DNA of 64,000 nt from a virus. Shown here in pieces: positions 1 through 64,000 of the stretch. The notes under the pieces were generated by a model. That model was given only the letters and a program-made list of their open reading frames with translations, was not told the DNA's origin and made no database searches. The first letter of the stretch is position 1; the number at the start of each line of letters is the position of its first letter. Where the stretch lies: IMG/VR virus record IMGVR_UViG_3300025697_000003. One strand, written 5' to 3'. Both the position numbers and the translations under genes were made by a program.

Positions 1-423
1 ATGGCTCTAAGCCAAGGCTATAACGCGATATTCGTTTGGGACACAGATCATGTGCTCCAGACGAATGCAGACATTACGATGGACGTCTCCAGGGCGACGA
101 TCGATGTGACGACTCATGGAAGCGCGAGTCTCCCGTTCCGATCGTTCAAGCTAGGGTTGGTCGACCCTCAAGACATCACGCTCCCCATCTACTGGGATTA
201 CACGCGACCGGAGATTGCAGAGATGGTAACAGCCCTCTGGTGTGAGACGGAAACAAAATGTGAATTCGAAGATGCAACGGGATCAGCCAATCCCTTCTTC
301 AACGGTAACTGTCTTGTAACCAAGATCAGCCCGACTGGACGAATGGAAAACGAGATGCAGATCGTGAACGTCACGTTCCGCGTCACTGGCAAGCCCACGA
401 CAATCCTGGGATACACCCCTTAG
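1..423 (+). CDS. Major tail (tube) protein, TP901-1/phi13-like
   Basis: 140-aa ORF with ATG at nt 1. Pattern ATIDVTTHGS...FKLGL...ITLPIYWD...FNGNCLVTKISPTG...VNVTFRVTG resembles siphovirus major tail proteins. Lies upstream of the chaperone and tape-measure genes. Confidence 0.65.
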   Translation: MALSQGYNAIFVWDTDHVLQTNADITMDVSRATIDVTTHGSASLPFRSFKLGLVDPQDITLPIYWDYTRPEIAEMVTALWCETETKCEFEDATGSANPFFNGNCLVTKISPTGRMENEMQIVNVTFRVTGKPTTILGYTP

Positions 424-439
424 AGGTAGGTGAACTACG

Positions 440-1525
440 ATGACAATTAAGGCAGGTTATCTGATGGGTTTGTTCCTGTCCGAGAAGGTGATTCTGGACG
501 GAGAAACGACCGAGGAAGTGCATCAGCTTGCAGGAACAGAAGGCGTTAGCGGTCAATTCAGCAATGTCCTGTCTCTTGACTGGTGGGATCTTACCGCAGG
601 GGCAGGATCAATCGATTGGGGCGCGAACTACGGATACAACGATCTGTCAGGCGGTTGTGCAATTACGGCAACCGCTGCTGTTGATACGTCGATAGCGCAG
701 ACTGTTACGTATGCGACGGCTCTTGCTGAGACGAAGAAGCTGTCCTTGTCGCTGTGGTCGAAGTTTGCCGCGGGGAAGGAAGCAACTCTGACGGTTACGT
801 TCAAGGACGCAGCTGACGCTACGATTGGCACACCGGATGTGCTGACGATGGTTGCGAATCAGACAGGTTACGGCAATACGAATTGGGGCTACTGGTCTTT
901 GTACCTCACAGCTCCTGTTCTTATGAAGTCGTACACCTTCTCGATCGCTCCCACGTCGGCTCAGACGATGTACATCGACAACGTGCGTGCGACATGCCTC
1001 TTACAGGTGATCGGCGCCCACGACACCCTCTCAATCGGTCTAGAGGCCGAAGTAGAGGATGTCAGTACGTTCAAGAGCCTACAAGACAACAGCGGCTTCC
1101 GATCGTTCTCTACAAGCATCATCAATGCAGGAGAAGTGACGGTTTCGAACTACTGGGGAGTGAAGCAGTGGTGGAACTCCACAGATACATACTCTCCGAC
1201 TGGAACTTGTCACAACTCAGGTGCTGACGTTGTGCAACACGAGCAACGTAGCTACACCTCCATTCTTGAAAGCACTGATAAAGAGCCACCGGATGCCACC
1301 TACTGGGCGGTACTCGGAGCGGAAGAGATGTCGTACTCACTGTTGGAAGGTGAGCGAATCTTTGCGATTCTGTTCACAGACGTTGCATCGGCAGACGAAC
1401 GATTCGAATTCTGGGCATACGTCCCGAAGTCGGGCATTGTTGCCCCTCTTTCCGGCAAGTGCATGAATCCATTCACACTAAAGGTTGACGGCCTGTTGGG
1501 GTTCGTTGACAGAGCGAAAGATTAA
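440..1525 (+). CDS. Tail-associated protein with C-terminal CBM5/12-like carbohydrate-binding motif
   Basis: 361-aa ORF 17 nt after the tube gene. Residues WWNSTDTY..GADVV....SYTSILESTDKEPPDATYWAVLG fit the W..Y..G..V..Y.......P.....W pattern of CBM5/12. Confidence 0.55.
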   Translation: MTIKAGYLMGLFLSEKVILDGETTEEVHQLAGTEGVSGQFSNVLSLDWWDLTAGAGSIDWGANYGYNDLSGGCAITATAAVDTSIAQTVTYATALAETKKLSLSLWSKFAAGKEATLTVTFKDAADATIGTPDVLTMVANQTGYGNTNWGYWSLYLTAPVLMKSYTFSIAPTSAQTMYIDNVRATCLLQVIGAHDTLSIGLEAEVEDVSTFKSLQDNSGFRSFSTSIINAGEVTVSNYWGVKQWWNSTDTYSPTGTCHNSGADVVQHEQRSYTSILESTDKEPPDATYWAVLGAEEMSYSLLEGERIFAILFTDVASADERFEFWAYVPKSGIVAPLSGKCMNPFTLKVDGLLGFVDRAKD

Positions 1526-1536
1526 AGGAGCGACAC

Positions 1537-1662
1537 ATGGCTAAGAAGAAAGTAACGAAGGTTGTAGACACGGCGGATTCGATCAGGAAGGCACGGGATG
1601 ATTCCCGTAGCTCAGTGATCAAGAAGTCGGCAGTGGCGCATCAGAAGGCAAACAAGAAATAG
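1537..1662 (+). CDS. Small basic protein (41 aa), hypothetical
   Basis: Below the ORF-track cutoff. ATG is preceded by AAAGGAG at 1524-1530. Translation is MAKKKVTKVVDTADSIRKARDD...KANKK. Confidence 0.45.
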   Translation: MAKKKVTKVVDTADSIRKARDDSRSSVIKKSAVAHQKANKK

Positions 1663-1675
1663 CATTGGAGGCAAC

Positions 1676-2386
1676 ATGACACATGAACTGAACGCGCAGA
1701 ACCTAGTACAGGCAATTGAACAGGCTGAGAGTGAGAGCCACGTAAAAGAATTCGAGGTCGGGGGACAAATGCTAACGTTCCCCCGACTTTCTCTTCACGA
1801 TCAAGGCAAGTTCGAAATGCGAGTGAGAACTGACGAAGAGAATAGGACTGGGAAACGCTCTACATTCTCTCTCGGTGGAGCTCGCAACAAAGCATCGTTG
1901 ACACTGGCAAATATCATGGCTGGTACTAAGCGAGATATCGCTAAGATGCGCGAAGAGGCTGGAGACAAGCCGCTTGCTGCCACGGATGAAGAAGCACTGG
2001 CAATGGCCAAGAGAATGCAGGAAGACGTGATGGAGAGATTCGAGCCTTACGCCGATCGCATCTTCGCTGACTTCAATCGATCGCACATGGCCTACGCCGT
2101 TGCGATGTCAATGATTGAGCAGTACGGATCCGACATCACTTACACCAAAGAGATTGACGGTGAGACTGTTCCGATCTCTTGCCAGATTGACGAAGAGTTC
2201 GTCGACAAGCTGTTCAAGCCAGAGAGTGGGCGTACCTTCGAGAACGTCTTCTCGTATGTCGTAGGACTAGCTGAGAAACCAAAGAAGACAGCAGCGCAAC
2301 TGGCCGCAGGAATGAGTGTTGGCGACATCGCCAAAGAGACGATAGGTGATGAAAAAAACTCAGGGAGGGAGCAGGACTCCGAATAG
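1676..2386 (+). CDS. Tail assembly chaperone (gpG-like)
   Basis: Sits immediately upstream of the tape measure. Acidic 236-aa product. Contains a slippery heptamer 9 codons before its stop. Confidence 0.6.
   Translation: MTHELNAQNLVQAIEQAESESHVKEFEVGGQMLTFPRLSLHDQGKFEMRVRTDEENRTGKRSTFSLGGARNKASLTLANIMAGTKRDIAKMREEAGDKPLAATDEEALAMAKRMQEDVMERFEPYADRIFADFNRSHMAYAVAMSMIEQYGSDITYTKEIDGETVPISCQIDEEFVDKLFKPESGRTFENVFSYVVGLAEKPKKTAAQLAAGMSVGDIAKETIGDEKNSGREQDSE
2353..2359 (+). promoter_or_regulatory. Candidate -1 programmed frameshift site A_AAA_AAC
   Basis: Zero-frame codons are GAA AAA AAC (seven consecutive A, 2352-2358). The -1 frame is open from 2359 through 2679 and runs into the downstream ORF, which has no SD of its own. 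Confidence 0.55.
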
Positions 2387-2679
2387 ATTTCGAACTGGCG
2401 ATTCCCGTGCTAATGGCCGTGTACAAAAAGTCTGAAACTGAGGTCTTAGCATGGGATGATATCCAGTTTGCGTACTTCTTGAGGCACGCACAGGCGATTG
2501 GTAGGTGGCTGTGGAACTTCTTCCCGCCGGAAGTAGGAGGGAAAGATGAGAACGAAAGACGAGCAGCAGTGCAAGAGCTTCAGGACAAGACGCCGAGCCT
2601 TCTGGTCCCGAGTACAGAGCAGTTTGAAGATATAAGGACGGAATGTGAATCACACGGAATAATCGGTCCTGTTGGATAA
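2359..2679 (+). CDS. Frameshift extension of tail assembly chaperone (gpT-like part of a G-T fusion)
   Basis: The track ORF 2407..2679 starts at GTG without an SD. The same frame is open back to the slippery site. Its position before the TMP matches the conserved G/GT arrangement. Confidence 0.5.
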   Translation, partial: LREGAGLRIDFELAIPVLMAVYKKSETEVLAWDDIQFAYFLRHAQAIGRWLWNFFPPEVGGKDENERRAAVQELQDKTPSLLVPSTEQFEDIRTECESHGIIGPVG

Positions 2680-2688
2680 GGGGATAGC

Positions 2689-5600
2689 ATGGCAGGAGAA
2701 GCTGGCAGTCTAGGTAGAGCGTTTGTAGAGATCCATGTGCCTGTTGAGGCGTTTGCGTCTCAGATGTCATCTGTTGGAACGACATTTACATCTCAGACAT
2801 CAAGAATGATCGCAGAGGCCCAATTGGTCTCTGCTGCCATTGGTTCTGCGAATGCGGGAATCATCTCCAGCTACAACGCTGTTGCTACTTCTGTCATGGG
2901 GCTTCTTACCGCCCAAGAGTTGGCAATCCTGTCAACGAACAATCTTGCCCTTGCCCTTCATCACGGAGATGTAGCTGCACGATCGATGGCTGCAGGCGGA
3001 GTCGTCTTAGGGACTGGAATGGCCGCAGGAGCGGCAGGGATTAAGGCGACAACATTCTCTCTGGCATCCCTTATGTCGATGGCTAAGTCTGTCCTCCCAT
3101 TCATGGCCGCATTCATGGCTGTCTCAAAGACGATTGGGATCGCAAGCGGTGCTGTCACTGCACAACGCGAATACAACAAAGAACTCTATCAGTTGTGGAC
3201 GTTGACTGATCTCACTGTTGAAGGGATTGGTGAGCTCAGTGATGAGATCCGAGATCTTACCCATGATTACAACGTGTTCGCCAAGGCTGGCGCGAAGGCA
3301 ATGTACCAGATTTACAGTGCTACGTTCTTTGCGGACGACGCGACAGAAATCTTAGAGCAGGGCATGAAAGCAGCAGCGGCTGGAGCTACTGATTTGGTCT
3401 CTGCCGTTGATATGACGACAACAGTTTTGAACGCTTACGGAATGGCTGCATCAGAAGCCAGCAGAATCAATGATTTGTTGTTCACTACTGTAAGGTACGG
3501 AAAAACTACGTATGAAGAACTTGCCGGGCAATTCGGTAGATTGGCTGGTGTTGCGGCTCCTGCTGGTGCGCGTATCGAAGAAATGACCGCTGCAATTGCA
3601 ACTCTTACCAGACAGGGGATCATGACAGACTGGGCGGTCACATCTCTACGTCAGACGATCATGTCAATGTTCCGTCCTACTGGAGCATTGGCTGGAGTAA
3701 TCAGGGCCCTTGGGTACGAAACAGGTAGGGCATTGATCACTGAGAATGGATTCGTTGAAGCATTGAAGATGATCAAGCAGGAAGCAGATGCGGCAGGAAT
3801 GCCTCTTGAGAACCTGTTCACAAACGTTCGTGCGATCACTGCTGTACTCCCGTTGCTGACAACGGCATCTGTAGGCTTCGCACTAGATGTTGATCGTATG
3901 GCAGACTCATTAGGTGCGATGGACACAGCCTTCGAAAAGATGGAACAAGATTGGGACTACCGGCTTGAAACATTGAAGTCGCAGCTAAACGATGTATCCC
4001 TCACGATTGGCGAGATGCTCATGCCGGCTGTCGAAGCATTTATGACAGTGTGGGTTGGCTTCTCAGAGGTGATGGAGAAAGGAATAGAAGTCCTTGGGCC
4101 ATTTGGTCAAGGGATGGGCGCCCTAGCTGGCTGGGTTTCCGGCGCGGCTGTTTCTGTTGGTGCGCTGACTGCCGCGATATGGTTGCTAAATAAGGCTTTC
4201 ATTGCCTTAGCTGCTAATCCAGTTGTTGCTGCGCTGGGAACCGTTGCTCTCGCTATCAGTGTAATCGTTTCGCAGATAATGGATGCGAACAGTGCTGTGC
4301 ATACACTCGCTGATGAGATCCGAGGATTGCCAACGCCGGGGACAGTCGAGGCAGGGAGAATAGGGATGCCCACGGCTTCTGCTGACATCGTTGCCAAGTT
4401 CACTCCAGAGATCAACTCCTTCCTTGAAAAGTGGACAGAGATTATGGATCGGTACTCAGGGCCTGGTGCAGCAGTACAAGTAGAATCATGGCTCCCCAAC
4501 CTCATCAGAGAACTCGAATTTGAGGCAATGCCTACTTACACAGGTGGATTCTCTCGACAATCTCCATTTGCCTTAACAATCGACAACGCGCCCGTGCGCG
4601 AAGCAATCATTGCCACTCTAATCTCTGGTGTTGAAGATCCTAGTGTAGCGAGAGCTATTGCCGATAGCTTTGGTATGTCGGCAAAACTCGGATTATCGGG
4701 GAGCGACTTCTCAATGGACTCCTCTGGTTTATCTTCTTCCGTTTTCTACGACGCGAAGGTTGCCATCGCTGCAGCGCGGACAGAGTTTGATGCTCTCTGG
4801 TCGTCTATCCAGAACGGGACAGTTGTTGTAGAAGAGGGAGAAACACAGATAGATGCCGTTATGGACGCATGGGGCGACATGGGAGATATTGCCCAATCAT
4901 CCGCAGAATTCCTGAAGCTCATGGTAGACACCTTGGGTGTAGCCCCTGAACAAGCGGCGTTGCTGCAAGGGCTGGTCGAGGAGATGTTGGCCATTGCCGG
5001 CGTTACTGATGAGGTAATGATGGGCTTTGTCGAAGAGACCTACGCTCTCATTGCAGCATTCGGGGCGGCAGAAGAAGGATCGGCTGATCAGGCGCAGATA
5101 CTGGGAGAACTGGCGGGCAGATATAAGACAGCGGCTGGATGGATGGAGACATTTAAGAAGGCTGGGATTGAAGCAGACGCTGAATTGGTCGACTTGATCG
5201 CGGCGTTTGAAGTATTCAATTTTGCCGTTGACGAGGGGACCGATAGTTTTATTGATGAAACCACAAAACTAATCGCTGCGTACAAACTTCTTGATGAAGG
5301 ATCAGAAGAGCAGGCTGCGGCCCTCACAGAGTTGACGTCGCGTTATCAGACAACGGCACAGTGGACGGAGTTGCTTGCGTCGGTTGGGAAAGAAGCTGAC
5401 GAGGAATTAGTTGGTCTTATCGCTTCGCTGGAAGAACTTGGGATCAAGCTAAAAGACACGACGAAGGCGGTGGACCCATTTGATGTAGCCACCTACAAGC
5501 TACTTACAACATACGACGAAGCCACAGATGGGTCTATCCTGCAAGCGGAGGCACTCTCGGCTTTGTCGGGGAGATACTCGACGGCGACCGGATGGTTAGA

Positions 5601-7728
5601 GCAATTTGCCGCTGTGGGAACTGTGGCAGACACGGTTCTGTTGGACTTGATCGCGGCGTTAGAAGCAATCGGGTTGACTGGAGAGGCCGCGACGAAGGGG
5701 TTCGTCGACGAAACAAACGCACTAATTACAGCATTTGGGTTAGCAGACAAAGGATCAGCTAAACAGGCAGATATTCTTGACGACCTTGCCTCTCGATACT
5801 CGACAGTAACTGGATGGATTGAGGCATTGAGTGCGGTTGGCATTGAAGCGAGTGAAGCTCTCACGCTACTCGTTGCTGCTCTGGAAGAAGTTGGCCTCAA
5901 AGCAGTAGCAGCTGCTGAGAAGACGTTCGTTCAAACGACGTATGAGCTTATTGCTACGTATGATGCGGCGACAGAAGGATCAGTTGCTCAGGCAGAAGCC
6001 CTTCAGTCATTGGCTGGACGATACCAGACTGCGATTGGGTTGGAGGAGTTGCTTACTAGCAAAGGGATCGAGGCAGATGACGAACTCGTTTTGCTAATTA
6101 AAGACCTCGAGAAGTTCGCGGAAGCAGCAGAAGAAGCCGGGGTCGATCTCGTTAATGTTACATCAAAGATGGTAACTGGCGTTGGGCAGCTACTAAAAAA
6201 GTTTGGTGGAGAGGGAGCACAAGGCGCAGGTAGCATCCTGACATCATTAGGAGCATCTATTGGCTCTGTCGGACTAGCAGTGGCTGCTCCAAATCCTATG
6301 ACGATAGGCAACGCGATCCTTGCCGTTGCCGACACAGTTGGAACAGCCTGGATGGAACTTGTTGTAAATCCAGCCGCCGACGCTGAAGAGGAACGTATCA
6401 AAACTGAAGAGGAAAGGCTCGCAGCAGAGCAGGAATTCACAGATAACTTGCTACACGCTGCCGATGCAGCTGCATCAGCATTATGGGGCCTTGTCGAGTC
6501 GGCAGAGTCAGTGGCCGAAATACAGAGCGGCCTTGCCCAACTCCAAGTAAACGTCATGAGCTCATTGCTGGCCTTCCTGTGGCCTCTGGCGGGCATCCTT
6601 GGGTACATCAACGAACTGTTCGTGATACAGGCAGATGTGATAGAGGATGAGGTTGAGGCAAGAGAGAAGATGCTGTCTAACCTTAACGTACCGATTGGCT
6701 TCCCGATCAACAGGATCCGGTTCGCTGCGGGGACACCTGGCGAGCCTGTAACGTTCAACGAAGACGAGATAGGTGGCGGTGCGGATGAGATAGTTGCTGA
6801 GATACTTACGTGGTGGGAAGAGGCACTTGAGCCATTTAGGGATCAGATCATGGAGATGATCCAGCCTATTGCCGACTTCAGGGACGCAATGCAGCAACTA
6901 GCAATCGACTTAATTCCTGCCATGCTGACGATCCTGGAACCTATCCTGGACACATTCGGATGGGCGCTTGGCGAGATTTCCACGTGGATGCAGGATGTAT
7001 TCAAGCCAGATTTCGAGGAGTTCGCAGAGGGCTTTGCGACATTCTGGGAAGACAGGGTAGACCCATTCTGGAAAGAAGACATGTTCCCTCAACTAACAGA
7101 ATGGTTTGACACACTGTACGGCTGGCTTGGCGACATCATCGGATTCTTCGGAGATGAAGGATGGGACTTCCTCACAGACGAGGGTGGTGTGTGGGATAAA
7201 GTTGTAGGATTTGTCGATTCCGTGTTCGATATGTTCTCAGAGTTCGGGCAATGGGTAGACGATAACTGGGAGACGATCGAGAATGTACTCCTGAAACGTA
7301 TTCAAGACGCTCTAGATGCTCTTGGGATAGATCTAGACGACTTTCTCCGCAGAGTAGAGAACTGGCTACTGGGCGGAACATGGGAGCAAGCCGACGAACC
7401 ATCGTGGATTACTAAGTTCCTTACAGGACTAGGCGAGATGAGGGACGCGATCGTTGCTGTACCAGAACCGTTACGAGATATTGCAGGCGTACTGGAAGGG
7501 TTCGCAAACTGGTTAGGCATAGATTATGAATCGTCTGGAGCGATGTCTGTGCAACCTGTCGCTGCAGGTATGGGTGTGGCAGGCGGGATGGGATCTGCTG
7601 GCAAATCAGCAGTAACGATCAACGTCAACCTGTCTCAGGAACGACTCAGCCAAATCATGATCCGTAAAATGACTAGCCAGAATGTGAATGATCACGGCGT
7701 AGGATTTGCGCCAATCAGGGTGGGATAA
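2689..7728 (+). CDS. Tape measure protein
   Basis: 1679 aa. N-terminal helical and TM-like segments, five tandem ~74-aa repeats and an aromatic-rich C-terminal region. Located after the chaperone pair. Confidence 0.9.
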   Translation: MAGEAGSLGRAFVEIHVPVEAFASQMSSVGTTFTSQTSRMIAEAQLVSAAIGSANAGIISSYNAVATSVMGLLTAQELAILSTNNLALALHHGDVAARSMAAGGVVLGTGMAAGAAGIKATTFSLASLMSMAKSVLPFMAAFMAVSKTIGIASGAVTAQREYNKELYQLWTLTDLTVEGIGELSDEIRDLTHDYNVFAKAGAKAMYQIYSATFFADDATEILEQGMKAAAAGATDLVSAVDMTTTVLNAYGMAASEASRINDLLFTTVRYGKTTYEELAGQFGRLAGVAAPAGARIEEMTAAIATLTRQGIMTDWAVTSLRQTIMSMFRPTGALAGVIRALGYETGRALITENGFVEALKMIKQEADAAGMPLENLFTNVRAITAVLPLLTTASVGFALDVDRMADSLGAMDTAFEKMEQDWDYRLETLKSQLNDVSLTIGEMLMPAVEAFMTVWVGFSEVMEKGIEVLGPFGQGMGALAGWVSGAAVSVGALTAAIWLLNKAFIALAANPVVAALGTVALAISVIVSQIMDANSAVHTLADEIRGLPTPGTVEAGRIGMPTASADIVAKFTPEINSFLEKWTEIMDRYSGPGAAVQVESWLPNLIRELEFEAMPTYTGGFSRQSPFALTIDNAPVREAIIATLISGVEDPSVARAIADSFGMSAKLGLSGSDFSMDSSGLSSSVFYDAKVAIAAARTEFDALWSSIQNGTVVVEEGETQIDAVMDAWGDMGDIAQSSAEFLKLMVDTLGVAPEQAALLQGLVEEMLAIAGVTDEVMMGFVEETYALIAAFGAAEEGSADQAQILGELAGRYKTAAGWMETFKKAGIEADAELVDLIAAFEVFNFAVDEGTDSFIDETTKLIAAYKLLDEGSEEQAAALTELTSRYQTTAQWTELLASVGKEADEELVGLIASLEELGIKLKDTTKAVDPFDVATYKLLTTYDEATDGSILQAEALSALSGRYSTATGWLEQFAAVGTVADTVLLDLIAALEAIGLTGEAATKGFVDETNALITAFGLADKGSAKQADILDDLASRYSTVTGWIEALSAVGIEASEALTLLVAALEEVGLKAVAAAEKTFVQTTYELIATYDAATEGSVAQAEALQSLAGRYQTAIGLEELLTSKGIEADDELVLLIKDLEKFAEAAEEAGVDLVNVTSKMVTGVGQLLKKFGGEGAQGAGSILTSLGASIGSVGLAVAAPNPMTIGNAILAVADTVGTAWMELVVNPAADAEEERIKTEEERLAAEQEFTDNLLHAADAAASALWGLVESAESVAEIQSGLAQLQVNVMSSLLAFLWPLAGILGYINELFVIQADVIEDEVEAREKMLSNLNVPIGFPINRIRFAAGTPGEPVTFNEDEIGGGADEIVAEILTWWEEALEPFRDQIMEMIQPIADFRDAMQQLAIDLIPAMLTILEPILDTFGWALGEISTWMQDVFKPDFEEFAEGFATFWEDRVDPFWKEDMFPQLTEWFDTLYGWLGDIIGFFGDEGWDFLTDEGGVWDKVVGFVDSVFDMFSEFGQWVDDNWETIENVLLKRIQDALDALGIDLDDFLRRVENWLLGGTWEQADEPSWITKFLTGLGEMRDAIVAVPEPLRDIAGVLEGFANWLGIDYESSGAMSVQPVAAGMGVAGGMGSAGKSAVTINVNLSQERLSQIMIRKMTSQNVNDHGVGFAPIRVG
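5026..6138. repeat. Five tandem ~222-231-nt coding repeats inside the tape measure gene
   Basis: Repeat starts at 5026, 5248, 5479, 5701 and 5926. Each encodes F(V/I)(D/E)ET..LI.A(Y/F)....EGS..QA..L..L..RY.T..GW.E....(V/A)G.EA.E.L..LI..LE. Confidence 0.85.
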
Positions 7729-9677
7729 TGGCCAGAACAATAGACAATGGGAATATCCTCTCAAAGATTTCTGGAGAGACAGTTAGGGTCTACGACGGCT
7801 CTGACTGGATTGATCTTGTTGATCCAGCAGGATCCTCGTTCCCTGGCTATTCCCGAGTGAAGGCCTACCAGTGGAGCTACAATCAGAGCAACGGTAAGTG
7901 GGTGGCCACGGTCACGTTTGCGAACTATGAGTATCTGAGGGATGCCGGCGAGAGCCTTGACCCAACTGACACGTCAGACTTCAATCCGTTGGACGTTCCT
8001 TTGCTGGGTGCTTACCACAAGTTTGAGATCTGGGTTGGCAAGTACAGCGCAGGAAATGTAGCTGGCACAGAAGCCATGGTATTCAGCGGGCGTATCGGAC
8101 CTGACTCAATCCAACCAGATGAGGGCATTGAGGGCGAGGATTTCGTCGTTGCTCGAATCGTCGGAGTGACGCAGCCGTGGTTTGCGGACTACATCGACAA
8201 GATCGATCGAGGAAGACTCTACACTGACTGCTACCTATCTGGAATCTGGAATGCGACAACGACATTCGCTGTTGGCGATGTCGTTACTCTGTCAGGAGTA
8301 GCGTATCAGTGCATCCTAGCGAGTACAAACAACGAACCTCCGAACATTACCTACTGGACTGTCTTCACTGGGACGAACAACATCTGCAATCAGATCTTGA
8401 CCGACTTCGGGCATGAAGCGAATATCGTTGTTGCACCGTCACCAACTGGACTAGATCCGTTGACGTTCTACTGCGAGAACTACGAGATTGGCGATATATC
8501 GGTAGGGGAGGCCATCCTTCGACAGGTCAGCGCGATCGGGTTCCTCCTCCAGGAGAAGTACAACGCGACACAGGCCAACTTCGTTCCTACCATCGTGGAT
8601 CCAGATCGAGACAACGTGACTCCTGACATCGACCTTGAGGGAAACATCAACACGTCTAGGATTGTCTATTCTGAAGCTAACGTAAGGACGTTCTGCCGTG
8701 TTGTGTTCTACAACAGGGATGACGGCAGCTTCTCGTATGTAGACGCAGAGAACGATGCTGCAAGGCTCATCTACGGCATACCTGGCGCTGGTGGTACGAA
8801 GCTGCACAAGAGAATGCGTGTTGTCGAGAACGACAAGTCGTGGATTGACACAGAAGTCGAGGCCCAGAAGGAAGCGAATTATTGTGTGCAGGATGCAGGG
8901 ACACCGCTCATCAAGAACTCTTTTGTCATTCCGTGGCTAGTCCTTGGAGTCGAGGGTGGAGATCTCGTAAGAATTGTAACGCCATCGAAGACAATGGACG
9001 TTGGCGTGTTGACCATTCAACACAACGTCGGTGAGGGCGACATGTTCGGGCACACCGTCATCACAGGGACACTAGCACGTCGCGTCGGCAACTACGAATA
9101 CTGGTTCAATCGGTCGAGGGTAGACAACGCTTGGAAGCAGGACAGATACAACGAACTGATGCAAGGACCGATTCCGATGAAGCCAAGTAACGTAGTGGCC
9201 AAGTCGGTGTGGGGAAAAGATGTAGCAGGCTCTCCTGCGCCAGTAATCGATGTGTCATGGTTTGGTGCAAGAGATGGTAGAACGCGATCTCACGTTCTTA
9301 GGTATCGATTACTTAGTCCACGAGATTCTGGTACTGCAACTGCTGGCAGCACAACAACTCTGACGGATGGCTCTAAATCATGGACGACAAATGCCTACCG
9401 TAATGGCGGATATGTGTCCATGGCTGGGAATGTTACCTCAAGGAAGGGGACTGACAATCTACGGAGGATCCTTTCCAACACAGGTACTGTGCTGACGTTT
9501 GAGAATGCGGTAGATGTTGCGCCGGCGAATACGGAGACATACGAGATCTATTGGGTAACAGGAGAGTGGCACGAAGTCACAGTAGGCAAGGAACAATTTG
9601 TTCAATTACCTGGACTCCCAGAAGGGAACGAATACATGATCGAAGTGGCGGCTGTACCAACAGTCAGCGGGACATAA
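7728..9677 (+). CDS. Tail/baseplate protein (Dit position) with CBM5/12-like insertion
   Basis: Start overlaps the TMP stop (TAATG). 649 aa. Contains WNATTTFAVGDVVTLSGVAYQCILASTNNEPPNITYWTV (nt 8246-8356) and a beta-rich C-terminus. Confidence 0.6.
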   Translation: MARTIDNGNILSKISGETVRVYDGSDWIDLVDPAGSSFPGYSRVKAYQWSYNQSNGKWVATVTFANYEYLRDAGESLDPTDTSDFNPLDVPLLGAYHKFEIWVGKYSAGNVAGTEAMVFSGRIGPDSIQPDEGIEGEDFVVARIVGVTQPWFADYIDKIDRGRLYTDCYLSGIWNATTTFAVGDVVTLSGVAYQCILASTNNEPPNITYWTVFTGTNNICNQILTDFGHEANIVVAPSPTGLDPLTFYCENYEIGDISVGEAILRQVSAIGFLLQEKYNATQANFVPTIVDPDRDNVTPDIDLEGNINTSRIVYSEANVRTFCRVVFYNRDDGSFSYVDAENDAARLIYGIPGAGGTKLHKRMRVVENDKSWIDTEVEAQKEANYCVQDAGTPLIKNSFVIPWLVLGVEGGDLVRIVTPSKTMDVGVLTIQHNVGEGDMFGHTVITGTLARRVGNYEYWFNRSRVDNAWKQDRYNELMQGPIPMKPSNVVAKSVWGKDVAGSPAPVIDVSWFGARDGRTRSHVLRYRLLSPRDSGTATAGSTTTLTDGSKSWTTNAYRNGGYVSMAGNVTSRKGTDNLRRILSNTGTVLTFENAVDVAPANTETYEIYWVTGEWHEVTVGKEQFVQLPGLPEGNEYMIEVAAVPTVSGT

Positions 9678-9687
9678 GGAGGGCACG

Positions 9688-9999
9688 ATGAGCACCGCGA
9701 CATTCCATCTCAAACAGAACGATACAAAGCCATCCTTGTCTGCGAGTCTGACGCAAGATGGTTCAGTAGTCGATCTGACTGGGGCGACTGTAAAGTTCCA
9801 CATGGGCGATACAGTGGATTCAGCAGCAGTAGTGGCCGGCGCATTAACTGGGTCTGTTAGGTATGACTGGGATGCGGAGGACACAGTAACCGCAGGATCA
9901 TTCCCTGGCGAGTTTGAGGTCACGTTCTCTGATGGGACGATAGAGACATTCCCGAATGACGGGTATCTGACAATCGAGATCCAATCGGAGTTGGCATGA
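9688..9999 (+). CDS. Small Ig-like tail/baseplate protein (BppU-N-like pattern)
   Basis: 103 aa, with AAGGAGG upstream. Pattern LKQNDTKPSL.A.L..DGSVVDLTGATVKFHM resembles baseplate upper protein N-domains. Confidence 0.5.
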   Translation: MSTATFHLKQNDTKPSLSASLTQDGSVVDLTGATVKFHMGDTVDSAAVVAGALTGSVRYDWDAEDTVTAGSFPGEFEVTFSDGTIETFPNDGYLTIEIQSELA

Positions 10000-10370
10000 G
10001 CAATAATCACATAACGATCAACAACTCGATTACAGAGGCGGGACGGACGGTAACTTCTCGCATTCCTCCGAATGCGCCATTAGATTTCGGCACGTTGGCT
10101 ATCCTGTTCAACAACATGGTCCCACAGTCATCGGCGCCGAGCGATCCATCAGAGAAAGATGTGTATCTTGACGACGGTACGAATACCGTGTCAGGGACAT
10201 TGGGATTCAGACAATACGACGGCAGCGCGTGGGAAGATTTCGGATTGCAGACAGGAGGTGGCAGCAGCATTACTTCAACACCTGAAAGCGGACAATATCA
10301 GGTGACTGACATGAGGCTTGCGTCAGACTTCACATTGATTGTCGAGTACAACGATGTACCCGCAGCATAA
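9996..10370 (+). CDS. Hypothetical tail-module protein
   Basis: 124-aa ORF with an ATGA overlap to the upstream gene. No recognisable motif. Confidence 0.5.
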   Translation: MSNNHITINNSITEAGRTVTSRIPPNAPLDFGTLAILFNNMVPQSSAPSDPSEKDVYLDDGTNTVSGTLGFRQYDGSAWEDFGLQTGGGSSITSTPESGQYQVTDMRLASDFTLIVEYNDVPAA

Positions 10371-10376
10371 GGAGAA

Positions 10377-10826
10377 ATGATGATTCATGAGACTGCAGAC
10401 GTAGATCCTACTGCCACGATTGGCGAAGGGACGAATGTGTGGAACAACGCGCAAGTGCGTGAAGGCGCGAAGATTGGGAAGGATTGTGTCATTGGAACGG
10501 GAGCTTACATCGGGAAGGATGTTGTTGTTGGTGATCGATGCAAGATTGAGAACTACGCATGTCTGTTCCGTGGAGTCAGAGTTGGAGACGAGGTGTTCAT
10601 TGGTCCGCATGTTTGCTTCACGAATGACAGGATTCCTCATGCAGATGGGTCAGCATGGGATTTAGCCGTTACGTTGGTAGCCAGCGGTGCAAGCATTGGT
10701 GCGAATGCAACGATCTTGCCTGGAGCTCGCATCGGAGTAAACGCCATGGTTGGCGCAGGAGCAGTCGTAACTAGAGATGTATTGGCGCACGAAACAGTTG
10801 TTGGAAATCCAGCGAGGGAAATATGA
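10377..10826 (+). CDS. Left-handed beta-helix (hexapeptide) N-acetyltransferase, WbpD/WlbB-like
   Basis: Hexapeptide repeats throughout (IGEGTNVWNNAQV, IGKDCVIGTGAYI, VGDRCKIENYA, IGANATILPGARIGVNAMVGAGAVV). AAGGAG upstream. ATG at 10380 is an alternative start. Confidence 0.8.
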   Translation: MMIHETADVDPTATIGEGTNVWNNAQVREGAKIGKDCVIGTGAYIGKDVVVGDRCKIENYACLFRGVRVGDEVFIGPHVCFTNDRIPHADGSAWDLAVTLVASGASIGANATILPGARIGVNAMVGAGAVVTRDVLAHETVVGNPAREI

Positions 10827-11872
10827 TCACAATAGCAAACCCTATCATTGGCGATCTTGAGAAAGCCGCGGTCATGGACGTGCTGAACTCAGGGAATCTA
10901 GCTCAGGGTTCCAAGGTACGCGAATTCGAAGAGGCGTTTGCGAAGTACGTCAACGCTGAGTACGCAGTTGCCGTTTCTTCTGGGACTGCTGCGCTCCATC
11001 TTGCATTGAGGGCGCATGGTGTTGGAGGTGGCGATAGCGTTGTGACGACGCCATTCAGCTTTATGTCGACAGCGAACGCGATCATTCACTGTAATGCGTA
11101 CCCCGTATTCGGAGACATTTCAGAGGAATCGTTCAATCTGACGCCAGAAAGCGCAGAAGCCGCGATTAACCCCTCTACTCATGCTGTGATGCCGGTACAC
11201 CTGTATGGCCTCTCTGCGGACATAGATGGATTTGAGGGCCTCTCTGCTCGATCAGGCGTGCCAATCATCGAGGATGCCTGCCAAGCTCACGGCGCGACGT
11301 ACAAAGGCCAGATGATCGGGTCGATCAACACGACATGCTTCTCGTTCTATCCATCCAAGAACATGACAACTGGCGAAGGTGGAATGGTAACGACAAACGA
11401 TCCTACGATTGCCGACAAGGTGAGGACATTGCGTAGCCATGGTGTCGTAGAAGATGTCATCGGGTTCAACTATCGGATGACGGACATTCAGGCAGCGATT
11501 GGGTGTGTGCAGCTAGATTCTCTTGATGACTGGAATGCTATCCGAGGCCAGAATGCGCGACTGCTGACACACTTGCTCTCTGACTCAGTAATTTGTCCAA
11601 AGGATACAGAAGGGCATGTCTACCACCAGTACACGGTGAGGATCAAAGAGAACAGGGACGAGGTATTACTCAAACTCAACGAAGCTGGGATTGGCGCAAG
11701 GGTCTACTACGACACGCCGATCCATAAGATGTATCCATATTCTGTGGCAGAGTCGACGAGACCTACGGCAGAGATGGTGGCGAAGCAAGTCCTGTCTCTT
11801 CCGGTGCATCCAGGAGTTTCAGCAGAGGATATTGAACGAATTGCGGAGGTGTTGAAATGCGCGTTGGCGTGA
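10823..11872 (+). CDS. DegT/DnrJ/EryC1-type PLP sugar aminotransferase (WbpE/WlbC-like)
   Basis: Motifs: AVSSGTAALHLAL, DACQAHGA, and SFYPSKNMTTGEGGMV carrying the PLP lysine. ATGA overlap with the acetyltransferase gene. Confidence 0.9.
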   Translation: MITIANPIIGDLEKAAVMDVLNSGNLAQGSKVREFEEAFAKYVNAEYAVAVSSGTAALHLALRAHGVGGGDSVVTTPFSFMSTANAIIHCNAYPVFGDISEESFNLTPESAEAAINPSTHAVMPVHLYGLSADIDGFEGLSARSGVPIIEDACQAHGATYKGQMIGSINTTCFSFYPSKNMTTGEGGMVTTNDPTIADKVRTLRSHGVVEDVIGFNYRMTDIQAAIGCVQLDSLDDWNAIRGQNARLLTHLLSDSVICPKDTEGHVYHQYTVRIKENRDEVLLKLNEAGIGARVYYDTPIHKMYPYSVAESTRPTAEMVAKQVLSLPVHPGVSAEDIERIAEVLKCALA

Positions 11873-13062
11873 TTGGTCTAGGGAGTATGGGAGCGAACCA
11901 CGCACGGGTGCTTGATGAACTCGGTGTGCTTGCGGCGGTATGCGATTCTGACAAGTTGGCGCCATGTCGAACGTCTGTGAAGAGATACACGACCATTGAG
12001 GGGATGCTGAAGAATCAGAATCTAGACGCAGTTACGATTGCTGTTCCGACATCGTTGCATTGCATGGTTGGGAGTACGGTACTGAAAGCCGGCATACCTG
12101 CGCTGATAGAGAAGCCACTTGCATCTACAGTTGCCGAAGCACGCTTGCTTGTTGAGGTAGCGAAGGCTGCTGGAGTATTCCTGTCTGTTGGGCTGATCGA
12201 GAGGCACAACCCTGCTGTTATTGAACTGAAGAAACGGTGGGGACAGCTGGGCGACGTATCTCAGATGATCATCCGTAGGATGGGGCCCTTCCCTTCTCGG
12301 GTAGAGGATTCAGGAGTGATACTTGATCTATCTGTGCATGATTTCGATCTCATCCGATTTCTTACGGGATCTACGATAGAGTTTATGGCTGGATTGTCGT
12401 CACGGTCAATTCACGCAACAAGGGAGGATGCAGTCTCGTGTGTAGGGATGACAAAGAACGGAATCCTTACAACCATAATGGAGAACTGGACGACGCCTAC
12501 GAAGATCAGAGACATAACTGTACATGGGGCTGAAGGCATGTTCCATGTGGACTTGTTGATGCAGGACATCACGTTCTATGCAAACAACTACGGGCCTGCA
12601 TCATGGGAAGCTGTAAGTATCTTCAGAGGCGTGTCTGAAGGGGATCGGACACAGTACAAGATAGATCGAAGAGAGCCGCTAAAACAAGAGATATCGGCCT
12701 TCCTGCAGTGCGTGGAAGACGGGACACAGGACGGAGGAACTCCAGGGATTGAAGGCGTGTTCGCGCTTCAGCTATCAGAGAAGCTCCAGGGGATGTGTGA
12801 TGGTAACATGGCGTTGAAGAAAAAGATTGAGCCGAAACTGGGAGTGAAGGGTGGCGCGAAGAAAGAAGCTGCTCCGGTAGAGAAGCAATTGACGGCGAGC
12901 GAAAAGGTGAGAGCCTATCTCGTTGAGCACCAAACCTGTTTTGTGACAAGGAAGCGGTTGGCGGATGGTCCTAATAAAGGGAAGATGCAAGCAAAGTATA
13001 CCGAGCTCAAAGGTGAACAACTGGAAGAAGTAGTAAATTCGTTGGTGTCCCTGTGTCAGTAA
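11857..13062 (+). CDS. Gfo/Idh/MocA-family sugar oxidoreductase (WbpB/WlbA-like) with 84-aa Lys-rich C-terminal extension
   Basis: N-terminal Rossmann MRVGVIGLGSMGANHARV and an EKPLA motif. Overlaps the upstream gene by 16 nt. The extension begins at MALKKK (nt 12808). Confidence 0.8.
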   Translation: MRVGVIGLGSMGANHARVLDELGVLAAVCDSDKLAPCRTSVKRYTTIEGMLKNQNLDAVTIAVPTSLHCMVGSTVLKAGIPALIEKPLASTVAEARLLVEVAKAAGVFLSVGLIERHNPAVIELKKRWGQLGDVSQMIIRRMGPFPSRVEDSGVILDLSVHDFDLIRFLTGSTIEFMAGLSSRSIHATREDAVSCVGMTKNGILTTIMENWTTPTKIRDITVHGAEGMFHVDLLMQDITFYANNYGPASWEAVSIFRGVSEGDRTQYKIDRREPLKQEISAFLQCVEDGTQDGGTPGIEGVFALQLSEKLQGMCDGNMALKKKIEPKLGVKGGAKKEAAPVEKQLTASEKVRAYLVEHQTCFVTRKRLADGPNKGKMQAKYTELKGEQLEEVVNSLVSLCQ

Positions 13063-13119
13063 AGGAAATCAAATCAACTCCTCAGTGCTCAACGACACAG
13101 AGAGGAAAAGGAGGAAATT

Positions 13120-13494
13120 ATGGCTCTAGCAAGTTTGACGATGCCGACCTCTGTTACAGTATCTGAGGCAGAGTCAACCGGGACTAGCTCAGGAGTGGCC
13201 GCATCTACGGCGTCTTCTTCGGCGTCTGCAGCGATCATTGACGCATCTGAGGCTTCATCTCAGGCGTCCGTGGCGATCATTGACGCATCTGAGGCATCCT
13301 CGTTGGCATCATCGGCAGCGGCTGACGCATCTGATGCGAAGTCGACGGGTCTTGTTGACAGCTCGGCTGCTTCGGTTACGAAGTCGTTGGCGGTCTACAG
13401 CGATCCGGGCTCTGATGAGTATCCGGTCAAAGAGATTGTCATGAATGCTACACTAGATACCGTCGTTACTTACGATGATTCATCTATCGCGTAG
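13120..13494 (+). CDS. Ser/Ala-rich fibre-like protein
   Basis: AAAGGAGG upstream. 124 aa, with about 70 residues of S/A/D low complexity. A perfect 23-nt direct repeat GCGATCATTGACGCATCTGAGGC occurs at 13231 and 13273. Confidence 0.6.
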   Translation: MALASLTMPTSVTVSEAESTGTSSGVAASTASSSASAAIIDASEASSQASVAIIDASEASSLASSAAADASDAKSTGLVDSSAASVTKSLAVYSDPGSDEYPVKEIVMNATLDTVVTYDDSSIA

Positions 13495-13503
13495 CGTAAT
13501 CCA

Positions 13504-13525
13504 GGGGCGGTCTTCGGGCCGTCCC
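13504..13525 (+). terminator. Stem-loop with cUUCGg tetraloop (weak terminator or RNA stabiliser)
   Basis: GGGGCGGTC-TTCG-GGCCGTCCC gives a 9 bp stem including 2 G-U pairs. Only a weak T tract follows. Confidence 0.4.
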
Positions 13526-13543
13526 TACTTCTAAGGAGAGAAC

Positions 13544-14596
13544 ATGAAAATTGCACACTGGAGCAGTTTTGCACCGAGTCGCTCTGGGCTCTACGAGGCC
13601 GCGAAAGACCTCGTTCTAGCTGAGAGGGCGGCGGGTATTGACGCACTGTTCATGAATATGAGCATAGAGGATATCGAGCAGCACAAGGCGAAGTGTCCAG
13701 GAGGCAGGATTGACGAGGCGAATCTTAATCCGAGTGATTGGGAAGCGGCAAAGGATGCGAAGATCTGGGTCATTCATCGTGGCATCCCTGCATCGATGCT
13801 CGAGGAGTCTAAGAAGCACTATTTGATCATGGCGATCCACGGTGCTCCAGAACACATGATGATGCACGACATCGAGAACAGCGGTAACGTACAGAGCTTC
13901 AATTCGCACATCAACATGGTGAACAATTACGATCGGTCGGTAGCGTTGAATGAGCACGACTACAGGATATGGCAGATGTATGCACCTCCAGAGAAGCTAG
14001 TCCACATTGACGACTCGATTGACGTCACTCGCTTCTCTCCAGATGGATATGCGTGGGAGTTCACAGGCGAGCCATCGATCCTTCATGCTGACGTATCACG
14101 AAATATCAAGCTGCCGTTCACGCTGTTCTGGGCGATGGGGAAGATCTACGAGAGCATCCCAGAGGCAAGGCTTCAGATGTATGGACTGCCGTTTGCTGAG
14201 ATCAACACATTCAGAAACATGATGGTCAGGGCACAGAACATTCATCTGTTGGGTACGTTGGAATCTGTGCAGATGATCACATCTGATCTTCGACCGATGA
14301 TGAGAGGGTCTGACATTGGAGTCAACCCGAATCTCAGTGGAGTACGCTCGCGTGTAACGATGGAGATGATGGCGTGTGGGCTCCCTGTAGTTGGTGCTGG
14401 CGAAGGCTACCCGATTCGAAGGTATCGCACCTACGACACGCATGGGCTTGCAGAGACGATCCTAGAGGCGTGGGAAGAGATTCAGAAGGATCCTACGGCA
14501 GCGCGTGAGCAAGCTCGAGCGTATGCAGTAGAACACTTTGACGTTAAGAACGCTGTAGAGACTGGATGGATCCCACTCTACGAGGAGGTAGGGTAA
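13544..14596 (+). CDS. GT-B fold glycosyltransferase (GT4-like)
   Basis: 350 aa. The C-terminal motif RVTMEMMACGLPVVGAGEG is typical of group-1 glycosyltransferases. AAGGAG upstream. Confidence 0.75.
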   Translation: MKIAHWSSFAPSRSGLYEAAKDLVLAERAAGIDALFMNMSIEDIEQHKAKCPGGRIDEANLNPSDWEAAKDAKIWVIHRGIPASMLEESKKHYLIMAIHGAPEHMMMHDIENSGNVQSFNSHINMVNNYDRSVALNEHDYRIWQMYAPPEKLVHIDDSIDVTRFSPDGYAWEFTGEPSILHADVSRNIKLPFTLFWAMGKIYESIPEARLQMYGLPFAEINTFRNMMVRAQNIHLLGTLESVQMITSDLRPMMRGSDIGVNPNLSGVRSRVTMEMMACGLPVVGAGEGYPIRRYRTYDTHGLAETILEAWEEIQKDPTAAREQARAYAVEHFDVKNAVETGWIPLYEEVG

Positions 14597-16074
14597 TGGC
14601 ACTACAAACGACGAAGCTAGTAGGTGACATAGAGTTTGGACCGTATTCGATGCTTGCCTCTGTTTCTGATGATACGCCTCTTGCGCTGGCGATCGCGGAA
14701 CAAACGATAGTAGGAAGGATCACGGGCGGCAACATCGCAGCGTTGACCGTGGCTGAATTGCAAACGCTGGCCTTCTCTGCGAACTTGCCTGAGAACGTTA
14801 CTATCCGGCTTGATCCAATCCTCAGTGCAGATACCAAGTGGACAGGGACAACTCGTGATGTGGTAGCTGGCACAACTGCGCTTGTTTATGGCTACTGCTA
14901 CTACTGCGCGTCGACCGGCAAGTGGGAACTGACAAACGCTACCGCGATCGCCACTTCTCATGGAGAGGTCGGCATGTGTGTCATTGCCGCGGCAACTGAC
15001 GCGACTGGTACGTTGTTGATGAATGGAATGATTCGGGCTGATGACGAATTTGATACATTCACTAAGGGCAGTGACATCTACCTGAGTGCTTCTACGGCTG
15101 GGAAACTGACAGCTACTGCGCCTACAGGGACCACGGACTTCGTAGTGAGGATCGTAGCTTCGGCACCAACGGCTGACAGCGTTTCTTTCAAGGGCGGCCA
15201 CGCATACGCTGAACTCGGAGATACTGTGTTCGTTACAAAAGCAACTTATGGCGCACAATCAATTCTTGCTGCTGTGTTGAATGATACACCAGTGGTTGTT
15301 ACTGTTGCTGAACAAACGCTGGTGGGGCGGAAGACAGGCGGCGATGTAACAGCCTTAACCGCTGCCGAGACTAGCGCGATTGTTCATTCGGTTGGGCTCG
15401 CTGCTGACTGGGACGTACTTGACAACAAGATCACAGCCCAAAACCTCACCGCCGATGCGCTGACTGCCGGGCGGGGTGTGTTCACAGGCACAGACGGGCT
15501 TTTGTCGGTTGACGGTGCTTTCATTTGGGACAATACGAATAAGCGGTTGGGGATTGGGGTAACACCGTTACATATTATTCACGTATCATCGTCCATTGAT
15601 ACAGGCATTGGGATTGGCACCACCGACGCGGGGAGAGAAGCATATTTAGCGTTGTACTCAAACTCTGTGAGCATAGGAACGTTCGAGGCGTTTGGATCGA
15701 CCTTTGCCGTTGCGGATTACCAATCAGCGGTATCTTTTACTGCCCAGGTTAATAACGATGGAAAGATATTTTTCACGACAAAGACCAGTGGGACTCCAAC
15801 AGCAAGAATGGTGATTTTGAATAATGGCAACGTCGGCATCGGAACAACCGCCCCCGGCGCAAAGTGCCACGTAGACCAGTCAAGCACCTCAGGCGCGATA
15901 CCCGTGCTGACTTTGGATCAGGCGGATCTTAGCGAGGAGTTCATATCGTTCAAAACTACAGTCGGAGATGGCAATCCGATGGACGCTACTAATGCTGTCG
16001 GCTCAGCTTACGCTAGGTTAAGGATTGACGTAGACGGTGTTGGATACAAGTACATTCAAGTTTACGACGCATAG
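14596..16074 (+). CDS. Tail fibre protein
   Basis: ATG at 14596 overlaps the upstream stop (TAATG), with GAGGAGG 8 nt upstream. Internal duplication (..DTP...(I/V)AEQT(I/L)VGR.TGG...ALT.AE.. twice). C-terminal NNGNVGIGTTAPGAK fibre motif. Confidence 0.7.
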   Translation: MALQTTKLVGDIEFGPYSMLASVSDDTPLALAIAEQTIVGRITGGNIAALTVAELQTLAFSANLPENVTIRLDPILSADTKWTGTTRDVVAGTTALVYGYCYYCASTGKWELTNATAIATSHGEVGMCVIAAATDATGTLLMNGMIRADDEFDTFTKGSDIYLSASTAGKLTATAPTGTTDFVVRIVASAPTADSVSFKGGHAYAELGDTVFVTKATYGAQSILAAVLNDTPVVVTVAEQTLVGRKTGGDVTALTAAETSAIVHSVGLAADWDVLDNKITAQNLTADALTAGRGVFTGTDGLLSVDGAFIWDNTNKRLGIGVTPLHIIHVSSSIDTGIGIGTTDAGREAYLALYSNSVSIGTFEAFGSTFAVADYQSAVSFTAQVNNDGKIFFTTKTSGTPTARMVILNNGNVGIGTTAPGAKCHVDQSSTSGAIPVLTLDQADLSEEFISFKTTVGDGNPMDATNAVGSAYARLRIDVDGVGYKYIQVYDA

Positions 16075-16082
16075 GAGGGAAC

Positions 16083-16331
16083 ATGGCATTTGATCCAGTA
16101 GTTGCAAAAGCACCAGCAAGCATCGGCGACATCAGCGTAGTTCTAACGGACTACATCGACGAAGAGACGTCGACAGCAAAATACGAGGTGCAGGTGAAGG
16201 ACGCAGACGGCGGTATGTTCGAGTTGAAGCAAGGCGATCTAGTACCAGAGTTGCCGCAAGTACACATCGATGCGATGTTGGCGCTGATGGCATACGTTGA
16301 AGGGCGATCGCAGGAGTTCTTGCCAGCGTAG
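16083..16331 (+). CDS. Hypothetical tail-fibre-module protein
   Basis: 82-aa acidic ORF with GGAGGGA upstream. Confidence 0.5.
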   Translation: MAFDPVVAKAPASIGDISVVLTDYIDEETSTAKYEVQVKDADGGMFELKQGDLVPELPQVHIDAMLALMAYVEGRSQEFLPA

Positions 16332-16359
16332 GATCGATTGTGGAGGAGGTGGAATCTAA

Positions 16360-16974
16360 ATGGCGACCGAGACGCTTAGGCCGAATGCGGCGGGTGATGA
16401 GACAGCCATTGCCGATCAATATCCTGACTCAACAGCGCACTGGGATAAGGTGGATGAAGCAGTCGCGGATGACGATACTACTTATCTGCAAGATGTAGGT
16501 GGAACCTATGCCCGCGACTTTTACAATATACCAGATTCGGTAGGAAGCGGAACGATAAGTTCCATCAAAGTTTATGCTGACGTGAGATGTACTGGCGCAC
16601 CAGCGCAAGCCAGCGTAAAAATCGTCATCAAGTCTGGTACTGGAACAGGTGCGCCAGACACAGCCGATGAAGGCAGCGAATTGACTATTACCACTAGCTA
16701 TGTTCTCCGCTCAGAATCATGGGCCACGAATCCTGCCACCTCCGCTGCTTGGACTTGGGATGAAATAGACAAGCTGCAAATTGGTATCTCTATGAGGAAA
16801 GCCTCAATAGTCCCTGAGGCAAGTCGGTGCACCCAAGTCTACGTCGAGGTGGATTATACGGCAGGTAGCGCAACCAGCATCAAGACAGTCATGGGCGTAC
16901 CAATCGCTGACATCAAGACAGTCAACGGGGTAGCAATCGCAGATGTGAAATCATTCATCGGAGTATCGACGTAG
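16360..16974 (+). CDS. Hypothetical tail-fibre-module protein
   Basis: 204 aa, with GGAGGAGGTGG upstream. Starts LRPNAAGDET...HWDKVDE. C-terminal short repeats (PIADIKTVNGVAIADVKS). Confidence 0.55.
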   Translation: MATETLRPNAAGDETAIADQYPDSTAHWDKVDEAVADDDTTYLQDVGGTYARDFYNIPDSVGSGTISSIKVYADVRCTGAPAQASVKIVIKSGTGTGAPDTADEGSELTITTSYVLRSESWATNPATSAAWTWDEIDKLQIGISMRKASIVPEASRCTQVYVEVDYTAGSATSIKTVMGVPIADIKTVNGVAIADVKSFIGVST

Positions 16975-16988
16975 GATAGGAGAAGACA

Positions 16989-17297
16989 ATGGCTGACTAC
17001 AGGAAAGTATTTGGTAGGATTGTTACTGATGCTGAAGGAGCGGTAGGCGGAGTTTCCGTAAATGTCTATCAGCCTGGCACAACGACAGCGATCACTCTAA
17101 AGGCAAACAAGGCTGGGACAGAGGCCAAGGCTAATCCGTTTGATACTGACGCTAACGGTATCTGGGCATTCTTCACAGACACAGATGCTCTTTCTGGAGT
17201 GGACTACGAAGTTGACATCGTGTTCTCTAAGAGTGGGCTAGACTTCTCGAATATGAACGTGATGTACGAGAACGTGACGGTTCCAGGCGGATTCTAG
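16989..17297 (+). CDS. Small beta-sandwich-like structural protein
   Basis: 102 aa, with TAGGAGAAG upstream. GGVSVNVYQPGTTTAITL resembles prealbumin/CarboxypepD_reg-like folds. Confidence 0.5.
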   Translation: MADYRKVFGRIVTDAEGAVGGVSVNVYQPGTTTAITLKANKAGTEAKANPFDTDANGIWAFFTDTDALSGVDYEVDIVFSKSGLDFSNMNVMYENVTVPGGF

Positions 17298-17321
17298 GCC
17301 GCTTCATAAGGAGGAGTGCGA

Positions 17322-18899
17322 ATGTCATCTGCAGTAGCGACTCAAGGATTACCGCTCGGTGAAGGAGTTGGGATTGTCACACACCACTCGGGATGGACTC
17401 AGGCTACGTTTGGAGAAGTACCAGAGAAGACTCTCGTTCCTAGTGCCCCTGTGATCGATTCTATGGCCGCTCCAGACCAGACGGCTGGCATTCTGGTACT
17501 AAGTATCACCCTGCCGACTACAGACACTGGTGGCAACGCCCTAGCGCAGTCTGAGATCGTTAAGATTCGTATGCACCACAGCACGAGTTCCGGTGTCGAT
17601 ACTGGCGACTCGTATGTTGACTTCCCTCCCGGCGTAACTATCCAATGGGGTCCAGGAGATGTTGTTGCCCACTACGCTGCTATCCGCGTCCAAGATACTC
17701 ACGATCATTGGTCTGTACTCTCGAATGAGAAATCAGCTACAGCGAATGCGGGAACAGAGCCTGAGTACGATGGTCTCTGGGCTCACCGGCTTGGGAAGGA
17801 TTCTGTGTGGACAGAGGACTCTCCGACTACTGATGATGTTGCATGGTCGAACGTAACTCTCTACTGGAAGGATAACAAGTATGCGATAACGGACGGCAAC
17901 ACTAACAAGACGTACATTTGGTGGGACCACAGCAGCACTACAACATTCCAGACATCGGATACGAAGCCGACTTTAACGTTTGAAGACATCCTAGTGGCTA
18001 CGACTGATGCAGGGATGCTGTACCTGACAATGTACTCCCCGATGGTGCTTGCTGACTTCATTCGTGCTGGAGTGCTTGAGTCTACGAACTGGACTACCAC
18101 GGCTGGATCGTACTTTGATCTCGATGCAGGGACGATCAAGCTCGGGGGATCAGATGATCCTTCATTCGCAGTCGACGCAGCCGGCTTGATTACAGCAAAA
18201 GCAGGAACAGTTGGCGGATGGACACTCGCAGCGACGACCTTAACTGGCGGCGATCTAACGCTCGACTCTGGGAACACGAAGATCATAGCTGGCACGGGTG
18301 ATGATATTGTCATCATAGACGCAGCTGACGCTGATTATCGTCTAGTAATTGGAGATGCTGTATATGCAGACGCTCCATTCTCTGTACAGAAGGATGGGAA
18401 GTTCTATCTCGGTGGAGTTGCTGGCAATTTGCAGTGGACTCCATCTCCAGCGGCTCTAATAGTTACGGCGATTTATGCCTCTGCCGCTACATCTGTGGAA
18501 CGGATTACAATCGCTACTGCTGACCTAAAGGCAGTAGACGCCTCTAACAATACTCGTGCCAATTTCAGCAGCACTGATATCACGCTGTACGACGCTACTC
18601 CTACGCTGATTGCTTTTATCCCGACAACTTCAGGGGTTACTCACGCTACGAATCCATTCTTTGTACATGCCCAAGTAACTGTCGACAACAAGTTGGTCGT
18701 TGGATCATCGGCCATTGACAATCCATCGCAAGCTCTGCACGTCACAGGGACAGGTCTCTTCACAAGCACAGTAGTCGTCGGAGACCATGGCGAAAGCACG
18801 ACCCCGAGCGTCGTCAACGTCCTCTTCTACACGGCTGGTAATATTCCAACTGCAAGTACGACTCCACGTGGTACGTTTGCTGTGCAGGTGCCCGCATGA
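17322..18899 (+). CDS. Tail fibre/baseplate structural protein
   Basis: ATG at 17322 lies 7 nt after GGAGG (the track start 17316 is a GTG inside the SD). 525 aa, T/S/G/A-rich and beta-rich. Confidence 0.6.
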   Translation: MSSAVATQGLPLGEGVGIVTHHSGWTQATFGEVPEKTLVPSAPVIDSMAAPDQTAGILVLSITLPTTDTGGNALAQSEIVKIRMHHSTSSGVDTGDSYVDFPPGVTIQWGPGDVVAHYAAIRVQDTHDHWSVLSNEKSATANAGTEPEYDGLWAHRLGKDSVWTEDSPTTDDVAWSNVTLYWKDNKYAITDGNTNKTYIWWDHSSTTTFQTSDTKPTLTFEDILVATTDAGMLYLTMYSPMVLADFIRAGVLESTNWTTTAGSYFDLDAGTIKLGGSDDPSFAVDAAGLITAKAGTVGGWTLAATTLTGGDLTLDSGNTKIIAGTGDDIVIIDAADADYRLVIGDAVYADAPFSVQKDGKFYLGGVAGNLQWTPSPAALIVTAIYASAATSVERITIATADLKAVDASNNTRANFSSTDITLYDATPTLIAFIPTTSGVTHATNPFFVHAQVTVDNKLVVGSSAIDNPSQALHVTGTGLFTSTVVVGDHGESTTPSVVNVLFYTAGNIPTASTTPRGTFAVQVPA

Positions 18900-20932
18900 G
18901 TACCGCAGTAGAGATAATCGGGACTTCTAGTGATGGATACATGTACGCTAGAACAGATGCCCATTTCAGCATCGCAAGAGATGCTGAAGATGCGTATTAC
19001 AAGGCTGACGCAGTAGACACATTGCGTGTCGGCTTGTCGTATCCAAATCTCGCAAATGACAAGTACCGATTCTACAGATCGTATCTATACTTTGACACAT
19101 CTAGCATCCCTGATGGCGCAACGATTCTTATCGCAACGCTCTCTCTCTATCTCACTGGGACAGTGACAATCATTCCATCTGGCTTTTCCGTCATTCTTAT
19201 GAAGATGAAAGACAACGATGGAACGTACCCGCATGATCCTCTTGTTGACGGAGACTTTGATCGAGAATTCTATATTGGAGGCGGGGCTTCGTCGCCATCT
19301 GTATCCTCCGGGCAATCAGGATATAAGACGTTCACGTTCACTTCTGCTGGAAGGAGTGGATGGATCAATGATGAAGGGACGTCGAAGTTCGTTGTGATGT
19401 CGTCGCTGGATGTTGGATACACAATTCCGAACATCAACATGCTCGCTTACTTCTACTCGCAAGAGAAGGGCGGGAGTTATCGTCCGAAGATGAACATCAC
19501 GTATTCTACTCCATGCACAGTGACAACTGGGGCAGCAACAAGCCTCTTGCCAGGAGGGGCCACAGGGAATGGTAACGTCACAGATGCCGGAAGCGATACC
19601 GTTACAGTCCGTGGTGTCATCTGGAACGACGATGGTACTGATCCTGTTGACCTGGCGAGCGCAGACAATTCGGCGGCAGCAGTTGCTGGAGGAACAGGTG
19701 CATTCACAGCAGCAATAACTGGATGCGATGCGGAGACCTCGTACTACTACAGGGCGTATGCTACGACTGTGGCCGGGACATCAGTTGGCAGTGCAGTCCA
19801 ATTCACGACGACCGCAGACTCTACCATCTTCTCTGTAACTACTCAGGCAACTGAAGACGCGGCGACTACTACAGCGACAGCAAATGGAACGGTCGTTGAG
19901 GACGCTGCACACGACTTAACAGCGTATGGCTTCGTCTACAAGCTCGGAGGGGATCCTGGTATTCCAGCTGATCCGACAACTGCCGATAACTACACTGATA
20001 AAGGTGCGAAATCATCTCCAGCAGAAGGCGCGTACACCTCAGACCTTACAGGTCTTACCGCTGAGTCTACCTATTTCATTCGTGCCTACGCCACGACTTC
20101 TGAAGACGGCACAGTGTATGGCGACTTAGACATCTTCCGAACTGGCACGACTGCGCAGACTGACATTGATGACGAAACCGGAGACGGAACGCTGTACAAA
20201 TCTACTTTGAAACTTGGTTCGCCATGTACGGCAGGCACAGTTGACGCAACTTCAGCAGATTCAGTAGCTACAGGAGCAGAACTTATTGAATTATCTTCTT
20301 GGGATCACGCGCTTGGTGCTTATTGTGAAAGCTATACGACTCGCGCCTATCTGTATTTCGATACATCTGCGTTGTCTGGAGCTACGGTAACGAGCGTCGA
20401 TCTGAAGCTCTATATGGTCTATGCGTATTATAGCCCAAATTCTGGAGTTTTCGCATGGAATGGGCTTCAAGTCTTACAGGACTCTGATGGCGATTATCCA
20501 TCTGAATCTGGAGGCTCTCCTGCGCTTGCTGTAGGCGACTTCGACAAAACCGAGTACACCCAGATTGCAACGATTGCTGCATCTGCAATGGGAACCGGGA
20601 CGGTAGCAATAATAAATGCGTGGAAAACAGTCTCATTGCCAATCAGCGCGGTAAACACGGAAGGACTAACGAAACTCTGCATCATGGTATACGACGTAGC
20701 TGAGATGGTCGCTTACTCTTCTCAAATCGTGAGCTTCCATTCTGCTGACGGCACGAACGTACCATACCTAGACATTGACTACTCTGCTCCTCAAACCCCG
20801 TCATTCCCAAAAGTGAACAAGGGAGATGCGTGGGTTGATCCAGTAGAGATTCTTGTGAACATCGGTGACGAATGGATACCGTATGACGATCTAGATGTGA
20901 ACATTGGAGACGCTTGGGTCGAGCCGGTTTAA
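18896..20932 (+). CDS. Large tail fibre-associated protein with duplicated end domains and FN3-like repeats
   Basis: ATGA overlap with the upstream gene. YRSYLYFDTSSIPDGATI (N-terminal) is echoed by RAYLYFDTSALSGATV (C-terminal). Two ..(S/T)Y(Y/F).RAYATT... FN3-like units. Confidence 0.6.
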   Translation: MSTAVEIIGTSSDGYMYARTDAHFSIARDAEDAYYKADAVDTLRVGLSYPNLANDKYRFYRSYLYFDTSSIPDGATILIATLSLYLTGTVTIIPSGFSVILMKMKDNDGTYPHDPLVDGDFDREFYIGGGASSPSVSSGQSGYKTFTFTSAGRSGWINDEGTSKFVVMSSLDVGYTIPNINMLAYFYSQEKGGSYRPKMNITYSTPCTVTTGAATSLLPGGATGNGNVTDAGSDTVTVRGVIWNDDGTDPVDLASADNSAAAVAGGTGAFTAAITGCDAETSYYYRAYATTVAGTSVGSAVQFTTTADSTIFSVTTQATEDAATTTATANGTVVEDAAHDLTAYGFVYKLGGDPGIPADPTTADNYTDKGAKSSPAEGAYTSDLTGLTAESTYFIRAYATTSEDGTVYGDLDIFRTGTTAQTDIDDETGDGTLYKSTLKLGSPCTAGTVDATSADSVATGAELIELSSWDHALGAYCESYTTRAYLYFDTSALSGATVTSVDLKLYMVYAYYSPNSGVFAWNGLQVLQDSDGDYPSESGGSPALAVGDFDKTEYTQIATIAASAMGTGTVAIINAWKTVSLPISAVNTEGLTKLCIMVYDVAEMVAYSSQIVSFHSADGTNVPYLDIDYSAPQTPSFPKVNKGDAWVDPVEILVNIGDEWIPYDDLDVNIGDAWVEPV

Positions 20933-20964
20933 TCGGGCGGATAAGGGAGACGGGAGTTGGCGAA

Positions 20965-21420
20965 ATGGATGGTATACCACAGGCGGTAATAGACGGAGCA
21001 GGCAGCATGAGCACAACCACATTGTTGTGGATCATTGCTGGCTTAATGACGGTGATAACAACGCTGGGGGGAGTAATCACCTCGCTGGTCAACAAGCGAG
21101 CAGCAACTGCATTGCAACGTACAAACCCCTTGAACGGTACGCTTGTTAGGCTTGATTCTACCTTGAGAGAGGTCAACACTACGCTCACAAAGGTAGATGT
21201 CAGGGCAGAAGATTCGAACCGTGTTCTTGCAAGACATTCAGAGCAACTGGTTGCAATGGGCGTAGCAACGGCGCAGCTTGCAGCGAATGAAGCGCAGCAG
21301 ACCATCGCAATCTCACAGATTATGCCACAGATAGACACAACGCTAACTGGCTGCGCTAGTAGGCAGGAACAGACTTGCAAAGATCGAACTGGTATGATTC
21401 TGAACGCACTTGAAACGTAA
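20965..21420 (+). CDS. Membrane-anchored coiled-coil protein (i-spanin-like or lysis-associated candidate)
   Basis: Start chosen at MDGIPQ (GGGAG 8 nt upstream). One N-terminal TM (TTLLWIIAGLMTVITTLGGVITSLV), then a helical region with two Cys near the C-terminus. Confidence 0.45.
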   Translation: MDGIPQAVIDGAGSMSTTTLLWIIAGLMTVITTLGGVITSLVNKRAATALQRTNPLNGTLVRLDSTLREVNTTLTKVDVRAEDSNRVLARHSEQLVAMGVATAQLAANEAQQTIAISQIMPQIDTTLTGCASRQEQTCKDRTGMILNALET

Positions 21421-21503
21421 CGAGATATCTGGTATGCTGCATCACCTGTGAGGGCTGCATAGAAACTCATAGACACGAGATACACGAGGAGGTGAATCTC
21501 TTA

Positions 21504-21719
21504 ATGGAAAGAAACGCGCTAATGAAGTTCCTCGCAACGCTTTACGCGCAGGCGGGGGTGCTTTTAGCGATTCTGATTCATTGGATCTTGGATATGGTCA
21601 TTGTCTTCCTGCCGACTGTGGTAGTGGACGCATTATCCAAGATGGTTTTCAAATGGACAGCCAATGAATATCGATTTGCCGAGTTCAAGGCGTTCTGGGA
21701 CAAGAAGAAAACACCCTAG
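21504..21719 (+). CDS. Small membrane protein, holin candidate
   Basis: 71 aa. ATG at 21504 after GAGGAGG. Two hydrophobic segments and a KKK C-terminus. Confidence 0.45.
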   Translation: MERNALMKFLATLYAQAGVLLAILIHWILDMVIVFLPTVVVDALSKMVFKWTANEYRFAEFKAFWDKKKTP

Positions 21720-21753
21720 TAACAACAATCAGCAGAAGAGGAGATTAAACAAG

Positions 21754-22284
21754 ATGAAACGAGCATTAGTTCTAACAGTAGCACTATTGATGGTTTTCAG
21801 CGCAGTGGCAGTTGCCAGCGTGTCTGACACAGGTGCATATCTTGGCATCGCGCAGACATTCGCTGGCATGACAGACTCGTATGTTGGCTATACGTTTGGT
21901 AATGTACTTCAAACTTCAGCATTCACAATTCAGTTTAACGTGGATGATCTGTTCGGTATAAACCCACCTGCGGGAACGCCATTCTTGCTTCAGTCGACGT
22001 ATGGCTTTGGGCTGTTATACGAATATGATGTAGACGCTCTCGAACTGGAGATCTACGCGGATACAGTTCTTACACCAGCCATGACGACTTTTGCTAATTG
22101 GGATGCTGGTGCTCGGGCTGAGTTCCTTGTCCTTCCCAATCCGTGCAAAGAAGCTGGCCCGTGCTACAACCCGGAGCTTAAAATCTTTATTGAGATCGGG
22201 ATTGTGCAGAACTTCTTTGCACGTCCACCGGCAACACGAATGCCTGTTGTTTGGGGCGAGGTAGGATTTGAGGTACACCTGTAG
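21754..22284 (+). CDS. Secreted beta-rich protein with signal peptide
   Basis: Start at MKRALVLTVALLMVFSAVAVASVS (AGAGGAG upstream). Alternating aromatic/hydrophobic pattern, ending ..GFEVHL. Confidence 0.55.
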   Translation: MKRALVLTVALLMVFSAVAVASVSDTGAYLGIAQTFAGMTDSYVGYTFGNVLQTSAFTIQFNVDDLFGINPPAGTPFLLQSTYGFGLLYEYDVDALELEIYADTVLTPAMTTFANWDAGARAEFLVLPNPCKEAGPCYNPELKIFIEIGIVQNFFARPPATRMPVVWGEVGFEVHL

Positions 22285-22385
22285 CCTGTAACGAAACCAA
22301 CACGGTCTGAAAAAGCAACGTAGTGGGTAGGCGTATCAGGTGCGGGCCTACCGCCTGCCCGCTGCTCCTCTAAGGAGGGATGAAC

Positions 22386-23354
22386 ATGAAACTGAAACGA
22401 GCAGTAACTATGATAGTGATCTTTGCGGTGACGCTCCTTACGGGGTGTACGCTGTTTACAGGGACCGATGGGATACTAACCTTAGATGTCCCAGAATCCG
22501 GCTATCCTCCATTTGAAGCAACGCTCACTGCGGGTGGCGTACTCAATGGCACGTACACGTTCGAGGTTGAGGGGAGAACGTACACACAGCCTCAGAACGT
22601 ACTGACAGTCACGATCTACTCTCTGCCATGCGATGTGAAGGTAACGTGGATTGGTAGCGACATTCCACAGGAAGTCACCAAGACGATAGGCCTTGAGAAT
22701 GGCGGACCTTCCATCGGGCGCCCTGTACTCAATGCGATTACAAACCTATGGACAATTCATCCACGGTCTCGATACATTGTGACATTCCCTGATGCTCACG
22801 ATCCACAAGGCGGGGATGTAACGCTGATCAATGCGACTGTCTTCCACACAGGGCAGCAATCTGAGAACACGGTGTTCTGCCCTCCATACACAGGGATGCA
22901 CCCTCCGAAGCCAGATGTCTACCATGTTAAGGACGGGAATGGAACGCTTGAAAATGCCTTCATGTTCTTCTCGATTTGGGACGGAGACATTGATGTCAAT
23001 ATCAACGATTTCGATGAGTGGAAAGACACCACTGACTATGTTTACGGAGATACAGTCCAATATGGCGGAAAGGGATATAAATGTATCTTGGCGCATGAGG
23101 CAAGCGCACTCCCAACTAGAGCAAAGTATTGGGCATTGATCGGGACAGTTATTTCCGGCACAGGGCTCCCATACTCTCCGCCAGATCAAGGAGTACGTGG
23201 CTATCCTGGCGCTGGGACATGTGGCCTTCAATGGACTAAGGAGTTTATTTCTGCTGGAATGACGATCATTACGGCGACATTCGAGGATGAGATGGGAGCA
23301 ACGACTACTGAATCATGGTCGATCCCGACTATGGTGTATCCGGGGTGCTCATGA
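22386..23354 (+). CDS. Lipoprotein with PKD-like region and CBM5/12-like motif
   Basis: AAGGAGG lies 7 nt before ATG 22386. Lipobox LLTGC. WKDTTDYVYGDTVQYGGKGYKCILAHEASALPTRAKYWALIG at nt 23019-23132. Confidence 0.65.
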   Translation: MKLKRAVTMIVIFAVTLLTGCTLFTGTDGILTLDVPESGYPPFEATLTAGGVLNGTYTFEVEGRTYTQPQNVLTVTIYSLPCDVKVTWIGSDIPQEVTKTIGLENGGPSIGRPVLNAITNLWTIHPRSRYIVTFPDAHDPQGGDVTLINATVFHTGQQSENTVFCPPYTGMHPPKPDVYHVKDGNGTLENAFMFFSIWDGDIDVNINDFDEWKDTTDYVYGDTVQYGGKGYKCILAHEASALPTRAKYWALIGTVISGTGLPYSPPDQGVRGYPGAGTCGLQWTKEFISAGMTIITATFEDEMGATTTESWSIPTMVYPGCS

Positions 23355-23911
23355 AACTCTACACGAAGAAGACTGTTGTATTGATCGCGTTGTTCGCCAT
23401 CCTCTTATCAGGGACGGCACTAATCATCGGATGCAATGACGAGAAGCCGCCTGCGCCTCCGCCGGTCGTTGTCAATCAAACTCCCATTGCTTATCCGCCG
23501 TTTGTGGTGGCTACCTCGCAGACTACGCGCTCGCCAGTGACATTGGACGTTCGGTATAGGACGCAGGGTTGTGACGCAAGCGGACATCCGACAAGCGTAA
23601 CCGGGGCGATTGACCGCGACGGCGACTTGTTGGAATACCGATTCACTTGCGAGTGGTCGGTGTTCGAGAAGGACACAGACAGAAAGGTGAACGGCCAGTG
23701 GGTTACGTTCGACACTGAGACGAATCCTAATGGCATTTCAGAGCAAGTGTCTGTGGTCGAGTTGTGGGTTGGATGGACGCAAGACTACCCTCTGATGCCG
23801 ATAAGTCCTGCGGCGTGCAGCCCTGTTACTGGGGCTGTGACATTCACTTACGAGGTTCGTGATGTACATGGAGCGGTTGCCAGCCATACGGTATTGCTTG
23901 GCTCGCCGTGA
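23351..23911 (+). CDS. Lipoprotein (PKD/cadherin-like)
   Basis: ATGA overlap with the upstream gene. Starts MKLYTKKTVVLIALFAILLSGTALIIGC (lipobox). Contains DRDGDLLEYRF. Confidence 0.6.
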   Translation: MKLYTKKTVVLIALFAILLSGTALIIGCNDEKPPAPPPVVVNQTPIAYPPFVVATSQTTRSPVTLDVRYRTQGCDASGHPTSVTGAIDRDGDLLEYRFTCEWSVFEKDTDRKVNGQWVTFDTETNPNGISEQVSVVELWVGWTQDYPLMPISPAACSPVTGAVTFTYEVRDVHGAVASHTVLLGSP

Positions 23912-24093
23912 CAGTCACATAAGGTGCTAATGATCCAAGGCGGCTGTTCTACCGCTATGACGGCCCATCCGGGGGACGGTACATGACCAATACCGGGCGC
24001 ACGTCACTCTCTTCAGACGTGAGGAGTGCAAAGCGTGGCGTGAAAGACAGAGAGCTGGGCACCCAGCCGCCAAGGATCAACAGGAGGATGAAA

Positions 24094-24534
24094 ATGTTCA
24101 GCAACATGAAAGCAGCGATCGTCAAACGCTACAAAGAAATGAAACTGCAACTCACCATTCGATTCAAAGACGGACGTGATGAACTGGCCCTCTATCGGCT
24201 TGAGCGAGATCACGGCATGTCAATCCTGTGGGTGCCATCTAAGAAGCAGTGGGTTAGAGCGCGAGCTCTGTACTGGGGGCAGAAGAATGTCCTTGTGCAG
24301 TTCGTGGATGGAGAAGAGAAGACAGGGTATCGATCCCCGTTGAGCATTCGTCGCAGAGATCCTGTGTGCAGACAGGGAGACAAACCATCTGAGGATGCCA
24401 AGTATTCTGGTAATCGAGGGCATGGTAATCCGGCATGGCTACATGACATGGCTGTCTCTGGATACCGAACATCATTGACAGTCATGCGGCTTGTCTCTGC
24501 AATGAGTCAGTATGAAGGAGGCACCCATGGCTAG
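24094..24534 (+). CDS. Hypothetical early protein
   Basis: AGGAGG at 24082-24087, 6 nt before ATG 24094. The 37 N-terminal codons of the track ORF (from 23983) lack an SD. Confidence 0.5.
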   Translation: MFSNMKAAIVKRYKEMKLQLTIRFKDGRDELALYRLERDHGMSILWVPSKKQWVRARALYWGQKNVLVQFVDGEEKTGYRSPLSIRRRDPVCRQGDKPSEDAKYSGNRGHGNPAWLHDMAVSGYRTSLTVMRLVSAMSQYEGGTHG

Positions 24535-24790
24535 ATTCATGACGCGAGAAGTCGAGGGGCTCTTCAAGAAGCTGGCTGATGCAGCGGGGGACAACATTGC
24601 TGTCAACATGCGTGTCGAGCGGTGGAAACATATAGACTCTCTTCCTGCAGAAGCACAAGTCGCCGTTTCAATCTTGAATAAGAGAAGCCGCTGTGAGCAG
24701 TTCGACCAGGAAGACTACTCATCTCTTGAAGTGATGGTAGTAGAGGTGCTTGCCAAGATCAGAGAATGGAGGGCTAATGAAGAATCTTAG
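24527..24790 (+). CDS. Hypothetical protein
   Basis: GAAGGAGG lies before ATG 24527. 87 aa. Confidence 0.5.
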   Translation: MARFMTREVEGLFKKLADAAGDNIAVNMRVERWKHIDSLPAEAQVAVSILNKRSRCEQFDQEDYSSLEVMVVEVLAKIREWRANEES

Positions 24791-26570
24791 ATTCGTCCCA
24801 GCGGAGATGGCTGGCATCATCAGACGCATTGAAGATAATCCGTTCGTTGGTGACAAGGCCCCAAAGTGGGAAACTAAGGTTGATTCTGTACTATCTGTCG
24901 GCATTTACCCGTCGAGGACACAGGCGAAGAAAGAGTATCGGTGTACAGTCCTGTATGACAACACCGAAGGGCCGCAAGGCCAGTGTTCATGCAGAGGATG
25001 GTCACAGTCGAAGAGGGCTGAAGGCCCGTCGAAGCCATGTATCCACATCGTAGACAATCTGATCAGACAGCCGTGGTTCAAGATTGAGGAGCAACTCGAT
25101 CTTGGCGAACTGGACATTGCGAAGGGGAAGGTTGCTCGGAAGGCGAAGAAGGAAGCTAAGGAGATTGCAATCGTCGAGCCAGAGGTCAAGGTCAAGCGCA
25201 AGAAAGGTAGCGATGCTGTTGCCGTGATTGCCGAAGACGAGATGCACTTTGGAGCAAGCAGCACGCCACTCCTCGTTGCATGTCCAGCAAGCTACGTCAG
25301 CCCTTCTGAGGCGACAACGATTGTCAGATCGTTCGGGCAGCCGGCGAGCCTTGGGACGGTCATTCACACTGCTGCAGAGTTGATCGTTGGAGATCGATTG
25401 ACAGAGCCTCCTGATATGAGCAAGCAACTTGAAGACGCAGGAGTAATCGATCCTGCTCTGCTTGCCGACGTGCCTGGACTTCTATGGGCTGTCATCAACG
25501 AGTGGAACGGTGGCAACTACGACGACCGTGAACCACTGAAGTCGTACTTCAGCACTGTTGACCTTGAACAGCGTTTCTCGATTGAGATGCACCCGAAGAA
25601 CCCGAGGACGGACGAGCGGAAGAAGATCACCGTAACTGCGATCCTCGACTTCAATGGGCAAACGAATATCGAAGGTCATTGGCTGATCGGTGATTGGAAG
25701 TCGAATCGCAAAGAAGACGAGCCGTACTACGCCGAACAGATGCGGATGAACGCCGCTGCACTTATGATGAATGACAAGTCCGTGAACAAGGTGACTGTCA
25801 TCCTCGTGTGGCTGAGACATGGATCCAGGACAGTGCGAACGTATACGCGAGAACAGATAAGAGACTGGATGAAGGTACTCGTTAAGCGAACGCTGTTCTG
25901 GGATGGTCGAACCTACGTCACTGGCGATCACTGCCTGTACTGTCCTCGGACGTTCACATGCGAAGGTCGAAAGACGCAACTGAGAAACTACGTTGACATC
26001 ATGGGCAACATCGATACTGACATGCTGCTACATGACGACACAGGGACGTTGCTTGCACCTGACGAGCTACAACGGCGCCTGACGGTCTGCAAGGCGTTCA
26101 GGAAGATCGACAAGGGATACGTGGATGCTCTCAAGGTATTGCTGTCAGAGGGTGGAGCAAGGCCGTTGGCTGATCAACCTGGATTCGAACTCGCACTCAA
26201 AGAGAAGAGAGGGGCGTTGAAGATTGATGCTGCTGCTGGATGGCCGACGTTCATGGAGTACGTCACGGCAGAGCAAATATCTCCTGCGCTGTCGATCAGC
26301 AAGACGAAACTTGAAGCTGCTGTGAAGGGAGCGACGAAGGATTGTGAAGCGTGTGGTGGGACAGGGAACGGGAACAGTTTGGCAGATCCTAACTCTGATG
26401 TAGCGTGCGAAGCCTGCAACGGAACCGGAGAGGTTGAAGTCTACGGTCGAGGGAAGAAGGGTGCGGCTGTCAAGGAATTGATGGGCAAGCTAGAGGATCG
26501 TGAAGTAGCGAAGCGTGGGAAATCATCTCACGAAGTTGTGGTACAGAAGATCAAGGAGTTGAAGTCATGA
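24777..26570 (+). CDS. SWIM zinc finger / PD-(D/E)XK (Cas4/RecB-like) exonuclease with C-terminal CxxCxGxG zinc fingers
   Basis: SWIM pattern CSCRGW...CIH. Nuclease core D...IGDWKS. Cas4-like Cys cluster DHCLYCPRTFTC. C-terminal CEACGGTG and CEACNGTG. Upstream of recT. Confidence 0.75.
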   Translation: MKNLRFVPAEMAGIIRRIEDNPFVGDKAPKWETKVDSVLSVGIYPSRTQAKKEYRCTVLYDNTEGPQGQCSCRGWSQSKRAEGPSKPCIHIVDNLIRQPWFKIEEQLDLGELDIAKGKVARKAKKEAKEIAIVEPEVKVKRKKGSDAVAVIAEDEMHFGASSTPLLVACPASYVSPSEATTIVRSFGQPASLGTVIHTAAELIVGDRLTEPPDMSKQLEDAGVIDPALLADVPGLLWAVINEWNGGNYDDREPLKSYFSTVDLEQRFSIEMHPKNPRTDERKKITVTAILDFNGQTNIEGHWLIGDWKSNRKEDEPYYAEQMRMNAAALMMNDKSVNKVTVILVWLRHGSRTVRTYTREQIRDWMKVLVKRTLFWDGRTYVTGDHCLYCPRTFTCEGRKTQLRNYVDIMGNIDTDMLLHDDTGTLLAPDELQRRLTVCKAFRKIDKGYVDALKVLLSEGGARPLADQPGFELALKEKRGALKIDAAAGWPTFMEYVTAEQISPALSISKTKLEAAVKGATKDCEACGGTGNGNSLADPNSDVACEACNGTGEVEVYGRGKKGAAVKELMGKLEDREVAKRGKSSHEVVVQKIKELKS

Positions 26571-26800
26571 AAGTTACTGAGCTAGTAGGACAGCGATGCT
26601 TGCTGCTGGTATCCGGGTTGAGATATTCGAGACAGAATGATGTTCAAGAATATCGTGTTCTTGAAGCATCTCCATCTGGTAATTGGATTAGACTGATGAA
26701 TGCCTTTGGGAATAAGTTCTGGAAGCCGGTTGGAGAGGTATCTGTCGCGGAAGTGTTGCAGGAACTTATTCCGTGTAAGCGTGAGGAGGAAGCAAAATGA
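26567..26800 (+). CDS. Hypothetical protein
   Basis: 77-aa ORF with an ATGA overlap. Confidence 0.5.
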   Translation: MKVTELVGQRCLLLVSGLRYSRQNDVQEYRVLEASPSGNWIRLMNAFGNKFWKPVGEVSVAEVLQELIPCKREEEAK

Positions 26801-26997
26801 ACTACGAAATTGAGAAAGGCATCGAAATCCCAGCAACAACGAAGAAGTATCCGTGGAACGACATGGAGGTCGGAGATTCATTCTTCATCCCTGACGGAGA
26901 GAAGCAAGGTGCTTCTGCGTCACATCGGACTCGGTACGGCGAGGCGCACGTAACACGGAAGGTTGAAGGCGGCATTCGAATCTGGCGGACGAAGTAG
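26797..26997 (+). CDS. Hypothetical protein
   Basis: 66-aa ORF with an ATGA overlap. Confidence 0.5.
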   Translation: MNYEIEKGIEIPATTKKYPWNDMEVGDSFFIPDGEKQGASASHRTRYGEAHVTRKVEGGIRIWRTK

Positions 26998-27007
26998 GAG
27001 GCTGAGT

Positions 27008-27769
27008 ATGACTGAGAAGCAGACCGGAACTGATGTTGTTGAAGCTCCAAAGGCATCGTTGCTGATGAAGTTCGGGGCAAAGTATTCCGTTGACCCGATT
27101 AAGATCTACGAGACGCTGTGCAAGACGGTGTTCAAGGAGGCAAAAACAGAAGAGCAGGTTATGGCTCTCCTCGTTGTGGCCGACCAGTACAATCTCAATC
27201 CGTTTACGAAAGAGATATTCGCATTCCCTGACAAACACGGTGGAGTTGTGCCAGTTGTCGGAATCGATGGCTGGAACCGGATCGCTCAAGAGCATCCTCA
27301 ATTTGATGGCGTTGAACTACGATATTCTGACACCATGGTCAAGCCATCTGAGAAAGCGAAGGAATGTCCAGAGTGGGTTGAAGCTGTCGTCTACCGCAAG
27401 GACCGTGAGCATCCTGTAACGATACGTGAATTCATCGATGAATGTTTCCGTCCGACTGGTCCGTGGGAGAGCCACACGAAGCGTATGCTGCGTCACAAGG
27501 CACTGATCCAGGGATATCGAACAGCCTTCGGATTTCACGGTATATATGACCAAGATGAGGCGGAACGGTTCATCGACGTTGATTCAACGATCGTTGGTCC
27601 ACCAGAAGAAGGACGTCAAACGAAGCACGGCGCTGAATCGATTGAGAAGTCGTTGTCGGGGAAAGTGGAGCAAGAGGGCGCATCTACCGGCAAAAAGGAA
27701 GCAAAGACCATTGAGCTTGATCCTGGGCCTGATGTGAAGCCAGAGGACGACGACGGGATTGACCTCTAA
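27008..27769 (+). CDS. recT: RecT-family single-strand annealing protein
   Basis: AGGAGG lies before ATG 27008. Contains LNPFTKEIFAFPDKHGGVVPVVGIDGW and a RMLRHKALIQ motif. Confidence 0.85.
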   Translation: MTEKQTGTDVVEAPKASLLMKFGAKYSVDPIKIYETLCKTVFKEAKTEEQVMALLVVADQYNLNPFTKEIFAFPDKHGGVVPVVGIDGWNRIAQEHPQFDGVELRYSDTMVKPSEKAKECPEWVEAVVYRKDREHPVTIREFIDECFRPTGPWESHTKRMLRHKALIQGYRTAFGFHGIYDQDEAERFIDVDSTIVGPPEEGRQTKHGAESIEKSLSGKVEQEGASTGKKEAKTIELDPGPDVKPEDDDGIDL

Positions 27770-28128
27770 TGCACCACTCCTCGATTGACAACGAGGAGAC
27801 AGTTACCGCAAGGCTCTATGCGATTATGTCAGCGCCAGGAGCTCTCGGGGAGTGGCACGATCCGTTGTCACTCCTCGCGGCTCTGGACAGAAAGTACGGA
27901 ATCAAGGTGACTGCGATCTCCACGTACATGTCGTCTATCCGTGGACAGTTGCGAGATGTATTCCCAGACTGGTGCCAGGAACTCCAGGGGCCTAGAGACT
28001 GTCAACCGACCGCTGATGAGCGAAAGGTGCTAGGCAAAGGGAACTTCTACCGTGTCAGAAAGATAACCAAGGTTGTTGAACAAGTGCCGATGTCGTTTAT
28101 GAATGGCATTCCATGGAGGGACACATGA
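27769..28128 (+). CDS. Hypothetical protein
   Basis: 119-aa ORF with a TAATG overlap. Confidence 0.5.
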   Translation: MHHSSIDNEETVTARLYAIMSAPGALGEWHDPLSLLAALDRKYGIKVTAISTYMSSIRGQLRDVFPDWCQELQGPRDCQPTADERKVLGKGNFYRVRKITKVVEQVPMSFMNGIPWRDT

Positions 28129-28337
28129 GCGATGCAGAATTGAATGGGGGTGTGACGACCGAAGCTGATCGACTAATCAGCGCGTTTGTTGAAGGTGCAA
28201 AGTGGTGGGAGTTCCACGAGAAGAAGGCGACAATGTGGCAGACAGATCAGCACCTTGCAGAGACAACAGCGGAGTGTCGGCTTGCTGCTGGCATCCTTGG
28301 TCTAGATTGCGACTCGCAACGAAAAGGACAACGATGA
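28113..28337 (+). CDS. Hypothetical protein
   Basis: 74-aa ORF. Confidence 0.45.
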   Translation: MEGHMSDAELNGGVTTEADRLISAFVEGAKWWEFHEKKATMWQTDQHLAETTAECRLAAGILGLDCDSQRKGQR

Positions 28338-28468
28338 AACTTCATCCTGAATTTGAACGTATCCGCCAAGAGACCCAGTCGGCTACAGCCATAGCTGACA
28401 GAAAGATACGGGAATCATTGGCTGCTGAGAGAAAGGATCTGAGGAAGGACACGCCATGTTCTACTTGA
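28334..28468 (+). CDS. Hypothetical small protein (44 aa)
   Basis: ATGA overlap with the previous stop. The longer track ORF from 28202 overlaps the preceding gene out of frame. Confidence 0.4.
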   Translation: MKLHPEFERIRQETQSATAIADRKIRESLAAERKDLRKDTPCST

Positions 28469-28647
28469 TCCTCAACGCGGTCCTCATCACTGCAATGTTC
28501 ATGTGTCACGGGTACGAACAGAACTTGCAGCTATGGCTGATCTTCGACGACGTGAGATGGAATGCTGAATTCTCGTTGGCTGAGGACAAGACAAGGGCTG
28601 AGAACAGACTGAATTATCTGGCGTATTACAGGCGCGGCTTGGAATGA
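28456..28647 (+). CDS. Small hydrophobic-N-terminus protein
   Basis: 63 aa, starting MFYLILNAVLITAMFMC. Confidence 0.45.
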   Translation: MFYLILNAVLITAMFMCHGYEQNLQLWLIFDDVRWNAEFSLAEDKTRAENRLNYLAYYRRGLE

Positions 28648-28659
28648 GGGAGGCGGCAG

Positions 28660-28746
28660 AGTACAATGCAATATGTAGGTGGGGCTCGCCGGGGCCTTGC
28701 TTGCAAGTCGTCCCCGTAAGGGGCGACCTCACCTACATACGTACTC
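28660..28746 (+). other. Structured intergenic element (long imperfect hairpin with internal GNRA-capped stem)
   Basis: GAGTAC...GTACTC (6 bp) and TATGTAGGTG...CACCTACATA (10 bp) enclose GTCGTCCCC-GTAA-GGGGCGAC. Located immediately upstream of the replication initiator gene. Confidence 0.5.
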
Positions 28747-28767
28747 TACCTTACGGGAGTTGATGTA

Positions 28768-29679
28768 ATGCCAGCAAAAGGCACGACACGGCGAGAACCG
28801 TGGAACCCAATACTCAAATCATATCCATTCAGTGAACGAGTAAATGCTGTCTCTGTTGGCGCAGAAACCCTGTTCACACGTCTGGTCGCTCAGGCAGACG
28901 ATTATGGCAACTACTACGGCAGTCCAGTCAAGATTCTTGCATACCTATATGGTCATCGCTTTGCTGCGGGGCACGTTACCGCTACGGATACGGGCCGTTG
29001 GCGTACCGAACTCGTATCGAACAAGGTCGGACCACTCATTTGCATGTACTCGATTCAGGGTGAAGAGTACCTCCATTTGATCAATCCGAGGAGAAGGATT
29101 CGCAAGGATGTTGCCCCCGATATTAGGTTTCCTAGAGAACCAGCAAACATAGAAGAGAAGGCTATTCTAGAACAACGTATCGAAAACGGGCCGGGGACGG
29201 GCCGTGGACGGTGCGCTAGACTAGACCTAGACCTAGACAAGACCCAGACTAGACTAGACCCAGAAAAACTATTGGTCGAAAAAGATTCGACCGATCTATT
29301 CGAAATCTTCTGGAAAGAATTCCTAACCATGAAACGCAATGACGGGAAGATAGCAGCAAGAAAAGCATGGATCACTACCACCGTGAATGGACGAACTGGG
29401 AAAGTGAATGGACACAAGCCGATTGATCCATCTGTGATCTTAAATGCGGCAAAGAATTATCGGGAATTCTGCATTGCCGAAGGGACAGCACCGAACATGA
29501 TCAAACTTCCTGCTACGTTCGTTGGGCCTGATCGCCACTGGGAAGACTGGAAGAACCATCGAAAGCCATCGAGCAACGGTAGCGGCGGCAATAGCGGCAA
29601 GCGACTGATAGACACAGGTGGATACCGTCACGGCAAAGAGGATTTTCTGAGGACAAATGATAGCAAGGAGGAATCATGA
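28768..29679 (+). CDS. Replication initiator / replisome organiser-like protein
   Basis: 303 aa. C-terminal FEIFWKEF....GKIAARKAW motif is typical of DnaD/phage initiator C-domains. Directly upstream of the DnaC-like loader. Contains an internal repeat array. Confidence 0.55.
   Translation: MPAKGTTRREPWNPILKSYPFSERVNAVSVGAETLFTRLVAQADDYGNYYGSPVKILAYLYGHRFAAGHVTATDTGRWRTELVSNKVGPLICMYSIQGEEYLHLINPRRRIRKDVAPDIRFPREPANIEEKAILEQRIENGPGTGRGRCARLDLDLDKTQTRLDPEKLLVEKDSTDLFEIFWKEFLTMKRNDGKIAARKAWITTTVNGRTGKVNGHKPIDPSVILNAAKNYREFCIAEGTAPNMIKLPATFVGPDRHWEDWKNHRKPSSNGSGGNSGKRLIDTGGYRHGKEDFLRTNDSKEES
29216..29264. repeat. Array of TAGAC pentamers (iteron-like), candidate origin
   Basis: CTAGACTAGACCTAGACCTAGACAAGACCCAGACTAGACTAGACCCAGA holds 6 perfect copies plus 3 variants at 5-6 nt spacing. 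Followed by an A/T-rich stretch and the inverted repeat GGTCGAA-aaaga-TTCGACC. Confidence 0.5.
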
Positions 29680-30341
29680 TCAGCGGGACAACCATTGGAG
29701 ACAGATATGCGGCAACAAGTTTTGACACATTCGAGGCTACGAATCAATCTGGCAACAAGGCGCTTGAAGCGTGTAAGAGATTGGCAAGCGGCAAATCAGA
29801 TGGTGTCATCCTGTGCGGACCTGTTGGCACTGGAAAGACGCACCTGCTGATCTCAACAGTGAAAGAGTTCAATCGGCTGCGGACTTACATCCCTGCTGAA
29901 GAGAGCGGACCTGAAATTGAAGTGCCTCCGATTGCAGACTTGATGGCTGGACAGTATGGAGAAGTCGATAGATCTGCACCGTACTTGACGCGAGCAGAGA
30001 TATCCGTTGTCGCCAAGGTCCACTACTGGATGATCTTGGATCTTGCCAAGGCGTTGAGGGACGATGCGCTTGACAGCCACGGAACGATGACAGAAGAGTG
30101 CATGACGTGCCATCTGTTGGTCATCGACGATCTTGGGAGAGAGAAGGAATCCGAGTTCCTTCGACAAGAGATCGAGAGGGTCATCGACTTTAGATATCGC
30201 CAGATGTTGCCGACAGCAATCGCTACGAATCACAAACTTGATGAACTGTATGACGTGTACGGCGAACACATGATGTCGAGGCTGCAGCAATCGTGCGAGA
30301 TCGTTGAAGTTCTTGGGAATGACTATCGCAGGAAGAGTTGA
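29676..30341 (+). CDS. DnaC/IstB-like AAA+ helicase loader
   Basis: Walker A GPVGTGKTHLL and Walker B LLVIDDLG. ATGA overlap with the initiator gene. Confidence 0.85.
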   Translation: MISGTTIGDRYAATSFDTFEATNQSGNKALEACKRLASGKSDGVILCGPVGTGKTHLLISTVKEFNRLRTYIPAEESGPEIEVPPIADLMAGQYGEVDRSAPYLTRAEISVVAKVHYWMILDLAKALRDDALDSHGTMTEECMTCHLLVIDDLGREKESEFLRQEIERVIDFRYRQMLPTAIATNHKLDELYDVYGEHMMSRLQQSCEIVEVLGNDYRRKS

Positions 30342-30372
30342 AAAACAGAACCTAGAACCAAAGGAGAGAACC

Positions 30373-30846
30373 ATGAAAATGAAGATCGTCGTAGCAGCAT
30401 TGCTACTGAGTTTGTTGGTATCGTTGGCTGGATGCACGTTGTTCGAACGTGAGGCTGTTAGTATCGAGATGCGATGGGTTCCGAATGTTCGCAGCACGGG
30501 GATGAGCCACTGGTTGCCGAAAGTTCTGTTGGCGGCAGAGGTTGATCCATCGCCGGAATACAACGTCGGGCATGAATGGGTAATCGACTGGGGCGACGGA
30601 ACGACCGACCAGTGGAGCGACAACACGCACAACCAAACTGTTGATCCGTGGGGGAACACTCGTGTTGGTGTAGTTCACAAGTTCCAGCTACCAGGGACGT
30701 ACACAGTGGTCGTGTCCTACGATGGCCGTGACGTCGGTAAAGGAACCTTGGACGTTGAGCTCCAGGAGTTCGCTCCATCGTACACCTACGATGAAGACGG
30801 CAATCGCCAGCTAGTCGTACTTGATCCATGGACGGTGGGAGAATGA
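30373..30846 (+). CDS. PKD-domain lipoprotein
   Basis: AAGGAGAG upstream. Starts MKMKIVVAALLLSLLVSLAGC (lipobox). PKD-like WVIDWGDGTTD...HKFQLPGTYTVVVSYDG. Confidence 0.7.
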   Translation: MKMKIVVAALLLSLLVSLAGCTLFEREAVSIEMRWVPNVRSTGMSHWLPKVLLAAEVDPSPEYNVGHEWVIDWGDGTTDQWSDNTHNQTVDPWGNTRVGVVHKFQLPGTYTVVVSYDGRDVGKGTLDVELQEFAPSYTYDEDGNRQLVVLDPWTVGE

Positions 30847-30968
30847 AACCTGGCGTTCCACGAATAATCGGCGGATTGATTGCGATGGGAGTCATCATCA
30901 CCGCTTGCTACTGGATCCTCGTGTTCCTGTACAAGATCGCTGGTCTGATCGTTCGGGGGATCGCATGA
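30843..30968 (+). CDS. Small single-pass membrane protein (41 aa)
   Basis: ATGA overlaps at both ends. Translation is MKPGVPRIIGGLIAMGVIITACYWILVFLYKIAGLIVRGIA. Confidence 0.45.
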   Translation: MKPGVPRIIGGLIAMGVIITACYWILVFLYKIAGLIVRGIA

Positions 30969-31228
30969 AGATGGAGTTGACCAAGACGATACCTGCTCAC
31001 ACGAGGACGTGGAGAGCAAAGTGGTGCAAGCTCGACTACAAGCGGATGTCAATTAGCTATCGGATACTCAGAAAAGGCGAACATGTTGACACGCTATCAT
31101 GCCATTGGTGCAAGCGTTCACACCTAAACGGAGAGATGATGGCATTGGCAAATTTCGTCCGTGTAGGAAACCGCACTCTATGCCAGAAGTGCGCGAAGGA
31201 ATTGATGAGCGGGGATGACGATGCCTGA
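30965..31228 (+). CDS. Zinc-ribbon protein
   Basis: 87 aa, with CHWC...CQKC. Coupled start (ATGA). Confidence 0.5.
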   Translation: MKMELTKTIPAHTRTWRAKWCKLDYKRMSISYRILRKGEHVDTLSCHWCKRSHLNGEMMALANFVRVGNRTLCQKCAKELMSGDDDA

Positions 31229-31652
31229 CACCAGGATATGCACGACTGAAGCAGCAAAGATCATGGGATGCTCTGTAACCGCTGCAAGAGATCGTGCTAT
31301 GAGATTAAAATGGGATATAGAACTCATGCCTAATCCTAACGGCGGGCAGAAGCGCCTTATGTACAAGCGGTCTACGGTGGCGGCGTATGGGGCCAAAGAA
31401 GAGAAGTGTAAGACTTCGTTGAGATACACCAGGCCGCATGAGATACGGGATCTCGTTGAGTGGGCAAACGGGCTCAGGTGCTGGCCGTTGCGTAATGTGG
31501 CCATCAGAGCCAGGGTTAGCATCCTCTATCAGGAGAAGGACATCGAGGGCGTGATTGATACGAGGGTGTTTCGGAAGAAGGCTGACGGCGAGTATTTTCG
31601 TGCGCTGCGCGAGCCAGCGATGAAGCGTGAAGATTCGATACTAGGAGGATGA
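31221..31652 (+). CDS. HTH DNA-binding protein (excisionase/MerR-like N-terminus)
   Basis: Contains TTEAAKIMGCSVTAARDRAMRL. Start lies in the conserved GATGACGATGCCTGA junction; ATG 31215 is an alternative. Confidence 0.5.
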   Translation: MPDTRICTTEAAKIMGCSVTAARDRAMRLKWDIELMPNPNGGQKRLMYKRSTVAAYGAKEEKCKTSLRYTRPHEIRDLVEWANGLRCWPLRNVAIRARVSILYQEKDIEGVIDTRVFRKKADGEYFRALREPAMKREDSILGG

Positions 31653-31653
31653 G

Positions 31654-32706
31654 ATGAGCAGGAAAGAATCTGTTAGACAGGATGCACTGAAGCGAGACAA
31701 GAATCGATGCCAGATAACAGGCGCTGGCGGACCTGAATGGCAAGGCGTCGTCGACGTAGCGCACTGGAAACGACTCGGGCATGGTGGAAGCTCAGAGCTT
31801 GACGACATCAAGAACGTCATCACGCTCAATTCAGAACTCCATCGAACTTGGGAGCATCCAGGCGTTAGCATCCCGAAGATTCAAATCGTTCACTGGGATC
31901 CGGATGACCTTGACAATGGCCTCGTCGTTGAGCGGCGATCGCTCGAAGGCGACACGATCGGAGAATGGGAGAAGTATCCGAAGTTCGAGCTCTGGTTCTA
32001 TCGCAAGCAGTTCGTCGAGCACGTGAAAGAGAACCTTGGCAACATGCACGCAATCCAGACACTGACAGGCTATCACGCGATGACCATCTTTGAGTTACGT
32101 CTAGTGTGGAAAGATCTCTACGAAGATGCGGCCAGCTTCGATCAGGTAGTGTCGAGCTTAGGATGGGACCCCGAAGCGGCTAACGACCTGGCCGACAAAC
32201 ACGTTTGGCTCTTGGATCACAAATGCCAGTGGCCAGAAGGTCTGACGAATCCCCAGTTGACAGAGATCATCGACCGTGAGGCTCCGATGACGCTGTTCGA
32301 CGACGATGTAGATTCGATGCAATCGTTCCTGAACACGTCGGCTGAGAAGTCATTGAGCGATCTGAAGAAGGCGATGATTGCGAAAGGACTTCGCATCTCG
32401 CAACCATTTTACTACATGGTTGTGCCTGAAATTGCTATACATTGCTGCGTCAATCAAGGGGAAGAAATTGTCACGCGGATGGCAATCGTTCAGTCACGCG
32501 ACGAGCTAGGCATGAAGGCCGCAATACGCAACGGCGAGATATGCCAGGACATCGAGTATCCAGTTGTGTTCCGCATGGGCAAAGCCGTGATGAACCTCAC
32601 GTCGGTCAAGAACAGCCTGCGGTTGAAGGACGATGAGAAGACGAAGATACAGGTCATTCATTGGCCGCTACCGAAGGAGGCTGACGATGTTCGTGACGAT
32701 GGCTGA
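31654..32706 (+). CDS. HNH nuclease domain protein with large C-terminal domain
   Basis: N-terminal RDKNRCQITG...VDVAHWKRLGHGG...NVITLNSELHRTWEH. 350 aa. Confidence 0.65.
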   Translation: MSRKESVRQDALKRDKNRCQITGAGGPEWQGVVDVAHWKRLGHGGSSELDDIKNVITLNSELHRTWEHPGVSIPKIQIVHWDPDDLDNGLVVERRSLEGDTIGEWEKYPKFELWFYRKQFVEHVKENLGNMHAIQTLTGYHAMTIFELRLVWKDLYEDAASFDQVVSSLGWDPEAANDLADKHVWLLDHKCQWPEGLTNPQLTEIIDREAPMTLFDDDVDSMQSFLNTSAEKSLSDLKKAMIAKGLRISQPFYYMVVPEIAIHCCVNQGEEIVTRMAIVQSRDELGMKAAIRNGEICQDIEYPVVFRMGKAVMNLTSVKNSLRLKDDEKTKIQVIHWPLPKEADDVRDDG

Positions 32707-32875
32707 GATGATCGTGATTATGGATACGCTCAGAGGATCAGAGGGCATAGCTGACCATGTGAATATCTTTGGCTACACCAAAAATACACGCTCTACTCTG
32801 CATGGGGATCTACTCAAACGCCTCGACAATATCAAGATCGGAGTTAAGGAGGCTGACGATGGATCATCTGTATAG
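32687..32875 (+). CDS. Hypothetical small protein
   Basis: Start follows AAGGAGGCTGACGATG. Confidence 0.45.
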   Translation: MFVTMAEMIVIMDTLRGSEGIADHVNIFGYTKNTRSTLHGDLLKRLDNIKIGVKEADDGSSV

Positions 32876-33050
32876 CGTTGAACTACGACAATTGTTGGTA
32901 TTCTTCACGCTGTCTATATCTGCGGGTGCTTTGTTCTGCAAAGGCATCAGTTTCAGCAAGGCTCACAGATCACTATTAGTTTTGTCGATAGTTATTGGCG
33001 GTCTAGCATGGTGGGGTGTGTTGACCCAAACGATAGGAGGAGGAGTCTGA
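32859..33050 (+). CDS. Small two-TM membrane protein
   Basis: Start follows AAGGAGGCTGACGATG. Hydrophobic segments LLVFFTLSISAGALF and LLVLSIVIGGLAWWGVL. Confidence 0.45.
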   Translation: MDHLYSVELRQLLVFFTLSISAGALFCKGISFSKAHRSLLVLSIVIGGLAWWGVLTQTIGGGV

Positions 33051-33052
33051 CG

Positions 33053-33310
33053 ATGAATGAAACGGGAGTAATCGCCACAGAAGAAGAACAAGATGAGATT
33101 AGATCATTGGCGGCAAGCGCACAGGCATCAGCTATGCTGTCTTCTAGGTTCGGCCCACACGCTGCAGACGTGAAGTTACGTGAGGCGAGTAAGCGATGTC
33201 ACGAAATTGCATTGACGCATGGACTTCCAGAAATACAGGGATTCTACGGCATGGCCGAAACAGGAGAGTTTGTGTGCCAATACGACGCAGAGGAGGATGA
33301 CAATGAGTGA
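33053..33310 (+). CDS. Hypothetical protein
   Basis: Start follows GGAGGAGTCTGACGATG. 85 aa. Confidence 0.5.
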   Translation: MNETGVIATEEEQDEIRSLAASAQASAMLSSRFGPHAADVKLREASKRCHEIALTHGLPEIQGFYGMAETGEFVCQYDAEEDDNE

Positions 33311-33728
33311 CCGGAAGATCGGAGCGTGTGAGCAGCACGGTGCAACCAGGATTGATATATGGGAAAAACCAATGGGTCCCTTCCCTGGTTTCAATCATAG
33401 GATTCCACGATGCGTTGTGAATATCAGAATACCTGACGCTCCACTCGACAACATGGCGTTCATTGCGATTGCGAAGGAGCAGAAGGATCGAGTGCTGAGC
33501 TTCGGCAAGAAGTACAACGCCATGGCTTTCCACTTCTGGACAGAAACGCAGATGACTGAGCGGGATGAGGATGGGAACCTCAAGTATCCCCACGAACCGG
33601 CTGCAGCCATCGTAGATTGGGCGCCAGGTGGTCTGTGGGAAGAGGCCGTGTCTGCCAAGATCGGTGACTACACGAACCACTCGTTCAAAGTGATTGCGAA
33701 TCTCACGAAGGAGGATGACGATGCCTGA
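33303..33728 (+). CDS. Hypothetical protein
   Basis: Start follows GAGGAGGATGACAATG. 141 aa. Confidence 0.5.
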   Translation: MSDRKIGACEQHGATRIDIWEKPMGPFPGFNHRIPRCVVNIRIPDAPLDNMAFIAIAKEQKDRVLSFGKKYNAMAFHFWTETQMTERDEDGNLKYPHEPAAAIVDWAPGGLWEEAVSAKIGDYTNHSFKVIANLTKEDDDA

Positions 33729-33993
33729 ACACATCAAGTTCGAGATGGACATGAAGCCAGTCGAGGAAGGATTGCCGGAAGACAACAAGGTCTACTGGAT
33801 CAGGCGTAAGGACCGTGGCTGTATCAGACAAGCAGCATACTACGACAATGCAGATTTCAAGGCTGGATGGTATCTATGGCCAAGCGGCTCCATGGTCGAT
33901 GGAGTGACTCACTACGGGCGACCTCCGCAGATGGGTCCGACACCTTGCGACGAACAGAGAGAAGCAGTGCTGGCATCCGAGCGGCACAACTAG
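33721..33993 (+). CDS. DUF551-like phage protein
   Basis: Start follows GGAGGATGACGATG. Pattern W....LP...V.W......AAYYD....GW.......VTHYGRPP resembles DUF551. Confidence 0.5.
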   Translation: MPEHIKFEMDMKPVEEGLPEDNKVYWIRRKDRGCIRQAAYYDNADFKAGWYLWPSGSMVDGVTHYGRPPQMGPTPCDEQREAVLASERHN

Positions 33994-34003
33994 GAGGCAT
34001 GAA

Positions 34004-34276
34004 ATGAGCGAGAAGAAGTTCGTGATTAGCGGTGGACTCATCCTTGACATCCTGCGCGGCTTGAACGAAGACCGCAAAATACGTGTCGAAGGAATTCCAG
34101 AAGATGCGTCCGTCAATTTTGCGTCTTACGATGAAGCGTCGGGTGGAAAGCTCACGTTGTATGTGGAGACGGCGGCAGAGATAAAAGGCGGTGTACTTGA
34201 TGTCATAGTTCACACTAGCGACATAACTAGGAGGGATGATGCCAATTGTCCGCAACATAAACATAATGATCGCTGA
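34004..34276 (+). CDS. Hypothetical protein
   Basis: AGGAGG lies 6 nt upstream. 90 aa. Confidence 0.45.
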   Translation: MSEKKFVISGGLILDILRGLNEDRKIRVEGIPEDASVNFASYDEASGGKLTLYVETAAEIKGGVLDVIVHTSDITRRDDANCPQHKHNDR

Positions 34277-34424
34277 TGGAGATCGCGTCGATGATTCAAT
34301 TAAATGTTTGGACAGGATTCTCAATCACGAGCCGCCAAAAGCTAGAGATGCGTTTCTTCTAATCGACATTAAGAGCATCCTCCGTGGTGTCAAGAAAGCG
34401 TGGGATGCTGGAGATTCTGTTTGA
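34236..34424 (+). CDS. Hypothetical protein
   Basis: 62-aa ORF overlapping the previous gene by 41 nt. The SD spacing is short. Confidence 0.35.
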   Translation: MMPIVRNINIMIADGDRVDDSIKCLDRILNHEPPKARDAFLLIDIKSILRGVKKAWDAGDSV

Positions 34425-34550
34425 TTAGAGAAGATCTAGCCGTGAATCATAGCTGTAATCGTCTTATCCATGCCTCAGACCAATCAGAGGCGCGAAATGG
34501 CATAGTTATACCAAAACGCGAGGAAACGCCTCTCACGGCGTCGATAAAGG

Positions 34551-34892
34551 ATGGAAATGACACAGCGGATAATTCCTAAAACGAGAGACTATTGCGACCG
34601 AGGTAGAGTTGTCAGGCAACGGATGAAATTGCCTAGCCTGAAATGCCTGCCGGATATGGTTGCCGAGGCTGACAAGTTCGAAGGTGATCCGACAGAAGCT
34701 GAGATCATGGAAATGGTATCCAGGTTCAAGGGCATCGAGGCTGGATTGGCAAGGAAACTAGAACGCGACATGGCCGTGATGATAATCAATCCGTACATGG
34801 TGCGGAAGCTGTTTGACTACAGGGTACACCGGAAGAAGAGTGAAGAGCGTAGGACGGGAGTGAAGCATGAAGATGCCGTGGAATCGAAGTAG
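34551..34892 (+). CDS. Hypothetical protein
   Basis: 113-aa ORF after a 126-nt intergenic gap. ATG 34557 is an alternative start. Confidence 0.5.
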   Translation: MEMTQRIIPKTRDYCDRGRVVRQRMKLPSLKCLPDMVAEADKFEGDPTEAEIMEMVSRFKGIEAGLARKLERDMAVMIINPYMVRKLFDYRVHRKKSEERRTGVKHEDAVESK

Positions 34893-35238
34893 AGGCAACG
34901 TAGTTCTGCCGATTGAGCCAGAAGCGCCAGAAGTACCTATCAGAACCAATTGGAAGCTGACGATGTGCCGTAAATGCAAGCGTGTATCCTGGTTCGGTAT
35001 GCCAATTCCGTATGCCGTGACATCGAAAGAGGACGTTGAGCAACTACGGCGAGTGAATCAAGGACGTGGATCATCGAAGCGGATGAAAGTGATGATGCCC
35101 CTTCGCCTAGTTATGAGTCGCCCAGAACGACATCCATGGAGATGCACGTGCGGTGCTGGAGTTGAAATGTGCGGAGTTGCTCAGACTGCAACTAGCGTGC
35201 TGGCTGTAACGCAGTTCAAGATGAGGAGTGATAGATGA
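34867..35238 (+). CDS. Cys-rich (zinc-ribbon-like) protein
   Basis: Contains CRKCKRVSWFG and CTCGAGVEMCG. GGGAG lies 7 nt upstream. Confidence 0.45.
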   Translation: MKMPWNRSRGNVVLPIEPEAPEVPIRTNWKLTMCRKCKRVSWFGMPIPYAVTSKEDVEQLRRVNQGRGSSKRMKVMMPLRLVMSRPERHPWRCTCGAGVEMCGVAQTATSVLAVTQFKMRSDR

Positions 35239-35423
35239 TGGAAATGCAAATGCTGGATGCTGCAATCTATGAGGCTGAGAGGTTTCTGAAGAAGGCTAAG
35301 CGGTGTAAGAAGAGTCCGACCAAGACAGAATATGGATACGCTTACTGGGATTTCAAAGAGACTGGAGCCACTAAACGATCGAGCATGGATCTATCTCGCG
35401 CACTGTCAGATCTTAGACGATGA
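35235..35423 (+). CDS. Hypothetical protein
   Basis: GAGGAG lies 6 nt upstream. 62 aa. Confidence 0.45.
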   Translation: MMEMQMLDAAIYEAERFLKKAKRCKKSPTKTEYGYAYWDFKETGATKRSSMDLSRALSDLRR

Positions 35424-35437
35424 AGATAATCGCCTTG

Positions 35438-35466
35438 GGAAGCGGGGGCAACGCACCCCCGCTTCC
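35438..35466. terminator. Bidirectional intrinsic terminator hairpin between convergent operons
   Basis: GGAAGCGGGGG-caacgca-CCCCCGCTTCC forms an 11-bp perfect stem. Lies between the + gene ending at 35423 and the - gene ending at 35472. Confidence 0.7.
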
Positions 35467-35471
35467 ATCAA

Positions 35472-35876
35472 TTACCCAGACACTTGGTTCTCTGGATGCT
35501 GTTTGTTCCACTTCGCAACCTTTTTTCGCTGAACATCCCAAGCATTCAATGCCGACATCAATGCCTCACTAAGCGATTCAGTGTCATACACAGTCATCGC
35601 ATCTGTGACGATCGCCGCCATCCTCGCTGGGATGTATATCGTTGTACGTTGCGGGATGCCGCGGGGTATTGGAAGTGAAATGCCAAGTGCAGCATCGAGC
35701 TTCGCTTGTGTGCCTTTGTGCGGCGGGGCACTATGTCGCCCCTTCTCAAGGCTGGAGATCACGCACGGCTTGATACCTGCCAATCGCCCAGCATCTTCAA
35801 GCGACAATCCCATCTTTAGACGCGCATCCAAAATCATCTTGCCGACTGCCTTCTTGTCCCATGTCATCGCGGTCAT
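35472..35876 (-). CDS. XRE-family HTH transcriptional regulator (repressor candidate)
   Basis: Contains KMILDARLKMGLSLEDAGRLAGIKPCVISSLEKG. AGGAGG lies 6 nt upstream. Confidence 0.75.
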   Translation of the reverse strand: MTAMTWDKKAVGKMILDARLKMGLSLEDAGRLAGIKPCVISSLEKGRHSAPPHKGTQAKLDAALGISLPIPRGIPQRTTIYIPARMAAIVTDAMTVYDTESLSEALMSALNAWDVQRKKVAKWNKQHPENQVSG

Positions 35877-35910
35877 TTGTGTCCTCCTAAAACACCGTAT
35901 CTGTCTACGT

Positions 35911-35951
35911 TATCGCCTGTTTCGCTGTAGTATTTTCGTTCTATCGCCTGT
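35911..35951. promoter_or_regulatory. Two direct TATCGCCTGT boxes (operator candidates) in the repressor leader
   Basis: Copies at 35911-35920 and 35942-35951, spaced 31 nt. A minus-strand TATAAT at 35958-35963 lies just upstream. Confidence 0.4.
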
Positions 35952-35983
35952 ATACTAATTATATGCCTCAAGCGCAGACTACA

Positions 35984-36124
35984 TCAACGTTTGAGGTAGG
36001 TATGATCCTTGACAAGTGAACGAGTAATTGGCCGTCGGCGTCTTGCGAGACGAAGTATGAAGACGCCGACTCCTGCAACGATATATGGCGCGGTTATCGC
36101 CGCCATGATGCCGAGGACGTTCAT
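35984..36124 (-). CDS. Small membrane protein (46 aa)
   Basis: ATGA overlap with the upstream HNH gene stop. Translation starts MNVLGIMAAITAPYIVAGVGVFILRLARRRR. Confidence 0.4.
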   Translation of the reverse strand: MNVLGIMAAITAPYIVAGVGVFILRLARRRRPITRSLVKDHTYLKR

Positions 36125-36909
36125 TCGTATATACCTCCCTTGGCTAGATTCTCTTCCGCCCATAGAGGCTGTAGGTTTGTGTAGTGACACGCCTGCAAGA
36201 ACTGTTCCCTATCTGTCAAGTCGAACGATGCAAGCGGCTTGATGTGGTCGATGTGCCATCCGTAGAAAGACCAGTTATCCCACGTCATACCTGGACGGAA
36301 TAGCGCCTCAAGATGTGCCTTGAGTTCATTGATTGTGCAGCCGAGGTCTCGGACGGCGCTGCCTGTTTTGAAGTTTCTGTCGAGAGCACGGCGCAAACGT
36401 TCTCGTAGATTATGTCCCAATTTGCCTTGAATTGTATTCCTGAAATACTTCTGATATGCCACACAATAAGCCTTGTACTCAGGTGAATTGCGATATGATT
36501 TCTGCTTCGTCTTCCTTTCTGGCGCATCGAAGTAGTCCTTCATATAGGCTTTCTGCCATGCTTTGTACTTTGGACTCGATTCACGGATCTTCTTCTTAGC
36601 CTTTGCCTCTTTAGTATTTCGATATGCTTTCCGTTTTGCCTTTTGATCTGGAGAATTGCAGAACTCTTTCATATATGTCTTCCATTCTGGCGTCTGCCGT
36701 CGCGCTTTCTGCTTGGCCTCGTATTCTGGTGTTTGACATCGCGCCTTCGCCTCAGCTTTTCGTTTAGCCGCATATTCTTTGTCGCAAACACATGCAACAG
36801 TTGTCTTACAGCATCCAGCCTCTCTTGCTATCGCTGCATACGTCCACCCATCAGCCTTCAACTCACGCATCCTAGATTTCTCTTCCTCAGTTACGCGGTT
36901 AGACATCAA
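36121..36909 (-). CDS. HTH / Lys-Tyr repeat / HNH endonuclease fusion protein
   Basis: N-terminal GWTYAAIAREAGCCKTTV. Central repeats (K..Y..SPEYKA). C-terminal WHIDHIKP...CHYTNLQPLWAEENLAKG. Confidence 0.7.
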   Translation of the reverse strand: MMSNRVTEEEKSRMRELKADGWTYAAIAREAGCCKTTVACVCDKEYAAKRKAEAKARCQTPEYEAKQKARRQTPEWKTYMKEFCNSPDQKAKRKAYRNTKEAKAKKKIRESSPKYKAWQKAYMKDYFDAPERKTKQKSYRNSPEYKAYCVAYQKYFRNTIQGKLGHNLRERLRRALDRNFKTGSAVRDLGCTINELKAHLEALFRPGMTWDNWSFYGWHIDHIKPLASFDLTDREQFLQACHYTNLQPLWAEENLAKGGIYE

Positions 36910-36915
36910 CCCTCC

Positions 36916-37506
36916 TTAAAGCGCAACGGTCTGATGGACGATTTCGATATCGTCGTCATTCAGCCCGAGGTACAACATGGTCTCTCGTTGGTTCGAGTGA
37001 TTGAATGCCGCCTGTACTACTGCCAACTGCTGATCGAACGTAACGACAGCGTGATAACCGAAAGTCTTTCGCAGTGAATGGGCAGCGATAGGATCCTGAA
37101 TTCCCACACGCTTCGCCTCAATCCCCATCTGCCGCGAAAGGTGCTCGCGGCTGTAGACTTCTCGCGTGATTGGATTCCTGAATATCGCCTCATCTCGCTC
37201 GGGGATACGCCCGAGGCTATCCAAGAGGAACCGGAGAGATTCGACAACATTCTCGTTGATGAATATCCGCCGTGGCTTATTCGTCTTCTTCTCAATGAGC
37301 GTGAGGTGGTCACGCATCGTGGTCGTACCATCAAGCCACACTGAGCTCCACGTCAATCCCCGGAGATCGGATACGCGCAGGTTGGTATTGCAGCCAGTGA
37401 CGAAGAAGCAATACATCGCCGCTGTCTTCTCCGTCTTCAAGTTTCGCCTAATTCGCTGGATATGGTCTATTCGCCTAATCGGGTGTACACGGATCATCTT
37501 AATCAC
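36916..37506 (-). CDS. int: Minimal tyrosine recombinase (catalytic domain only, 196 aa)
   Basis: Candidate catalytic residues: R in LRVSDL, HSLRKTF (HxxR), FNHS and TMLYLG (Tyr). No N-terminal core-binding or arm-binding domain. Confidence 0.8.
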   Translation of the reverse strand: MIKMIRVHPIRRIDHIQRIRRNLKTEKTAAMYCFFVTGCNTNLRVSDLRGLTWSSVWLDGTTTMRDHLTLIEKKTNKPRRIFINENVVESLRFLLDSLGRIPERDEAIFRNPITREVYSREHLSRQMGIEAKRVGIQDPIAAHSLRKTFGYHAVVTFDQQLAVVQAAFNHSNQRETMLYLGLNDDDIEIVHQTVAL

Positions 37507-37521
37507 CTCGATTGCATCATA

Positions 37522-37788
37522 CTACTGGGAGAGCGATATATCAAACTTCATCTTAGCTATCGCCTCGGTTGGCAAGTCTGGCAGGTCGGCCTTCACAAAT
37601 AAGCCGATTGCTCCCTCTTCGGCATACCAAAAATGACCATCTCCAACGATAACGAATGAGTTGTTCCCGGTGAGAGAAACCTTTACAAGTGACCGCCTTG
37701 GTTTCTCTTCTATCTCTCCAAATTTCCATCCATAGAACCACCATTCACCTACCTCGTCAGGCCATTCTATTCGCCATTCGTAGATCAT
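37522..37788 (-). CDS. Hypothetical protein
   Basis: AGGAGG lies before ATG 37788 (MIYEWRIEW...). 88 aa. Confidence 0.5.
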   Translation of the reverse strand: MIYEWRIEWPDEVGEWWFYGWKFGEIEEKPRRSLVKVSLTGNNSFVIVGDGHFWYAEEGAIGLFVKADLPDLPTEAIAKMKFDISLSQ

Positions 37789-37990
37789 CTGCGCCTCCTG
37801 ATTCCGCCGTTTCAAGCACGTGCTCAAGGATCGCCTGCTGCGTCGCTGTCGGCTGTGTGAGGTACATGCTGTCTCGCTCGATCGCGTATTCGCCTCTTCC
37901 TGCGTGATGGTATACCTGATTCCCGCCGATTGTCAGCGGTGCGCCTGCGATTACGACCTTCTTGTATCCTGGTGCTGGTTCAAATGGCAT
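37757..37990 (-). CDS. Hypothetical protein
   Basis: GAAGGAGG upstream. 77 aa. Confidence 0.5.
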   Translation of the reverse strand: MPFEPAPGYKKVVIAGAPLTIGGNQVYHHAGRGEYAIERDSMYLTQPTATQQAILEHVLETAESGGADDLRMANRMA

Positions 37991-38219
37991 TCGCCGCCTC
38001 CTTCAAATTCGCCTTTTCTCGCCCAGTATCGGGCCTGCCTTCATGCCTCTCCTGATGTCGCAGATGATCGCCTACTTTGTCGCGCTTTGACTCGCTAGGC
38101 TCCCACGCTGGCCGGTTCATGCTGGAATAGCACGACAAACACGGTTCGCAGTCGCCTGACGTGTCGAAGTGCTGGCAGTCGCGGCAATTATTCGCCGTCC
38201 TTCGCTTGATTCCTTTCAC
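37980..38219 (-). CDS. Cys-rich small protein
   Basis: GTG start 6 nt after GGAGG. Contains CRDCQHF..GDCEPCLSC. Confidence 0.45.
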   Translation of the reverse strand: MKGIKRRTANNCRDCQHFDTSGDCEPCLSCYSSMNRPAWEPSESKRDKVGDHLRHQERHEGRPDTGREKANLKEAANAI

Positions 38220-38235
38220 CTTGCACCTCCAGAAA

Positions 38236-38298
38236 TTCGCCTATTTTCGCCTATTTTCGGCAGTGCCTGGGGTCGCCCCGGTCCGCCCGGGACGACCC
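38236..38298. promoter_or_regulatory. Tandem TTCGCCTATT 10-mers plus GC-rich hairpin in intergenic region
   Basis: TTCGCCTATT at 38236 and 38246, with a partial third copy. An imperfect GGGGTCG...CGACCC hairpin spans 38269-38298. Confidence 0.4.
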
Positions 38299-38308
38299 GC
38301 GCCCCCTC

Positions 38309-38803
38309 TCAGTCGATCGATTTCATGAATTCGCGCAACGCTTCGACTTCGTTGATGATTTCCGCGCCGCCGTCTTCCCATTCTGTCGCCTCGACTCGCT
38401 GCATGAATTCTAGGGCGCTTGTAAGCGCGGCCACCATCGACGGGTAAGCGTTGAGCGCCTTCATGATCTGGACGAAGGGCGCGACATCGTGCGGGTCGTC
38501 TCCGCCGTCGTGAGATACAAGAGAGCAAAGAAGGCTTTCCGGCTGTTCTTTCGTCGTGTCCCATACATGGACGCCACGCGCTCCGCTGTCTTCCGTCCAG
38601 GTGGACCCAAATCTGTATCTCGGTGCGGGAACTTGCTTTGCTTGTTCTTCTGGTACGCCCGCCCACTGCAGTAGTTGAACGTCTCCCGGTTCGATATGGT
38701 CAGACAGGTTTTGTAGTTCCACGAGATCGCCATAGCTAATCCGCTCTGCTTCGATCTCGCCGCGCAGGTATTCCAGCCGGTCTTTCGTTGCTTGATCTGT
38801 CAT
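38309..38803 (-). CDS. Hypothetical acidic protein
   Basis: Start chosen at MTDQATKD. 164 aa. Confidence 0.5.
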   Translation of the reverse strand: MTDQATKDRLEYLRGEIEAERISYGDLVELQNLSDHIEPGDVQLLQWAGVPEEQAKQVPAPRYRFGSTWTEDSGARGVHVWDTTKEQPESLLCSLVSHDGGDDPHDVAPFVQIMKALNAYPSMVAALTSALEFMQRVEATEWEDGGAEIINEVEALREFMKSID

Positions 38804-38862
38804 GATTCCACGTCCTTTCCCTGGGACCGCCCGCACGGACGGCCCCGACTGGGAGGTGATAC

Positions 38863-39279
38863 TTATTCTCCGAAGTAGTGCATCTGGCAGTATGAAAGAA
38901 CCGCGTCGCGTTGTTCGCTTGATATATCAAACCATTCCGTCCACGGTGTGCCCCAGTCCTGGAACTGAACCAGCGCCGAGGTCGGTTGGCAGTATTCGTT
39001 AAGATCTCCGATGATTCGCACCGCAGGCCCCCCCGTGCATAGCAGTATGCAGAATTCGTCCGGCTTGTCTTCCGTCCCCGGTGCATACCATGAGCGCCGA
39101 ACTTCAACGCTTAATGCGTTTTCTTGGATCCGTTCCCGCATTCCGTCTTCGTCGTATTCGTACCCTTCGAGCAATACCTCGCCGGATTCCCGCGCCGTCT
39201 CAAGTGCCGCCATTAGCTCGACAATGCTTTCAACTTGTGCCCGTGCCTGGTCCTTCGCTTGTGCTGTGTCCGTTGTCAT
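38863..39279 (-). CDS. Hypothetical acidic protein
   Basis: Start chosen at MTTDTAQ, 9 nt after GGGAG. 138 aa. Confidence 0.5.
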   Translation of the reverse strand: MTTDTAQAKDQARAQVESIVELMAALETARESGEVLLEGYEYDEDGMRERIQENALSVEVRRSWYAPGTEDKPDEFCILLCTGGPAVRIIGDLNEYCQPTSALVQFQDWGTPWTEWFDISSEQRDAVLSYCQMHYFGE

Positions 39280-39359
39280 TCTCATCATCTCCCGTGATGT
39301 TTTTACCGCTTGCCGCCCGCGAGGGAATTCAACCCCCGCGAGCGGGTGAGGTGGTACGC

Positions 39360-40487
39360 TTATACATTCACCGGCATAACTACCCACGATTGAAGCACGC
39401 GCCCCGGGACTGTATCTGGAGAGCTTGAGAACGTCCCCGCCTGCAGTCGCCCCCCGAGAGATACGCGCACTGTTTCAGATTTCCCGAACTTTAGAACGTC
39501 CTCGAGTAGCGAACCGTTAAAGCTCACCGGCTCACCGTCCGCGCTTGGTGAATCGTCAAGCCTTACATTTTCGCTATAGCTCCCGAGGTCACGGCAACCG
39601 CTGGACATCTGCAGAACACTAGAACCGCCTACAGTGGCAAGCGTTACCGCTAAGGAATCACGAAAGGCGACAATGAGCCCGCGCCTTACCGCCGATAGCA
39701 AGGCTTTTCTATTCACTGTGAACTCTACCGCGCACGCTTTGGGAATTACGCGCTCAAAATCCGGGAACTCCTCAGGGATACCCCGCAACTGATAGCAAGC
39801 AGACGCGAAAGAGACCACAAGCCGCTCATAATCCCCGTGGATAATTTCAAGCCGCACGCTTTCCGAGGACTTAACAAGCGTTGCAATCCTGGCCAGTTCT
39901 GCAGCATTGACTAGGACGGCCCCTTCTTCGTTGCAATCCGTAGCGAACTCCTCAAGCAGTAGACGGAAACCGTCTGTAGAGGCGAACTTGACGCGCCCCT
40001 CGCTATATATCACGTTGACACCTGCAAGCTCTGGACGATTCCCGGTTTTTGAGCTCGCCGCCTTGAGTCGCTTTGTTAGCCCCTTGAACACGTCGCCGGC
40101 GAATACTCCGAGTGTGAAGCTCGGAGCCGCGCCCGGTGTATCTGGGTAGTCCTCAATGGTCAGAGTCGGAATGACCGCGCCCCCGATTGTCAGAGTACCG
40201 GCCTCAGTTGATAGAACAACCTCACCGGCTGGAAGTTTCCCGGTTATCTTTGCCAGTATCGACGCGGACACAATAACGGAATCCGGCCCCTCGTCTTTAT
40301 AGGTCAAGCAGTCAGGGGACGAATAACCCCACGTTTGCAGATTCGTTGCGGACAACTGCAACTCCCCGGGTAGTGCGTCAATACGAACCGTCTGCAGGAT
40401 AGGCATTCTTGAGGACTTACCCCCCGCAACCTTTCCCGCTTGCTTAACTGCTTGCTGCAGCTCTTTTGCTTCAATGATGGCCTGCAT
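39360..40487 (-). CDS. dnaN: DNA polymerase III beta sliding clamp
   Basis: 375 aa from MQAIIEAKELQ. Contains ASTDGFRLL, EFPDFERVIP, SFNGSLLEDVL and C-terminal VVMPVNV. Confidence 0.88.
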   Translation of the reverse strand: MQAIIEAKELQQAVKQAGKVAGGKSSRMPILQTVRIDALPGELQLSATNLQTWGYSSPDCLTYKDEGPDSVIVSASILAKITGKLPAGEVVLSTEAGTLTIGGAVIPTLTIEDYPDTPGAAPSFTLGVFAGDVFKGLTKRLKAASSKTGNRPELAGVNVIYSEGRVKFASTDGFRLLLEEFATDCNEEGAVLVNAAELARIATLVKSSESVRLEIIHGDYERLVVSFASACYQLRGIPEEFPDFERVIPKACAVEFTVNRKALLSAVRRGLIVAFRDSLAVTLATVGGSSVLQMSSGCRDLGSYSENVRLDDSPSADGEPVSFNGSLLEDVLKFGKSETVRVSLGGRLQAGTFSSSPDTVPGRVLQSWVVMPVNV

Positions 40488-40489
40488 GG

Positions 40490-40882
40490 TTACACCGCCC
40501 CGATTGTTTCCGCGTATCGTTCGGTTTCCTGATCGTGGTTGTGACAAATCCCCGCAATCATTGCACCCTCTGAGCCGCGCACGTGCAAACGGATGTAGCA
40601 GCACTGAGCCCCCCGCGCTTGATTGTCAAACGACTTGTCTAAGCCCTTACCGCTTACCTCGTTCCTGGACAACCCCAGCCGCGTGACGTTGTTCTCACCG
40701 TCAATCAACGTCTGGAGATTCGATAGGACGGCATCGATAAACTCCGGGTTCCCGTCAATCCGCACCCCGCACGCGCCATACGTCGAACCCTTGGCCTTAT
40801 ACGGCAATGGCGCCATATACTGTAGGGGATCCTGACCGGGTGAGAGTTCCTTCCATGTTTGCAGTGCTTCCTTCTTTAGCAT
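40490..40882 (-). CDS. Hypothetical protein
   Basis: GAGGTGA lies 6 nt upstream. 130 aa. Confidence 0.55.
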   Translation of the reverse strand: MLKKEALQTWKELSPGQDPLQYMAPLPYKAKGSTYGACGVRIDGNPEFIDAVLSNLQTLIDGENNVTRLGLSRNEVSGKGLDKSFDNQARGAQCCYIRLHVRGSEGAMIAGICHNHDQETERYAETIGAV

Positions 40883-40897
40883 CTCGTATCACCTCAA

Positions 40898-41182
40898 TCA
40901 GATATTACCTATAAATGGCGACAGTCTCAATACCCTTGCCCCGTCGCTATGTCTCGCCGTATAATGGTCGTATGTCACGCTTATCCCTTTCACGCAGCAC
41001 GAAGAAGAATAACGCCGAAAACGCAGCAGGGCTGCAAAGGACAGCACCCCATCTAACACGGAAGCCTGGGGTGCCAAAGGAGTGTCTTTCGACGGGTCCT
41101 TGCTGCTCAGCCCTGTCATTTCCCCGTGACGCGAGCAGTCGTCTTCCAGGGCCACACTTTGCTGGATACGGAGAGTTCGCAT
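40898..41182 (-). CDS. Possible 94-aa CDS (ambiguous region)
   Basis: GAGGGAG lies 5 nt before ATG 41182, and the stop is 15 nt before the next gene. The product is low-complexity and an equally long + strand ORF overlaps it. Confidence 0.3.
   Translation of the reverse strand: MRTLRIQQSVALEDDCSRHGEMTGLSSKDPSKDTPLAPQASVLDGVLSFAALLRFRRYSSSCCVKGISVTYDHYTARHSDGARVLRLSPFIGNI
40902..40930 (-). promoter_or_regulatory. Candidate sigma70-like promoter (minus strand)
   Basis: Minus-strand TTGAGA-17 nt-TAATAT, upstream of the SD of gene 40490..40882. Confidence 0.4.
40936..40965 (+). promoter_or_regulatory. Candidate sigma70-like promoter (plus strand)
   Basis: TTGCCC-18 nt-TATAAT, facing the Thr-protease gene about 390 nt downstream. 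Confidence 0.4.
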
Positions 41183-41356
41183 GGTCGCTCCCTCATCCGT
41201 CCCTCGACCTTGACCGCGGCTTGGACCATCAAGTACGGTTATCGGCATGGGTAGGGTTCATGTGTTGCAGCACTACGCTGATCAAGACAATCACCCCCTT
41301 TGTAGTCCACGCGGGACTACCACACAGAATAGGCGAGAACTGATGGAAGAGTCAAT

Positions 41357-42244
41357 ATGAGGGATGACAATCCTCTAACAATGGCAGACCTCCCATCATT
41401 CCCGATAGAACGGGAGAGATACGGCCCTTTGTACGCTTTCTGGGACGGGGTTGCGCCAATGTACATGGAAGAGGTGTATACTCTTCCCAATATGACTCTA
41501 TGTGTCGCAGTTGCAGCAAAAGACGGTGTTGTTTTGGGTACAGATACACAGGAAACACGATCGGATGGATCCAAACGCAATGGCGTCAGCAAGATTGTAG
41601 AAGTTAGCGACACGATGGCCGTAGGGCTTTCTGGAACTGGGAATGTTGCCAAGGGTATTCTAGGACACCATGGCCTATTGGAACATGCGCGAAGTCTGAA
41701 AGACGCAGACCAGATCGGAGACTTCTTCGGCAGTTGCTTCCTGGGAAGCGTCCAAGGGCACTCGCATAGGCCAGACTTTTATAGGGAAACATATGACTTG
41801 AAAAACGGTGCGGTTGATCCGAAAGTTCTAGATCTGCGACTACTGCTTGCATCCTTCGACGGGGAAGCATCTATTGGAGAGGTATCTCCTCAGACTGGCT
41901 ATTCATTTGCCCCGATGCAGAGAGCGCATTGCATAGGAGTAAATGCCTTTGCAAACGCCCTCCTTCCAACGCTTGCCCCAATTGGGAAGCCTTTGCCAAC
42001 AGTTGCCGAAGCAGAGATAATTGTGGCGTTATGCCTGATGGTTACAGCAGATCGCTTTTATGGTGTCGGCGAGCCATTTGACATTGTGAGGATTACAAAG
42101 GGAAAGATAGAGCGATATAGCACCGCAGAGAAACCACAAGTGTTGAAATCGGCTAGGAAGTTGTGCAAAGCATGGAAAGAAATGTTCAGGATCATCTCTG
42201 AAGAAGCGTCTAGCAACTCTGAAGAACTAAATCCATCAACTTAG
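41357..42244 (+). CDS. Proteasome beta-subunit / HslV-like Ntn threonine protease with 46-aa propeptide
   Basis: Reads ...NM|TLCVAVAAKDGVVLGTDTQETRSDGSKRNGVSKIVEV. Counting from T47 gives Thr1, Asp17 and Lys33. Followed by AVGLSGTGNVA. Confidence 0.7.
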   Translation: MRDDNPLTMADLPSFPIERERYGPLYAFWDGVAPMYMEEVYTLPNMTLCVAVAAKDGVVLGTDTQETRSDGSKRNGVSKIVEVSDTMAVGLSGTGNVAKGILGHHGLLEHARSLKDADQIGDFFGSCFLGSVQGHSHRPDFYRETYDLKNGAVDPKVLDLRLLLASFDGEASIGEVSPQTGYSFAPMQRAHCIGVNAFANALLPTLAPIGKPLPTVAEAEIIVALCLMVTADRFYGVGEPFDIVRITKGKIERYSTAEKPQVLKSARKLCKAWKEMFRIISEEASSNSEELNPST

Positions 42245-42500
42245 CCCTTTCATCCCTGTGCGAGCATCTAAACGCGAACTCATCCAGATATTCCTGTAGA
42301 TGGATGGCCGATACATGATGGTAGACACCGACGAGTCCTCGCTTGAAAAGCGACCACGCATTCTCCACATGGTTCACGTGCACACCATTCTCTGAGTAGT
42401 GGAGCCAATGATTGACAGTACGATGTAGCCCGAACTTGGACAGGATCTTGAACCGCCGCGCTTGGTCTGTGTAGATCGTCTTGACATAACCAAGGTTCAT
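42210..42500 (-). pseudogene. IS1595-family (ISXO2-like) transposase C-terminal fragment
   Basis: 96 aa: TDQARRF...HRTVNH....GVHVNHVENAWSLFKRGLVGVYHHVSAIHLQEYLDEFAFRCSHR. The N-terminal zinc ribbon and DDE portion are absent. Confidence 0.7.
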
Positions 42501-42689
42501 GGTACATACGCGGTTGATCTCAGCGTGAGTGAGCCTATCAATGCGTGTGTCCTAAGTGCAAAAACCCTTATTGGGATAGACCTAGACGCGATTCACAGAA
42601 GAAGAACTAACACACACAAGGTAGGTGCGCTCTTGAATTCACAAGGCCTAATTCCGTACTCTGCTGCATCAAAGGGATAAGGGGGTCGT

Positions 42690-43397
42690 ATGTCCTCAAA
42701 TGGTACAACCAAGAAAAGGGTAACAGATTACGATTGGCCCGCTTTGCTCGCTGAATTCCTTACCCAGCCTACGATGTCTATTCAAGATTTCGCAGAGTTC
42801 AAGGGTGTACCGTTCTCCACTGTCAAGAATCACAGCGATAAGAAAGGCGATTGGATAACCAAGCGTAATCAGCATTACAGAGAGATCCACCAACTCACTT
42901 TCGATCGTATCGCAGGCATCATTGCCGAAACTCGTGCAGATGACATCTCATCTTTCAGAGCACTAGAAGAACGCCTGCAGGCCGTTGTCCTCAAATCGCT
43001 TGAATTGCTATTCCCGCCAGAAGATGCACCGCTTGAGGCCGTTCTAGCAGCAACCGCACGACTCGAGGAAATGTCAGCGGACAAACTAAGCACGATCATA
43101 AACACCGGCATGAGAACGCTAACCGAGACAGGCAGGCATCGACGTCTATTATCTGGACAAGCAACCGCCATTTTCTCGCGTGCTGAATTGCCCGATATTG
43201 AGCTTCCTATCCCGCTGGAAGAAGCTAAAATGTTGGAATTACGCAGCAGATTAGCACAACAAGCCCTCAACGCTATCGACAACGGGCAACCGCTTGACGT
43301 GGAGTACACCGTGGCAGAATCGCCTGAGATCGCCGGAGATCCTGACCCCGTGGCCAGTTCCGCCGGTTCGCCTGGAGTTCGCCGCCACAAAGAATAG
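42690..43397 (+). CDS. HTH protein, terminase-small-subunit-like architecture
   Basis: Contains MSIQDFAEFKGVPFSTVKNHSDKKGDWITKR, then a long helical region and an acidic/Pro tail. GGGGG-type SD. Not adjacent to terL. Confidence 0.45.
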   Translation: MSSNGTTKKRVTDYDWPALLAEFLTQPTMSIQDFAEFKGVPFSTVKNHSDKKGDWITKRNQHYREIHQLTFDRIAGIIAETRADDISSFRALEERLQAVVLKSLELLFPPEDAPLEAVLAATARLEEMSADKLSTIINTGMRTLTETGRHRRLLSGQATAIFSRAELPDIELPIPLEEAKMLELRSRLAQQALNAIDNGQPLDVEYTVAESPEIAGDPDPVASSAGSPGVRRHKE

Positions 43398-43399
43398 CC

Positions 43400-43428
43400 G
43401 TGTATACGTTACTGGATAAGGTATACAC
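43400..43428. other. Hairpin between convergent genes
   Basis: GTGTATAC-13 nt-GTATACAC, an 8-bp stem. Contains two copies of the enriched GTATAC core. Confidence 0.4.
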
Positions 43429-43442
43429 TCGATTTCGCCAAC

Positions 43443-43781
43443 TCACTCATAGCCAAGCTCGCGGTACAGTATCGCCCTGAGGTAGGCGGCTTTCGTTAGT
43501 TCGCCCTCCTGTATTCGCTTGGATAGCAAGTCTTCAACTATTGGGCACACTCGGAACGTGAGAAGGACAGAGTTCGCCTTATCGCTATCCTGTAGGGGTA
43601 TACATGCCGGTTCGCCCTTGTGTATACGTGTAGGGGTGGCCGGTTCGCCTGTTTCAACCCGTGAAACGATCTGTGACGCTTGCGCCATTCTCTCTTTCTT
43701 CAAGCAAGCAGTACACTTGCCGTATTGCTTCTCTACTGTAGACAGGATGGGAGCTTGACATACCTTGCAACGTGTAGCCAT
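43443..43781 (-). CDS. Zinc-ribbon + ribbon-helix-helix-like DNA-binding protein
   Basis: N-terminal CKVC...CTAC. C-terminal LLTFRVCPIVEDLLSKRIQEGELTKAAYLRAILYREL has an RHH-like pattern. Confidence 0.55.
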   Translation of the reverse strand: MATRCKVCQAPILSTVEKQYGKCTACLKKERMAQASQIVSRVETGEPATPTRIHKGEPACIPLQDSDKANSVLLTFRVCPIVEDLLSKRIQEGELTKAAYLRAILYRELGYE

Positions 43782-43832
43782 ACTTCACCAACTCCATTGT
43801 ATACGTGATGGCATCGAGTATACAGTGCGATA

Positions 43833-43869
43833 GCCAAAGAGAAAAGGGCGTCCAGTGCTGCAGACGCCC
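43833..43869 (-). terminator. Intrinsic terminator (minus strand)
   Basis: GGGCGTC-10 nt-GACGCCC stem, followed on the minus strand by CTTTTCTCTTTGG. Confidence 0.6.
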
Positions 43870-43883
43870 CTGATCTCCCCTCA

Positions 43884-44027
43884 CTAGCAAGCGTAGGGAT
43901 TCTCCTCACTGAACACGATGAACATAGCTTTGGGGTCAATGCCGTCATACTCGCACGCCTTGAGCCAACGCTCTCGATAGGATAGAAGCACGATCTCTAC
44001 GGGTCCGTCTGTCATTGTCTTAGGCAT
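43884..44027 (-). CDS. Small protein (47 aa)
   Basis: GAGGAGG lies 6 nt before the ATG. Translation is MPKTMTDGPVEIVLLSYRERWLKACEYDGIDPKAMFIVFSEENPYAC. Below the track cutoff. Confidence 0.5.
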   Translation of the reverse strand: MPKTMTDGPVEIVLLSYRERWLKACEYDGIDPKAMFIVFSEENPYAC

Positions 44028-44196
44028 TGTCTTCCTCCTCGTTGTTGTTGCCCTGCAGCCTGGCCAGTACCACAGCCAGGCTAGCGCGTTGCGTCGCTGT
44101 CATAGCTTCGACGTGTACTTGGTTGTTCACGATGTGAAGCACCTTCCTAGCGTGATTGATCGCTCGCCGTTTAATGCTTCTGCGATGTGCTCCCAT
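44020..44196 (-). CDS. Possible small basic protein
   Basis: Starts MGAHRRSIKRRAINHARKVLHIV.... No SD. Overlaps 44127..44363 by 70 nt in another frame. Confidence 0.35.
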   Translation of the reverse strand: MGAHRRSIKRRAINHARKVLHIVNNQVHVEAMTATQRASLAVVLARLQGNNNEEEDNA

Positions 44197-44363
44197 GTTG
44201 AATGGGTGCAGAAGGATCCAGTTCCATTTAATGCAGGGGGACTGAGCTCCTCGCCAAATATAGAATAGCGTTGAACTCTGGCACATATAATCTGGCCATC
44301 GCCTAGGCAGTTGACTGTCTTTGCTTCTTCCCTTGCTCGTCGTGCTGTCCACTTCTGAGTCAT
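44127..44363 (-). CDS. Hypothetical protein, first gene of the minus operon
   Basis: GAGGTG lies 6 nt before ATG 44363 (MTQKWTARRAREEAK...). Confidence 0.4.
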   Translation of the reverse strand: MTQKWTARRAREEAKTVNCLGDGQIICARVQRYSIFGEELSPPALNGTGSFCTHSTWEHIAEALNGERSITLGRCFTS

Positions 44364-44478
44364 ATCCATCACCTCACTGTTAGATGTACCATCATAGCGA
44401 ATCCCTATAGGGTAATACTAGGGAACAGTGTCACCTTTCTATCTGGACACGTGTCACTTAATGGGCAGTGTGTGACAT

Positions 44479-44615
44479 GGATGAGCGGATGAGCCTAGGC
44501 GACACGGATGAGCCGAGCCGAGCATGCCGAGCATGTCACACAATCAAACGGATGAGCGGATGAGCGACACGGATGAGCGCATGCCGAGCGCATGCCGGCA
44601 CCGGGATCGATGAGC
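44479..44615. repeat. GGATGAGC box array (6 perfect + 1 partial) in two ~71-nt super-repeats
   Basis: Boxes at 44479, 44487, 44506, 44550, 44558 and 44571, plus a partial at 44609. Each half reads GGATGAGCGGATGAGC..GACACGGATGAGC followed by GCATGCCGAGC repeats. Confidence 0.85.
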
Positions 44616-44669
44616 TGTTCGGATCCCGTATGGCCCCGATTGCACGACCAACGGGAGAGGGGGGAGGTT

Positions 44670-44741
44670 GCTCAAGATTTTCTGGTAATAATTTGAAAAG
44701 GGCATGCTCAAGATTTTCTGCTCCCAGTTTCAAAAGTGCCA
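44670..44741. repeat. Two tandem 36-nt repeats
   Basis: GCTCAAGATTTTCTG at 44670 and 44706, each followed by TTT(G/C)AAAAG. Followed by a G8 run (44782-44789) and a T-rich UP-like tract. Confidence 0.8.
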
Positions 44742-44822
44742 ATTCGAAACATCTTTTAATCCTAGCTGGATTTCTTTTGGAGGGGGGGGTGCCATTTTTT
44801 ATTTCTGAAATTTCCAGCGAAC

Positions 44823-44851
44823 TTGCATCACCTGAGAGTTTCTAGTAGGAT
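44823..44851 (+). promoter_or_regulatory. Promoter, TTGCATCACCT family
   Basis: TTGCAT-17 nt (CACCTGAGAGTTTCTAG)-TAGGAT. Confidence 0.55.
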
Positions 44852-44857
44852 AGGTGC

Positions 44858-45004
44858 ATGGCCAAGAAGGAAGTGCGGACAGACGGAGATGAAGACACAG
44901 GCAGGTATTGTCCATGCAGCAGGATCCCTAAGAGCTGGTGGGTGAAGTTAAGGTACAGGCCACGAGATGTGAGGATGAAGAACTGTCGGACTGACGATGA
45001 TTGA
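44858..45004 (+). CDS. Possible small basic protein (48 aa)
   Basis: ATG lies 7 nt after the -10 hexamer, so it may be leaderless. Translation starts MAKKEVRTDGDEDTGRYCPCSRIPKSWWVKLRY.... Confidence 0.3.
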   Translation: MAKKEVRTDGDEDTGRYCPCSRIPKSWWVKLRYRPRDVRMKNCRTDDD

Positions 45005-45017
45005 TAGGAGAATGAAG

Positions 45018-45542
45018 ATGAAAGTAGAGATTCTGCGTGAAGCTGGATTTGAAGAAGCACTGCTGGGGATATCTCTGAGCTACAACAGTGGTGGAGATAT
45101 GAAAGTGGTTGCTGACAAGCTGGTAAAGAGAGGCGGGAGTCATTCGAAGTTTCTCGAGAGCATTGCAGTGTGGCTGGATATCGAAGCTCCTCGATATTGG
45201 TGGCAGCAATTTGCTACATATCGTATTGGGACATCTGCTCAATCAGAATCTACGATGCACACGCTGCTTGATGGAGAGCTCACTGAAGATAACTTCTCGT
45301 GTGAGGTACATGATGTGTATCTTGACATCATCAACGCAGTGATCAAGGCAGGAGATCTTGCCCATGCGAAAGGACTTCTTCCTGAGTCCTTCCTACAGCG
45401 GCGGATTGTCTGCACGAACTACATGGCGTTGAAGCGGATGATCCAGCAGCGACGGCACCACAAGCTGATAGAATGGCAGATATTCTGTACTCAAGTTGTG
45501 ATACAGGCAGAGCATCCAGAGTTTCTTGAGGTGGCGAAATGA
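45018..45542 (+). CDS. ThyX-fold protein with degenerate ThyX signature
   Basis: Aligns by eye to ThyX (HS.FLESI.V.L.IEAP....QQF...RI; LP......R.....N...L..MI..R). The RHRxxSxxxxSxRY motif is replaced by TYRIGTSAQSESTM. Confidence 0.6.
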   Translation: MKVEILREAGFEEALLGISLSYNSGGDMKVVADKLVKRGGSHSKFLESIAVWLDIEAPRYWWQQFATYRIGTSAQSESTMHTLLDGELTEDNFSCEVHDVYLDIINAVIKAGDLAHAKGLLPESFLQRRIVCTNYMALKRMIQQRRHHKLIEWQIFCTQVVIQAEHPEFLEVAK

Positions 45543-46090
45543 TTCTTAACGACAGACAGATCCACGAGTTGTGCATGTTTTCAGACGATCCAATGATCAA
45601 GCCATTCCTATCTATGCAGGTAGGCAAGCCATCGTTCGGCTTGGGCTCCTTCGGTTATGACCTAAGACTAGGAAGTAATTTCCTTCTGGCATCACGGATT
45701 GACATCATCGCTGACCCGATCGATTACGATTCGAATCTATGCCATGTTCTCAAGCGCGAGGACGAGTTTATCCTGCATCCTGGACACCACGTCCTAACTG
45801 AGTCCGTGGAGACGTTTAACATGCCTAACGATGTCTGTGGAGTGTGCTGGGGCAAGTCGTCTTACGCTCGTTGCGGGCTTTTGGTGAACGTAACGCCGCT
45901 GGAGCCTGGATGGAAAGGAATTCTGACTCTTGAGTTGGCGAATGTGTCTCCGAATCCGATTCGATTGCATGTCGGCAAAGGGATCGCACAGGTAGTCTTC
46001 TTCCGAGGCGAGAGGCCGGATCGAACGTACACTGAGAAAGAGAGCGGCGGCATATATCAGAATCAGATTGGAGTTACAGTTCCGCAGTAA
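45539..46090 (+). CDS. dcd: dCTP deaminase family protein
   Basis: Contains IKPF.....GKPSFGLGSFGYDLRLG and GKSSYARCGLLVNVTPLEPGWKGILTLELAN. ATGA overlap with the upstream gene. Confidence 0.85.
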   Translation: MILNDRQIHELCMFSDDPMIKPFLSMQVGKPSFGLGSFGYDLRLGSNFLLASRIDIIADPIDYDSNLCHVLKREDEFILHPGHHVLTESVETFNMPNDVCGVCWGKSSYARCGLLVNVTPLEPGWKGILTLELANVSPNPIRLHVGKGIAQVVFFRGERPDRTYTEKESGGIYQNQIGVTVPQ

Positions 46091-46389
46091 TGAAGCACGA
46101 ACCAGCCTCACCGTAGCTGCGACATTCCTCGATGTGGTGTTGGGGTGGGGCTGGTAGTAGAATGCGAACGACGGCGGTGTGGAAGGACACGCTGAACCCA
46201 TAATGAGCTGTGTGCTGGTGACTGGGATGTCAGCTAAGACGTAACGATATTGACGGTTAGCGACCGCAAGCATGTACAGTAAGCAGGTATCAATCCCTGC
46301 CCGTCGTTTGCATTTCCATCCTGATCTTGCTATGTTTGTGTGTGGAAAGGCAGCACCGCTTCAACGCATTACCTCCTTGATTCGAGAGG

Positions 46390-46427
46390 CGCACCTGGGA
46401 CTTAGGCCCCTGGGTGCGTTTCTTTTG
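46390..46427 (+). terminator. Intrinsic terminator
   Basis: CGCACCTGGG...CCCTGGGTGCG stem (with wobble pairs), followed by TTTCTTTT. Confidence 0.55.
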
Positions 46428-46429
46428 AG

Positions 46430-46458
46430 TTGCATCACCTCGGAGTTTATCATATACT
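46430..46458 (+). promoter_or_regulatory. Promoter, TTGCATCACCT family
   Basis: TTGCAT-17 nt (CACCTCGGAGTTTATCA)-TATACT. Begins 3 nt after the terminator T tract. Confidence 0.55.
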
Positions 46459-46478
46459 TCCAAGAGAGGTGATTGGCG

Positions 46479-46766
46479 ATGGCCGATAAAGTAATTGAGA
46501 GGCAAGAACTTCAGTGTCATGCCTGTGGCAAATACGTTCAATTCGACATCGATCTATCTTTGAATGGGAATCATGTGCTTAACTGTCCGAACTGCGGTCA
46601 TGAGCATTGCTTTGTATCAGGCGTGGGCGAACACCGTAGGAAGCTCATGAGGCATCAACAAGAAATGAGCAGGACCATCGTGGGGAATCCCAAACCAAAC
46701 GGAAGAAACTTGAGTTTAAGTTGTCGGGCGGTGGGCTCCTGCTCGCTGAATATGGAGGATAGATGA
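46479..46766 (+). CDS. Zinc-ribbon protein
   Basis: ATG 46479 lies 9 nt after AGAGAGG. Contains CHACGKY...CPNCGHEHC. Confidence 0.5.
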   Translation: MADKVIERQELQCHACGKYVQFDIDLSLNGNHVLNCPNCGHEHCFVSGVGEHRRKLMRHQQEMSRTIVGNPKPNGRNLSLSCRAVGSCSLNMEDR

Positions 46767-47110
46767 CTGAGAAAAACGCTGGCGTCGTGCGCTCAAGGAA
46801 CAACAAAGAGAGATCGTTCGCGCCTGTTACAGCTGAATCGATGCGACAGCGGATGACGATTCGAACGAACAAGCAACTCCAGTATGTGTTGGCGAGGATC
46901 GGCAAGGCGGCTAAGAACAACTGTGGTCGAGTGAGGTGCCATCCTGACGAGCTTGATGCAGCGTCTAGGGCATTCCTCACTGATGATCTTGGATACGTCG
47001 TTACGTTCATCACTGAGAAGGACAAGTACGAAGTGCGATGGGCGGGATCAGCGGACGACGATGAAGAGAATGTTGATGTAGAAATCGATCCAGGTTTTGC
47101 GGAGGGATGA
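46763..47110 (+). CDS. Hypothetical protein
   Basis: 115-aa ORF with an ATGA overlap. Confidence 0.5.
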   Translation: MTEKNAGVVRSRNNKERSFAPVTAESMRQRMTIRTNKQLQYVLARIGKAAKNNCGRVRCHPDELDAASRAFLTDDLGYVVTFITEKDKYEVRWAGSADDDEENVDVEIDPGFAEG

Positions 47111-47283
47111 TGAGTAGAGACACAGACCAAACGCTCGACAATCTGAAGGATGAAATCGGAGAACTCGATGACAGGATTTCTGATCTTGAAAACTACAACT
47201 ACACTCTGAAAGAGCGCGTTGCAGAACTGGAAGCAGAAGTTGGAGAGAGGGATGCACAGATAGCACAGATGGAGGGCTCATGA
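47107..47283 (+). CDS. Small coiled-coil protein (58 aa)
   Basis: ATGA overlaps at both ends. Translation starts MMSRDTDQTLDNLKDEIGELDDRISDLENYNYTLKERVAELEAEV.... Below the track cutoff. Confidence 0.45.
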   Translation: MMSRDTDQTLDNLKDEIGELDDRISDLENYNYTLKERVAELEAEVGERDAQIAQMEGS

Positions 47284-47582
47284 GTGAAGTGAAGCACATG
47301 GACATCAGGGAATTCAAAGAGAAAGGGTATCTCCAGGAAGCGAACAGGAGATTCTTCCATCCTCTCGGATTGGCATTGGTCGTCTCCAGGAATGATAGCG
47401 ACGGGAGCATGGAACTGTTCGGGATACAAGATTCAAGAGACGATCCAGAAGGCATCGTGTTTGATGAGTTCGACGTCGCTCTGGCGACTAGCGTGTCGTG
47501 TGACATGCTGGCAAGGGCTGAATACCGCGGCAAGCTGCCCTATTGCAACAATGGTGGAGTACAGACGGAGAACGCATCATGA
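47280..47582 (+). CDS. Hypothetical protein
   Basis: 100-aa ORF with a coupled start. Confidence 0.5.
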   Translation: MSEVKHMDIREFKEKGYLQEANRRFFHPLGLALVVSRNDSDGSMELFGIQDSRDDPEGIVFDEFDVALATSVSCDMLARAEYRGKLPYCNNGGVQTENAS

Positions 47583-47914
47583 AGATAGCGAAAGAGATTG
47601 CGGAGCATATCGAAGACCGGCAGTGCCCGGGGGGAGAGATGTCGGCAGCGATGCTTGAGAACATCGTAGCGGCGAAGCTGGAGCCTGTGAAGAAGGCGCT
47701 GAATGATCTGATTGAAACCTGCACAAGCAGTGATGTGATGGAATTTGGCGAGACACCGGACAGAGAGGCAATTAGAGGTGCGCAAGCCGCCCTTGCGCTA
47801 TTCGAGGACGAATGCGATCACGAATGGGTGGACGCAACAAACGAGGTTGTATCTGGCGGAGAGGTCTGCGTGAAGTGCCATGCTATCCGCGCCACGCACG
47901 AGGAGGATTTATGA
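47579..47914 (+). CDS. Hypothetical protein
   Basis: ATGA overlap. Starts MKIAKEIAEHIED.... Confidence 0.5.
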   Translation: MKIAKEIAEHIEDRQCPGGEMSAAMLENIVAAKLEPVKKALNDLIETCTSSDVMEFGETPDREAIRGAQAALALFEDECDHEWVDATNEVVSGGEVCVKCHAIRATHEEDL

Positions 47915-48342
47915 ATCTTCCTGACGGCGTAGCATGTGGCCATCGAGCGTGTCTGTCGCACAAGACGTATCCATGCCCGTTCTGTGGCAGGATTGCCGGC
48001 AGAGAGTTGACGACATCGGAGAGGGTAGCGAAGGCCGTGCTGGATACGTTCCCTGGTTCTGGTGGTAGAACAGAAGAGGAATGGTTCGCTGCGTGCGTTG
48101 AGCTCATAACTCCGATCGTTGATGGTGCCGACGCAGAGCAAGGGATTGACGTAAGCGGCTTCTCTTCATCAGCGGCAAAGAGATCAGTACCGATAACTCT
48201 CAAGATTGAACCTCGTATTGAACCGCGTCCATGGCTATGTATGCCAGCACGAAAGAACTATCTCAAGGCTGCATGGGAGTGTATTAAGTTCCCGTTCAGA
48301 CTCGTAGCGAACTTTCTGACAGCGATGGGGCAGGTCAAGTAA
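47911..48342 (+). CDS. Hypothetical protein (Cys/His cluster at N-terminus)
   Basis: AGGAGG upstream and an ATGA overlap. Contains CGHRACLSHKTYPCPFCG. Confidence 0.5.
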   Translation: MNLPDGVACGHRACLSHKTYPCPFCGRIAGRELTTSERVAKAVLDTFPGSGGRTEEEWFAACVELITPIVDGADAEQGIDVSGFSSSAAKRSVPITLKIEPRIEPRPWLCMPARKNYLKAAWECIKFPFRLVANFLTAMGQVK

Positions 48343-48371
48343 TTGCATCACCTCAGAGAATGTAGTATGAT
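48343..48371 (+). promoter_or_regulatory. Promoter, TTGCATCACCT family
   Basis: TTGCAT-17 nt (CACCTCAGAGAATGTAG)-TATGAT. Begins immediately after the preceding stop codon. Confidence 0.6.
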
Positions 48372-48397
48372 TGCGGAACAAGACTTTAGGAGGCAAC

Positions 48398-48756
48398 ATG
48401 AACCTGTCAGACGAAACACGGAAGAACTTGATCGAGGAACGCAGCAAGATTGATGCGTTGTTGGGAGATGTGCCTACGCTTGAATGCAAGCTAGGCCGTC
48501 CAGTGTTGGTGACTACGGACAAGCGCGGGGTGTTTTTCGGGTATGCAGACGACACATCTGGAGATCCTATCGTGCTGTTGAATGCACGCAACTGCATCTA
48601 CTGGCACAAGTCAGTTGGAGGATTTGCTGGGTTGGCTACTGTTGGCCCTAACGATCAATGTAGAATTGGTGCGCAGGTCAGCCAGATTGAACTGCGTGGC
48701 ATCTGCTCGGTTAGCGAAGTCGAGAGCCCTGCGGTAAAAGCGTGGGAGACGGCATC

Positions 48757-48769
<13 letters not shown>
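48398..48769 (+). CDS. Hypothetical protein
   Basis: TAGGAGG lies before ATG 48398. 123 aa. Confidence 0.55.
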
Positions 48770-48969
<200 letters not shown>

Positions 48970-49000
48970 AGGTAGTATGATTGCAGTGGAGGGGATTTAG

Positions 49001-49324
49001 ATGGCAGAGCAACCGCTGAGATTTAACACCATGCAGGGACTCATTCGACATACAGGTGGCAATGGCATCATGTTGAATGGCGTCAACTTTGAAGTCCCAG
49101 CGGGAGGCTTCACATTCGTAGGAATCGAGCTTGTCATCGCTGGGAATATGATGATGCCGAAGGTGCGCGAGTTGACAGGGCCAATGGCTGAACGCTACGG
49201 CGCGATGCGATTCGGAGAAGAACAGCTGCAGAATGTGATACAGCAATCAGCTATGGCCGGAGGAATGGATGTGCCGTTTATGTTCTCGTTCGACAGACCG
49301 AGGCCAAAGACATCAGTGAACTGA
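49001..49324 (+). CDS. Hypothetical protein
   Basis: GGAGGGG upstream. 107 aa. Confidence 0.5.
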   Translation: MAEQPLRFNTMQGLIRHTGGNGIMLNGVNFEVPAGGFTFVGIELVIAGNMMMPKVRELTGPMAERYGAMRFGEEQLQNVIQQSAMAGGMDVPFMFSFDRPRPKTSVN

Positions 49325-49473
49325 AATGTCGTCGGCCATGATGTGGTCGTGCCGTAAAAGCCTTGCGCCTCGCTTGTCGCAGGGGCACGCCACGGAATGA
49401 GTCGACAACCTCCAAGGAGGGCGGCGTAGGAAGAGAGCCCGCGCCGTCACTCCTGCATATATGAAGGAGTGTG

Positions 49474-49644
49474 ATGATGCCTAAGACTGCAGAGAAGCCA
49501 GCACTCAGCGAACGTGACTGGGAAGAAGACACCAAGCACCACCATGGGCGCCACAAGAATCGGTGCGTTGTGTGTGGGCATACGTTCATCGGCTACAGGC
49601 GCCGCCACATCTGCAAGAAGTGTATAACGGACTGGCGGAAATGA
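49474..49644 (+). CDS. Small zinc-ribbon protein (56 aa)
   Basis: GAAGGAG upstream. Contains CVVCGH...CKKC. Below the track cutoff. Confidence 0.45.
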   Translation: MMPKTAEKPALSERDWEEDTKHHHGRHKNRCVVCGHTFIGYRRRHICKKCITDWRK

Positions 49645-49859
49645 ATTGCATCGTCGCGCACAAGAATCTTGACGACTTCGATCCTGGGAAGATAAGAGCA
49701 GTGTGGAATAATCGAAGAATCCATCCTGTCCGATGGTGGCGTACACGATCGAAGTACGGTGTGAGCGTTGAGACAACCGACGGGGAGAAGGTGTCTGGTA
49801 AATTCATAGTAGTCCTGACGGTATCTGAGTTCGATCAGTGGAGGGAGCGTCATGCCTAA
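49641..49859 (+). CDS. Hypothetical protein
   Basis: ATGA overlap. Starts MNCIVAHKNLDDF.... Confidence 0.45.
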   Translation: MNCIVAHKNLDDFDPGKIRAVWNNRRIHPVRWWRTRSKYGVSVETTDGEKVSGKFIVVLTVSEFDQWRERHA

Positions 49860-50118
49860 GCCGAGAGCCACGAAAGAGATCAAGACTGCGAAGGTAGCGT
49901 TAGAGCAAGAGATAAGTGATGCCATGCACGTCATTACAAGCAAATTCCATGCTAAGTATCCTGGATGGATTGTCACTGATTCAGATCTTGGCATCATTGA
50001 TGTGTCGACGCGTGATAGACAGGAGAGGATGACAGCCTCGTCTCGAGTAGAGCTCACAAAGACTGATATGTCGATGAAGATCTGCAAGGGCAATCAGGTC
50101 AAGGATATGAAATCGTGA
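49852..50118 (+). CDS. Hypothetical protein
   Basis: 88-aa ORF. Confidence 0.5.
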   Translation: MPKPRATKEIKTAKVALEQEISDAMHVITSKFHAKYPGWIVTDSDLGIIDVSTRDRQERMTASSRVELTKTDMSMKICKGNQVKDMKS

Positions 50119-50465
50119 AGAGGCATGGTGTGCCAAACACAATCTCTCATTTCCCAGGATGGTATACCCATAAGGCGTTCAAGATTAGCAGTTGGGCGAG
50201 GATAGATGGAGTAATCTATGTTGAATGCGAGAAGCCGTTTGAATGGGGCGAAGGCGGAACAGTTGATGAAGCAGTTGCTTCTCTGAAGGAGAATCTGTCG
50301 GATCATCTTAGGATGCTACTGGAGGACAAAGACACGCTTGCTAAATGTGCTCAAGAAACGTTGTCTCAATTCATGGACGATCATCAATGCGAGAGATGTA
50401 GCGAGACGTTCTCAAATGCCAGCGACATGATTGTCGAGTTAAGAAAGATCAAGGAGCTCAAATGA
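50115..50465 (+). CDS. Hypothetical protein
   Basis: GTGA overlap start. 116 aa. Confidence 0.45.
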   Translation: MKRHGVPNTISHFPGWYTHKAFKISSWARIDGVIYVECEKPFEWGEGGTVDEAVASLKENLSDHLRMLLEDKDTLAKCAQETLSQFMDDHQCERCSETFSNASDMIVELRKIKELK

Positions 50466-50548
50466 AAATTGAATTGGAGTACATCGTCAAGTTCGTCGTC
50501 TTCATGGTGTGGTTTGCGATGATGGCTGATGCTCTGGGGAGACTGTGA
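50462..50548 (+). CDS. Tiny hydrophobic peptide (28 aa)
   Basis: ATGA overlap upstream, and its stop overlaps the next ATG. Translation is MKIELEYIVKFVVFMVWFAMMADALGRL. Confidence 0.3.
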   Translation: MKIELEYIVKFVVFMVWFAMMADALGRL

Positions 50549-50838
50549 TGGCTGAGAAACTGAAGCCGTGTCCGTTTTGTGGTGCCTTTGCCAAAGCAAT
50601 CATTGATCCAGGATGTCCTTGGGTTGTGACCAAATGCACTCAGTGTGGGGCAGAATCAAATCTAATGATGGAGAACGCCAGATATCAGGACAATGAAATG
50701 GCGGCAATAGCCGCCTGGAACAACCGCGCTGGCCGCAACGAGACAATCGAGGAGTGCGCGAAGACGTGTGAACAGATGGTGAAGGAAATTGTTTGCCCCG
50801 AAGAATGTGCTGCTGCGATACGAGATATGAAGGAGTAA
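50548..50838 (+). CDS. lar: Lar-family restriction alleviation protein
   Basis: Pattern LKPCPFCG...C..CG....AAIAAWNNRA matches the Lar pattern (KPCPFCG ... C..C ... WN.R). Confidence 0.65.
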   Translation: MAEKLKPCPFCGAFAKAIIDPGCPWVVTKCTQCGAESNLMMENARYQDNEMAAIAAWNNRAGRNETIEECAKTCEQMVKEIVCPEECAAAIRDMKE

Positions 50839-50840
50839 TA

Positions 50841-51098
50841 ATGGGATGGGATCAACAGAAGTGTGATGCTGCTGCAGAGAACATGACAAATGTGTTGTTC
50901 CTATCGTCTAATCAGGAACGCGATTTGAAGATTGCAGCAGCAGTATCAACGCTGACAGAGGCTCTTGGCTCAACTTGTAACGTTGAGATCAATGCAGAAT
51001 ATGGGGTCAAGCAAGTCGATCCAGTAGATGGGTGGCGTAACTACGAAAGGGATCCTAGTGGCAACAAGGTAATAATCACGATCACGGTAAAGAAATGA
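50841..51098 (+). CDS. Hypothetical protein
   Basis: AAGGAG upstream. 85 aa. Confidence 0.5.
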   Translation: MGWDQQKCDAAAENMTNVLFLSSNQERDLKIAAAVSTLTEALGSTCNVEINAEYGVKQVDPVDGWRNYERDPSGNKVIITITVKK

Positions 51099-51180
51099 AC
51101 AATCCTCCGGCGTTATCACCTCACATGATTACCGAGTGTAGATTTGCACTCAGCGCCGGAGGTATCTGTGAACATGGTGA

Positions 51181-51209
51181 TTGCTCTTATGTGCATCACC
51201 TATTACACT
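51181..51209 (+). promoter_or_regulatory. Candidate promoter overlapping a partial GCATCACCT motif
   Basis: TTGCTC-17 nt-TACACT. GTGCATCACCTAT lies at 51191. A 9-bp long-range stem CCTCCGGCG/CGCCGGAGG (51104/51154) lies upstream. Confidence 0.4.
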
Positions 51210-51234
51210 TAATGCGGAAATGGAGATGATCTGA

Positions 51235-51408
51235 ATGGCGAAGAAATTGATGCAAACGGCGACTATCTACGTGCCTCAGAAGAAAGTCGAAGAGAGGCTG
51301 ATCGAGCGAATGATTGCGGTCGGCGCGAAGAAGGATCGATCGTTTAACTACGTTTTGTTGAAAGCGATCGAGGAGTATCTTGAAAAAGAGGAATCACAAG
51401 GAGCGTGA
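51235..51408 (+). CDS. Ribbon-helix-helix (CopG/Arc-like) protein, 57 aa
   Basis: Contains TATIYVPQKKVEERLIERM...SFNYVLLKAIEEYL. Below the track cutoff. Confidence 0.5.
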   Translation: MAKKLMQTATIYVPQKKVEERLIERMIAVGAKKDRSFNYVLLKAIEEYLEKEESQGA

Positions 51409-51410
51409 AC

Positions 51411-51749
51411 GTGGCTAAGGATGAAAAGATTGCATCTGAAGTAGCAACTGGCGGAACGACATCGGCGGAGAAGACTCCATGGCAGCTACAGAATGAGATA
51501 GACAAGCTGGAGCAGCAAATAGAATCACTGAGGGCGCAGAACGCATTGCCGTTGACTGGCCTTGAGATCATGCAACTGCGAACCGTCCTGGCTGACAAGA
51601 AGGAGAAGCTAGGAGATCATGACGCTGTGATTGCTGGGATCGAATTGATTGCCAAGCTGGACGCATATCTGAATCCAGAGTTGCCGTTTAACGCTGGCGA
51701 TGGAACGTCTTCTGTGTCGATGCCGCTTGATGGCGTGACGGCGCAATAA
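51411..51749 (+). CDS. Hypothetical coiled-coil protein
   Basis: GTG 51411 lies 8 nt after AAGGAG (the track start 51405 is too close to the SD). Confidence 0.45.
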   Translation: MAKDEKIASEVATGGTTSAEKTPWQLQNEIDKLEQQIESLRAQNALPLTGLEIMQLRTVLADKKEKLGDHDAVIAGIELIAKLDAYLNPELPFNAGDGTSSVSMPLDGVTAQ

Positions 51750-51822
51750 GATTCATTGAGTAGAAGATGGCGGCATACCTCCTGCGTAGTACAGCGGGAG
51801 GACTGCTGCTGAAGGAGTAGAC

Positions 51823-51996
51823 ATGGCCGTAGCACCAGACATGGAACGGACATCGGCAACTGTTCCCAAAGAGCATGTCGAGTTCTATAAAGCAGAAGTG
51901 AAGAGACTGCGGATACTTGGCGAACGAACATCAGTGGCTGAACTTGTCAGAGAGGCGATCGCAAGAGATGTCAAACGGATCCAGAGGAAGCGATAG
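51823..51996 (+). CDS. Ribbon-helix-helix (CopG-like) protein, 57 aa
   Basis: GAAGGAG upstream. Contains SATVPKEHVEFYKAEVKRL...SVAELVREAIARDV. Below the track cutoff. Confidence 0.5.
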   Translation: MAVAPDMERTSATVPKEHVEFYKAEVKRLRILGERTSVAELVREAIARDVKRIQRKR

Positions 51997-51999
51997 CTG

Positions 52000-52533
52000 A
52001 TGGCGGAAGAATGGAGATCAGTCGTTGGGTACGAGGGATGGTACGAGGTTAGCAATCTCGGGCGGATACGAAATGTGAAGAAGAGGCAAGGTACTGTTGT
52101 TGGCAGGATGATGAGTCCATCAACGAATCGACATGGATATTCATACGTGTGTCTCCGTCAAGATAATGAACAGAAGACAGCATTAGTTCATCGCGTAGTG
52201 ATGGCTGCATTTGTAGGCCCATGCCCAGATGGATTAGAAACAAACCATAAAGATGGAATCAAAGGAAACTGCCAACGGTCGAATCTTGAGTATACGACTT
52301 CTTCAGAGAATCAAAGACATGCGTATAGACTCGGACTGAAAACTCCATGGGATGAGAGAGGAGAAAAGAACCCCTACGCTAAACTTACCGAGAGCAAGAT
52401 CCACAATATCCGCAGAAGGCTAAAGCACGAAACGCAGACAGCTATTGCTAAGAGCGTCGGGATGTCTAGGGCTGCTATAGGGCTTATCGCAAATGGAAAA
52501 ACATGGGGATGGCTAGAAGAGGAGCCAGTGTGA
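52000..52533 (+). CDS. Free-standing HNH homing endonuclease (NUMOD4 + HNH_3 + C-terminal HTH)
   Basis: Contains WRSVVGYEGWYEVSNLGRIRN and HRVVMAAFVG...NHKDG...N....NLEY.T..EN..H. C-terminal HTH QTAIAKSVGMSRAAIGLI. Confidence 0.8.
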   Translation: MAEEWRSVVGYEGWYEVSNLGRIRNVKKRQGTVVGRMMSPSTNRHGYSYVCLRQDNEQKTALVHRVVMAAFVGPCPDGLETNHKDGIKGNCQRSNLEYTTSSENQRHAYRLGLKTPWDERGEKNPYAKLTESKIHNIRRRLKHETQTAIAKSVGMSRAAIGLIANGKTWGWLEEEPV

Positions 52534-54122
52534 CTAGACAGACGTTTTCAGGAAAAGAGGCAATTGCTGCATCGCGTGCGAAAGCCGGTGCGAATGCGTA
52601 TCAGTGGGCAAATTCCTATCGGGTCATGCCCGATGGATGCACCTACTCGCTATTTAATCCTGATCGGTATATGGAATACCTATATGAGATATATATTGAA
52701 GCATCTCGTCTTAGAATCCCAGGTGGTAGAATAACTGTAATGAAGAGCGTTCAGACCGGGTTCTCAGAATGGGCAATCAATATGGCATTATGGTTCATGG
52801 ATGTGAAGAAAGAACCCTGCCTGTACATGCTTCAGACGGACAAGCAGTTAGGTCCATTCGTACTCGCTAGGCTAGACCCTGCGATTGAGATCTCACCATA
52901 TATCAGAGAAGGATTCTCTGGAGAGGCTGATAGTGTTGGGCTAAAGATCGGATGGAAGCAACCAATATACTTCCGTGGTGCGAAGTCCCCAGGAAGCTTG
53001 GTTGAGTTCTCTGTCGGAATGGTAGTGCAGGACGAGAAAGACCAGATGGAGCCATTGGGCGTTGCTGCATCTCAAGGGCGTCTACAGGGAAGGAAACACA
53101 AATGGGTGCTGCGACTCTCTAACCCATCGATACCGGAACACGGCATTCACATCGATTACCTGGAAGGATCAAAGGGCGAACATGCTCTGTGGTGTGAGAA
53201 GTGCCAAGAGTACAAGGTCCCGAGGTGGCCTGACAGCGCGAACGTAAATCATCCGTATGATGTCATGTGCCCAGACTACGATCACGTCCTAGACAAGAAA
53301 AACGGTAAATGGATACACGAAGAGCCTGAGAATCCTCACAAGTCCTATTCAATGGGGCATTTTGCATCACCGACAGTACAGCCGATTGAAATGCTCGAGG
53401 AGTGGGAACTCATCCGAGGGGATCCTACGAAGATGGGCGCATTCTACAATCTACGGCTTGGACTTCCTTGGGCAGAGGCTGGAACGCGAATCACAGACGT
53501 ATCAGGCTTGCCATCGATGGGAGAGATGATCCCTTCCTACGATCGACAGAGCGTGATGGGCGTCGACGTAGGGACATTGCTCCATGTGGTAGTAAGGCGA
53601 TCGTATGGCGGCATCTTGTGGGCAGGGAATCTGGTTGGGAGTGCTCAGTGGGAAGAGCTTGGACGAATGATGCACGCATACAATGTTGACCATTGCGCGA
53701 TCGATGTCCGACCCGAGACGACGAAAGCCTCAGAGTTCGCAAGGCTATTCCCAGGAAGAGTCACTCTGGTCGAGTACAACCCCAATCCTATGGCCACGGA
53801 GGAGAAGTACGGGGAAAAGAACGGAGTACCTCTGTACAGCGGCCTGAGGACACCGATGATCGACAATGCAGTGGCGAAGATTCTTTCTAAGACTGAGGGA
53901 GTTCCGTCGAATCTACCGACAGACTTCTGGGACCACTTCAGGGCAGTATCAAGACAGTACGTGACGAGGGCGGACGGGGCTGTATACGTATCGTATGTGC
54001 ATACGAAGCCTGACCATTACGTCCATGCGTTCAACTACGCGGTATTTGCAGGGAGCCGATTCGAAGGCTCTGACGGTGAGAGGACACAGTTCTTCAGCCC
54101 GAGAGGGAGGGGGAGACGATGA
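52530..54122 (+). CDS. terL: Terminase large subunit, GpA-type
   Basis: Walker A-like VMKSVQTGFSEW and Walker B MVVQDEKD. GTG 52530 lies after GAGGAG and overlaps the HNH stop; ATG 52503 is an alternative start. Confidence 0.88.
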   Translation: MTRQTFSGKEAIAASRAKAGANAYQWANSYRVMPDGCTYSLFNPDRYMEYLYEIYIEASRLRIPGGRITVMKSVQTGFSEWAINMALWFMDVKKEPCLYMLQTDKQLGPFVLARLDPAIEISPYIREGFSGEADSVGLKIGWKQPIYFRGAKSPGSLVEFSVGMVVQDEKDQMEPLGVAASQGRLQGRKHKWVLRLSNPSIPEHGIHIDYLEGSKGEHALWCEKCQEYKVPRWPDSANVNHPYDVMCPDYDHVLDKKNGKWIHEEPENPHKSYSMGHFASPTVQPIEMLEEWELIRGDPTKMGAFYNLRLGLPWAEAGTRITDVSGLPSMGEMIPSYDRQSVMGVDVGTLLHVVVRRSYGGILWAGNLVGSAQWEELGRMMHAYNVDHCAIDVRPETTKASEFARLFPGRVTLVEYNPNPMATEEKYGEKNGVPLYSGLRTPMIDNAVAKILSKTEGVPSNLPTDFWDHFRAVSRQYVTRADGAVYVSYVHTKPDHYVHAFNYAVFAGSRFEGSDGERTQFFSPRGRGRR

Positions 54123-54472
54123 GCGAATGGGAGGCAGCAACGCCACTTGAGGTTGGACAATTCTACACGATCGATGGCGAACGTCGGCAGTGCATCAGTG
54201 GAGGTATGAACATGAATAAAGCGTGGATGAGAGATAAAGAAACGCGAGATAAAGTTGCCAGCGATATCCTTGTTTATGGGGGCGGATACGTGGTGGAGAA
54301 CAAAGATGGATCGTGTCCGATTAGAATCCATCCAGAAAGAATGGTCGCTATCCTAGACAAGAAAACGCACAAACCTATCGCGTATCGAACTGTGATAATG
54401 GGGCATGAAGTTACATACGAGCTAGAGAACGTATGGCACGGGCGGCTTACTGTAGAGGGAGATGAATCATGA
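54119..54472 (+). CDS. Hypothetical protein
   Basis: ATGA overlap with terL. 117 aa. Confidence 0.5.
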   Translation: MSEWEAATPLEVGQFYTIDGERRQCISGGMNMNKAWMRDKETRDKVASDILVYGGGYVVENKDGSCPIRIHPERMVAILDKKTHKPIAYRTVIMGHEVTYELENVWHGRLTVEGDES

Positions 54473-54723
54473 AACTGACGAAAGGCACGATACTGAAGGC
54501 GAAGGGCGGGTGGGACGCAGAGGTCGTTTGGGTAAGAACGATTGAGGGACACGGATTCTACGCGGTGCATAGACCAGGAGAAACGGATCCTACCTGCCCT
54601 GAGTCATGTCCAGTATGGCACAGGGCGAATGGCCATGCACATAGCCAGTTTGGTGTGCTGGAACCTCCATGTTACGGTGCTGGCCATCCGGCAGATCTTG
54701 AGATGGGGGATTACGAGCTATGA
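54469..54723 (+). CDS. Hypothetical protein
   Basis: ATGA overlap. 84 aa. Confidence 0.5.
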   Translation: MKLTKGTILKAKGGWDAEVVWVRTIEGHGFYAVHRPGETDPTCPESCPVWHRANGHAHSQFGVLEPPCYGAGHPADLEMGDYEL

Positions 54724-54983
54724 AACTGAAGAGATTCAGCGCGGTCGTGGTACTGGCATTAGTGGCTATCATGCTTGTGAGTTGTATGGGGCAACGAGCG
54801 ATCAGAGAAGGGATAAATACAGTATTCCCGAATGCGGATGGAATTCTTGGAGTAGACGACAATAATGAACTTTGGATGGTGCAAACGGAGGCAGAAGTGC
54901 TACTGGTCAAGTACATCCGAGGAAGTTATGGAGAGATGGAGAACTCGTTCAAAATACTGGCGCGAATGGAGATCGGACTATGA
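54720..54983 (+). CDS. Small lipoprotein
   Basis: Starts MKLKRFSAVVVLALVAIMLVSC (lipobox). ATGA overlap. Confidence 0.6.
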   Translation: MKLKRFSAVVVLALVAIMLVSCMGQRAIREGINTVFPNADGILGVDDNNELWMVQTEAEVLLVKYIRGSYGEMENSFKILARMEIGL

Positions 54984-55309
54984 AATACATAAGAGGGCAA
55001 GACGGCGGCATTTATTCTGTGTCACGTCTGAAGCCTCCATGCAGGCATACGCATGAAGGTGAAGCGATCTGGCGCATGTCTGTTGTGACGTGGAGCGGCG
55101 AGTACATCACGTATGCGACGTTCAGAACTGAGGCCCTGGCGATCAAGGCATACAAGTCTATGACAGATTTCATGCTCAGTTTCCAGAATATGATCGTCTT
55201 CAGACTAGGCGTTGACGGTGAAGCACCTACCTTGATAACTAAGGGGCAGTTAGATTGCACGGCTGTTGGGCCTGGAGGCACAGAGATTTATGGAAGGAGA
55301 CAGGAATGA
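54980..55309 (+). CDS. Hypothetical protein
   Basis: ATGA overlap. Starts MKYIRGQDGGIYS.... Confidence 0.5.
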   Translation: MKYIRGQDGGIYSVSRLKPPCRHTHEGEAIWRMSVVTWSGEYITYATFRTEALAIKAYKSMTDFMLSFQNMIVFRLGVDGEAPTLITKGQLDCTAVGPGGTEIYGRRQE

Positions 55310-55572
55310 CGACACCGCTTGATACGCTGTATAGCATTGGGAAGCTGTTCGTTTTCTTCGGCGCTGCGATGTTCGTGTGGCTGTCGATTCTTGGACAGCA
55401 GACGTACTGGATGCGTGCTAGGAACACTAAGATGAAGGATCTGCCGAAGAAGTATCGATTCTTGGCGAAGGCAGCTTACTACGAGTGCTGGTTCTTTGCC
55501 GGCTGGTTCGTGATATTCGTAACGGTGGCACTGTGCCGAGTTCTTTGGCGACTGGTAACTGTTGGGTGGTGA
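55306..55572 (+). CDS. Membrane protein (2 TM)
   Basis: ATGA overlap. Hydrophobic segments LFVFFGAAMFVWLSILG and CWFFAGWFVIFVTVALC. Confidence 0.5.
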   Translation: MTTPLDTLYSIGKLFVFFGAAMFVWLSILGQQTYWMRARNTKMKDLPKKYRFLAKAAYYECWFFAGWFVIFVTVALCRVLWRLVTVGW

Positions 55573-55787
55573 TGAAGATGAAAGTCCACATCAAGAAATC
55601 GGAGGCAGCGGCGTTATTGGTCCCTATTGGTCATGCGTGGGATTCTGGCGTGTTCTGTCCTTCATGGAAGGATGTTGATGTTGTCAAGCGGATATTTATT
55701 AACTGGCCTGAGTTGCTAACGGAAGGATGGGATTGGCTTCTGCCGTTGATGGCTGGCAAGGATAACGATAAGGAGAATCATGAGTGA
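55572..55787 (+). CDS. Hypothetical protein
   Basis: TGATG overlap. 71 aa. Confidence 0.45.
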   Translation: MKMKVHIKKSEAAALLVPIGHAWDSGVFCPSWKDVDVVKRIFINWPELLTEGWDWLLPLMAGKDNDKENHE

Positions 55788-56295
55788 CGCAACCAAATTA
55801 AGGAACAAAGAGGTATTGGACCTATGCAGGAACTTCCTCGACGCAGTTCAGAAACGTGAAGATTGGCATCCGTTCGCGCAGTTGGGAGCCCGACAGAAGA
55901 AATCACCGCCAAATATCCCAGCATTCCAGTCGTTCAAGGTGCTGATGACGCAGCATCCTGGTAAGGGATTTGATGACGATCAGATGCGAACCGTCTGGAT
56001 TGAGATCACGCTTGGAGGGAACGAGAGGCTGAAGCTGCAGAGAGTCCCTGCGAAGCTGCTGGCCGTCAGAGAGATTGGCTGGGAGCAGTGTGACCGCTGT
56101 GAAGGTGAAGGAAGCACTGAGGAAGAAGAAGTCTGTGATAAGTGCAGAGGCACTGGCAAGGTAGAGATACAGCCTCCGAGGATTCCTCAGAAGGGGACTG
56201 ATACCTATGAGTACGACAACGAACATGCTGTTTGGGGTATCTGCCCGACGAGTTTCAAGTGGCGTGAGGGTGAGCGAAGGCTCGTCAAACTGTAA
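55780..56295 (+). CDS. Hypothetical protein with DnaJ-type zinc finger
   Basis: Contains CDRCEGEG....CDKCRGTG. Confidence 0.5.
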   Translation: MSDATKLRNKEVLDLCRNFLDAVQKREDWHPFAQLGARQKKSPPNIPAFQSFKVLMTQHPGKGFDDDQMRTVWIEITLGGNERLKLQRVPAKLLAVREIGWEQCDRCEGEGSTEEEEVCDKCRGTGKVEIQPPRIPQKGTDTYEYDNEHAVWGICPTSFKWREGERRLVKL

Positions 56296-56519
56296 TGGCG
56301 TTGAGTCGTGATCAGATAAGGCAGTTGTCCATTGAGACGAGCATGGTAGCTGTGCAAAATGTCTCATTTATTGGACATACTGGCCTTATCACATTGAAGA
56401 TGCACAACGGAATTGTTCAGAGGGTGTGGGCTGGTACTCCTGCAGGCTTGCTATTATGGGTCCAGGGGCAGCAATTGATCCACCTTGTGCCTAACGCGGA
56501 GTTGCCGCTGAAGCATTGA
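56295..56519 (+). CDS. Hypothetical protein
   Basis: TAATG overlap. 74 aa. Confidence 0.45.
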   Translation: MALSRDQIRQLSIETSMVAVQNVSFIGHTGLITLKMHNGIVQRVWAGTPAGLLLWVQGQQLIHLVPNAELPLKH

Positions 56520-56535
56520 TGAGGAGTGGTTCTAG

Positions 56536-56703
56536 ATGAAAGAGCAGCGTATCCCTATGTCGGGTGGTGACGAATACGATGCGCTTACGCAGTGGAAGAA
56601 CGTCTGTTATTGGCAATCAGGTGAGCGCAAACGGATCAAGCGCAAATACCGGAAGCGCGTCAGGCGGCTATGGCGTGAAAACCGCAACCGGAAAAACACG
56701 TAG
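56536..56703 (+). CDS. Small basic protein (55 aa)
   Basis: GAGGAG lies 9 nt upstream. Contains GGDEYDALTQWKNVCYWQSGERKRIKRKYRKRVRR. Below the track cutoff. Confidence 0.5.
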   Translation: MKEQRIPMSGGDEYDALTQWKNVCYWQSGERKRIKRKYRKRVRRLWRENRNRKNT

Positions 56704-56709
56704 AGGCTA

Positions 56710-56738
56710 TTGACATCTACCATGTAAGTCGCTAGACT
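56710..56738 (+). promoter_or_regulatory. Strong sigma70-like promoter (copy 1 of duplicated AGGCTATTGACAT)
   Basis: TTGACA-17 nt-TAGACT. The HNH GTG start lies only 10 nt after the -10 hexamer. Confidence 0.6.
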
Positions 56739-56747
56739 GTCCTTGAC

Positions 56748-57347
56748 GTGAGAAAACACAAGGATACGGCATTACCTATATTTGGCGGCACGGAGGGGGC
56801 CATCAGTGCCCAACCAAGTCTCACGTCACTCCGTGTCGCTGATGAATTGATCGACAAGAAAGCCAAGAGACGTGCCTACTACGCAAAGAACCGAGAGAAG
56901 ATTCTCGCTCAAAGGACCGCCAGGTATGCAGCAAATCCCGAGAAGCTCATCGCTCGCCAGAAAGCATACAACGATACACACAAGGAAGAGGTACATGCCT
57001 ATCAAGTGGCATATCGAGCGTCTCACAAGGAACAGCGCCACGCATACTACGCCGCTCATCTGCCAGAAAACGCAGCATATGCGTCAGTACGAAGAGCTAG
57101 GATAGCTGGCTCAATCATCGGTGATCGCGCAGAGATTGCTGAGATTTATCGCAAGGCGAAGGAAGATCCTAAAGTGCGATGCTATATCTGCAACAAGATG
57201 ATTCGTATGGGTGACAGGCATGTAGATCACATTTTCCCAGTTAGCAAAGGATTCCCAACAAGGCCATCTAATTTAGCAATCGCGTGCAGCAGATGCAATC
57301 GGGCAAAAGGCGCGAAGCATCCTAACGAACTAGGAATGCTGATATGA
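56748..57347 (+). CDS. HNH endonuclease with N-terminal helical Tyr/Lys repeats
   Basis: Repeats AYYAKNREK, ARYAANPEK, KAYNDTHKE and AYRASHKE. HNH core CYIC....RHVDHIFPVSKG....NLAIACSRCNRAKG. Confidence 0.8.
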   Translation: MRKHKDTALPIFGGTEGAISAQPSLTSLRVADELIDKKAKRRAYYAKNREKILAQRTARYAANPEKLIARQKAYNDTHKEEVHAYQVAYRASHKEQRHAYYAAHLPENAAYASVRRARIAGSIIGDRAEIAEIYRKAKEDPKVRCYICNKMIRMGDRHVDHIFPVSKGFPTRPSNLAIACSRCNRAKGAKHPNELGMLI

Positions 57348-57362
57348 TAGATGAGTAGGCTA

Positions 57363-57391
57363 TTGACATAAGAGGCAGAATGCTGTAGGTT
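57363..57391 (+). promoter_or_regulatory. Strong sigma70-like promoter (copy 2)
   Basis: TTGACA-17 nt-TAGGTT. The same 13-nt AGGCTATTGACAT as at 56704. Confidence 0.6.
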
Positions 57392-57414
57392 GTAGTCGAG
57401 CAAGTATACGAAGG

Positions 57415-57457
57415 CTCCTGGCGAACAAAACGTTCGTCGAGGAGTCTCTTTGTTTTT
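57415..57457 (+). terminator. Leader hairpin + U tract (attenuator/terminator candidate)
   Basis: CTCCT..CGAAC-aaaa-GTTCG..AGGAG followed by TCTCTTTGTTTTT. Lies between the promoter and the SD of gene 57470. Confidence 0.45.
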
Positions 57458-57469
57458 CAGGAGGGCAAG

Positions 57470-57874
57470 ATGGCGGATACAGCGACGTCTACACCAGTAG
57501 AATCAGGCGACAACATATCTAATCAGCAGTCAGGAAAACCTCGAGCGATGTTGTCGACATTCGTTGCCAACGATACCGATTTCCATTTCATGGAAGTCGA
57601 TATGAGCGTGAATGGTGGATTGACTTATGGTGCAACGAATCCCAGCAACCAGATCCTGACGATCACTCTCTACGGAGCATTCGAATCCGGCGTTGATCCA
57701 GCAGGAGCAGCAGCATTCCCAATCGATATTACTGGATTCACTGTTCCTGCGGGTGAATCAGAGTACACGACCACAACCGATAAATTCCCATTTTATCTCA
57801 TCAGATGCACATTCGCTGTGGTTCCTGACGGCAAAACAGTGACGATCAAGACTTGCAGTTGGGAAACGAACTAG
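57470..57874 (+). CDS. Hypothetical structural-module protein
   Basis: CAGGAGGG upstream. 134 aa, beta-rich. Confidence 0.55.
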   Translation: MADTATSTPVESGDNISNQQSGKPRAMLSTFVANDTDFHFMEVDMSVNGGLTYGATNPSNQILTITLYGAFESGVDPAGAAAFPIDITGFTVPAGESEYTTTTDKFPFYLIRCTFAVVPDGKTVTIKTCSWETN

Positions 57875-57883
57875 GGAGGAGAC

Positions 57884-59839
57884 ATGGCGGGATTCGGAGC
57901 GGTAGGTAAATCGGCACAGAATCTAGGGTTTCTCATGGCGACTGCCGATGCGTCGCTTCTTCACGTTATTGACGACAGCGCGATGGCACAGCTATTAGCA
58001 ATCGGTGGAGACGCATCTGACTTCGACGACACGACCGACTCTCTTGAAGCAATCTCCAACGCGATCTCTGCTATTCCTGGCGGAACGTGTGATGCCTTCC
58101 TAGCGTCTGTAGGCGGTCTCCTTACCACAGCAGCGGCAACAGGGGCTGTAGGTGTAGGTACGACGCTAATGGGCTATGAGAAGCAGATAGTAACCGCCAT
58201 CCTCGATGGAACGTATGGCCTCTCTGCACTACAGGTTGATATATCGGGAATACCGACAACGATGGTAGGCACGAACTCATCCTTCCTGGAATCGGTCGGC
58301 GGTCTTCTGACCACAGTGGCAGCGACGGGGGCTGTCGACACCGCAACTCCAATGATGGGATATATGAAGCAGGTCGTAAACTTCACAGAGAGCGGCGGGG
58401 CTACGAATGTTCCGCAGTTTGTAGGCACTCTAGCGTATGCTGATGCTTCTGCTTCTGACGATACTGGTAGCGGATTGACTCCAAGCGCACCTAAGAAGAC
58501 TATTGCTGCTGCTCAGGTAGTCGCAGGGATTGGTGGGGCTGTAACGATCAAGGCAGGAACCTACGCAGAAGACGTAGCGATGAGTTACGCCGCGCAGGAG
58601 CTATGGCCTGAGATTGGGACTGTATTCGATGGCACTGGTCCGTGTATCACGATCTCTGCTGCAAACTGCAAACTTGGGCGACCTGGAGATAGATTCCAGA
58701 TCACACCGGCAGCAGATCAGATTGGCGTTGTTACTACAGCCGCAGGTACTGGCTCATTCATCAATGGCGCGATGGTAGTTGGGTCGGCAAGTGCCGGAGG
58801 ATTTGACATCAATGGCTCAGGTGCTGAGTTGCATTGGTGCCGTGCTACTGGCATGAAGGCAGGCGCTAAGGCTTTCGATTCAAGCGTGTCGCAGTTCAAA
58901 TGGATAAACTGTTCAACGACAGGGAATACGACCTCTTACGGTTTCTATGCAGGTGGTGCGACGATCTCAAGAGGGCTTATACTCAATTGCACATCTGTTG
59001 GGCATCAGACATCCGGCTTCTACTTGGACACAGGCGTATCGCTTATAACAGTAAACGACTGTTCATCAGGTGGAGGCGACGGTGGTAAAGTAGACAGCGG
59101 AACGAACAACATGTGGGGCAACTTCGTTGATCGACTTAACGACGAACACCATGAGCATATCTATCCTCGATGCACTGGGCAGGGCGCGGCTGGCAATCCA
59201 ATATCTGTGGCGAATGCCACCACTGACGGTGCAGGTGGAACCCGCGACGATCAGGACTATTGGGGAGATGTTGCGACGATCATCCCCATGTCAACTATTA
59301 CAACTATCTGGAACGCAGTTGGCGTATACATCCATGCGAATACAGCATCAGACATTCAACAGTGGGACATATTCTTCCCAAGGACAGCTTACAGCTCTGC
59401 TCAGAATGGCGGTAACGATTGGGACGAGAACGAAACTGCGTTGACTGTTGCCGATGGCACAATATTTGAAGACGGCGACTTCGTTTGGATCACTGGCACT
59501 GACAGAGCGGCTGGCGAGATCGTGAAGGTCAGCGGAGCTCCTGCTGGCAATGTCGTGACTATTGCGAGAGAGACTACCGCAGACGCAGAGGCTGGATTGC
59601 GGTACAACTACGATGGCACTCCTGGTGCTAACACCATGTACGTTGCGAGTCGTCCTGGTACTCCTTCTCTGCACAGGATCGAAGGCGACTTCAGCGCGGC
59701 GACGACAAGGGATATGAAGGCATACCGATGGCACGAGGCAAGAGAGATGCCTCCGAATACAGGAATGATTATGCGTATGCTAAATGCTACTGATGGTGGC
59801 GCAAGTTCGTTCGACACACGCGCCATCTACGAAGACTAA
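57884..59839 (+). CDS. Right-handed beta-helix protein (tailspike/depolymerase-like)
   Basis: 651 aa. Duplicated FL(A/E)SVGGLLTT.AATGAV....MGY.KQ(I/V)V. Beta-helix-like turns (NCSTTGNTTSYGFYAGG, NCTSVGHQTSGFYLDTG, NDCSSGGGDGG). Confidence 0.6.
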   Translation: MAGFGAVGKSAQNLGFLMATADASLLHVIDDSAMAQLLAIGGDASDFDDTTDSLEAISNAISAIPGGTCDAFLASVGGLLTTAAATGAVGVGTTLMGYEKQIVTAILDGTYGLSALQVDISGIPTTMVGTNSSFLESVGGLLTTVAATGAVDTATPMMGYMKQVVNFTESGGATNVPQFVGTLAYADASASDDTGSGLTPSAPKKTIAAAQVVAGIGGAVTIKAGTYAEDVAMSYAAQELWPEIGTVFDGTGPCITISAANCKLGRPGDRFQITPAADQIGVVTTAAGTGSFINGAMVVGSASAGGFDINGSGAELHWCRATGMKAGAKAFDSSVSQFKWINCSTTGNTTSYGFYAGGATISRGLILNCTSVGHQTSGFYLDTGVSLITVNDCSSGGGDGGKVDSGTNNMWGNFVDRLNDEHHEHIYPRCTGQGAAGNPISVANATTDGAGGTRDDQDYWGDVATIIPMSTITTIWNAVGVYIHANTASDIQQWDIFFPRTAYSSAQNGGNDWDENETALTVADGTIFEDGDFVWITGTDRAAGEIVKVSGAPAGNVVTIARETTADAEAGLRYNYDGTPGANTMYVASRPGTPSLHRIEGDFSAATTRDMKAYRWHEAREMPPNTGMIMRMLNATDGGASSFDTRAIYED

Positions 59840-59854
59840 GCATAGGAGGTGCCT

Positions 59855-59974
59855 GTGAAGGCGACAGCGCACACACAATGGCAAGTCATGAAAGAACGAC
59901 TGGTGAAAGTGTGGAAGCGGATCAAAGCATGGGTACTGAAGATACTGAACGCAATTGCAAACGTTGAATTTTGA
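59855..59974 (+). CDS. Possible small amphipathic protein (39 aa)
   Basis: GTG lies 5-6 nt after AGGAGG. Translation is (M)KATAHTQWQVMKERLVKVWKRIKAWVLKILNAIANVEF. Confidence 0.35.
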   Translation: MKATAHTQWQVMKERLVKVWKRIKAWVLKILNAIANVEF

Positions 59975-59984
59975 AGAGGTGAAC

Positions 59985-60320
59985 ATGACTGAGAACTTGA
60001 CGGAGACTGTGGCAGAGAGCATGACGGCGCATATCTTCCATGAGCAGATTCAGCTTATGAAAGACACGCTCGACCGCGGACTGATGATATATCAGGGAGA
60101 TAAGACCAATCGCGGGTACAGGCACTACAAGCAGGAGACGATGAGAACGTTCCATGCGTTCATCGACGCCTTCTGGGGAACACTGCTCAAGGATGGATTG
60201 GTAGAGGTATGCCAGTGCGGGGCGCCCACGCGACGGTGGAGCGAATGCCCGTGCTGCGGCGGTTCAGGGTTCAAGGTAGTAGAGGAGGACTCTAGTGGGC
60301 TTCATGAAAGCACTGGATAG
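59985..60320 (+). CDS. Hypothetical protein with C-terminal Cys cluster
   Basis: ATG 59985 follows GAGGTG. Contains CQCG....CPCCGGSG. Confidence 0.5.
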   Translation: MTENLTETVAESMTAHIFHEQIQLMKDTLDRGLMIYQGDKTNRGYRHYKQETMRTFHAFIDAFWGTLLKDGLVEVCQCGAPTRRWSECPCCGGSGFKVVEEDSSGLHESTG

Positions 60321-61698
60321 GGCATTAGGCACCCCCGTCAAAGAAGCGGCGGAGATGACCCCCAGCCGATTAGTTAGCCAGGAGCGCCCGAGCTACAACG
60401 ACGGGCGCGTTACTCGTCCTGCTGGCCTCCAGAATATCTTCAACGCTTTCAAAGAGGATCCTGCTGTCTTTACCGCGATTGAGAGAATTGGTGCGTCGAT
60501 CGCAGACATCCCTCTTATCATGATCGAAGCGGAACAGGCAAAGGAAGATCGCAAGTTCGTCAGCGCACGCCACTTCCACGCAGCGTCACGGTCTAAGACC
60601 TACGCTGGCGTGATGGAGAAATGGGCGTCGATCGAAGGCGGACGAGTGATCAGGCAAGATCCTATTCTCGACATGCTGGCGAATCCCTGTCCCTCTGCCG
60701 GTGTGTCGGGAAACCTCATGAAGCGTGCCATTGTCGCGTACATGGAGCTTACTGGCATGGCCTACGTCGAGAAGCTCTACGATCCCAAGGACGATAAGAA
60801 GGTCACTGGCCTCTGGCCGTTGATCAACCCTCTCAAGATGCAGGTTATTGCTGGAAAGACACGGCTCATTGATGGGTACGTGTGGAATGGTTCGAGAGGC
60901 GCTGTCGTTTTCAAACCAGAAGATATGATTTACTTCCGCAGCTTCAATCCAGATACCCCGTACTACGGCTACTCACCAACGCAGGTACTGCGCGTAGTCA
61001 TCGGTACTGATCTCAAGGCCCTGAACTGGAATGCTGTGTTCTTTGCCAATTCCGCTAGGCCAGAAGGCATCTTATCATCCGATCAATACCTCAACGATGG
61101 GGATGTAGAGATGATCATGCAGACCTGGGATGACAACCACAGGGGAGAGGAAAACCAGAGCAGACCTGCTGTTATGGGAAAAGGCATGAAATGGCTTCCA
61201 ACTGGATCTAGCCACCGTGATATGGATTTCCCGTCTCTACGTCGTTACAGCAAGGAAGAGATCCTTGGATCATACGGAGTTCCTCCTATAGTTGCAGGGG
61301 ATTATACTGATGCTAACCGGGCGTCTTCTGAGATAATGTACCGATTATACTATGAAAATGGCATACTCCCTCGATGCGACGTGATGGAAGACTTCTGGAA
61401 TACCGCATTGATGGAGCCAGGGAGCGGCAAGCGCATTGTCTACGATCTCGGAGCTATCGAAGCATTGAAAGGAGACGTCCTCGAGATGGCCAAGGTGTCG
61501 GCCAGGGTGAAAGAGGAATTCTCAGTCAACGAACGAAGGGTCTTCCTTTGGAATCTTCCGATTATCAAGGGGAACGACGGTAATGCTCTGTGGGATCCGA
61601 AGCGAGAGGAAATCATTGGATACGCTCCGATTCCATCAGAGGTTGCAAGCGAGAATCAATTGACGGCTGGTGATGGAACAACTGGTGGACCTGAATAA
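60295..61698 (+). CDS. Portal protein (HK97/Phage_portal type)
   Basis: GTG lies 6 nt after GAGGAGG. Contains GYSPTQVL...FFANSARPEGIL...TWDDNHRG..N...PAVMGKGMKW...DMDF...R.YSKEEILGSYGVPP. Confidence 0.88.
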   Translation: MGFMKALDRALGTPVKEAAEMTPSRLVSQERPSYNDGRVTRPAGLQNIFNAFKEDPAVFTAIERIGASIADIPLIMIEAEQAKEDRKFVSARHFHAASRSKTYAGVMEKWASIEGGRVIRQDPILDMLANPCPSAGVSGNLMKRAIVAYMELTGMAYVEKLYDPKDDKKVTGLWPLINPLKMQVIAGKTRLIDGYVWNGSRGAVVFKPEDMIYFRSFNPDTPYYGYSPTQVLRVVIGTDLKALNWNAVFFANSARPEGILSSDQYLNDGDVEMIMQTWDDNHRGEENQSRPAVMGKGMKWLPTGSSHRDMDFPSLRRYSKEEILGSYGVPPIVAGDYTDANRASSEIMYRLYYENGILPRCDVMEDFWNTALMEPGSGKRIVYDLGAIEALKGDVLEMAKVSARVKEEFSVNERRVFLWNLPIIKGNDGNALWDPKREEIIGYAPIPSEVASENQLTAGDGTTGGPE

Positions 61699-61802
61699 TG
61701 GGCGCGGATCTCACAAACCTTGTGAATGCACAGGACATGAAGAGCAGACGGATAGCGGACAAGAAGGACATATTGCTATTACAGCATAAGGTAGGTGGGT
61801 AG
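61698..61802 (+). CDS. Possible small protein (34 aa)
   Basis: TAATG overlap with the portal stop. Translation is MGADLTNLVNAQDMKSRRIADKKDILLLQHKVGG. Confidence 0.3.
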   Translation: MGADLTNLVNAQDMKSRRIADKKDILLLQHKVGG

Positions 61803-61803
61803 G

Positions 61804-63207
61804 ATGGCAACAGCACTAGATAGCGCAGATTATCGAGTTTGGTGGGTAGCTTCGGACTGCACGACAGTAATCGGTGGGATCACCGATGCTGGAGTATTGG
61901 AGACGTTAGCTGGGTTTAATATAGACGTCGATTTTTCAACTGGCAAGGCGATAACAATCGACATAGACGTCCCATTGGCGGCTGACAATTATGTCTATGG
62001 GATCGACAGTGACCTGCAGCAAACGTCGGCCTATGCAGCCGGTACATGGTCTACTAGCGGTGGCATGATCGGTATTCGATCAGACGTAAGGGTCGACTAT
62101 AAAATTACCGATGCTTATGCAGGCTACTTCAACGTATTGATTGACCCTGCGGCGACATGCACGGTAAACGACATGTTCGGTCTATTCGCGCAAGCTCAGT
62201 TGATCGGGCCATTTACAGCCGGTTCTGCTGGGAGTCAAATTGCGGCATTGCGTGGAAGCATTACGAACTCGTGTACAGGGACATACGACGGTCAGGTATT
62301 TGCGTTGTCTCTGGACTACGGTTCTGACATCAACTACGGCAGCACGACTGCGTTGATCTACATGTGGACTCATGGGAACGCATATTGCGACCATGGGATC
62401 TACCTGCAGAACTGGTCTCCGTATATGCAGACAGGCATGACGCTGACGGAGTACAACACGACTTCATCGATGCTTGTTGGAATTGACATTGACGTAAACG
62501 CTATTGGCGCAGATGTCAACTACTTCGGTATCGACAACGATCTAACCCAGCGTAATGTCGCTGCGGGCGGATATCTAAGCCGTGGAAACTTGATCGGTGC
62601 TGCTAACTCTGTTACTTCGATTGGGAATATCGATGCTGTATATGCTACATACTCCTCTTCGACGCTTACGATGGCAGCAGATACTGAGTCTAACCAGCTA
62701 TACGGCGGAATCTTTGCGTCTAATGTTGCTGGTGCTTTCACACTGACACTCCATGACGGAGTGATGGGTGCTCAGTTTGCCGTCGAAATCGATTCTGGTG
62801 TAACTGACGTTACTGGCGGAATTATTGCAGCGGGGTTCTTCTTCCCGAATGCACAGAAGGCTCTTACATCGATCGTATATGGTGGCTACTTCAAGTGTAC
62901 GAACTACACTGACTACGGCGTAGCTGTCATCGTGGAGAGCAACAACATCTCTGCCGGTGTGCAGATTCGCACAAAGGATTCGGCTGTATTGCCGATTGGG
63001 TTGCAGATCACATCGACGTCTGGATCCGTTACGAAGGAGATTGAGCTTACGAGCGGAGTTGGCATCTACACAGGCACAGCAGATCCTAACGGTTCTCTTT
63101 CTGGAGTGGATGGCGATATGTATCTTCGCACAGGCACATCCACGGCAAACACGACGCTTTACGTGTGCCAAGGCACGACCAACTGGTCTGCGCTTGGGAC
63201 TGGCTAG
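61804..63207 (+). CDS. Beta-rich repeat protein, fibre/decoration-like (function unresolved)
   Basis: 467 aa, G/T/S/D/Y-rich with few Lys or Arg. Internal duplication (IDIDV....(D/N)(Y/N).(Y/F)GID(S/N)DL(Q/T)Q). C-terminal GDMYLRTGTSTANTTLYVCQGTTNWSAL fibre-tip-like motif. Confidence 0.5.
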   Translation: MATALDSADYRVWWVASDCTTVIGGITDAGVLETLAGFNIDVDFSTGKAITIDIDVPLAADNYVYGIDSDLQQTSAYAAGTWSTSGGMIGIRSDVRVDYKITDAYAGYFNVLIDPAATCTVNDMFGLFAQAQLIGPFTAGSAGSQIAALRGSITNSCTGTYDGQVFALSLDYGSDINYGSTTALIYMWTHGNAYCDHGIYLQNWSPYMQTGMTLTEYNTTSSMLVGIDIDVNAIGADVNYFGIDNDLTQRNVAAGGYLSRGNLIGAANSVTSIGNIDAVYATYSSSTLTMAADTESNQLYGGIFASNVAGAFTLTLHDGVMGAQFAVEIDSGVTDVTGGIIAAGFFFPNAQKALTSIVYGGYFKCTNYTDYGVAVIVESNNISAGVQIRTKDSAVLPIGLQITSTSGSVTKEIELTSGVGIYTGTADPNGSLSGVDGDMYLRTGTSTANTTLYVCQGTTNWSALGTG

Positions 63208-63215
63208 TAACTAAC

Positions 63216-63248
63216 GGGAGGGGCTTCGGCCTCTCCCTCTATTTGATT
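63216..63248 (+). terminator. Intrinsic terminator with cUUCGg tetraloop
   Basis: GGGAGGGGC-TTCG-GCCTCTCCC (9 bp, 1 G-U pair), followed by TCTATTTGATT. Confidence 0.65.
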
Positions 63249-63294
63249 GACGCGGCATAGGGCCGCACGAAAGAGAGCAGCAAAGGAGCACAGC

Positions 63295-63732
63295 ATGACA
63301 ATGAAAGTGACGTTGACAGATGCACAGCGGATCCAGGCAGCGGCGGCGAAGTTTGTAGGGATTGACCTTCCGGTTAAGACCTCGTACTTGCTGGCGCGAA
63401 CTGTTTTGGAGATCACGACGCATCTACAAGCATTCCAAGAAACGCGAACGAAATTTGCGAAGAAATACTGTGCCCTGGATGAGAAAGGGGATCCGAAGTC
63501 CGAACCGATTGAAGGCGCTCCTGGTCAGGCGAAGCTGTCGTTTAAGACGCCGGCTGACGAAGAAGCATTCGTGGAGAAGATCTCTAAGCTCGGTGAGGAA
63601 GAAGTGGAGCTTACGCTCAGGAACAAGCTGGCTCTTACAGCGTTTGACGATCCGAACACGGAAGACAAGACAGTCATTCCGTGGGATCTGTTGGGCGGCT
63701 TGATGCCGATTCTTGAAGACATAGAGGAGTAA
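63295..63732 (+). CDS. Hypothetical head-module protein
   Basis: AAGGAG lies before ATG 63295. 145 aa, helical and acidic. Confidence 0.5.
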   Translation: MTMKVTLTDAQRIQAAAAKFVGIDLPVKTSYLLARTVLEITTHLQAFQETRTKFAKKYCALDEKGDPKSEPIEGAPGQAKLSFKTPADEEAFVEKISKLGEEEVELTLRNKLALTAFDDPNTEDKTVIPWDLLGGLMPILEDIEE

Positions 63733-63735
63733 GGA

Positions 63736-63870
63736 ATGAAACGAATATGTCCGACCTGCGGAATGGTACAAACAAATCAAACGGATGTTTGTCCGAGATG
63801 TAAAAAGAAGACCGTTTCCAAAGGTCGGCGTATCGTTCAGAAGGGATTAGCTAAAGGGAGGGCGCAGTAA
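63736..63870 (+). CDS. Small zinc-ribbon protein (44 aa)
   Basis: Contains CPTCG...CPRC. AAGGA upstream. Below the track cutoff. Confidence 0.4.
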   Translation: MKRICPTCGMVQTNQTDVCPRCKKKTVSKGRRIVQKGLAKGRAQ

Positions 63871-64000
63871 TGGATAGGAAGGCACTAACAGTAACCGAGA
63901 TTGCGGTGAAGGGAGAGGACGGGCATGTAGTTCTCGACCGCGGCGAGATCACGACTCTGTTGAAAGAAGGGAACGTTGCATCGATGTTCAAGTACGCATT
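63870..64000 (+). CDS. Partial CDS truncated by the window end
   Basis: TAATG overlap. Starts MDRKALTVTEIAVKGEDGHVVLDRGEITTLLKEGNVASMFKYA.... Possibly a protease or scaffold given its position. Confidence 0.4.
   Translation, partial: MDRKALTVTEIAVKGEDGHVVLDRGEITTLLKEGNVASMFKYA

Follow-up and report, generated by a model that had tools for sequence, protein, structure and literature searches.

The window analysed here, a 64,000-nucleotide stretch from an IMG/VR virus record, belongs to a tailed phage: its scanned ORFs include terminase, portal, RecT and an integrase-like gene. Within it, a cassette of five + strand ORFs lies at 10377–14596, all of them already listed there by a first-pass annotation. 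The family assignments made at that stage hold in profile searches (Hexapep, DegT, GFO_IDH_MocA and glycosyltransferase matches), and the motifs quoted, SFYPSKNMTTGEGG, GLGSMG and EKPLA, are found in the translations.

2689–7728: tape measure (PhageMin_Tail)
9688–9999, + strand: 103-aa BppU_N/Rib-like small protein (Pfam BppU_N, 6.7e-7)
9996–10370, + strand: 124-aa protein with a C-terminal knob of the mini-fibre type (knob HMM, E = 3.6e-4)
10377–10826, + strand: acetyltransferase ORF, 149 aa
10823–11872, + strand: aminotransferase ORF, 349 aa
11857–13062, + strand: dehydrogenase ORF, 401 aa
11857–12801, + strand: Gfo/Idh/MocA NAD-dependent dehydrogenase domain, predicted UDP-GlcNAc 3-dehydrogenase
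12802–13062, + strand: extension at the C-terminus of the dehydrogenase, with a stand-alone 62-aa homologue in locus L003
13120–13494, + strand: Ser/Ala-rich mini-fibre ORF, 124 aa, with an MAxxSxxFxP N-terminus, alanine-zipper heptads and a C-terminal knob of ~30–34 residues
13503–13526, + strand: GC-rich hairpin, UUCG loop, separating the mini-fibre gene from the glycosyltransferase gene (MFE −19.7 kcal/mol, z = −1.6)
13544–14596, + strand: glycosyltransferase ORF, 350 aa
14596–16074, + strand: 492-aa fibre protein, translationally coupled to the glycosyltransferase (TAATG overlap, GAGGAGG)
16083–16974, + strand: two proteins, of 82 and 204 aa, that close the variable segment (PHROG 2448, 1.4e-7)

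The overlapping stops and starts reported earlier are real: an ATGA-type overlap at 10823–10826, a 16-nt overlap at 11857–11872 and a TAATG at 14594–14598, the last preceded by GAGGAGG. Upstream of the cassette, a 649-aa protein has CBM_5_12 and tail-fibre PHROG matches, and the knob of the 9996–10370 protein, residues 92–121 in the knob HMM, reads SSITSTPESGQYQVTDMRLASDFTLIVEYNDVPA. Large fibre-like ORFs lie downstream. A domain of the 492-aa fibre (residues ~87–207) is found again downstream of the glycosyltransferase in other phages, there fused to an Ala/Ser stalk (BLASTP 1e-7 against a 291-aa protein of L003 and 6e-4 against the A/S-stalk fibre of L015). The C-terminal part of this gene differs among near-identical phages, with variants of 492, 508, 727 and at least 401 aa each adjoining a 100 % identical glycosyltransferase. 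The 204-aa protein has a homologue just 3′ of the glycosyltransferase in L016 (tblastn 34 % identity, 1.5e-21 in L016 and L017).

A scan of 7.8–17.8 kb turned up no promoter or terminator consensus on the + strand. The integrase-like gene lies ~22 kb from the cassette on the opposite strand, in keeping with the earlier view that integrase-proximal seroconversion is less likely.

Enzymes of the cassette

The acetyltransferase (Pfam Hexapep, 2.3e-26) is a left-handed β-helix protein whose closest relatives of solved structure are, without exception, 3-amino-sugar N-acetyltransferases (PDB 4mzu, 5e-35; 7s43, 6e-35; WlbB, 3mqg, 1.7e-28; QdtC, 1e-21), and it is predicted to 3-N-acetylate a UDP-3-amino sugar; identity is 60 % in L003 and L016. 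The aminotransferase (DegT_DnrJ_EryC1, PF01041, 1.3e-120) is a PLP-dependent sugar aminotransferase with the SFYPSKNMTTGEGG lysine motif and matches 7b0d (1e-75), QdtB (3.5e-62) and WbpE (7e-60). Its best matches include C4 enzymes, and at the level of sequence this protein by itself cannot tell C3 from C4 chemistry.

The dehydrogenase ORF carries a GFO_IDH_MocA domain (4.5e-20) and a C-terminal domain. It matches NF040723, the NCBIfam model corresponding to the Methanococcus MMP0352/0351/0350 route, at 4.9e-67 with a score of 226.6, below the equivalog cut-off of 450. The best PDB match is 7bvj (4.9e-23), which is GnnA, a UDP-GlcNAc 3-dehydrogenase; the EKP and HDxDL motifs of the two line up. 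The protein groups with the UDP-GlcNAc 3-dehydrogenases, both GnnA and the archaeal type, and these alignments make it GnnA/MMP0352-like. Identity as WbpB was rejected (E = 1.2e-4, against 4.9e-23 for GnnA). The C-terminal extension matches the separate ORF at L003:3260-3448 (BLASTP 1e-9), which points to a gene fusion in the window's lineage; the L003 and L016 dehydrogenases are 320 and 316 aa long, respectively.

The first-pass annotation had credited the three enzymes with oxidising, aminating and acetylating C3, and the best relatives of the acetyltransferase and dehydrogenase bear this out. Its likeness to WbpB/WbpE/WbpD survives for the WbpD/WlbB-type acetyltransferase and the WbpE-like aminotransferase, and fails for the dehydrogenase. 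Comparison with WbpB/E/D, GnnA/B and QdtB/C, which it had proposed, returned GnnA, WlbB, WbpE, QdtB and QdtC, and WbpB only at a poor score. A uronate, the other sugar that it had allowed for, finds no support: searches for WbpA and WbpI found neither. Given this and the GnnA-type dehydrogenase, the predicted product is UDP-2,3-diacetamido-2,3-dideoxyglucose rather than a uronate. The same gene order, acetyltransferase–aminotransferase–dehydrogenase, occurs in a Spirochaetaceae MAG.

The glycosyltransferase has weak profile matches to Glyco_trans_1_4 (1.8e-6) and Glyphos_transf (0.0027). Its AlphaFold (AF2) model is confident (pLDDT 92.6, pTM 0.90) and shows a GT4-like GT-B fold; the enzyme belongs to a phage-specific family. 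Foldseek matches are MshA, HepE, BshA, PimA/B′, PglA and GtfA, so that the nearest folds include the UDP-GlcNAc-using MshA and BshA together with GtfA, the O-GlcNAc transferase of Ser-rich-repeat (SRR) proteins. Residues R186, K189 and E274, which are nucleotide-binding, are invariant across 120 sequences. The family comprises at least 171 homologues (75 representatives at E ≤ 1e-30), with none in 50,697 deposited phage genomes; its more distant members are fused to methyltransferase and additional glycosyltransferase domains. As the GT4 neighbours MshA, BshA and PimA use small molecules or lipids, the fold gives no pointer to a protein acceptor.

The mini-fibre and its pairing with the glycosyltransferase

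The fourth ORF had been labelled a Ser/Ala-rich protein. The composition stands, but the label understates the structure: by its periodicity the protein is a predicted heptad coiled coil with a conserved C-terminal knob, beyond plain low complexity, and we call it the mini-fibre. Both Ala and Ser recur with a period of 3.5, and indels within the family are 7, 7, 7 and 21 residues long. In the heptad register pooled over 17 family members, the core positions are Ala (a, 0.67; d, 0.80) and Ser is frequent at b (0.45) and f (0.49), which puts serines at exposed positions of the predicted stalk. Searches for Pfam, PHROG or PDB family matches to the mini-fibre gave none. Its N-terminal motif occurs also in longer fibres, and its knob in small structural-module proteins. 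The gene has a strong ribosome-binding site (AGGAGG) and is followed by the hairpin, which is kept with its loop in L003 and L016 on differing stem sequences and may act in partial termination or in stabilising the mRNA. Conserved hairpin and strong ribosome-binding site would fit a structural protein produced in excess over its enzyme.

Of 19 deduplicated phage loci (~35 % glycosyltransferase identity, differing phage backbones), 17 have a mini-fibre homologue at most two genes upstream of the glycosyltransferase, against a background of 1 in 417 other ORFs, although the loci go back to one ancestral module and are not statistically independent, so that a Fisher p-value for the pairing is overstated. 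In the two exceptions, L026 and L027, a mini-fibre is missing both from the two genes upstream of the glycosyltransferase and from the 750 nt around it. This neighbourhood comparison, which the first-pass annotation had called for, lends strong comparative support to its suggestion that the Ser/Ala-rich protein is a candidate acceptor. Sugar-tailoring partners differ by locus: methyltransferases occur in most, and the amino-sugar triad only in the window's clade. Between lineages, identity is 72 % for the mini-fibre, 75 % for the glycosyltransferase and lower, 48–63 %, for the sugar enzymes. Across the wider family, as compared here, the glycosyltransferase and mini-fibre thus form the conserved core, and the tailoring enzymes the interchangeable part.

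The module as a whole is better conserved than the backbones that carry it (47–76 % identity, against 33–35 % for the portal) and is missing from close relatives, which marks it by comparison as horizontally mobile. The closest relatives, L001 and L002, lack the 7.3-kb segment 9688–16974, whose first gene is the BppU_N-like 9688–9999; by tblastn, their 649-aa protein directly adjoins a homologue of 16989–17297. The glycosyltransferase sits in a structural operon in every locus examined. The cassette had been described as embedded in the tail module, and structural genes do flank it on both sides, but the position is not fixed: two other lineages carry the module 5′ of their portal gene.

A proposed virion-fibre glycosylation module and its alternatives

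Taking sequence, structure prediction and gene neighbourhood together, virion-fibre O-glycosylation is the best-supported reading. In its full form, a self-contained, horizontally mobile module with the mini-fibre as acceptor, we give it a probability of roughly 0.55. By homology, the dehydrogenase would oxidise host UDP-GlcNAc at C3, the resulting 3-keto group would be aminated by the DegT enzyme and the β-helix acetyltransferase would N-acetylate the product to UDP-2,3-diacetamido-2,3-dideoxy-D-glucose (UDP-GlcNAc3NAc). From this donor, as fold and neighbourhood suggest, the cytoplasmic GT4-like GT-B transferase would O-glycosylate stalk serines of the 124-aa mini-fibre, at the exposed heptad positions b, e and f of its coiled coil. 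The glycosylated mini-fibre would then be incorporated into the virion, since its N-terminal motif and knob are common to neighbouring virion-module proteins. The sole pointer to the predicted acceptor role is gene adjacency. Because the enzyme–fibre pair recurs in many unrelated phages, those that carry it probably sugar-coat a virion fibre. If so, the particle gains a glycan-bearing appendage, which we tentatively propose modulates adsorption or shields the particle.

It is unlikely that the acceptor is instead another virion protein, either the downstream fibre (14596–16074) or a further structural protein, with the mini-fibre a co-inherited neighbour or adaptor. The overlap of the glycosyltransferase stop with the fibre start favours such an acceptor, as do the related fibre domain 3′ of the glycosyltransferase in L003, L015, L016 and L025 and the acceptors known from mycobacteriophages, which a published summary gives as capsid and tail-tube subunits (PMC12619734). 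The downstream protein, however, changes in architecture and length by locus, its C-terminal part even among near-identical phages, and the constant partner of the glycosyltransferase is the mini-fibre. Downstream fibres of other loci have the A/S heptad stalk and N-terminal motif, which suggests that the stalk is the shared feature; the window's fibre has no such stalk. The enzymes could instead alter the host's envelope glycans, whether O-antigen, capsule, S-layer glycan or teichoic acid, in infected or lysogenic cells, which is how phage glycosyltransferases and nucleotide-sugar genes are usually read (PMC12801897). Such a change could block superinfection, keep progeny from being trapped on debris or reflect auxiliary metabolic genes. 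Lipid-linked or envelope precursors are common GT4 substrates, and both the weak Glyphos_transf match and the integrase-like gene suit this reading. We consider it improbable here: the distant, opposite-strand integrase-like gene and the cassette's lack of a promoter/terminator consensus of its own argue against it, as does the absence of a flippase, polymerase or GtrA/B-type partner from the cassette and scanned ORFs, and it leaves unexplained why the glycosyltransferase stands beside a coiled-coil fibre protein among the structural genes in many unrelated phages.

Two further fates for the sugar are suggested by fold. MshA, BshA and PimA/B′ lead the Foldseek matches, as expected if the enzyme made a soluble small-molecule or lipid glycoside apart from the virion; at 12–19 % identity these matches reflect the shared GT4 fold, and the consistent structural-module context and fibre partner make such a product very unlikely. 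Least probable of all is transfer of the unusual sugar to hydroxymethylated bases of phage DNA to evade restriction. DNA α-glucosyltransferases are also GT-B enzymes (ranks 23 and 45 among viral fold matches), and the phage has genes for a dCTP deaminase and a weakly ThyX-like protein, but the scanned ORFs include no ThyA-type dCMP or dUMP hydroxymethylase, the cassette belongs to the virion module rather than the replication/nucleotide module, and the glycosyltransferase's conserved companion is a fibre protein.

Comparison with known systems

Mycobacteriophage virion glycosylation was reportedly described by Freeman et al. (2023, Cell Host Microbe), and we know of no phage-encoded diacetamido nucleotide-sugar pathway described in that system. 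In those phages, glycosyltransferases of their own, sometimes with methyltransferases, are encoded among the virion genes, a placement shared with the window's enzyme, and reportedly glycosylate virion proteins. Capsid and tail-tube subunits are modified at their C-termini in that system, in contrast to the dedicated Ser-lined coiled-coil mini-fibre predicted here, and the window's glycosyltransferase family is missing from all 50,697 deposited phage genomes.

For the sugar, GnnA/GnnB of lipid A GlcN3N synthesis likewise pair a Gfo/Idh/MocA UDP-GlcNAc 3-dehydrogenase with a DegT aminotransferase. The Methanococcus MMP0352/0351/0350 acetamido-sugar route runs through 3-dehydrogenase, DegT aminotransferase and N-acetyltransferase to UDP-GlcNAc3N(Ac). 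GnnA and the archaeal enzymes are the best matches of the window's dehydrogenase, yet only at ~30–38 % identity, below the equivalog cut-off. Their pathways supply lipid A or archaeal flagellin/S-layer N-glycans rather than a phage protein, as predicted here, and the downstream 6-dehydrogenase and 2-epimerase are absent from the window. The WbpA/B/E/D/I (WlbA/C/B) route to UDP-ManNAc3NAcA shares the three C3 chemistries (PMC10622841); the window's acetyltransferase is clearly WlbB/WbpD-like and its aminotransferase WbpE-like (7e-60), but with WbpA and WbpI absent, uronate and manno products are not expected.

For the transfer, the proposed scheme parallels GtfA/GtfB (PDB 4pqg, 5e9t), a cytoplasmic GT-B system that puts HexNAc on Ser of a nearby-encoded, repetitive Ser/Ala-rich fibre, and GtfA is a significant fold match of the window's enzyme. 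GtfA, however, is ~500 aa long, has an extra domain and requires GtfB; the window's enzyme matches it at a target-normalised TM of only 0.40–0.49. SRR regions, unlike the mini-fibre, are not heptad coiled coils, and the accessory Sec system of SRR proteins is absent from the window. Flagellin glycosylation islands (for example the FlmG and pseudaminic acid systems) likewise cluster an acceptor gene, a dedicated cytoplasmic O-glycosyltransferase and strain-variable genes for sugar biosynthesis or tailoring, around a helical filament-forming acceptor comparable to the predicted one. They differ from the window in their transferases (Maf/FlmG), nonulosonic acid sugars and acceptor fold.

Mimivirus and chloroviruses decorate their own surface fibres using a virus-encoded rare amino-sugar pathway and transferases; these giant viruses are eukaryotic and use many enzymes, whereas the window holds a compact five-gene module in a ~70-kb tailed phage. 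T4 fibritin/foldon and the phi29 head fibre are built from an N-terminal region for attachment, a heptad stalk of trimeric type and, at the C-terminus, a small β folding unit of ~30 residues. The mini-fibre shares this architecture at no detectable sequence similarity to either, and is set apart from both by its Ala/Ser-only heptads and its obligatory glycosyltransferase neighbour.

Cassette genes and the glycosyltransferase–mini-fibre pair

The five open reading frames that the first-pass annotation placed between the baseplate and tail-fibre genes (10377–14596) were recovered exactly, all on the plus strand. They lie in a tailed-phage genome that also encodes RecT, an exonuclease and a DnaC-like loader, and in which no tRNA genes were found; the DNA of 7000–21000 has no match among deposited phages.

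Features of the window referred to in the text
2689–7728, tape measure
10377–10826, plus strand, acetyltransferase
10823–11872, plus strand, DegT aminotransferase
11857–13062, plus strand, Gfo/Idh/MocA dehydrogenase
13120–13494, plus strand, mini-fibre, a 124-aa Ser/Ala-rich protein of 11,994 Da
13544–14596, plus strand, glycosyltransferase of 350 aa
36916–37506, minus strand, integrase-like protein of the integrase family, 196 aa
39360–40604, minus-strand block, DnaN sliding-clamp homologue
44997–46090, ThyX-like protein (PF02511, 1.3e-5, weak)
52503–54122, terminase
60295–61698, portal

Elsewhere in the window, a minus-strand block at 35400–41300, with a raised GC content of 0.55–0.57 at 38–41 kb, holds the DnaN homologue, the integrase-family protein and HTH proteins. 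The ThyX-like gene adjoins a dCTP deaminase (PHROG 1663, 6.6e-58), forming a nucleotide-metabolism pair, and a 295-aa protein (41357–42244) has a short Proteasome-subunit match (PF00227, 3.8e-7, residues 49–95). Two of the three HNH endonuclease genes (31654–32706, 52000–52533 and 56748–57347) flank the terminase/portal region. CBM_5_12 carbohydrate-binding modules occur in the protein at 22380–23354 (8.6e-8) and in the 649-aa baseplate/distal-tail protein that adjoins the cassette (7728–9677, 3.2e-5).

The glycosyltransferase has a weak Pfam match to Glyco_trans_1_4 (1.8e-6), and its profile retrieved only PimB′ from the PDB sequences, at an uninformative E = 0.38. An AF2 model built from a 120-sequence alignment reached a pLDDT of 92.6 and a pTM of 0.90; an earlier model from a 10-sequence alignment (pLDDT 49) was discarded. 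Foldseek returned 404 PDB matches at E ≤ 0.001, the best being GT4 enzymes with TM 0.65–0.75, and the fold neighbours include MshA, HepE, BshA, PimA/B′, PglA and GtfA. As modelled, the enzyme has a GT-B fold of two Rossmann domains and belongs among the GT4-type retaining enzymes. Residues R186 and K189, candidates for the nucleotide-sugar-binding R/K pair, and E274 (context ...TMEMMACGLPVV) are invariant in the 120 sequences, and the first Glu of the EX7E motif, as read from the alignment, is apparently replaced (G266). The family comprises at least 171 metagenomic proteins at approximately 35% identity in a profile search, and an exhaustive search of 1.84 billion sequences gave 498 representatives at E ≤ 0.001, of which 75 reach E ≤ 1e-30. 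A protein search of deposited phages (50,697 genomes) with a typical family member returned no match. Some more distant members are fused to a methyltransferase and additional glycosyltransferase domains, and inteins interrupt two close homologues, P0134 and P0135 (Intein_splicing, 2.6e-5 and 1.8e-10).

Comparative genomics provides the decisive evidence. The neighbourhood comparison in related phages that the first-pass annotation had called for covered four long contigs and 31 IMG/VR loci, in which the neighbours of the glycosyltransferase are always virion genes (for capsid, Gp77, Gp80, connector and Laminin_G_3 fibre-like proteins). Within the close glycosyltransferase family, a mini-fibre homologue lies no more than two genes upstream of the enzyme in 17 of 19 deduplicated loci, three of the 17 having been recognised on manual inspection; as background, the A/S criterion for such proteins selects 1 of 417 other open reading frames of the same loci. 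The pairing has a Fisher p of 2e-27, a value that overstates independence because the loci share ancestry. More distant glycosyltransferases, at 27–31% identity, occur without the mini-fibre. The tailoring partners vary: a class I SAM methyltransferase, a Methyltransf_24-like gene or both are present in most loci, and among the compared loci the sugar-nucleotide triad is limited to the window clade and to L003 and L016, two relatives with other backbones. On another glycosyltransferase-bearing phage contig, a 2660-aa protein combining RadC, LPD23 and ART-PolyVal (L015:1–2510) lies just upstream of the structural module. An Antarctic lake study (PMC8542988) includes the L016 metagenome (IMG/VR 3300025698) among its datasets.

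The mini-fibre itself matches no family in Pfam, PHROGs or the PDB, the nearest entry being the Lpp alanine zipper at E = 0.83. Its homologues differ by indels of 7, 7, 7 and 21 residues, and its Ala and Ser both recur with a 3.5-residue periodicity. In a heptad register pooled over 17 family members, positions a and d are Ala at frequencies of 0.67 and 0.80, and positions b and f are Ser at 0.45 and 0.49. This pattern predicts a coiled coil of the alanine-zipper type whose exposed face bears serines. A non-coding or antisense artefact is ruled out by the strong ribosome-binding site, homologues at 57–76% identity and the conserved C-terminal knob. The N terminus carries a conserved motif, MAxxSxxFxP, common to longer A/S-stalk fibres downstream of the glycosyltransferase in many loci. 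The knob, of approximately 34 residues, contains a motif of approximately 30 (S.P..GEY.I..IRLD....IVV.YDD). It also terminates the window protein 9996–10370 (E = 3.6e-4), a 1264-aa protein in locus L020 (L020:2100–5894) and 62-aa open reading frames of L003 (L003:3435–3623) and L016, and is present as three tandem copies in a protein of locus L031 (L031:5048–5485). To judge by this distribution, the knob is a reusable C-terminal or tandem module of otherwise unrelated small and giant phage-module proteins, with docking or trimerisation as its possible role.

The sugar-nucleotide triad

The three upstream enzymes were proposed at first pass to share the chemistries of WbpB, WbpE and WbpD. This holds for the acetyltransferase (Hexapep, 2.3e-26), which is of the WbpD/WlbB 3-N-acetyltransferase type of the Wbp/Wlb pathway: its match to WlbB (3mqg, 1.7e-28) spans the full length and exceeds that to QdtC (1e-21), and every higher-scoring match, including 4mzu (5e-35) and 7s43 (6e-35), is a 3-amino-sugar N-acetyltransferase. 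The aminotransferase is unambiguously a DegT protein (DegT_DnrJ_EryC1, 1.3e-120). It matches WbpE at 7e-60, with higher scores for 7b0d, perosamine synthase, ArnB and QdtB, so that C3 and C4 enzymes are mixed among its best matches and regiochemistry is not separable by sequence; C3 activity is therefore predicted from the acetyltransferase and the dehydrogenase.

It is the dehydrogenase that departs from the proposal. The protein (GFO_IDH_MocA, 4.5e-20, plus the C-terminal domain) has as its best solved relative 7bvj (4.9e-23), which is GnnA, a UDP-GlcNAc 3-dehydrogenase, whereas the UDP-GlcNAcA 3-dehydrogenase WbpB (3o9z) reaches just E = 1.2e-4 (24.6 bits, rank approximately 58), and a WbpB/WlbA-type assignment was rejected. 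Aligned to 7bvj, it contains the Rossmann GxGxxG, EKP lysine and HDxDL motifs of GnnA (GVIGLGSMG/GVIGVGHLG, LIEKPLA/LIEKPFT and DLSVHDFDL/DLMIHDLDL). The best NCBIfam model is that of archaeal UDP-GlcNAc 3-dehydrogenase, NF040723 (4.9e-67; runner-up family 3e-27), for which the score of 226.6 bits is under the curated equivalog cut-off of 450 yet leads other families by 40 orders of magnitude. Fusion to a homologue of a free-standing 62-aa open reading frame accounts for the length of 401 aa; in L003 the counterpart of window 12802–13062 follows a 320-aa dehydrogenase as a separate gene (BLASTP 1e-9).

The Wbp pathway has five enzymes, WbpA and WbpI among them (PMC10622841). Neither the WbpA 6-dehydrogenase nor the WbpI 2-epimerase was found in the cassette or the larger window open reading frames scanned, although the host may encode copies. 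The dTDP-based Qdt and Fdt routes need a 4,6-dehydratase and a 3,4-ketoisomerase, and the cassette has neither. Together with the GnnA-like dehydrogenase, these absences make UDP-2,3-diacetamido-2,3-dideoxy-D-glucose (UDP-GlcNAc3NAc), formed from host UDP-GlcNAc, the most economical predicted product. That the triad is a functional unit is supported by a Spirochaetaceae MAG with the same three genes contiguous and in identical order. The nearest cellular dehydrogenases are distant (36–38% identity) and come from archaea, spirochaetes and Desulfobacterota without taxonomic pattern, so host assignment through them fails. A single-protein IMG/VR scan with the dehydrogenase gave no match, and in deposited phages no match reached 30% identity, most of them lying in records without annotation or in contaminated assemblies.

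Operon setting and mobility

The overlapping stops and starts noted at first pass are present, and the glycosyltransferase and the next gene share TAATG with a GAGGAGG ribosome-binding site ahead. On the plus strand between 7.8 and 17.8 kb there is no sigma-70-like promoter or intrinsic-terminator consensus, which is weak evidence, as the host may use other signals; a moron with its own promoter and terminator was rejected, as neither consensus surrounds the cassette. A GC-rich hairpin with a UUCG loop (13503–13526) directly follows the mini-fibre stop, before the glycosyltransferase gene, and is retained with differing stem sequences in L003 (approximately 4005–4030) and L016 (approximately 3615–3640). 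Attenuation or mRNA stabilisation are its possible roles. The hairpin and the AGGAGG ribosome-binding site of the mini-fibre gene would fit higher output of a structural protein than of the enzyme encoded next.

The closest relatives without the cassette, L001 and L002, have tape-measure, baseplate and fibre proteins 60–80% identical to those of the window. They lack 9688–16974, since in both the 649-aa protein runs straight into the homologue of 16989–17297. L003 and L016, conversely, carry the cassette at 47–76% identity (glycosyltransferase 75–76%; mini-fibre 72% in L003) just upstream of portals that are merely 33–35% identical to the window portal. The fibre gene directly after the glycosyltransferase (14596–16074 in the window; also loci L006–L011) encodes 492, 508, 727 or at least 401 aa although the glycosyltransferase is 100% identical, and looks like a host-range hotspot; L006 has an IS200-type Y1 transposase just downstream. 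Compositional foreignness was rejected for the cassette, its GC content of 0.50–0.53 being that of the remaining genome.

Proposed function and known systems

As the best explanation we propose, with a probability of roughly 0.55, a mobile module for fibre glycosylation. The triad would convert host UDP-GlcNAc to UDP-GlcNAc3NAc, and the glycosyltransferase would place the derived sugar on exposed serines of the mini-fibre; a role of the glycan-bearing fibre in adsorption, shielding or anti-aggregation is speculation. Four other targets fit the conserved glycosyltransferase–mini-fibre pairing within structural modules less well. That the acceptor is some other virion protein is unlikely, and we regard modification of the host envelope as equally so. 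A small-molecule acceptor is improbable. Glycosylation of DNA has the slimmest chance of the four: the scanned open reading frames contain no ThyA-like hydroxymethylase, just the weak ThyX-like match and the dCTP deaminase.

Beyond the window, fibre glycosylation could be one case of widespread, unrecognised phage 'glyco-fibres', a generalisation to which we give somewhat less than even odds. Such fibres would be short alanine-zipper coiled coils whose exposed serines are O-glycosylated by a dedicated, phage-specific GT4-like enzyme. Tailoring would be lineage-specific and swappable: most phages would use O-methylation, the window clade a 2,3-diacetamido sugar of the phage's own making. The unit would travel, cassette-like, with the variable receptor-binding fibre between unrelated backbones, and phages would gain a programmable glycan surface. 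If the module works as proposed, many uncultured environmental phages bear glycosylated virion appendages, approximately 4 kb suffices for donor synthesis, transferase and acceptor in a tailed phage, and sugar chemistry is exchanged between lineages in cassette fashion. For glycoengineering the module would offer O-glycosylation that is compact, cytoplasmic and self-contained, with a simple repetitive acceptor of A-S-x-A-x-S-x heptads and a rare diacetamido sugar, and the part of phage surface glycans in adsorption, anti-aggregation and evasion of host or grazer recognition would become testable.

As opposed to Gtr-type seroconversion prophage cassettes, which are integrase/att-proximal, have their own expression signals and encode membrane-bound enzymes, the window cassette lies far from the integrase-like gene (36916–37506, minus strand), shows no promoter or terminator consensus, and has Pfam matches to a GT-B enzyme and cytoplasmic sugar-nucleotide enzymes only; the initial view that classical integrase-proximal seroconversion is less likely is upheld. 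Phage DNA glycosylation systems differ in depending on hydroxymethylpyrimidine synthesis, for which the scanned window open reading frames offer no ThyA-like enzyme. In the SRRP O-GlcNAc system, GtfA has approximately 500 aa with an inserted domain and a GtfB partner, whereas the window enzyme has 350 aa (TM normalised to GtfA, 0.40–0.49) and no second glycosyltransferase-like gene in its cassette. Virus-encoded rare-sugar pathways are known from giant viruses. Mycobacteriophages are, to our knowledge, the only tailed phages with demonstrated virion glycosylation, which in them alters immune recognition. A summary in PMC12619734 describes mycobacteriophage virion glycosylation by phage glycosyltransferases. 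Similar to that system, the glycosyltransferase lies amid virion structural genes in the window and all related loci, but the mycobacteriophage glycan is reportedly on capsid and tail-tube C termini and the predicted acceptor here is the mini-fibre. The acceptor type appears new, as do the conserved glycosyltransferase–mini-fibre pair from an enzyme family without a cultured member, the cassette-like exchange of sugar-tailoring genes, and a complete unit of donor, transferase and acceptor in a tailed phage.

Follow-up and report, generated by a model that had tools for sequence, protein, structure and literature searches.

Orphan homologs of the proteasome are many; among them are Anbu, BPH, and 22 families that were defined in a 2021 survey (Fuchs, Alva & Lupas 2021, PMC8665760). 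The families associated with phages are PPH, AAH, CPH, PMI-4, and DAH, and for orphan homologs in general the survey found their genomic context uninformative. Phage-borne proteasome homologs are already known (Fuchs et al. 2021; PHROG 1040). The sequence-only reading of the DNA studied here had regarded proteasome-type proteases as unusual phage cargo, a view that is contradicted by these families, by PHROG 1040 ('peptidase HslV family', which matches the protein described below only at E 0.0024), and by 15 structural matches of that protein among the viral structures of BFVD. A second group of relevant systems is the transporter insertion sequences (tIS) of the IS1595 family, such as tISCpe8 and MTnSag1 (Siguier, Gagnevin & Chandler 2009). 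The transporter-IS concept is established for this family (PMC5704250, PMC3129680), and its elements have a duplication length of 8 bp (PMC5704250).

Protein family, fold, and active site

The window (the whole 64,000-nucleotide stretch of viral DNA analyzed) contains an ORF at 41357..42244 (+) that encodes a protein of 295 amino acids, and the ORF list and the sequence agree with its first description. Over residues 49–95, the protein matches the Pfam family Proteasome (PF00227) with 30.4 bits, above the gathering score (22.4). Its best sequence matches in the PDB are 20S beta subunits. In phmmer alignments, T47 falls on Thr1 of the Archaeoglobus fulgidus beta subunit (1j2q_H and 6he5) and also on Thr1 of M. 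tuberculosis PrcB. The alignment of residues 47–95 to beta subunits is gap-free, with D63 at position 17, K79 at Lys33, and G93 at Gly47, and the exact Thr1-Asp17-Lys33 spacing proposed earlier is thus borne out. These four residues (codons 41495–41497 for T47, 41543–41545 for D63, 41591–41593 for K79, and 41633–41635 for G93) show no variation in alignments A1 and A2 of the family.

The AlphaFold2 model has a core pLDDT of >90, with strands at residues 48–54, 57–63, 80–84, and 87–93 and with helices H1 and H2 present. A pore-loop insertion at approximately residues 135–159 is modelled as disordered, and a long C-terminal helix is predicted at residues 260–288. A Foldseek search of the PDB with this model produced 1194 matches at E <= 0.001. 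Each of the 50 matches listed is a 20S proteasome subunit, with E from 2e-11 to 3e-10 and TM of up to 0.78 when normalised to 1j2q_H. The fold is thus the alpha-beta-beta-alpha sandwich of this family. Taken together, the sequence matches and the predicted structure identify the product as a proteasome-type Ntn hydrolase, divergent within the proteasome-beta/HslV/Anbu superfamily, with putative proteolytic activity. The kinship with HslV, Anbu, and BPH that had been suggested stands at the level of the superfamily, but not as membership in any of the three: the family profile has 80 PDB matches at E <= 1, and the 60 of them that are listed include no HslV, Anbu, or BPH chain. The PDB does contain solved Anbu/BPH structures (5LOX and 5OVS). 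The NCBIfam equivalogs TIGR03634 and TIGR03690 score far under their cut-offs (17.7 and 13.6 bits vs 224 and 192).

In proteasome subunits, Ser129, Asp166, and Ser169 orient Thr1. Equivalents of these residues are not evident in the phage protein. The 'GSG' of an archaeal beta subunit stands opposite 'CIG' in alignment A2, and residues 230–238 (TADRFYGVG) stand opposite 'KRDSASG' with no matching Asp or Ser, both placements being uncertain at such distance. This pattern could fit a protein that retains the fold without acting as a general protease, for instance a catalytically dead scaffold or a connectase-like, sequence-specific ligase/transpeptidase. Connectase performs other chemistry on the same fold (PMC7980362; described in PMC8665760), and the long pore-loop insertion might hinder ring assembly, as has been discussed for PHI and PMI-3/4 (PMC8665760). 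However, no clade member departs from Thr1, Asp17, Lys33, and Gly47, the model contains helices H1/H2, which connectase lacks, and the best Foldseek matches are canonical beta subunits; we consider a non-protease very unlikely.

An IS1595-family element in the phage genome

The protease gene is enclosed by an IS1595-family transporter IS that spans 40976–42685 (1,710 bp). This element is flanked by a perfect 8-bp target-site duplication, TCGTATGT, present as a direct repeat at 40968..40975 (left copy) and 42686..42693 (right copy), and the direct repeat D6, GGTCGTATGTC, is identical at 40966–40976 and 42684–42694. The terminal inverted repeats are 24 bp in length and match at 20 of 24 positions. 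The cargo-side repeat, CACGCTTATCCCTTTCACGCAGCA, is located at 40976..40999 (+; inverted pair I1); the transposase-side repeat, with CCCCCTTATCCCTTTGATGCAGCA as its reverse complement, is located at 42662..42685 (-). A 21-nt core of the repeat matches the cargo-side end of the sister element L020 exactly and occurs in inverted copies at 40979 and 42662; these are the two matches in the window, where 100 shuffles gave an expectation of 0.00. Another candidate for an element end, at 41237–41256 (GGTTATCGGCATGGGTAGGG, with four mismatches to one repeat type), was rejected because this exact 21-nt match is paired with an inverted copy and accompanied by a target duplication. Rfam and promoter/terminator scans gave nothing informative.

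Between the two ends, an element spacer (41000..41356, +) finishes with approximately 36 nt (41321–41356) that form a conserved 5' leader in the alignment with L020. The pro-segment discussed below is followed by the mature Ntn-hydrolase domain, from T47 to the stop (41495..42244, +), as supported by Pfam, phmmer, the family alignments, AlphaFold2, Foldseek, and the profile. On the opposite strand lies the remnant of an IS1595-family DDE transposase, comprising its last 110 codons and stop (42210..42542, -), and a transposase-side subterminal region left after internal deletion (42543..42661, -). The remnant matches PF12762 (DDE_Tnp_IS1595) at 42542..42213 (-) with E 5.9e-19, covering profile positions 78–151 of 153. 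In agreement with the earlier description of a 3' overlap, it reaches into the protease gene, where it covers the stop and the 11 codons before it. Its identity to the L020 transposase is 91% at the amino acid level and about 88% at the nucleotide level. The similarity stops sharply at 42542; window positions 42543–42685 align with L020 2713–2845, and about 700 bp (L020 ~2013–2712) are absent from the window. Since the first ~170 codons of the transposase are missing, the window element would be mobile only with a transposase supplied in trans.

The right copy of TCGTATGT holds the ATG (42690) of a phage ORF of 235 amino acids (42690..43397). In the scenario that we propose, the tIS would have landed in the intergenic region that separates two divergent phage operons, and TCGTATGT would have been duplicated by this transposition precisely at the 235-aa gene's start codon. 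Approximately 700 bp, among them the first ~170 codons of the transposase, may then have been lost, and the remaining 40976–42685 would be a non-autonomous unit with both inverted repeats kept, similar to a mobile insertion cassette. The gene is a transposon insertion that separates a phage gene from its promoter, and not an evolved phage module. The predicted sequence of the pre-insertion (empty) site is ...TATAATGGTCGTATGTCCTCAAATGG...

Relatives and sister elements

The clade was examined at 11 loci (the window, L008, L010, L014, L015, L016, L019, L020, L021, L022, and L023), and all of these have a convergent IS1595 transposase or its remnant that abuts or overlaps the 3' end of the protease gene. 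In a cluster look-up, the clade members found were all metagenomic singletons. The description of the gene as solitary must therefore be revised: gene and remnant are parts of one transposon with inverted repeats and an 8-bp duplication. Among the relatives with examined surroundings, the sole exception to this pairing is a more distant type (P0008), which is located in an integrative mobilisable element. The transposase is full-length in L014, L015, and L020, and is frameshifted in L008 and L023, in which the protease is intact. The flanks of the loci differ, including phage, GntR/ABC transporter, aconitase, DprA/NDK, and SmaI-like genes. A conserved divergent small gene upstream was also considered and rejected, as a weak Zn-ribbon ORF (E 7e-5) is common to L008 and L015 alone.

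Complete elements with a perfect 8-bp duplication and a proteasome-like cargo were found in L015 (duplication AAGGCCGT, cargo P0005), L020 (ACAAAGGC, cargo P0015), L023 (ATGTGTGT, cargo P0016), and L026 (ACACCTGT), and perfect duplications are also present in L024, L031, L034, L037, and L040. In L038, both inverted repeats surround a proteasome-like ORF, but an abutting second element obscures the duplication. The repeat type of the window also bounds L020, L023, L024, L026, L029, and L031, and a second repeat type bounds L015, L038, L034, L035, L037, L040, and L041. The 32-nt inverted repeat of L015 had another possible reading as a REP-like hairpin, which was ruled out; the duplication AAGGCCGT and the occurrence of the same repeat in 12 other loci mark it as an element end. 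Generic searches for inverted repeats around cargo and transposase, or around the transposase alone, rose above noise only for L015 and L041, and among the close-family loci no element ends were found for L008 and L010. Repeated targeted insertion of a simple IS at the 3' end of the gene was rejected as an explanation, since the repeats enclose the cargo and the duplications flank the whole unit.

Among 11 related elements that were found via the transposase alone and have definable ends, three carry a proteasome-like cargo. Closely related elements carry methyltransferases, small unknown proteins, or no cargo, as in L041, a 928-bp element with only a transposase. Sequence comparisons show that cargo genes and transposon backbones have been reassorted between elements. 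A link between a proteasome homolog and an insertion sequence appears not to have been reported previously, and no paper that names both 'IS1595' and 'proteasome' was found in the searchable literature collection.

The protease may also be considered as an accessory factor of the transposon, which would regulate transposition by cleaving or degrading the transposase or a host factor, or exert antisense control over the transposase gene via convergent transcription. The exclusive pairing in all 11 clade loci, the convergent overlapping 3' ends that are kept across ~25–84% protein identity, and the three proteasome-like cargos among the transposase-found elements with defined ends are in line with such a role. 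However, close elements bear unrelated cargo or none (L041), and the protease is intact where the transposase is frameshifted (L008 and L023) or deleted (the window), which makes an accessory function quite unlikely.

Pro-segment and start codon

The extension noted earlier ahead of T47 is a pro-segment of codons 1–46 that ends in M46 (41357..41494, +), recognized by pN/pS, an open frame, and a motif in six loci. The 28 codons before Thr47 have a pN/pS of 0.17–0.42, which is close to that of the catalytic core, and the motif kept in the six loci is RYGPLYAFWD.VAPMYMEDVYTLPxM. Residues 1–41 are predicted to be disordered (AlphaFold). In five of the six loci, the 20 nt ahead of the long-form start include a purine-rich, Shine-Dalgarno (SD)-like stretch, as read by eye; in the window, an SD-like GGAAGAG lies in the leader 41321–41356, ahead of ATG 41357. 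The leader and the long-form start codon are common to the window and L020, with 44/51 aligned identities between window 41321–41370 and L020 858–908, whereas the cargo proteins themselves are only about 25% identical. The L020 cargo P0015 also bears an N-terminal extension, of 25 amino acids, and a conserved motif around 41325–41340 was found again in L008, L015, and L019. The purifying selection on the 28 upstream codons and the SD site at the long-form start argue that the pro-segment is translated, and the codon-level comparison thus supports the N-terminal extension as a translated and conserved part of the protease. This conserved pro-segment appears to be a previously unreported feature of the clade.

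Residue -1 is Met in every clade member. Gly at this position is typical of self-processing beta subunits. With Met instead of Gly, autoprocessing of the 295-aa protein between M46 and T47 is putative, though plausible. Most of the distant relatives begin at Met-Thr (MTL/MTI), and profile position 30 (M46) aligns with their residue 1, such that the functional protein could be the short form. If so, there would be no pro-peptide: the active form would start at M46 (ATG 41492), methionine aminopeptidase would expose Thr47, as in Anbu, BPH, HslV, and most of these distant relatives, and the upstream codons would provide only a non-productive or regulatory long isoform. The invariance of M46, its alignment with the first residue of those relatives, the lack of Gly-1, and the restriction of propeptides to beta subunits and HslV reported by Fuchs et al. 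(PMC8665760) are consistent with this explanation. Nevertheless, it is unlikely, because purifying selection acts on the upstream codons as strongly as on the core, the SD-like stretches precede the long-form start, and both that start and the leader are shared with L020, where P0015 has its own extension. In addition, the 11 nt before ATG 41492 (CTCTTCCCAAT) contain no SD, with the nearest one, GGAAGAGG, 16 nt upstream.

Role of the protease in the phage

All 23 phage contigs read, which come from several samples, carry the intact protease ORF with 100% identity together with a truncated transposase; the ORF is indexed in 39 blocks of the collection. No homologs of the protein were found in GenBank phages, IMG/VR, or GTDB representative genomes, and a metagenome scan for homologs added only L019. 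Related phages without the insertion were searched for, and none were found. The window contains no second proteasome-like ORF, and no unfoldase was found in it by the Pfam scan of two of its five Walker-A ORFs: one (29676–30338) is an IstB/DnaC-like ATPase, the sole AAA-type match, and the other has no Pfam match. These results agree with the absence of an alpha subunit and an unfoldase stated in the sequence-only reading.

An intact and identical protease beside a decayed transposase makes selection for a phage function possible, as opposed to hitch-hiking. The phage may have co-opted the protease for defence, counter-defence, or lysogeny regulation, as had been conjectured, with the transposon as a delivery vehicle only. 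The exchange of cargo bodies on conserved backbones, a pattern frequent at conflict loci, the DNA methyltransferases carried by sister elements, and the occurrence of the P0008 type in an integrative mobilisable element also point in this direction. However, PADLOC gave no match for the protease or its neighbours, no phage neighbour is conserved, the gene entered by transposition, the family was not found in IMG/VR or GenBank phages, and all other members have non-phage contexts. Furthermore, the identity among contigs may merely mirror one recent phage population. With nothing found in its support, a defence, counter-defence, or lysogeny function is improbable. A broader proposal is that the proteases of the clade are functional in the transposon lifestyle, either as a self-activating Thr protease directed against a transposase, host, or rival-element protein or as a conflict effector, with bodies exchanged in a cassette-like manner among conserved IS1595 backbones. 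We regard this as rather unlikely; if true, the phage copy would be a transposon-derived proteolytic weapon or regulator for the phage.

The explanation that we consider likely is that the proteasome-like Thr hydrolase with its pro-segment is the passenger of an IS1595-family tIS and, in the phage, most simply hitch-hiking cargo. Under this explanation, a 295-aa precursor would be made from ATG 41357, and its pro-segment would be removed between M46 and T47, probably autocatalytically upon assembly. The exposed hydroxyl and free alpha-amine of Thr47 would then act with D63 and K79, with G93 as the oxyanion hole, to hydrolyse peptide bonds. The enzyme would have no dedicated ATPase and is probably a homo-oligomer, as are Anbu and BPH.

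Comparison with known systems

The phage protein shares with 20S beta subunits (archaeal 1J2Q/6HE5 and M. tuberculosis PrcB) the fold, the Thr1-Asp/Glu17-Lys33-Gly47 spacing, and an N-terminal pro-segment. It differs from them by the lack of alpha subunit and unfoldase partners, by Met in place of Gly at -1, by the residues Ser129, Asp166, and Ser169 that are not evident, by an insertion of ~25 residues after H2 together with the long C-terminal helix, and by its transposon-borne gene. In comparison with HslV, no HslU-like ORF was found in the window among the two of five Walker-A ORFs scanned with Pfam. Similar to the orphan homologs (HslV, Anbu, BPH, and the 22 families), the protein is encoded by a single gene with no co-encoded ATPase, on mobile elements or phages. 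Its variations in the pore loop and C-terminal helix resemble those of group II, PHI, and PMI, and the predicted C-terminal helix is long like H5 of Anbu. Unlike the 22 families, which were compared by description, its clade has a conserved pro-segment and an IS1595 transposase as partner. This context is strict and testable, with an IS1595 passenger, defined ends, a conserved pro-segment, and alleles that reassort between backbones. Two genes and two 24-bp ends also make a compact experimental system for the role of a stand-alone proteasome-like protease in a mobile element.

As in IS1595 tIS, the window and sister elements have a DDE_Tnp_IS1595 transposase (a remnant in the window), inverted repeats of ~24 bp, and 8-bp duplications, and the passenger is flanked by the transposase on one side and an element end on the other. 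With its ends but no functional transposase, the copy in the window is also similar to mobile insertion cassettes. The passenger of known tIS is a resistance or mobilisation gene, whereas here it is a proteasome homolog, and this system further differs from them in the convergent arrangement of cargo and transposase with overlapping 3' ends and in the reassortment of cargo alleles among backbones.

Proteasome-Type Fold and Active Site

The 295-aa ORF at 41357..42244 (+), present in the window exactly as quoted in the sequence-only reading, matches the Pfam family PF00227 (Proteasome) over residues 49–95 with 30.4 bits (gathering score 22.4). Scores against the NCBIfam equivalog models of beta subunits are low for both the archaeal (17.7 bits; cut-off 224) and the bacterial model (13.6 bits; cut-off 192). 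In phmmer searches against PDB, residues 47–95 align without gaps to the Archaeoglobus fulgidus beta subunit (1j2q_H, 6he5), which places T47 at Thr1, D63 at position 17, K79 at Lys33, and G93 at Gly47. The alignment to Mycobacterium tuberculosis PrcB sets T47 on the processed Thr and also includes part of the pro-segment (residues 1–46). An AlphaFold2 model, for which ten sequences were the input, has a core with pLDDT >90, the expected S1–S4 strands (48–54, 57–63, 80–84, and 87–93), two helix pairs, and a long C-terminal helix (260–288), with residues 1–41 and an insertion (135–153) disordered. Foldseek found 1194 PDB matches with E ≤ 0.001; all 50 of those listed are 20S subunits, the best with E 2e-11 and a TM-score of 0.78 normalized to 1j2q_H. 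The proposed proteasome-type protein with exact Thr1/Asp17/Lys33 spacing is thus confirmed, far beyond chance. Although a chemistry other than proteolysis is a rival explanation for this fold, T47, D63, K79, and G93 are all invariant in the family alignments.

With the family profile, PDB gave 80 matches at E ≤ 1; the 60 listed are led by archaeal beta, and also alpha, subunits and include no HslV, Anbu, or BPH chain. This pattern has been reported for "group II/WPH-like" homologs by Fuchs et al. (PMC8665760).

N-Terminal Pro-Segment

In most distant relatives, the protein starts at Met-Thr and the Met aligns to M46, such that the pro-segment could have been an annotation artifact and the short start at ATG 41492 (M46) the one in use. 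However, the upstream frame is open in all six close loci, which also share the motif R-[YFW]-G-P-x-[YH]-x-F-W-D-x-[VI]-A-x4-[MI]-E-[DE]-V-Y-T-[LV]-P-x-M|T. Substitutions in the pro-segment are clustered at third codon positions, and pN/pS (Nei-Gojobori) is 0.17–0.42 for the 28 codons before Thr, compared with 0.02–0.40 over the initial 48 codons of the mature part. By our reading, a purine-rich SD-like stretch lies within 20 nt upstream of the long-form start in five of six close loci (in the window, GGAAGAG, 5 nt before ATG 41357), whereas the sequence preceding ATG 41492, CTCTTCCCAAT, has no SD-like site. Finally, the window leader and first five codons are common to L020, a sister locus whose otherwise unrelated cargo (passenger gene) allele has a 25-aa extension. 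Taken together, these patterns rule out an annotation artifact, and translation of the pro-segment is well supported. Two points of doubt are the Met, rather than Gly, at residue −1 of T47 and the statement by Fuchs et al. (PMC8665760) that only beta subunits and HslV have propeptides.

Several nucleotide features accompany this region. Within the pro-segment codons (MEEVYTLP), GGAAGAG-GTGTATA-CTCTTCC (41467–41487) could form a 7-bp hairpin that ends 4 nt before ATG(M46). Every family member retains a palindrome at the V-Y-T codons (GTATAC or GTGTACAC), perhaps as a consequence of codon choice. The motif sAGGATAGCsGAGAAs is conserved 20–45 nt upstream of the protease start (window 41325–41340; L008 2185–2200; L015 1618–1633; L019 104–119), and is probably a promoter, operator, or leader element of the cargo gene because its reading register is not constant. 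In L019, the protease gene (158–949) has an in-frame stop (…GLL*HARTL…) and its pro-segment lacks conservation in the upstream half, while the adjoining transposase frame looks intact; this copy is either a pseudogene or contains a sequencing error.

Association With IS1595 Elements

An IS1595 transposase or its remnant is present at all six further close-family loci (L008, L010, L014, L015, L016, and L019), where it is convergent with the protease and overlaps or abuts its 3' end. The same arrangement of convergent genes occurs in four distant relatives, P0014 (L021), P0015 (L020), P0016 (L023), and P0017 (L022). With the window counted in, the pairing holds in 11 of 11 clade loci examined, and the remnant is not, as had been supposed, incidental. 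The remaining flanks are unrelated (phage, GntR/ABC transporter, aconitase, DprA/NDK/ValRS, and SmaI-like). A transposase is absent only at the more distant P0008 type, which is located in an integrative mobilizable element.

A transposase-alignment scan of GTDB genomes yielded 80 loci, the closest in MAGs of Bipolaricaulota, Thermotogota, Parcubacteria, and Ignavibacteria, from which the element ends could be defined. Two repeat types were found, GGCGTTTATCGG(C/G)(T/G)TGA(C/G)TTAGG and ..GCTTATCCCTTT(N)..GCAGCA, and perfect 8-bp target duplications flank both in many elements. Inside the L015 element (duplication AAGGCCGT), the transposase and the close-family protease P0005 are accompanied by a 96-aa Zn-ribbon ORF; the elements of L020 (ACAAAGGC) and L023 (ATGTGTGT) carry P0015 and P0016, respectively, and that of L026 (ACACCTGT) carries a proteasome-like ORF. 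L024, L031, L034, L037, and L040 also have perfect 8-bp duplications. Other contents are a transposase only (L041, 928 bp), DNA methyltransferases of about 390–410 aa (L040 1759–2937, together with a 220-aa ORF, and L073 4630–5865), and a conserved pair of small function-unassigned ORFs (109–113 and 157–164 aa; L034/L035). This is the "transporter IS" organization already known for the IS1595 family (PMC5704250, PMC3129680).

Some loci are more complex. In a Bipolaricaulis MAG (L038 1475–5643), two same-clade elements lie head-to-tail, 14 nt apart, the second with a probable proteasome-like ORF starting MTIIRAEY. L075 (Bipolaricaulota) has proteasome-like ORFs on either side of the transposase (2012–2788 and 4845–5615, both on the minus strand). 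Cys-rich (CxxC…CxxC) ORFs of about 96 aa lie between element end and protease in L015 (1281–1571, −) and L008 (1872–2165, −); they match each other (BLASTP E 7e-5) and have no counterpart in the window.

The Element in the Window

The window element (40976–42685; 1,710 bp) has a 21-nt core, GCTTATCCCTTTCACGCAGCA, at 40979–40999 (+), identical to the cargo-side end of L020. An inverted copy with three mismatches lies at 42662–42682; 100 shuffled sequences gave no such match. With the five outer bases, the inverted repeats (40976–40999 and 42662–42685) match at 20 of 24 positions, and copies of the direct repeat TCGTATGT lie immediately outside them (40968–40975 and 42686–42693). The cargo-side repeat is followed by a 357-nt spacer, the protease gene, the transposase remnant, and the transposase-side terminus. 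The remnant (42542..42213) comprises the last 110 codons (91% amino acid and about 88% nucleotide identity to L020; PF12762, E 5.9e-19), the 143-nt terminus aligns to L020 2713–2845, and about 700 bp of L020 are missing. This copy is therefore the product of a genuine transposition and lost its autonomy later. Every phage contig with the protease gene has this structure.

The window and L020 share the repeat core (21/21), leader (44/51), and transposase (about 88% nucleotide identity), whereas their cargo proteins are only about 25% identical. Conversely, the window and L010 cargos are 81% identical in nucleotide sequence, but the transposase remnants are only about 46% identical in amino acid sequence. 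These opposite patterns indicate that cargo bodies and backbones have been exchanged between elements.

The insertion lies exactly at the start of a phage 235-aa ORF, whose ATG (42690) falls within the right copy of the duplication. Reconstruction of the empty site (40960–40975 + 42686–42700) gives TATAAT-GGTCGT-ATG TCC TCA; because the −10 box is only 6 nt before the ATG, a leaderless mRNA is suggested. The insertion now puts 1.7 kb between this gene and its putative promoter. Within the spacer, GGTTATCGGCATGGGTAGGG (41237–41256) has four mismatches to GTTTATCGGnnTGAnTTAGG, from the alternative repeat type of this IS clade; one other such match occurs in the window, at 16480. The stretch may be left over from the end of an older element, which would hint that cargo was exchanged by nested capture, or it may match by chance. 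A 94-aa gene called at the left end is probably spurious or hybrid, because the ORFs there (40898–41248, −, and 40915–41343, +) cross 40976.

Elsewhere in the window, a 303-aa ORF without a Pfam match lies ahead of an IstB/DnaC-like ATPase (PF01695, E 1e-11); the two (28768–30338) are either a helicase-loader pair of the phage or what is left of an IS21-like element. A tyrosine-recombinase ("Phage_integrase") ORF (36916–37503, −) may be truncated, as its 195 aa hold the catalytic domain alone.

Likely Role and Comparison With Known Systems

No alpha subunit was found in the window, and no unfoldase among the window ORFs scanned. The precursor would be processed at M46|T47, perhaps autocatalytically, and Thr47 would then act as the nucleophile of a peptidase that resembles Anbu and BPH in type, works independently of ATP, and is probably homo-oligomeric. 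In the window phage, the gene is most likely hitch-hiking transposon cargo. Alternatively, the phage may have co-opted it, although PADLOC gave no defense assignment, or the protease with which the transposase is so regularly paired may serve the transposon itself.

The clade is rare. Among 5.8 billion proteins, a word-indexed search recovered no more than five close relatives (47–84% identity). Of 1.84 billion cluster representatives scanned exhaustively with HMMER, 63 reached E ≤ 1e-3 and only nine E ≤ 1e-10. The family was not found in GenBank phages, IMG/VR, or GTDB species representatives. The ten clade members looked up are metagenomic proteins, nine of them in singleton clusters.

Proteasome homologs in phages are already known (PPH, AAH, CPH, PMI-4, and DAH; PMC8665760), as are PHROG 1040 and 15 BFVD structural matches, including an "HslV" of an uncultured Caudovirales; therefore, the premise of unprecedented phage cargo fails. 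Genomic context was uninformative for the proteasome homologs surveyed by Fuchs et al. (PMC8665760), and no paper in the literature searched combines "IS1595" and "proteasome". The known kinds touched here are proteasome-like Ntn hydrolases for the protease and IS1595 transporter ISs for the element. The apparent novelty is a rare clade with an IS1595 transposase partner at every locus examined, a conserved pro-segment, and cassette-like reassortment.
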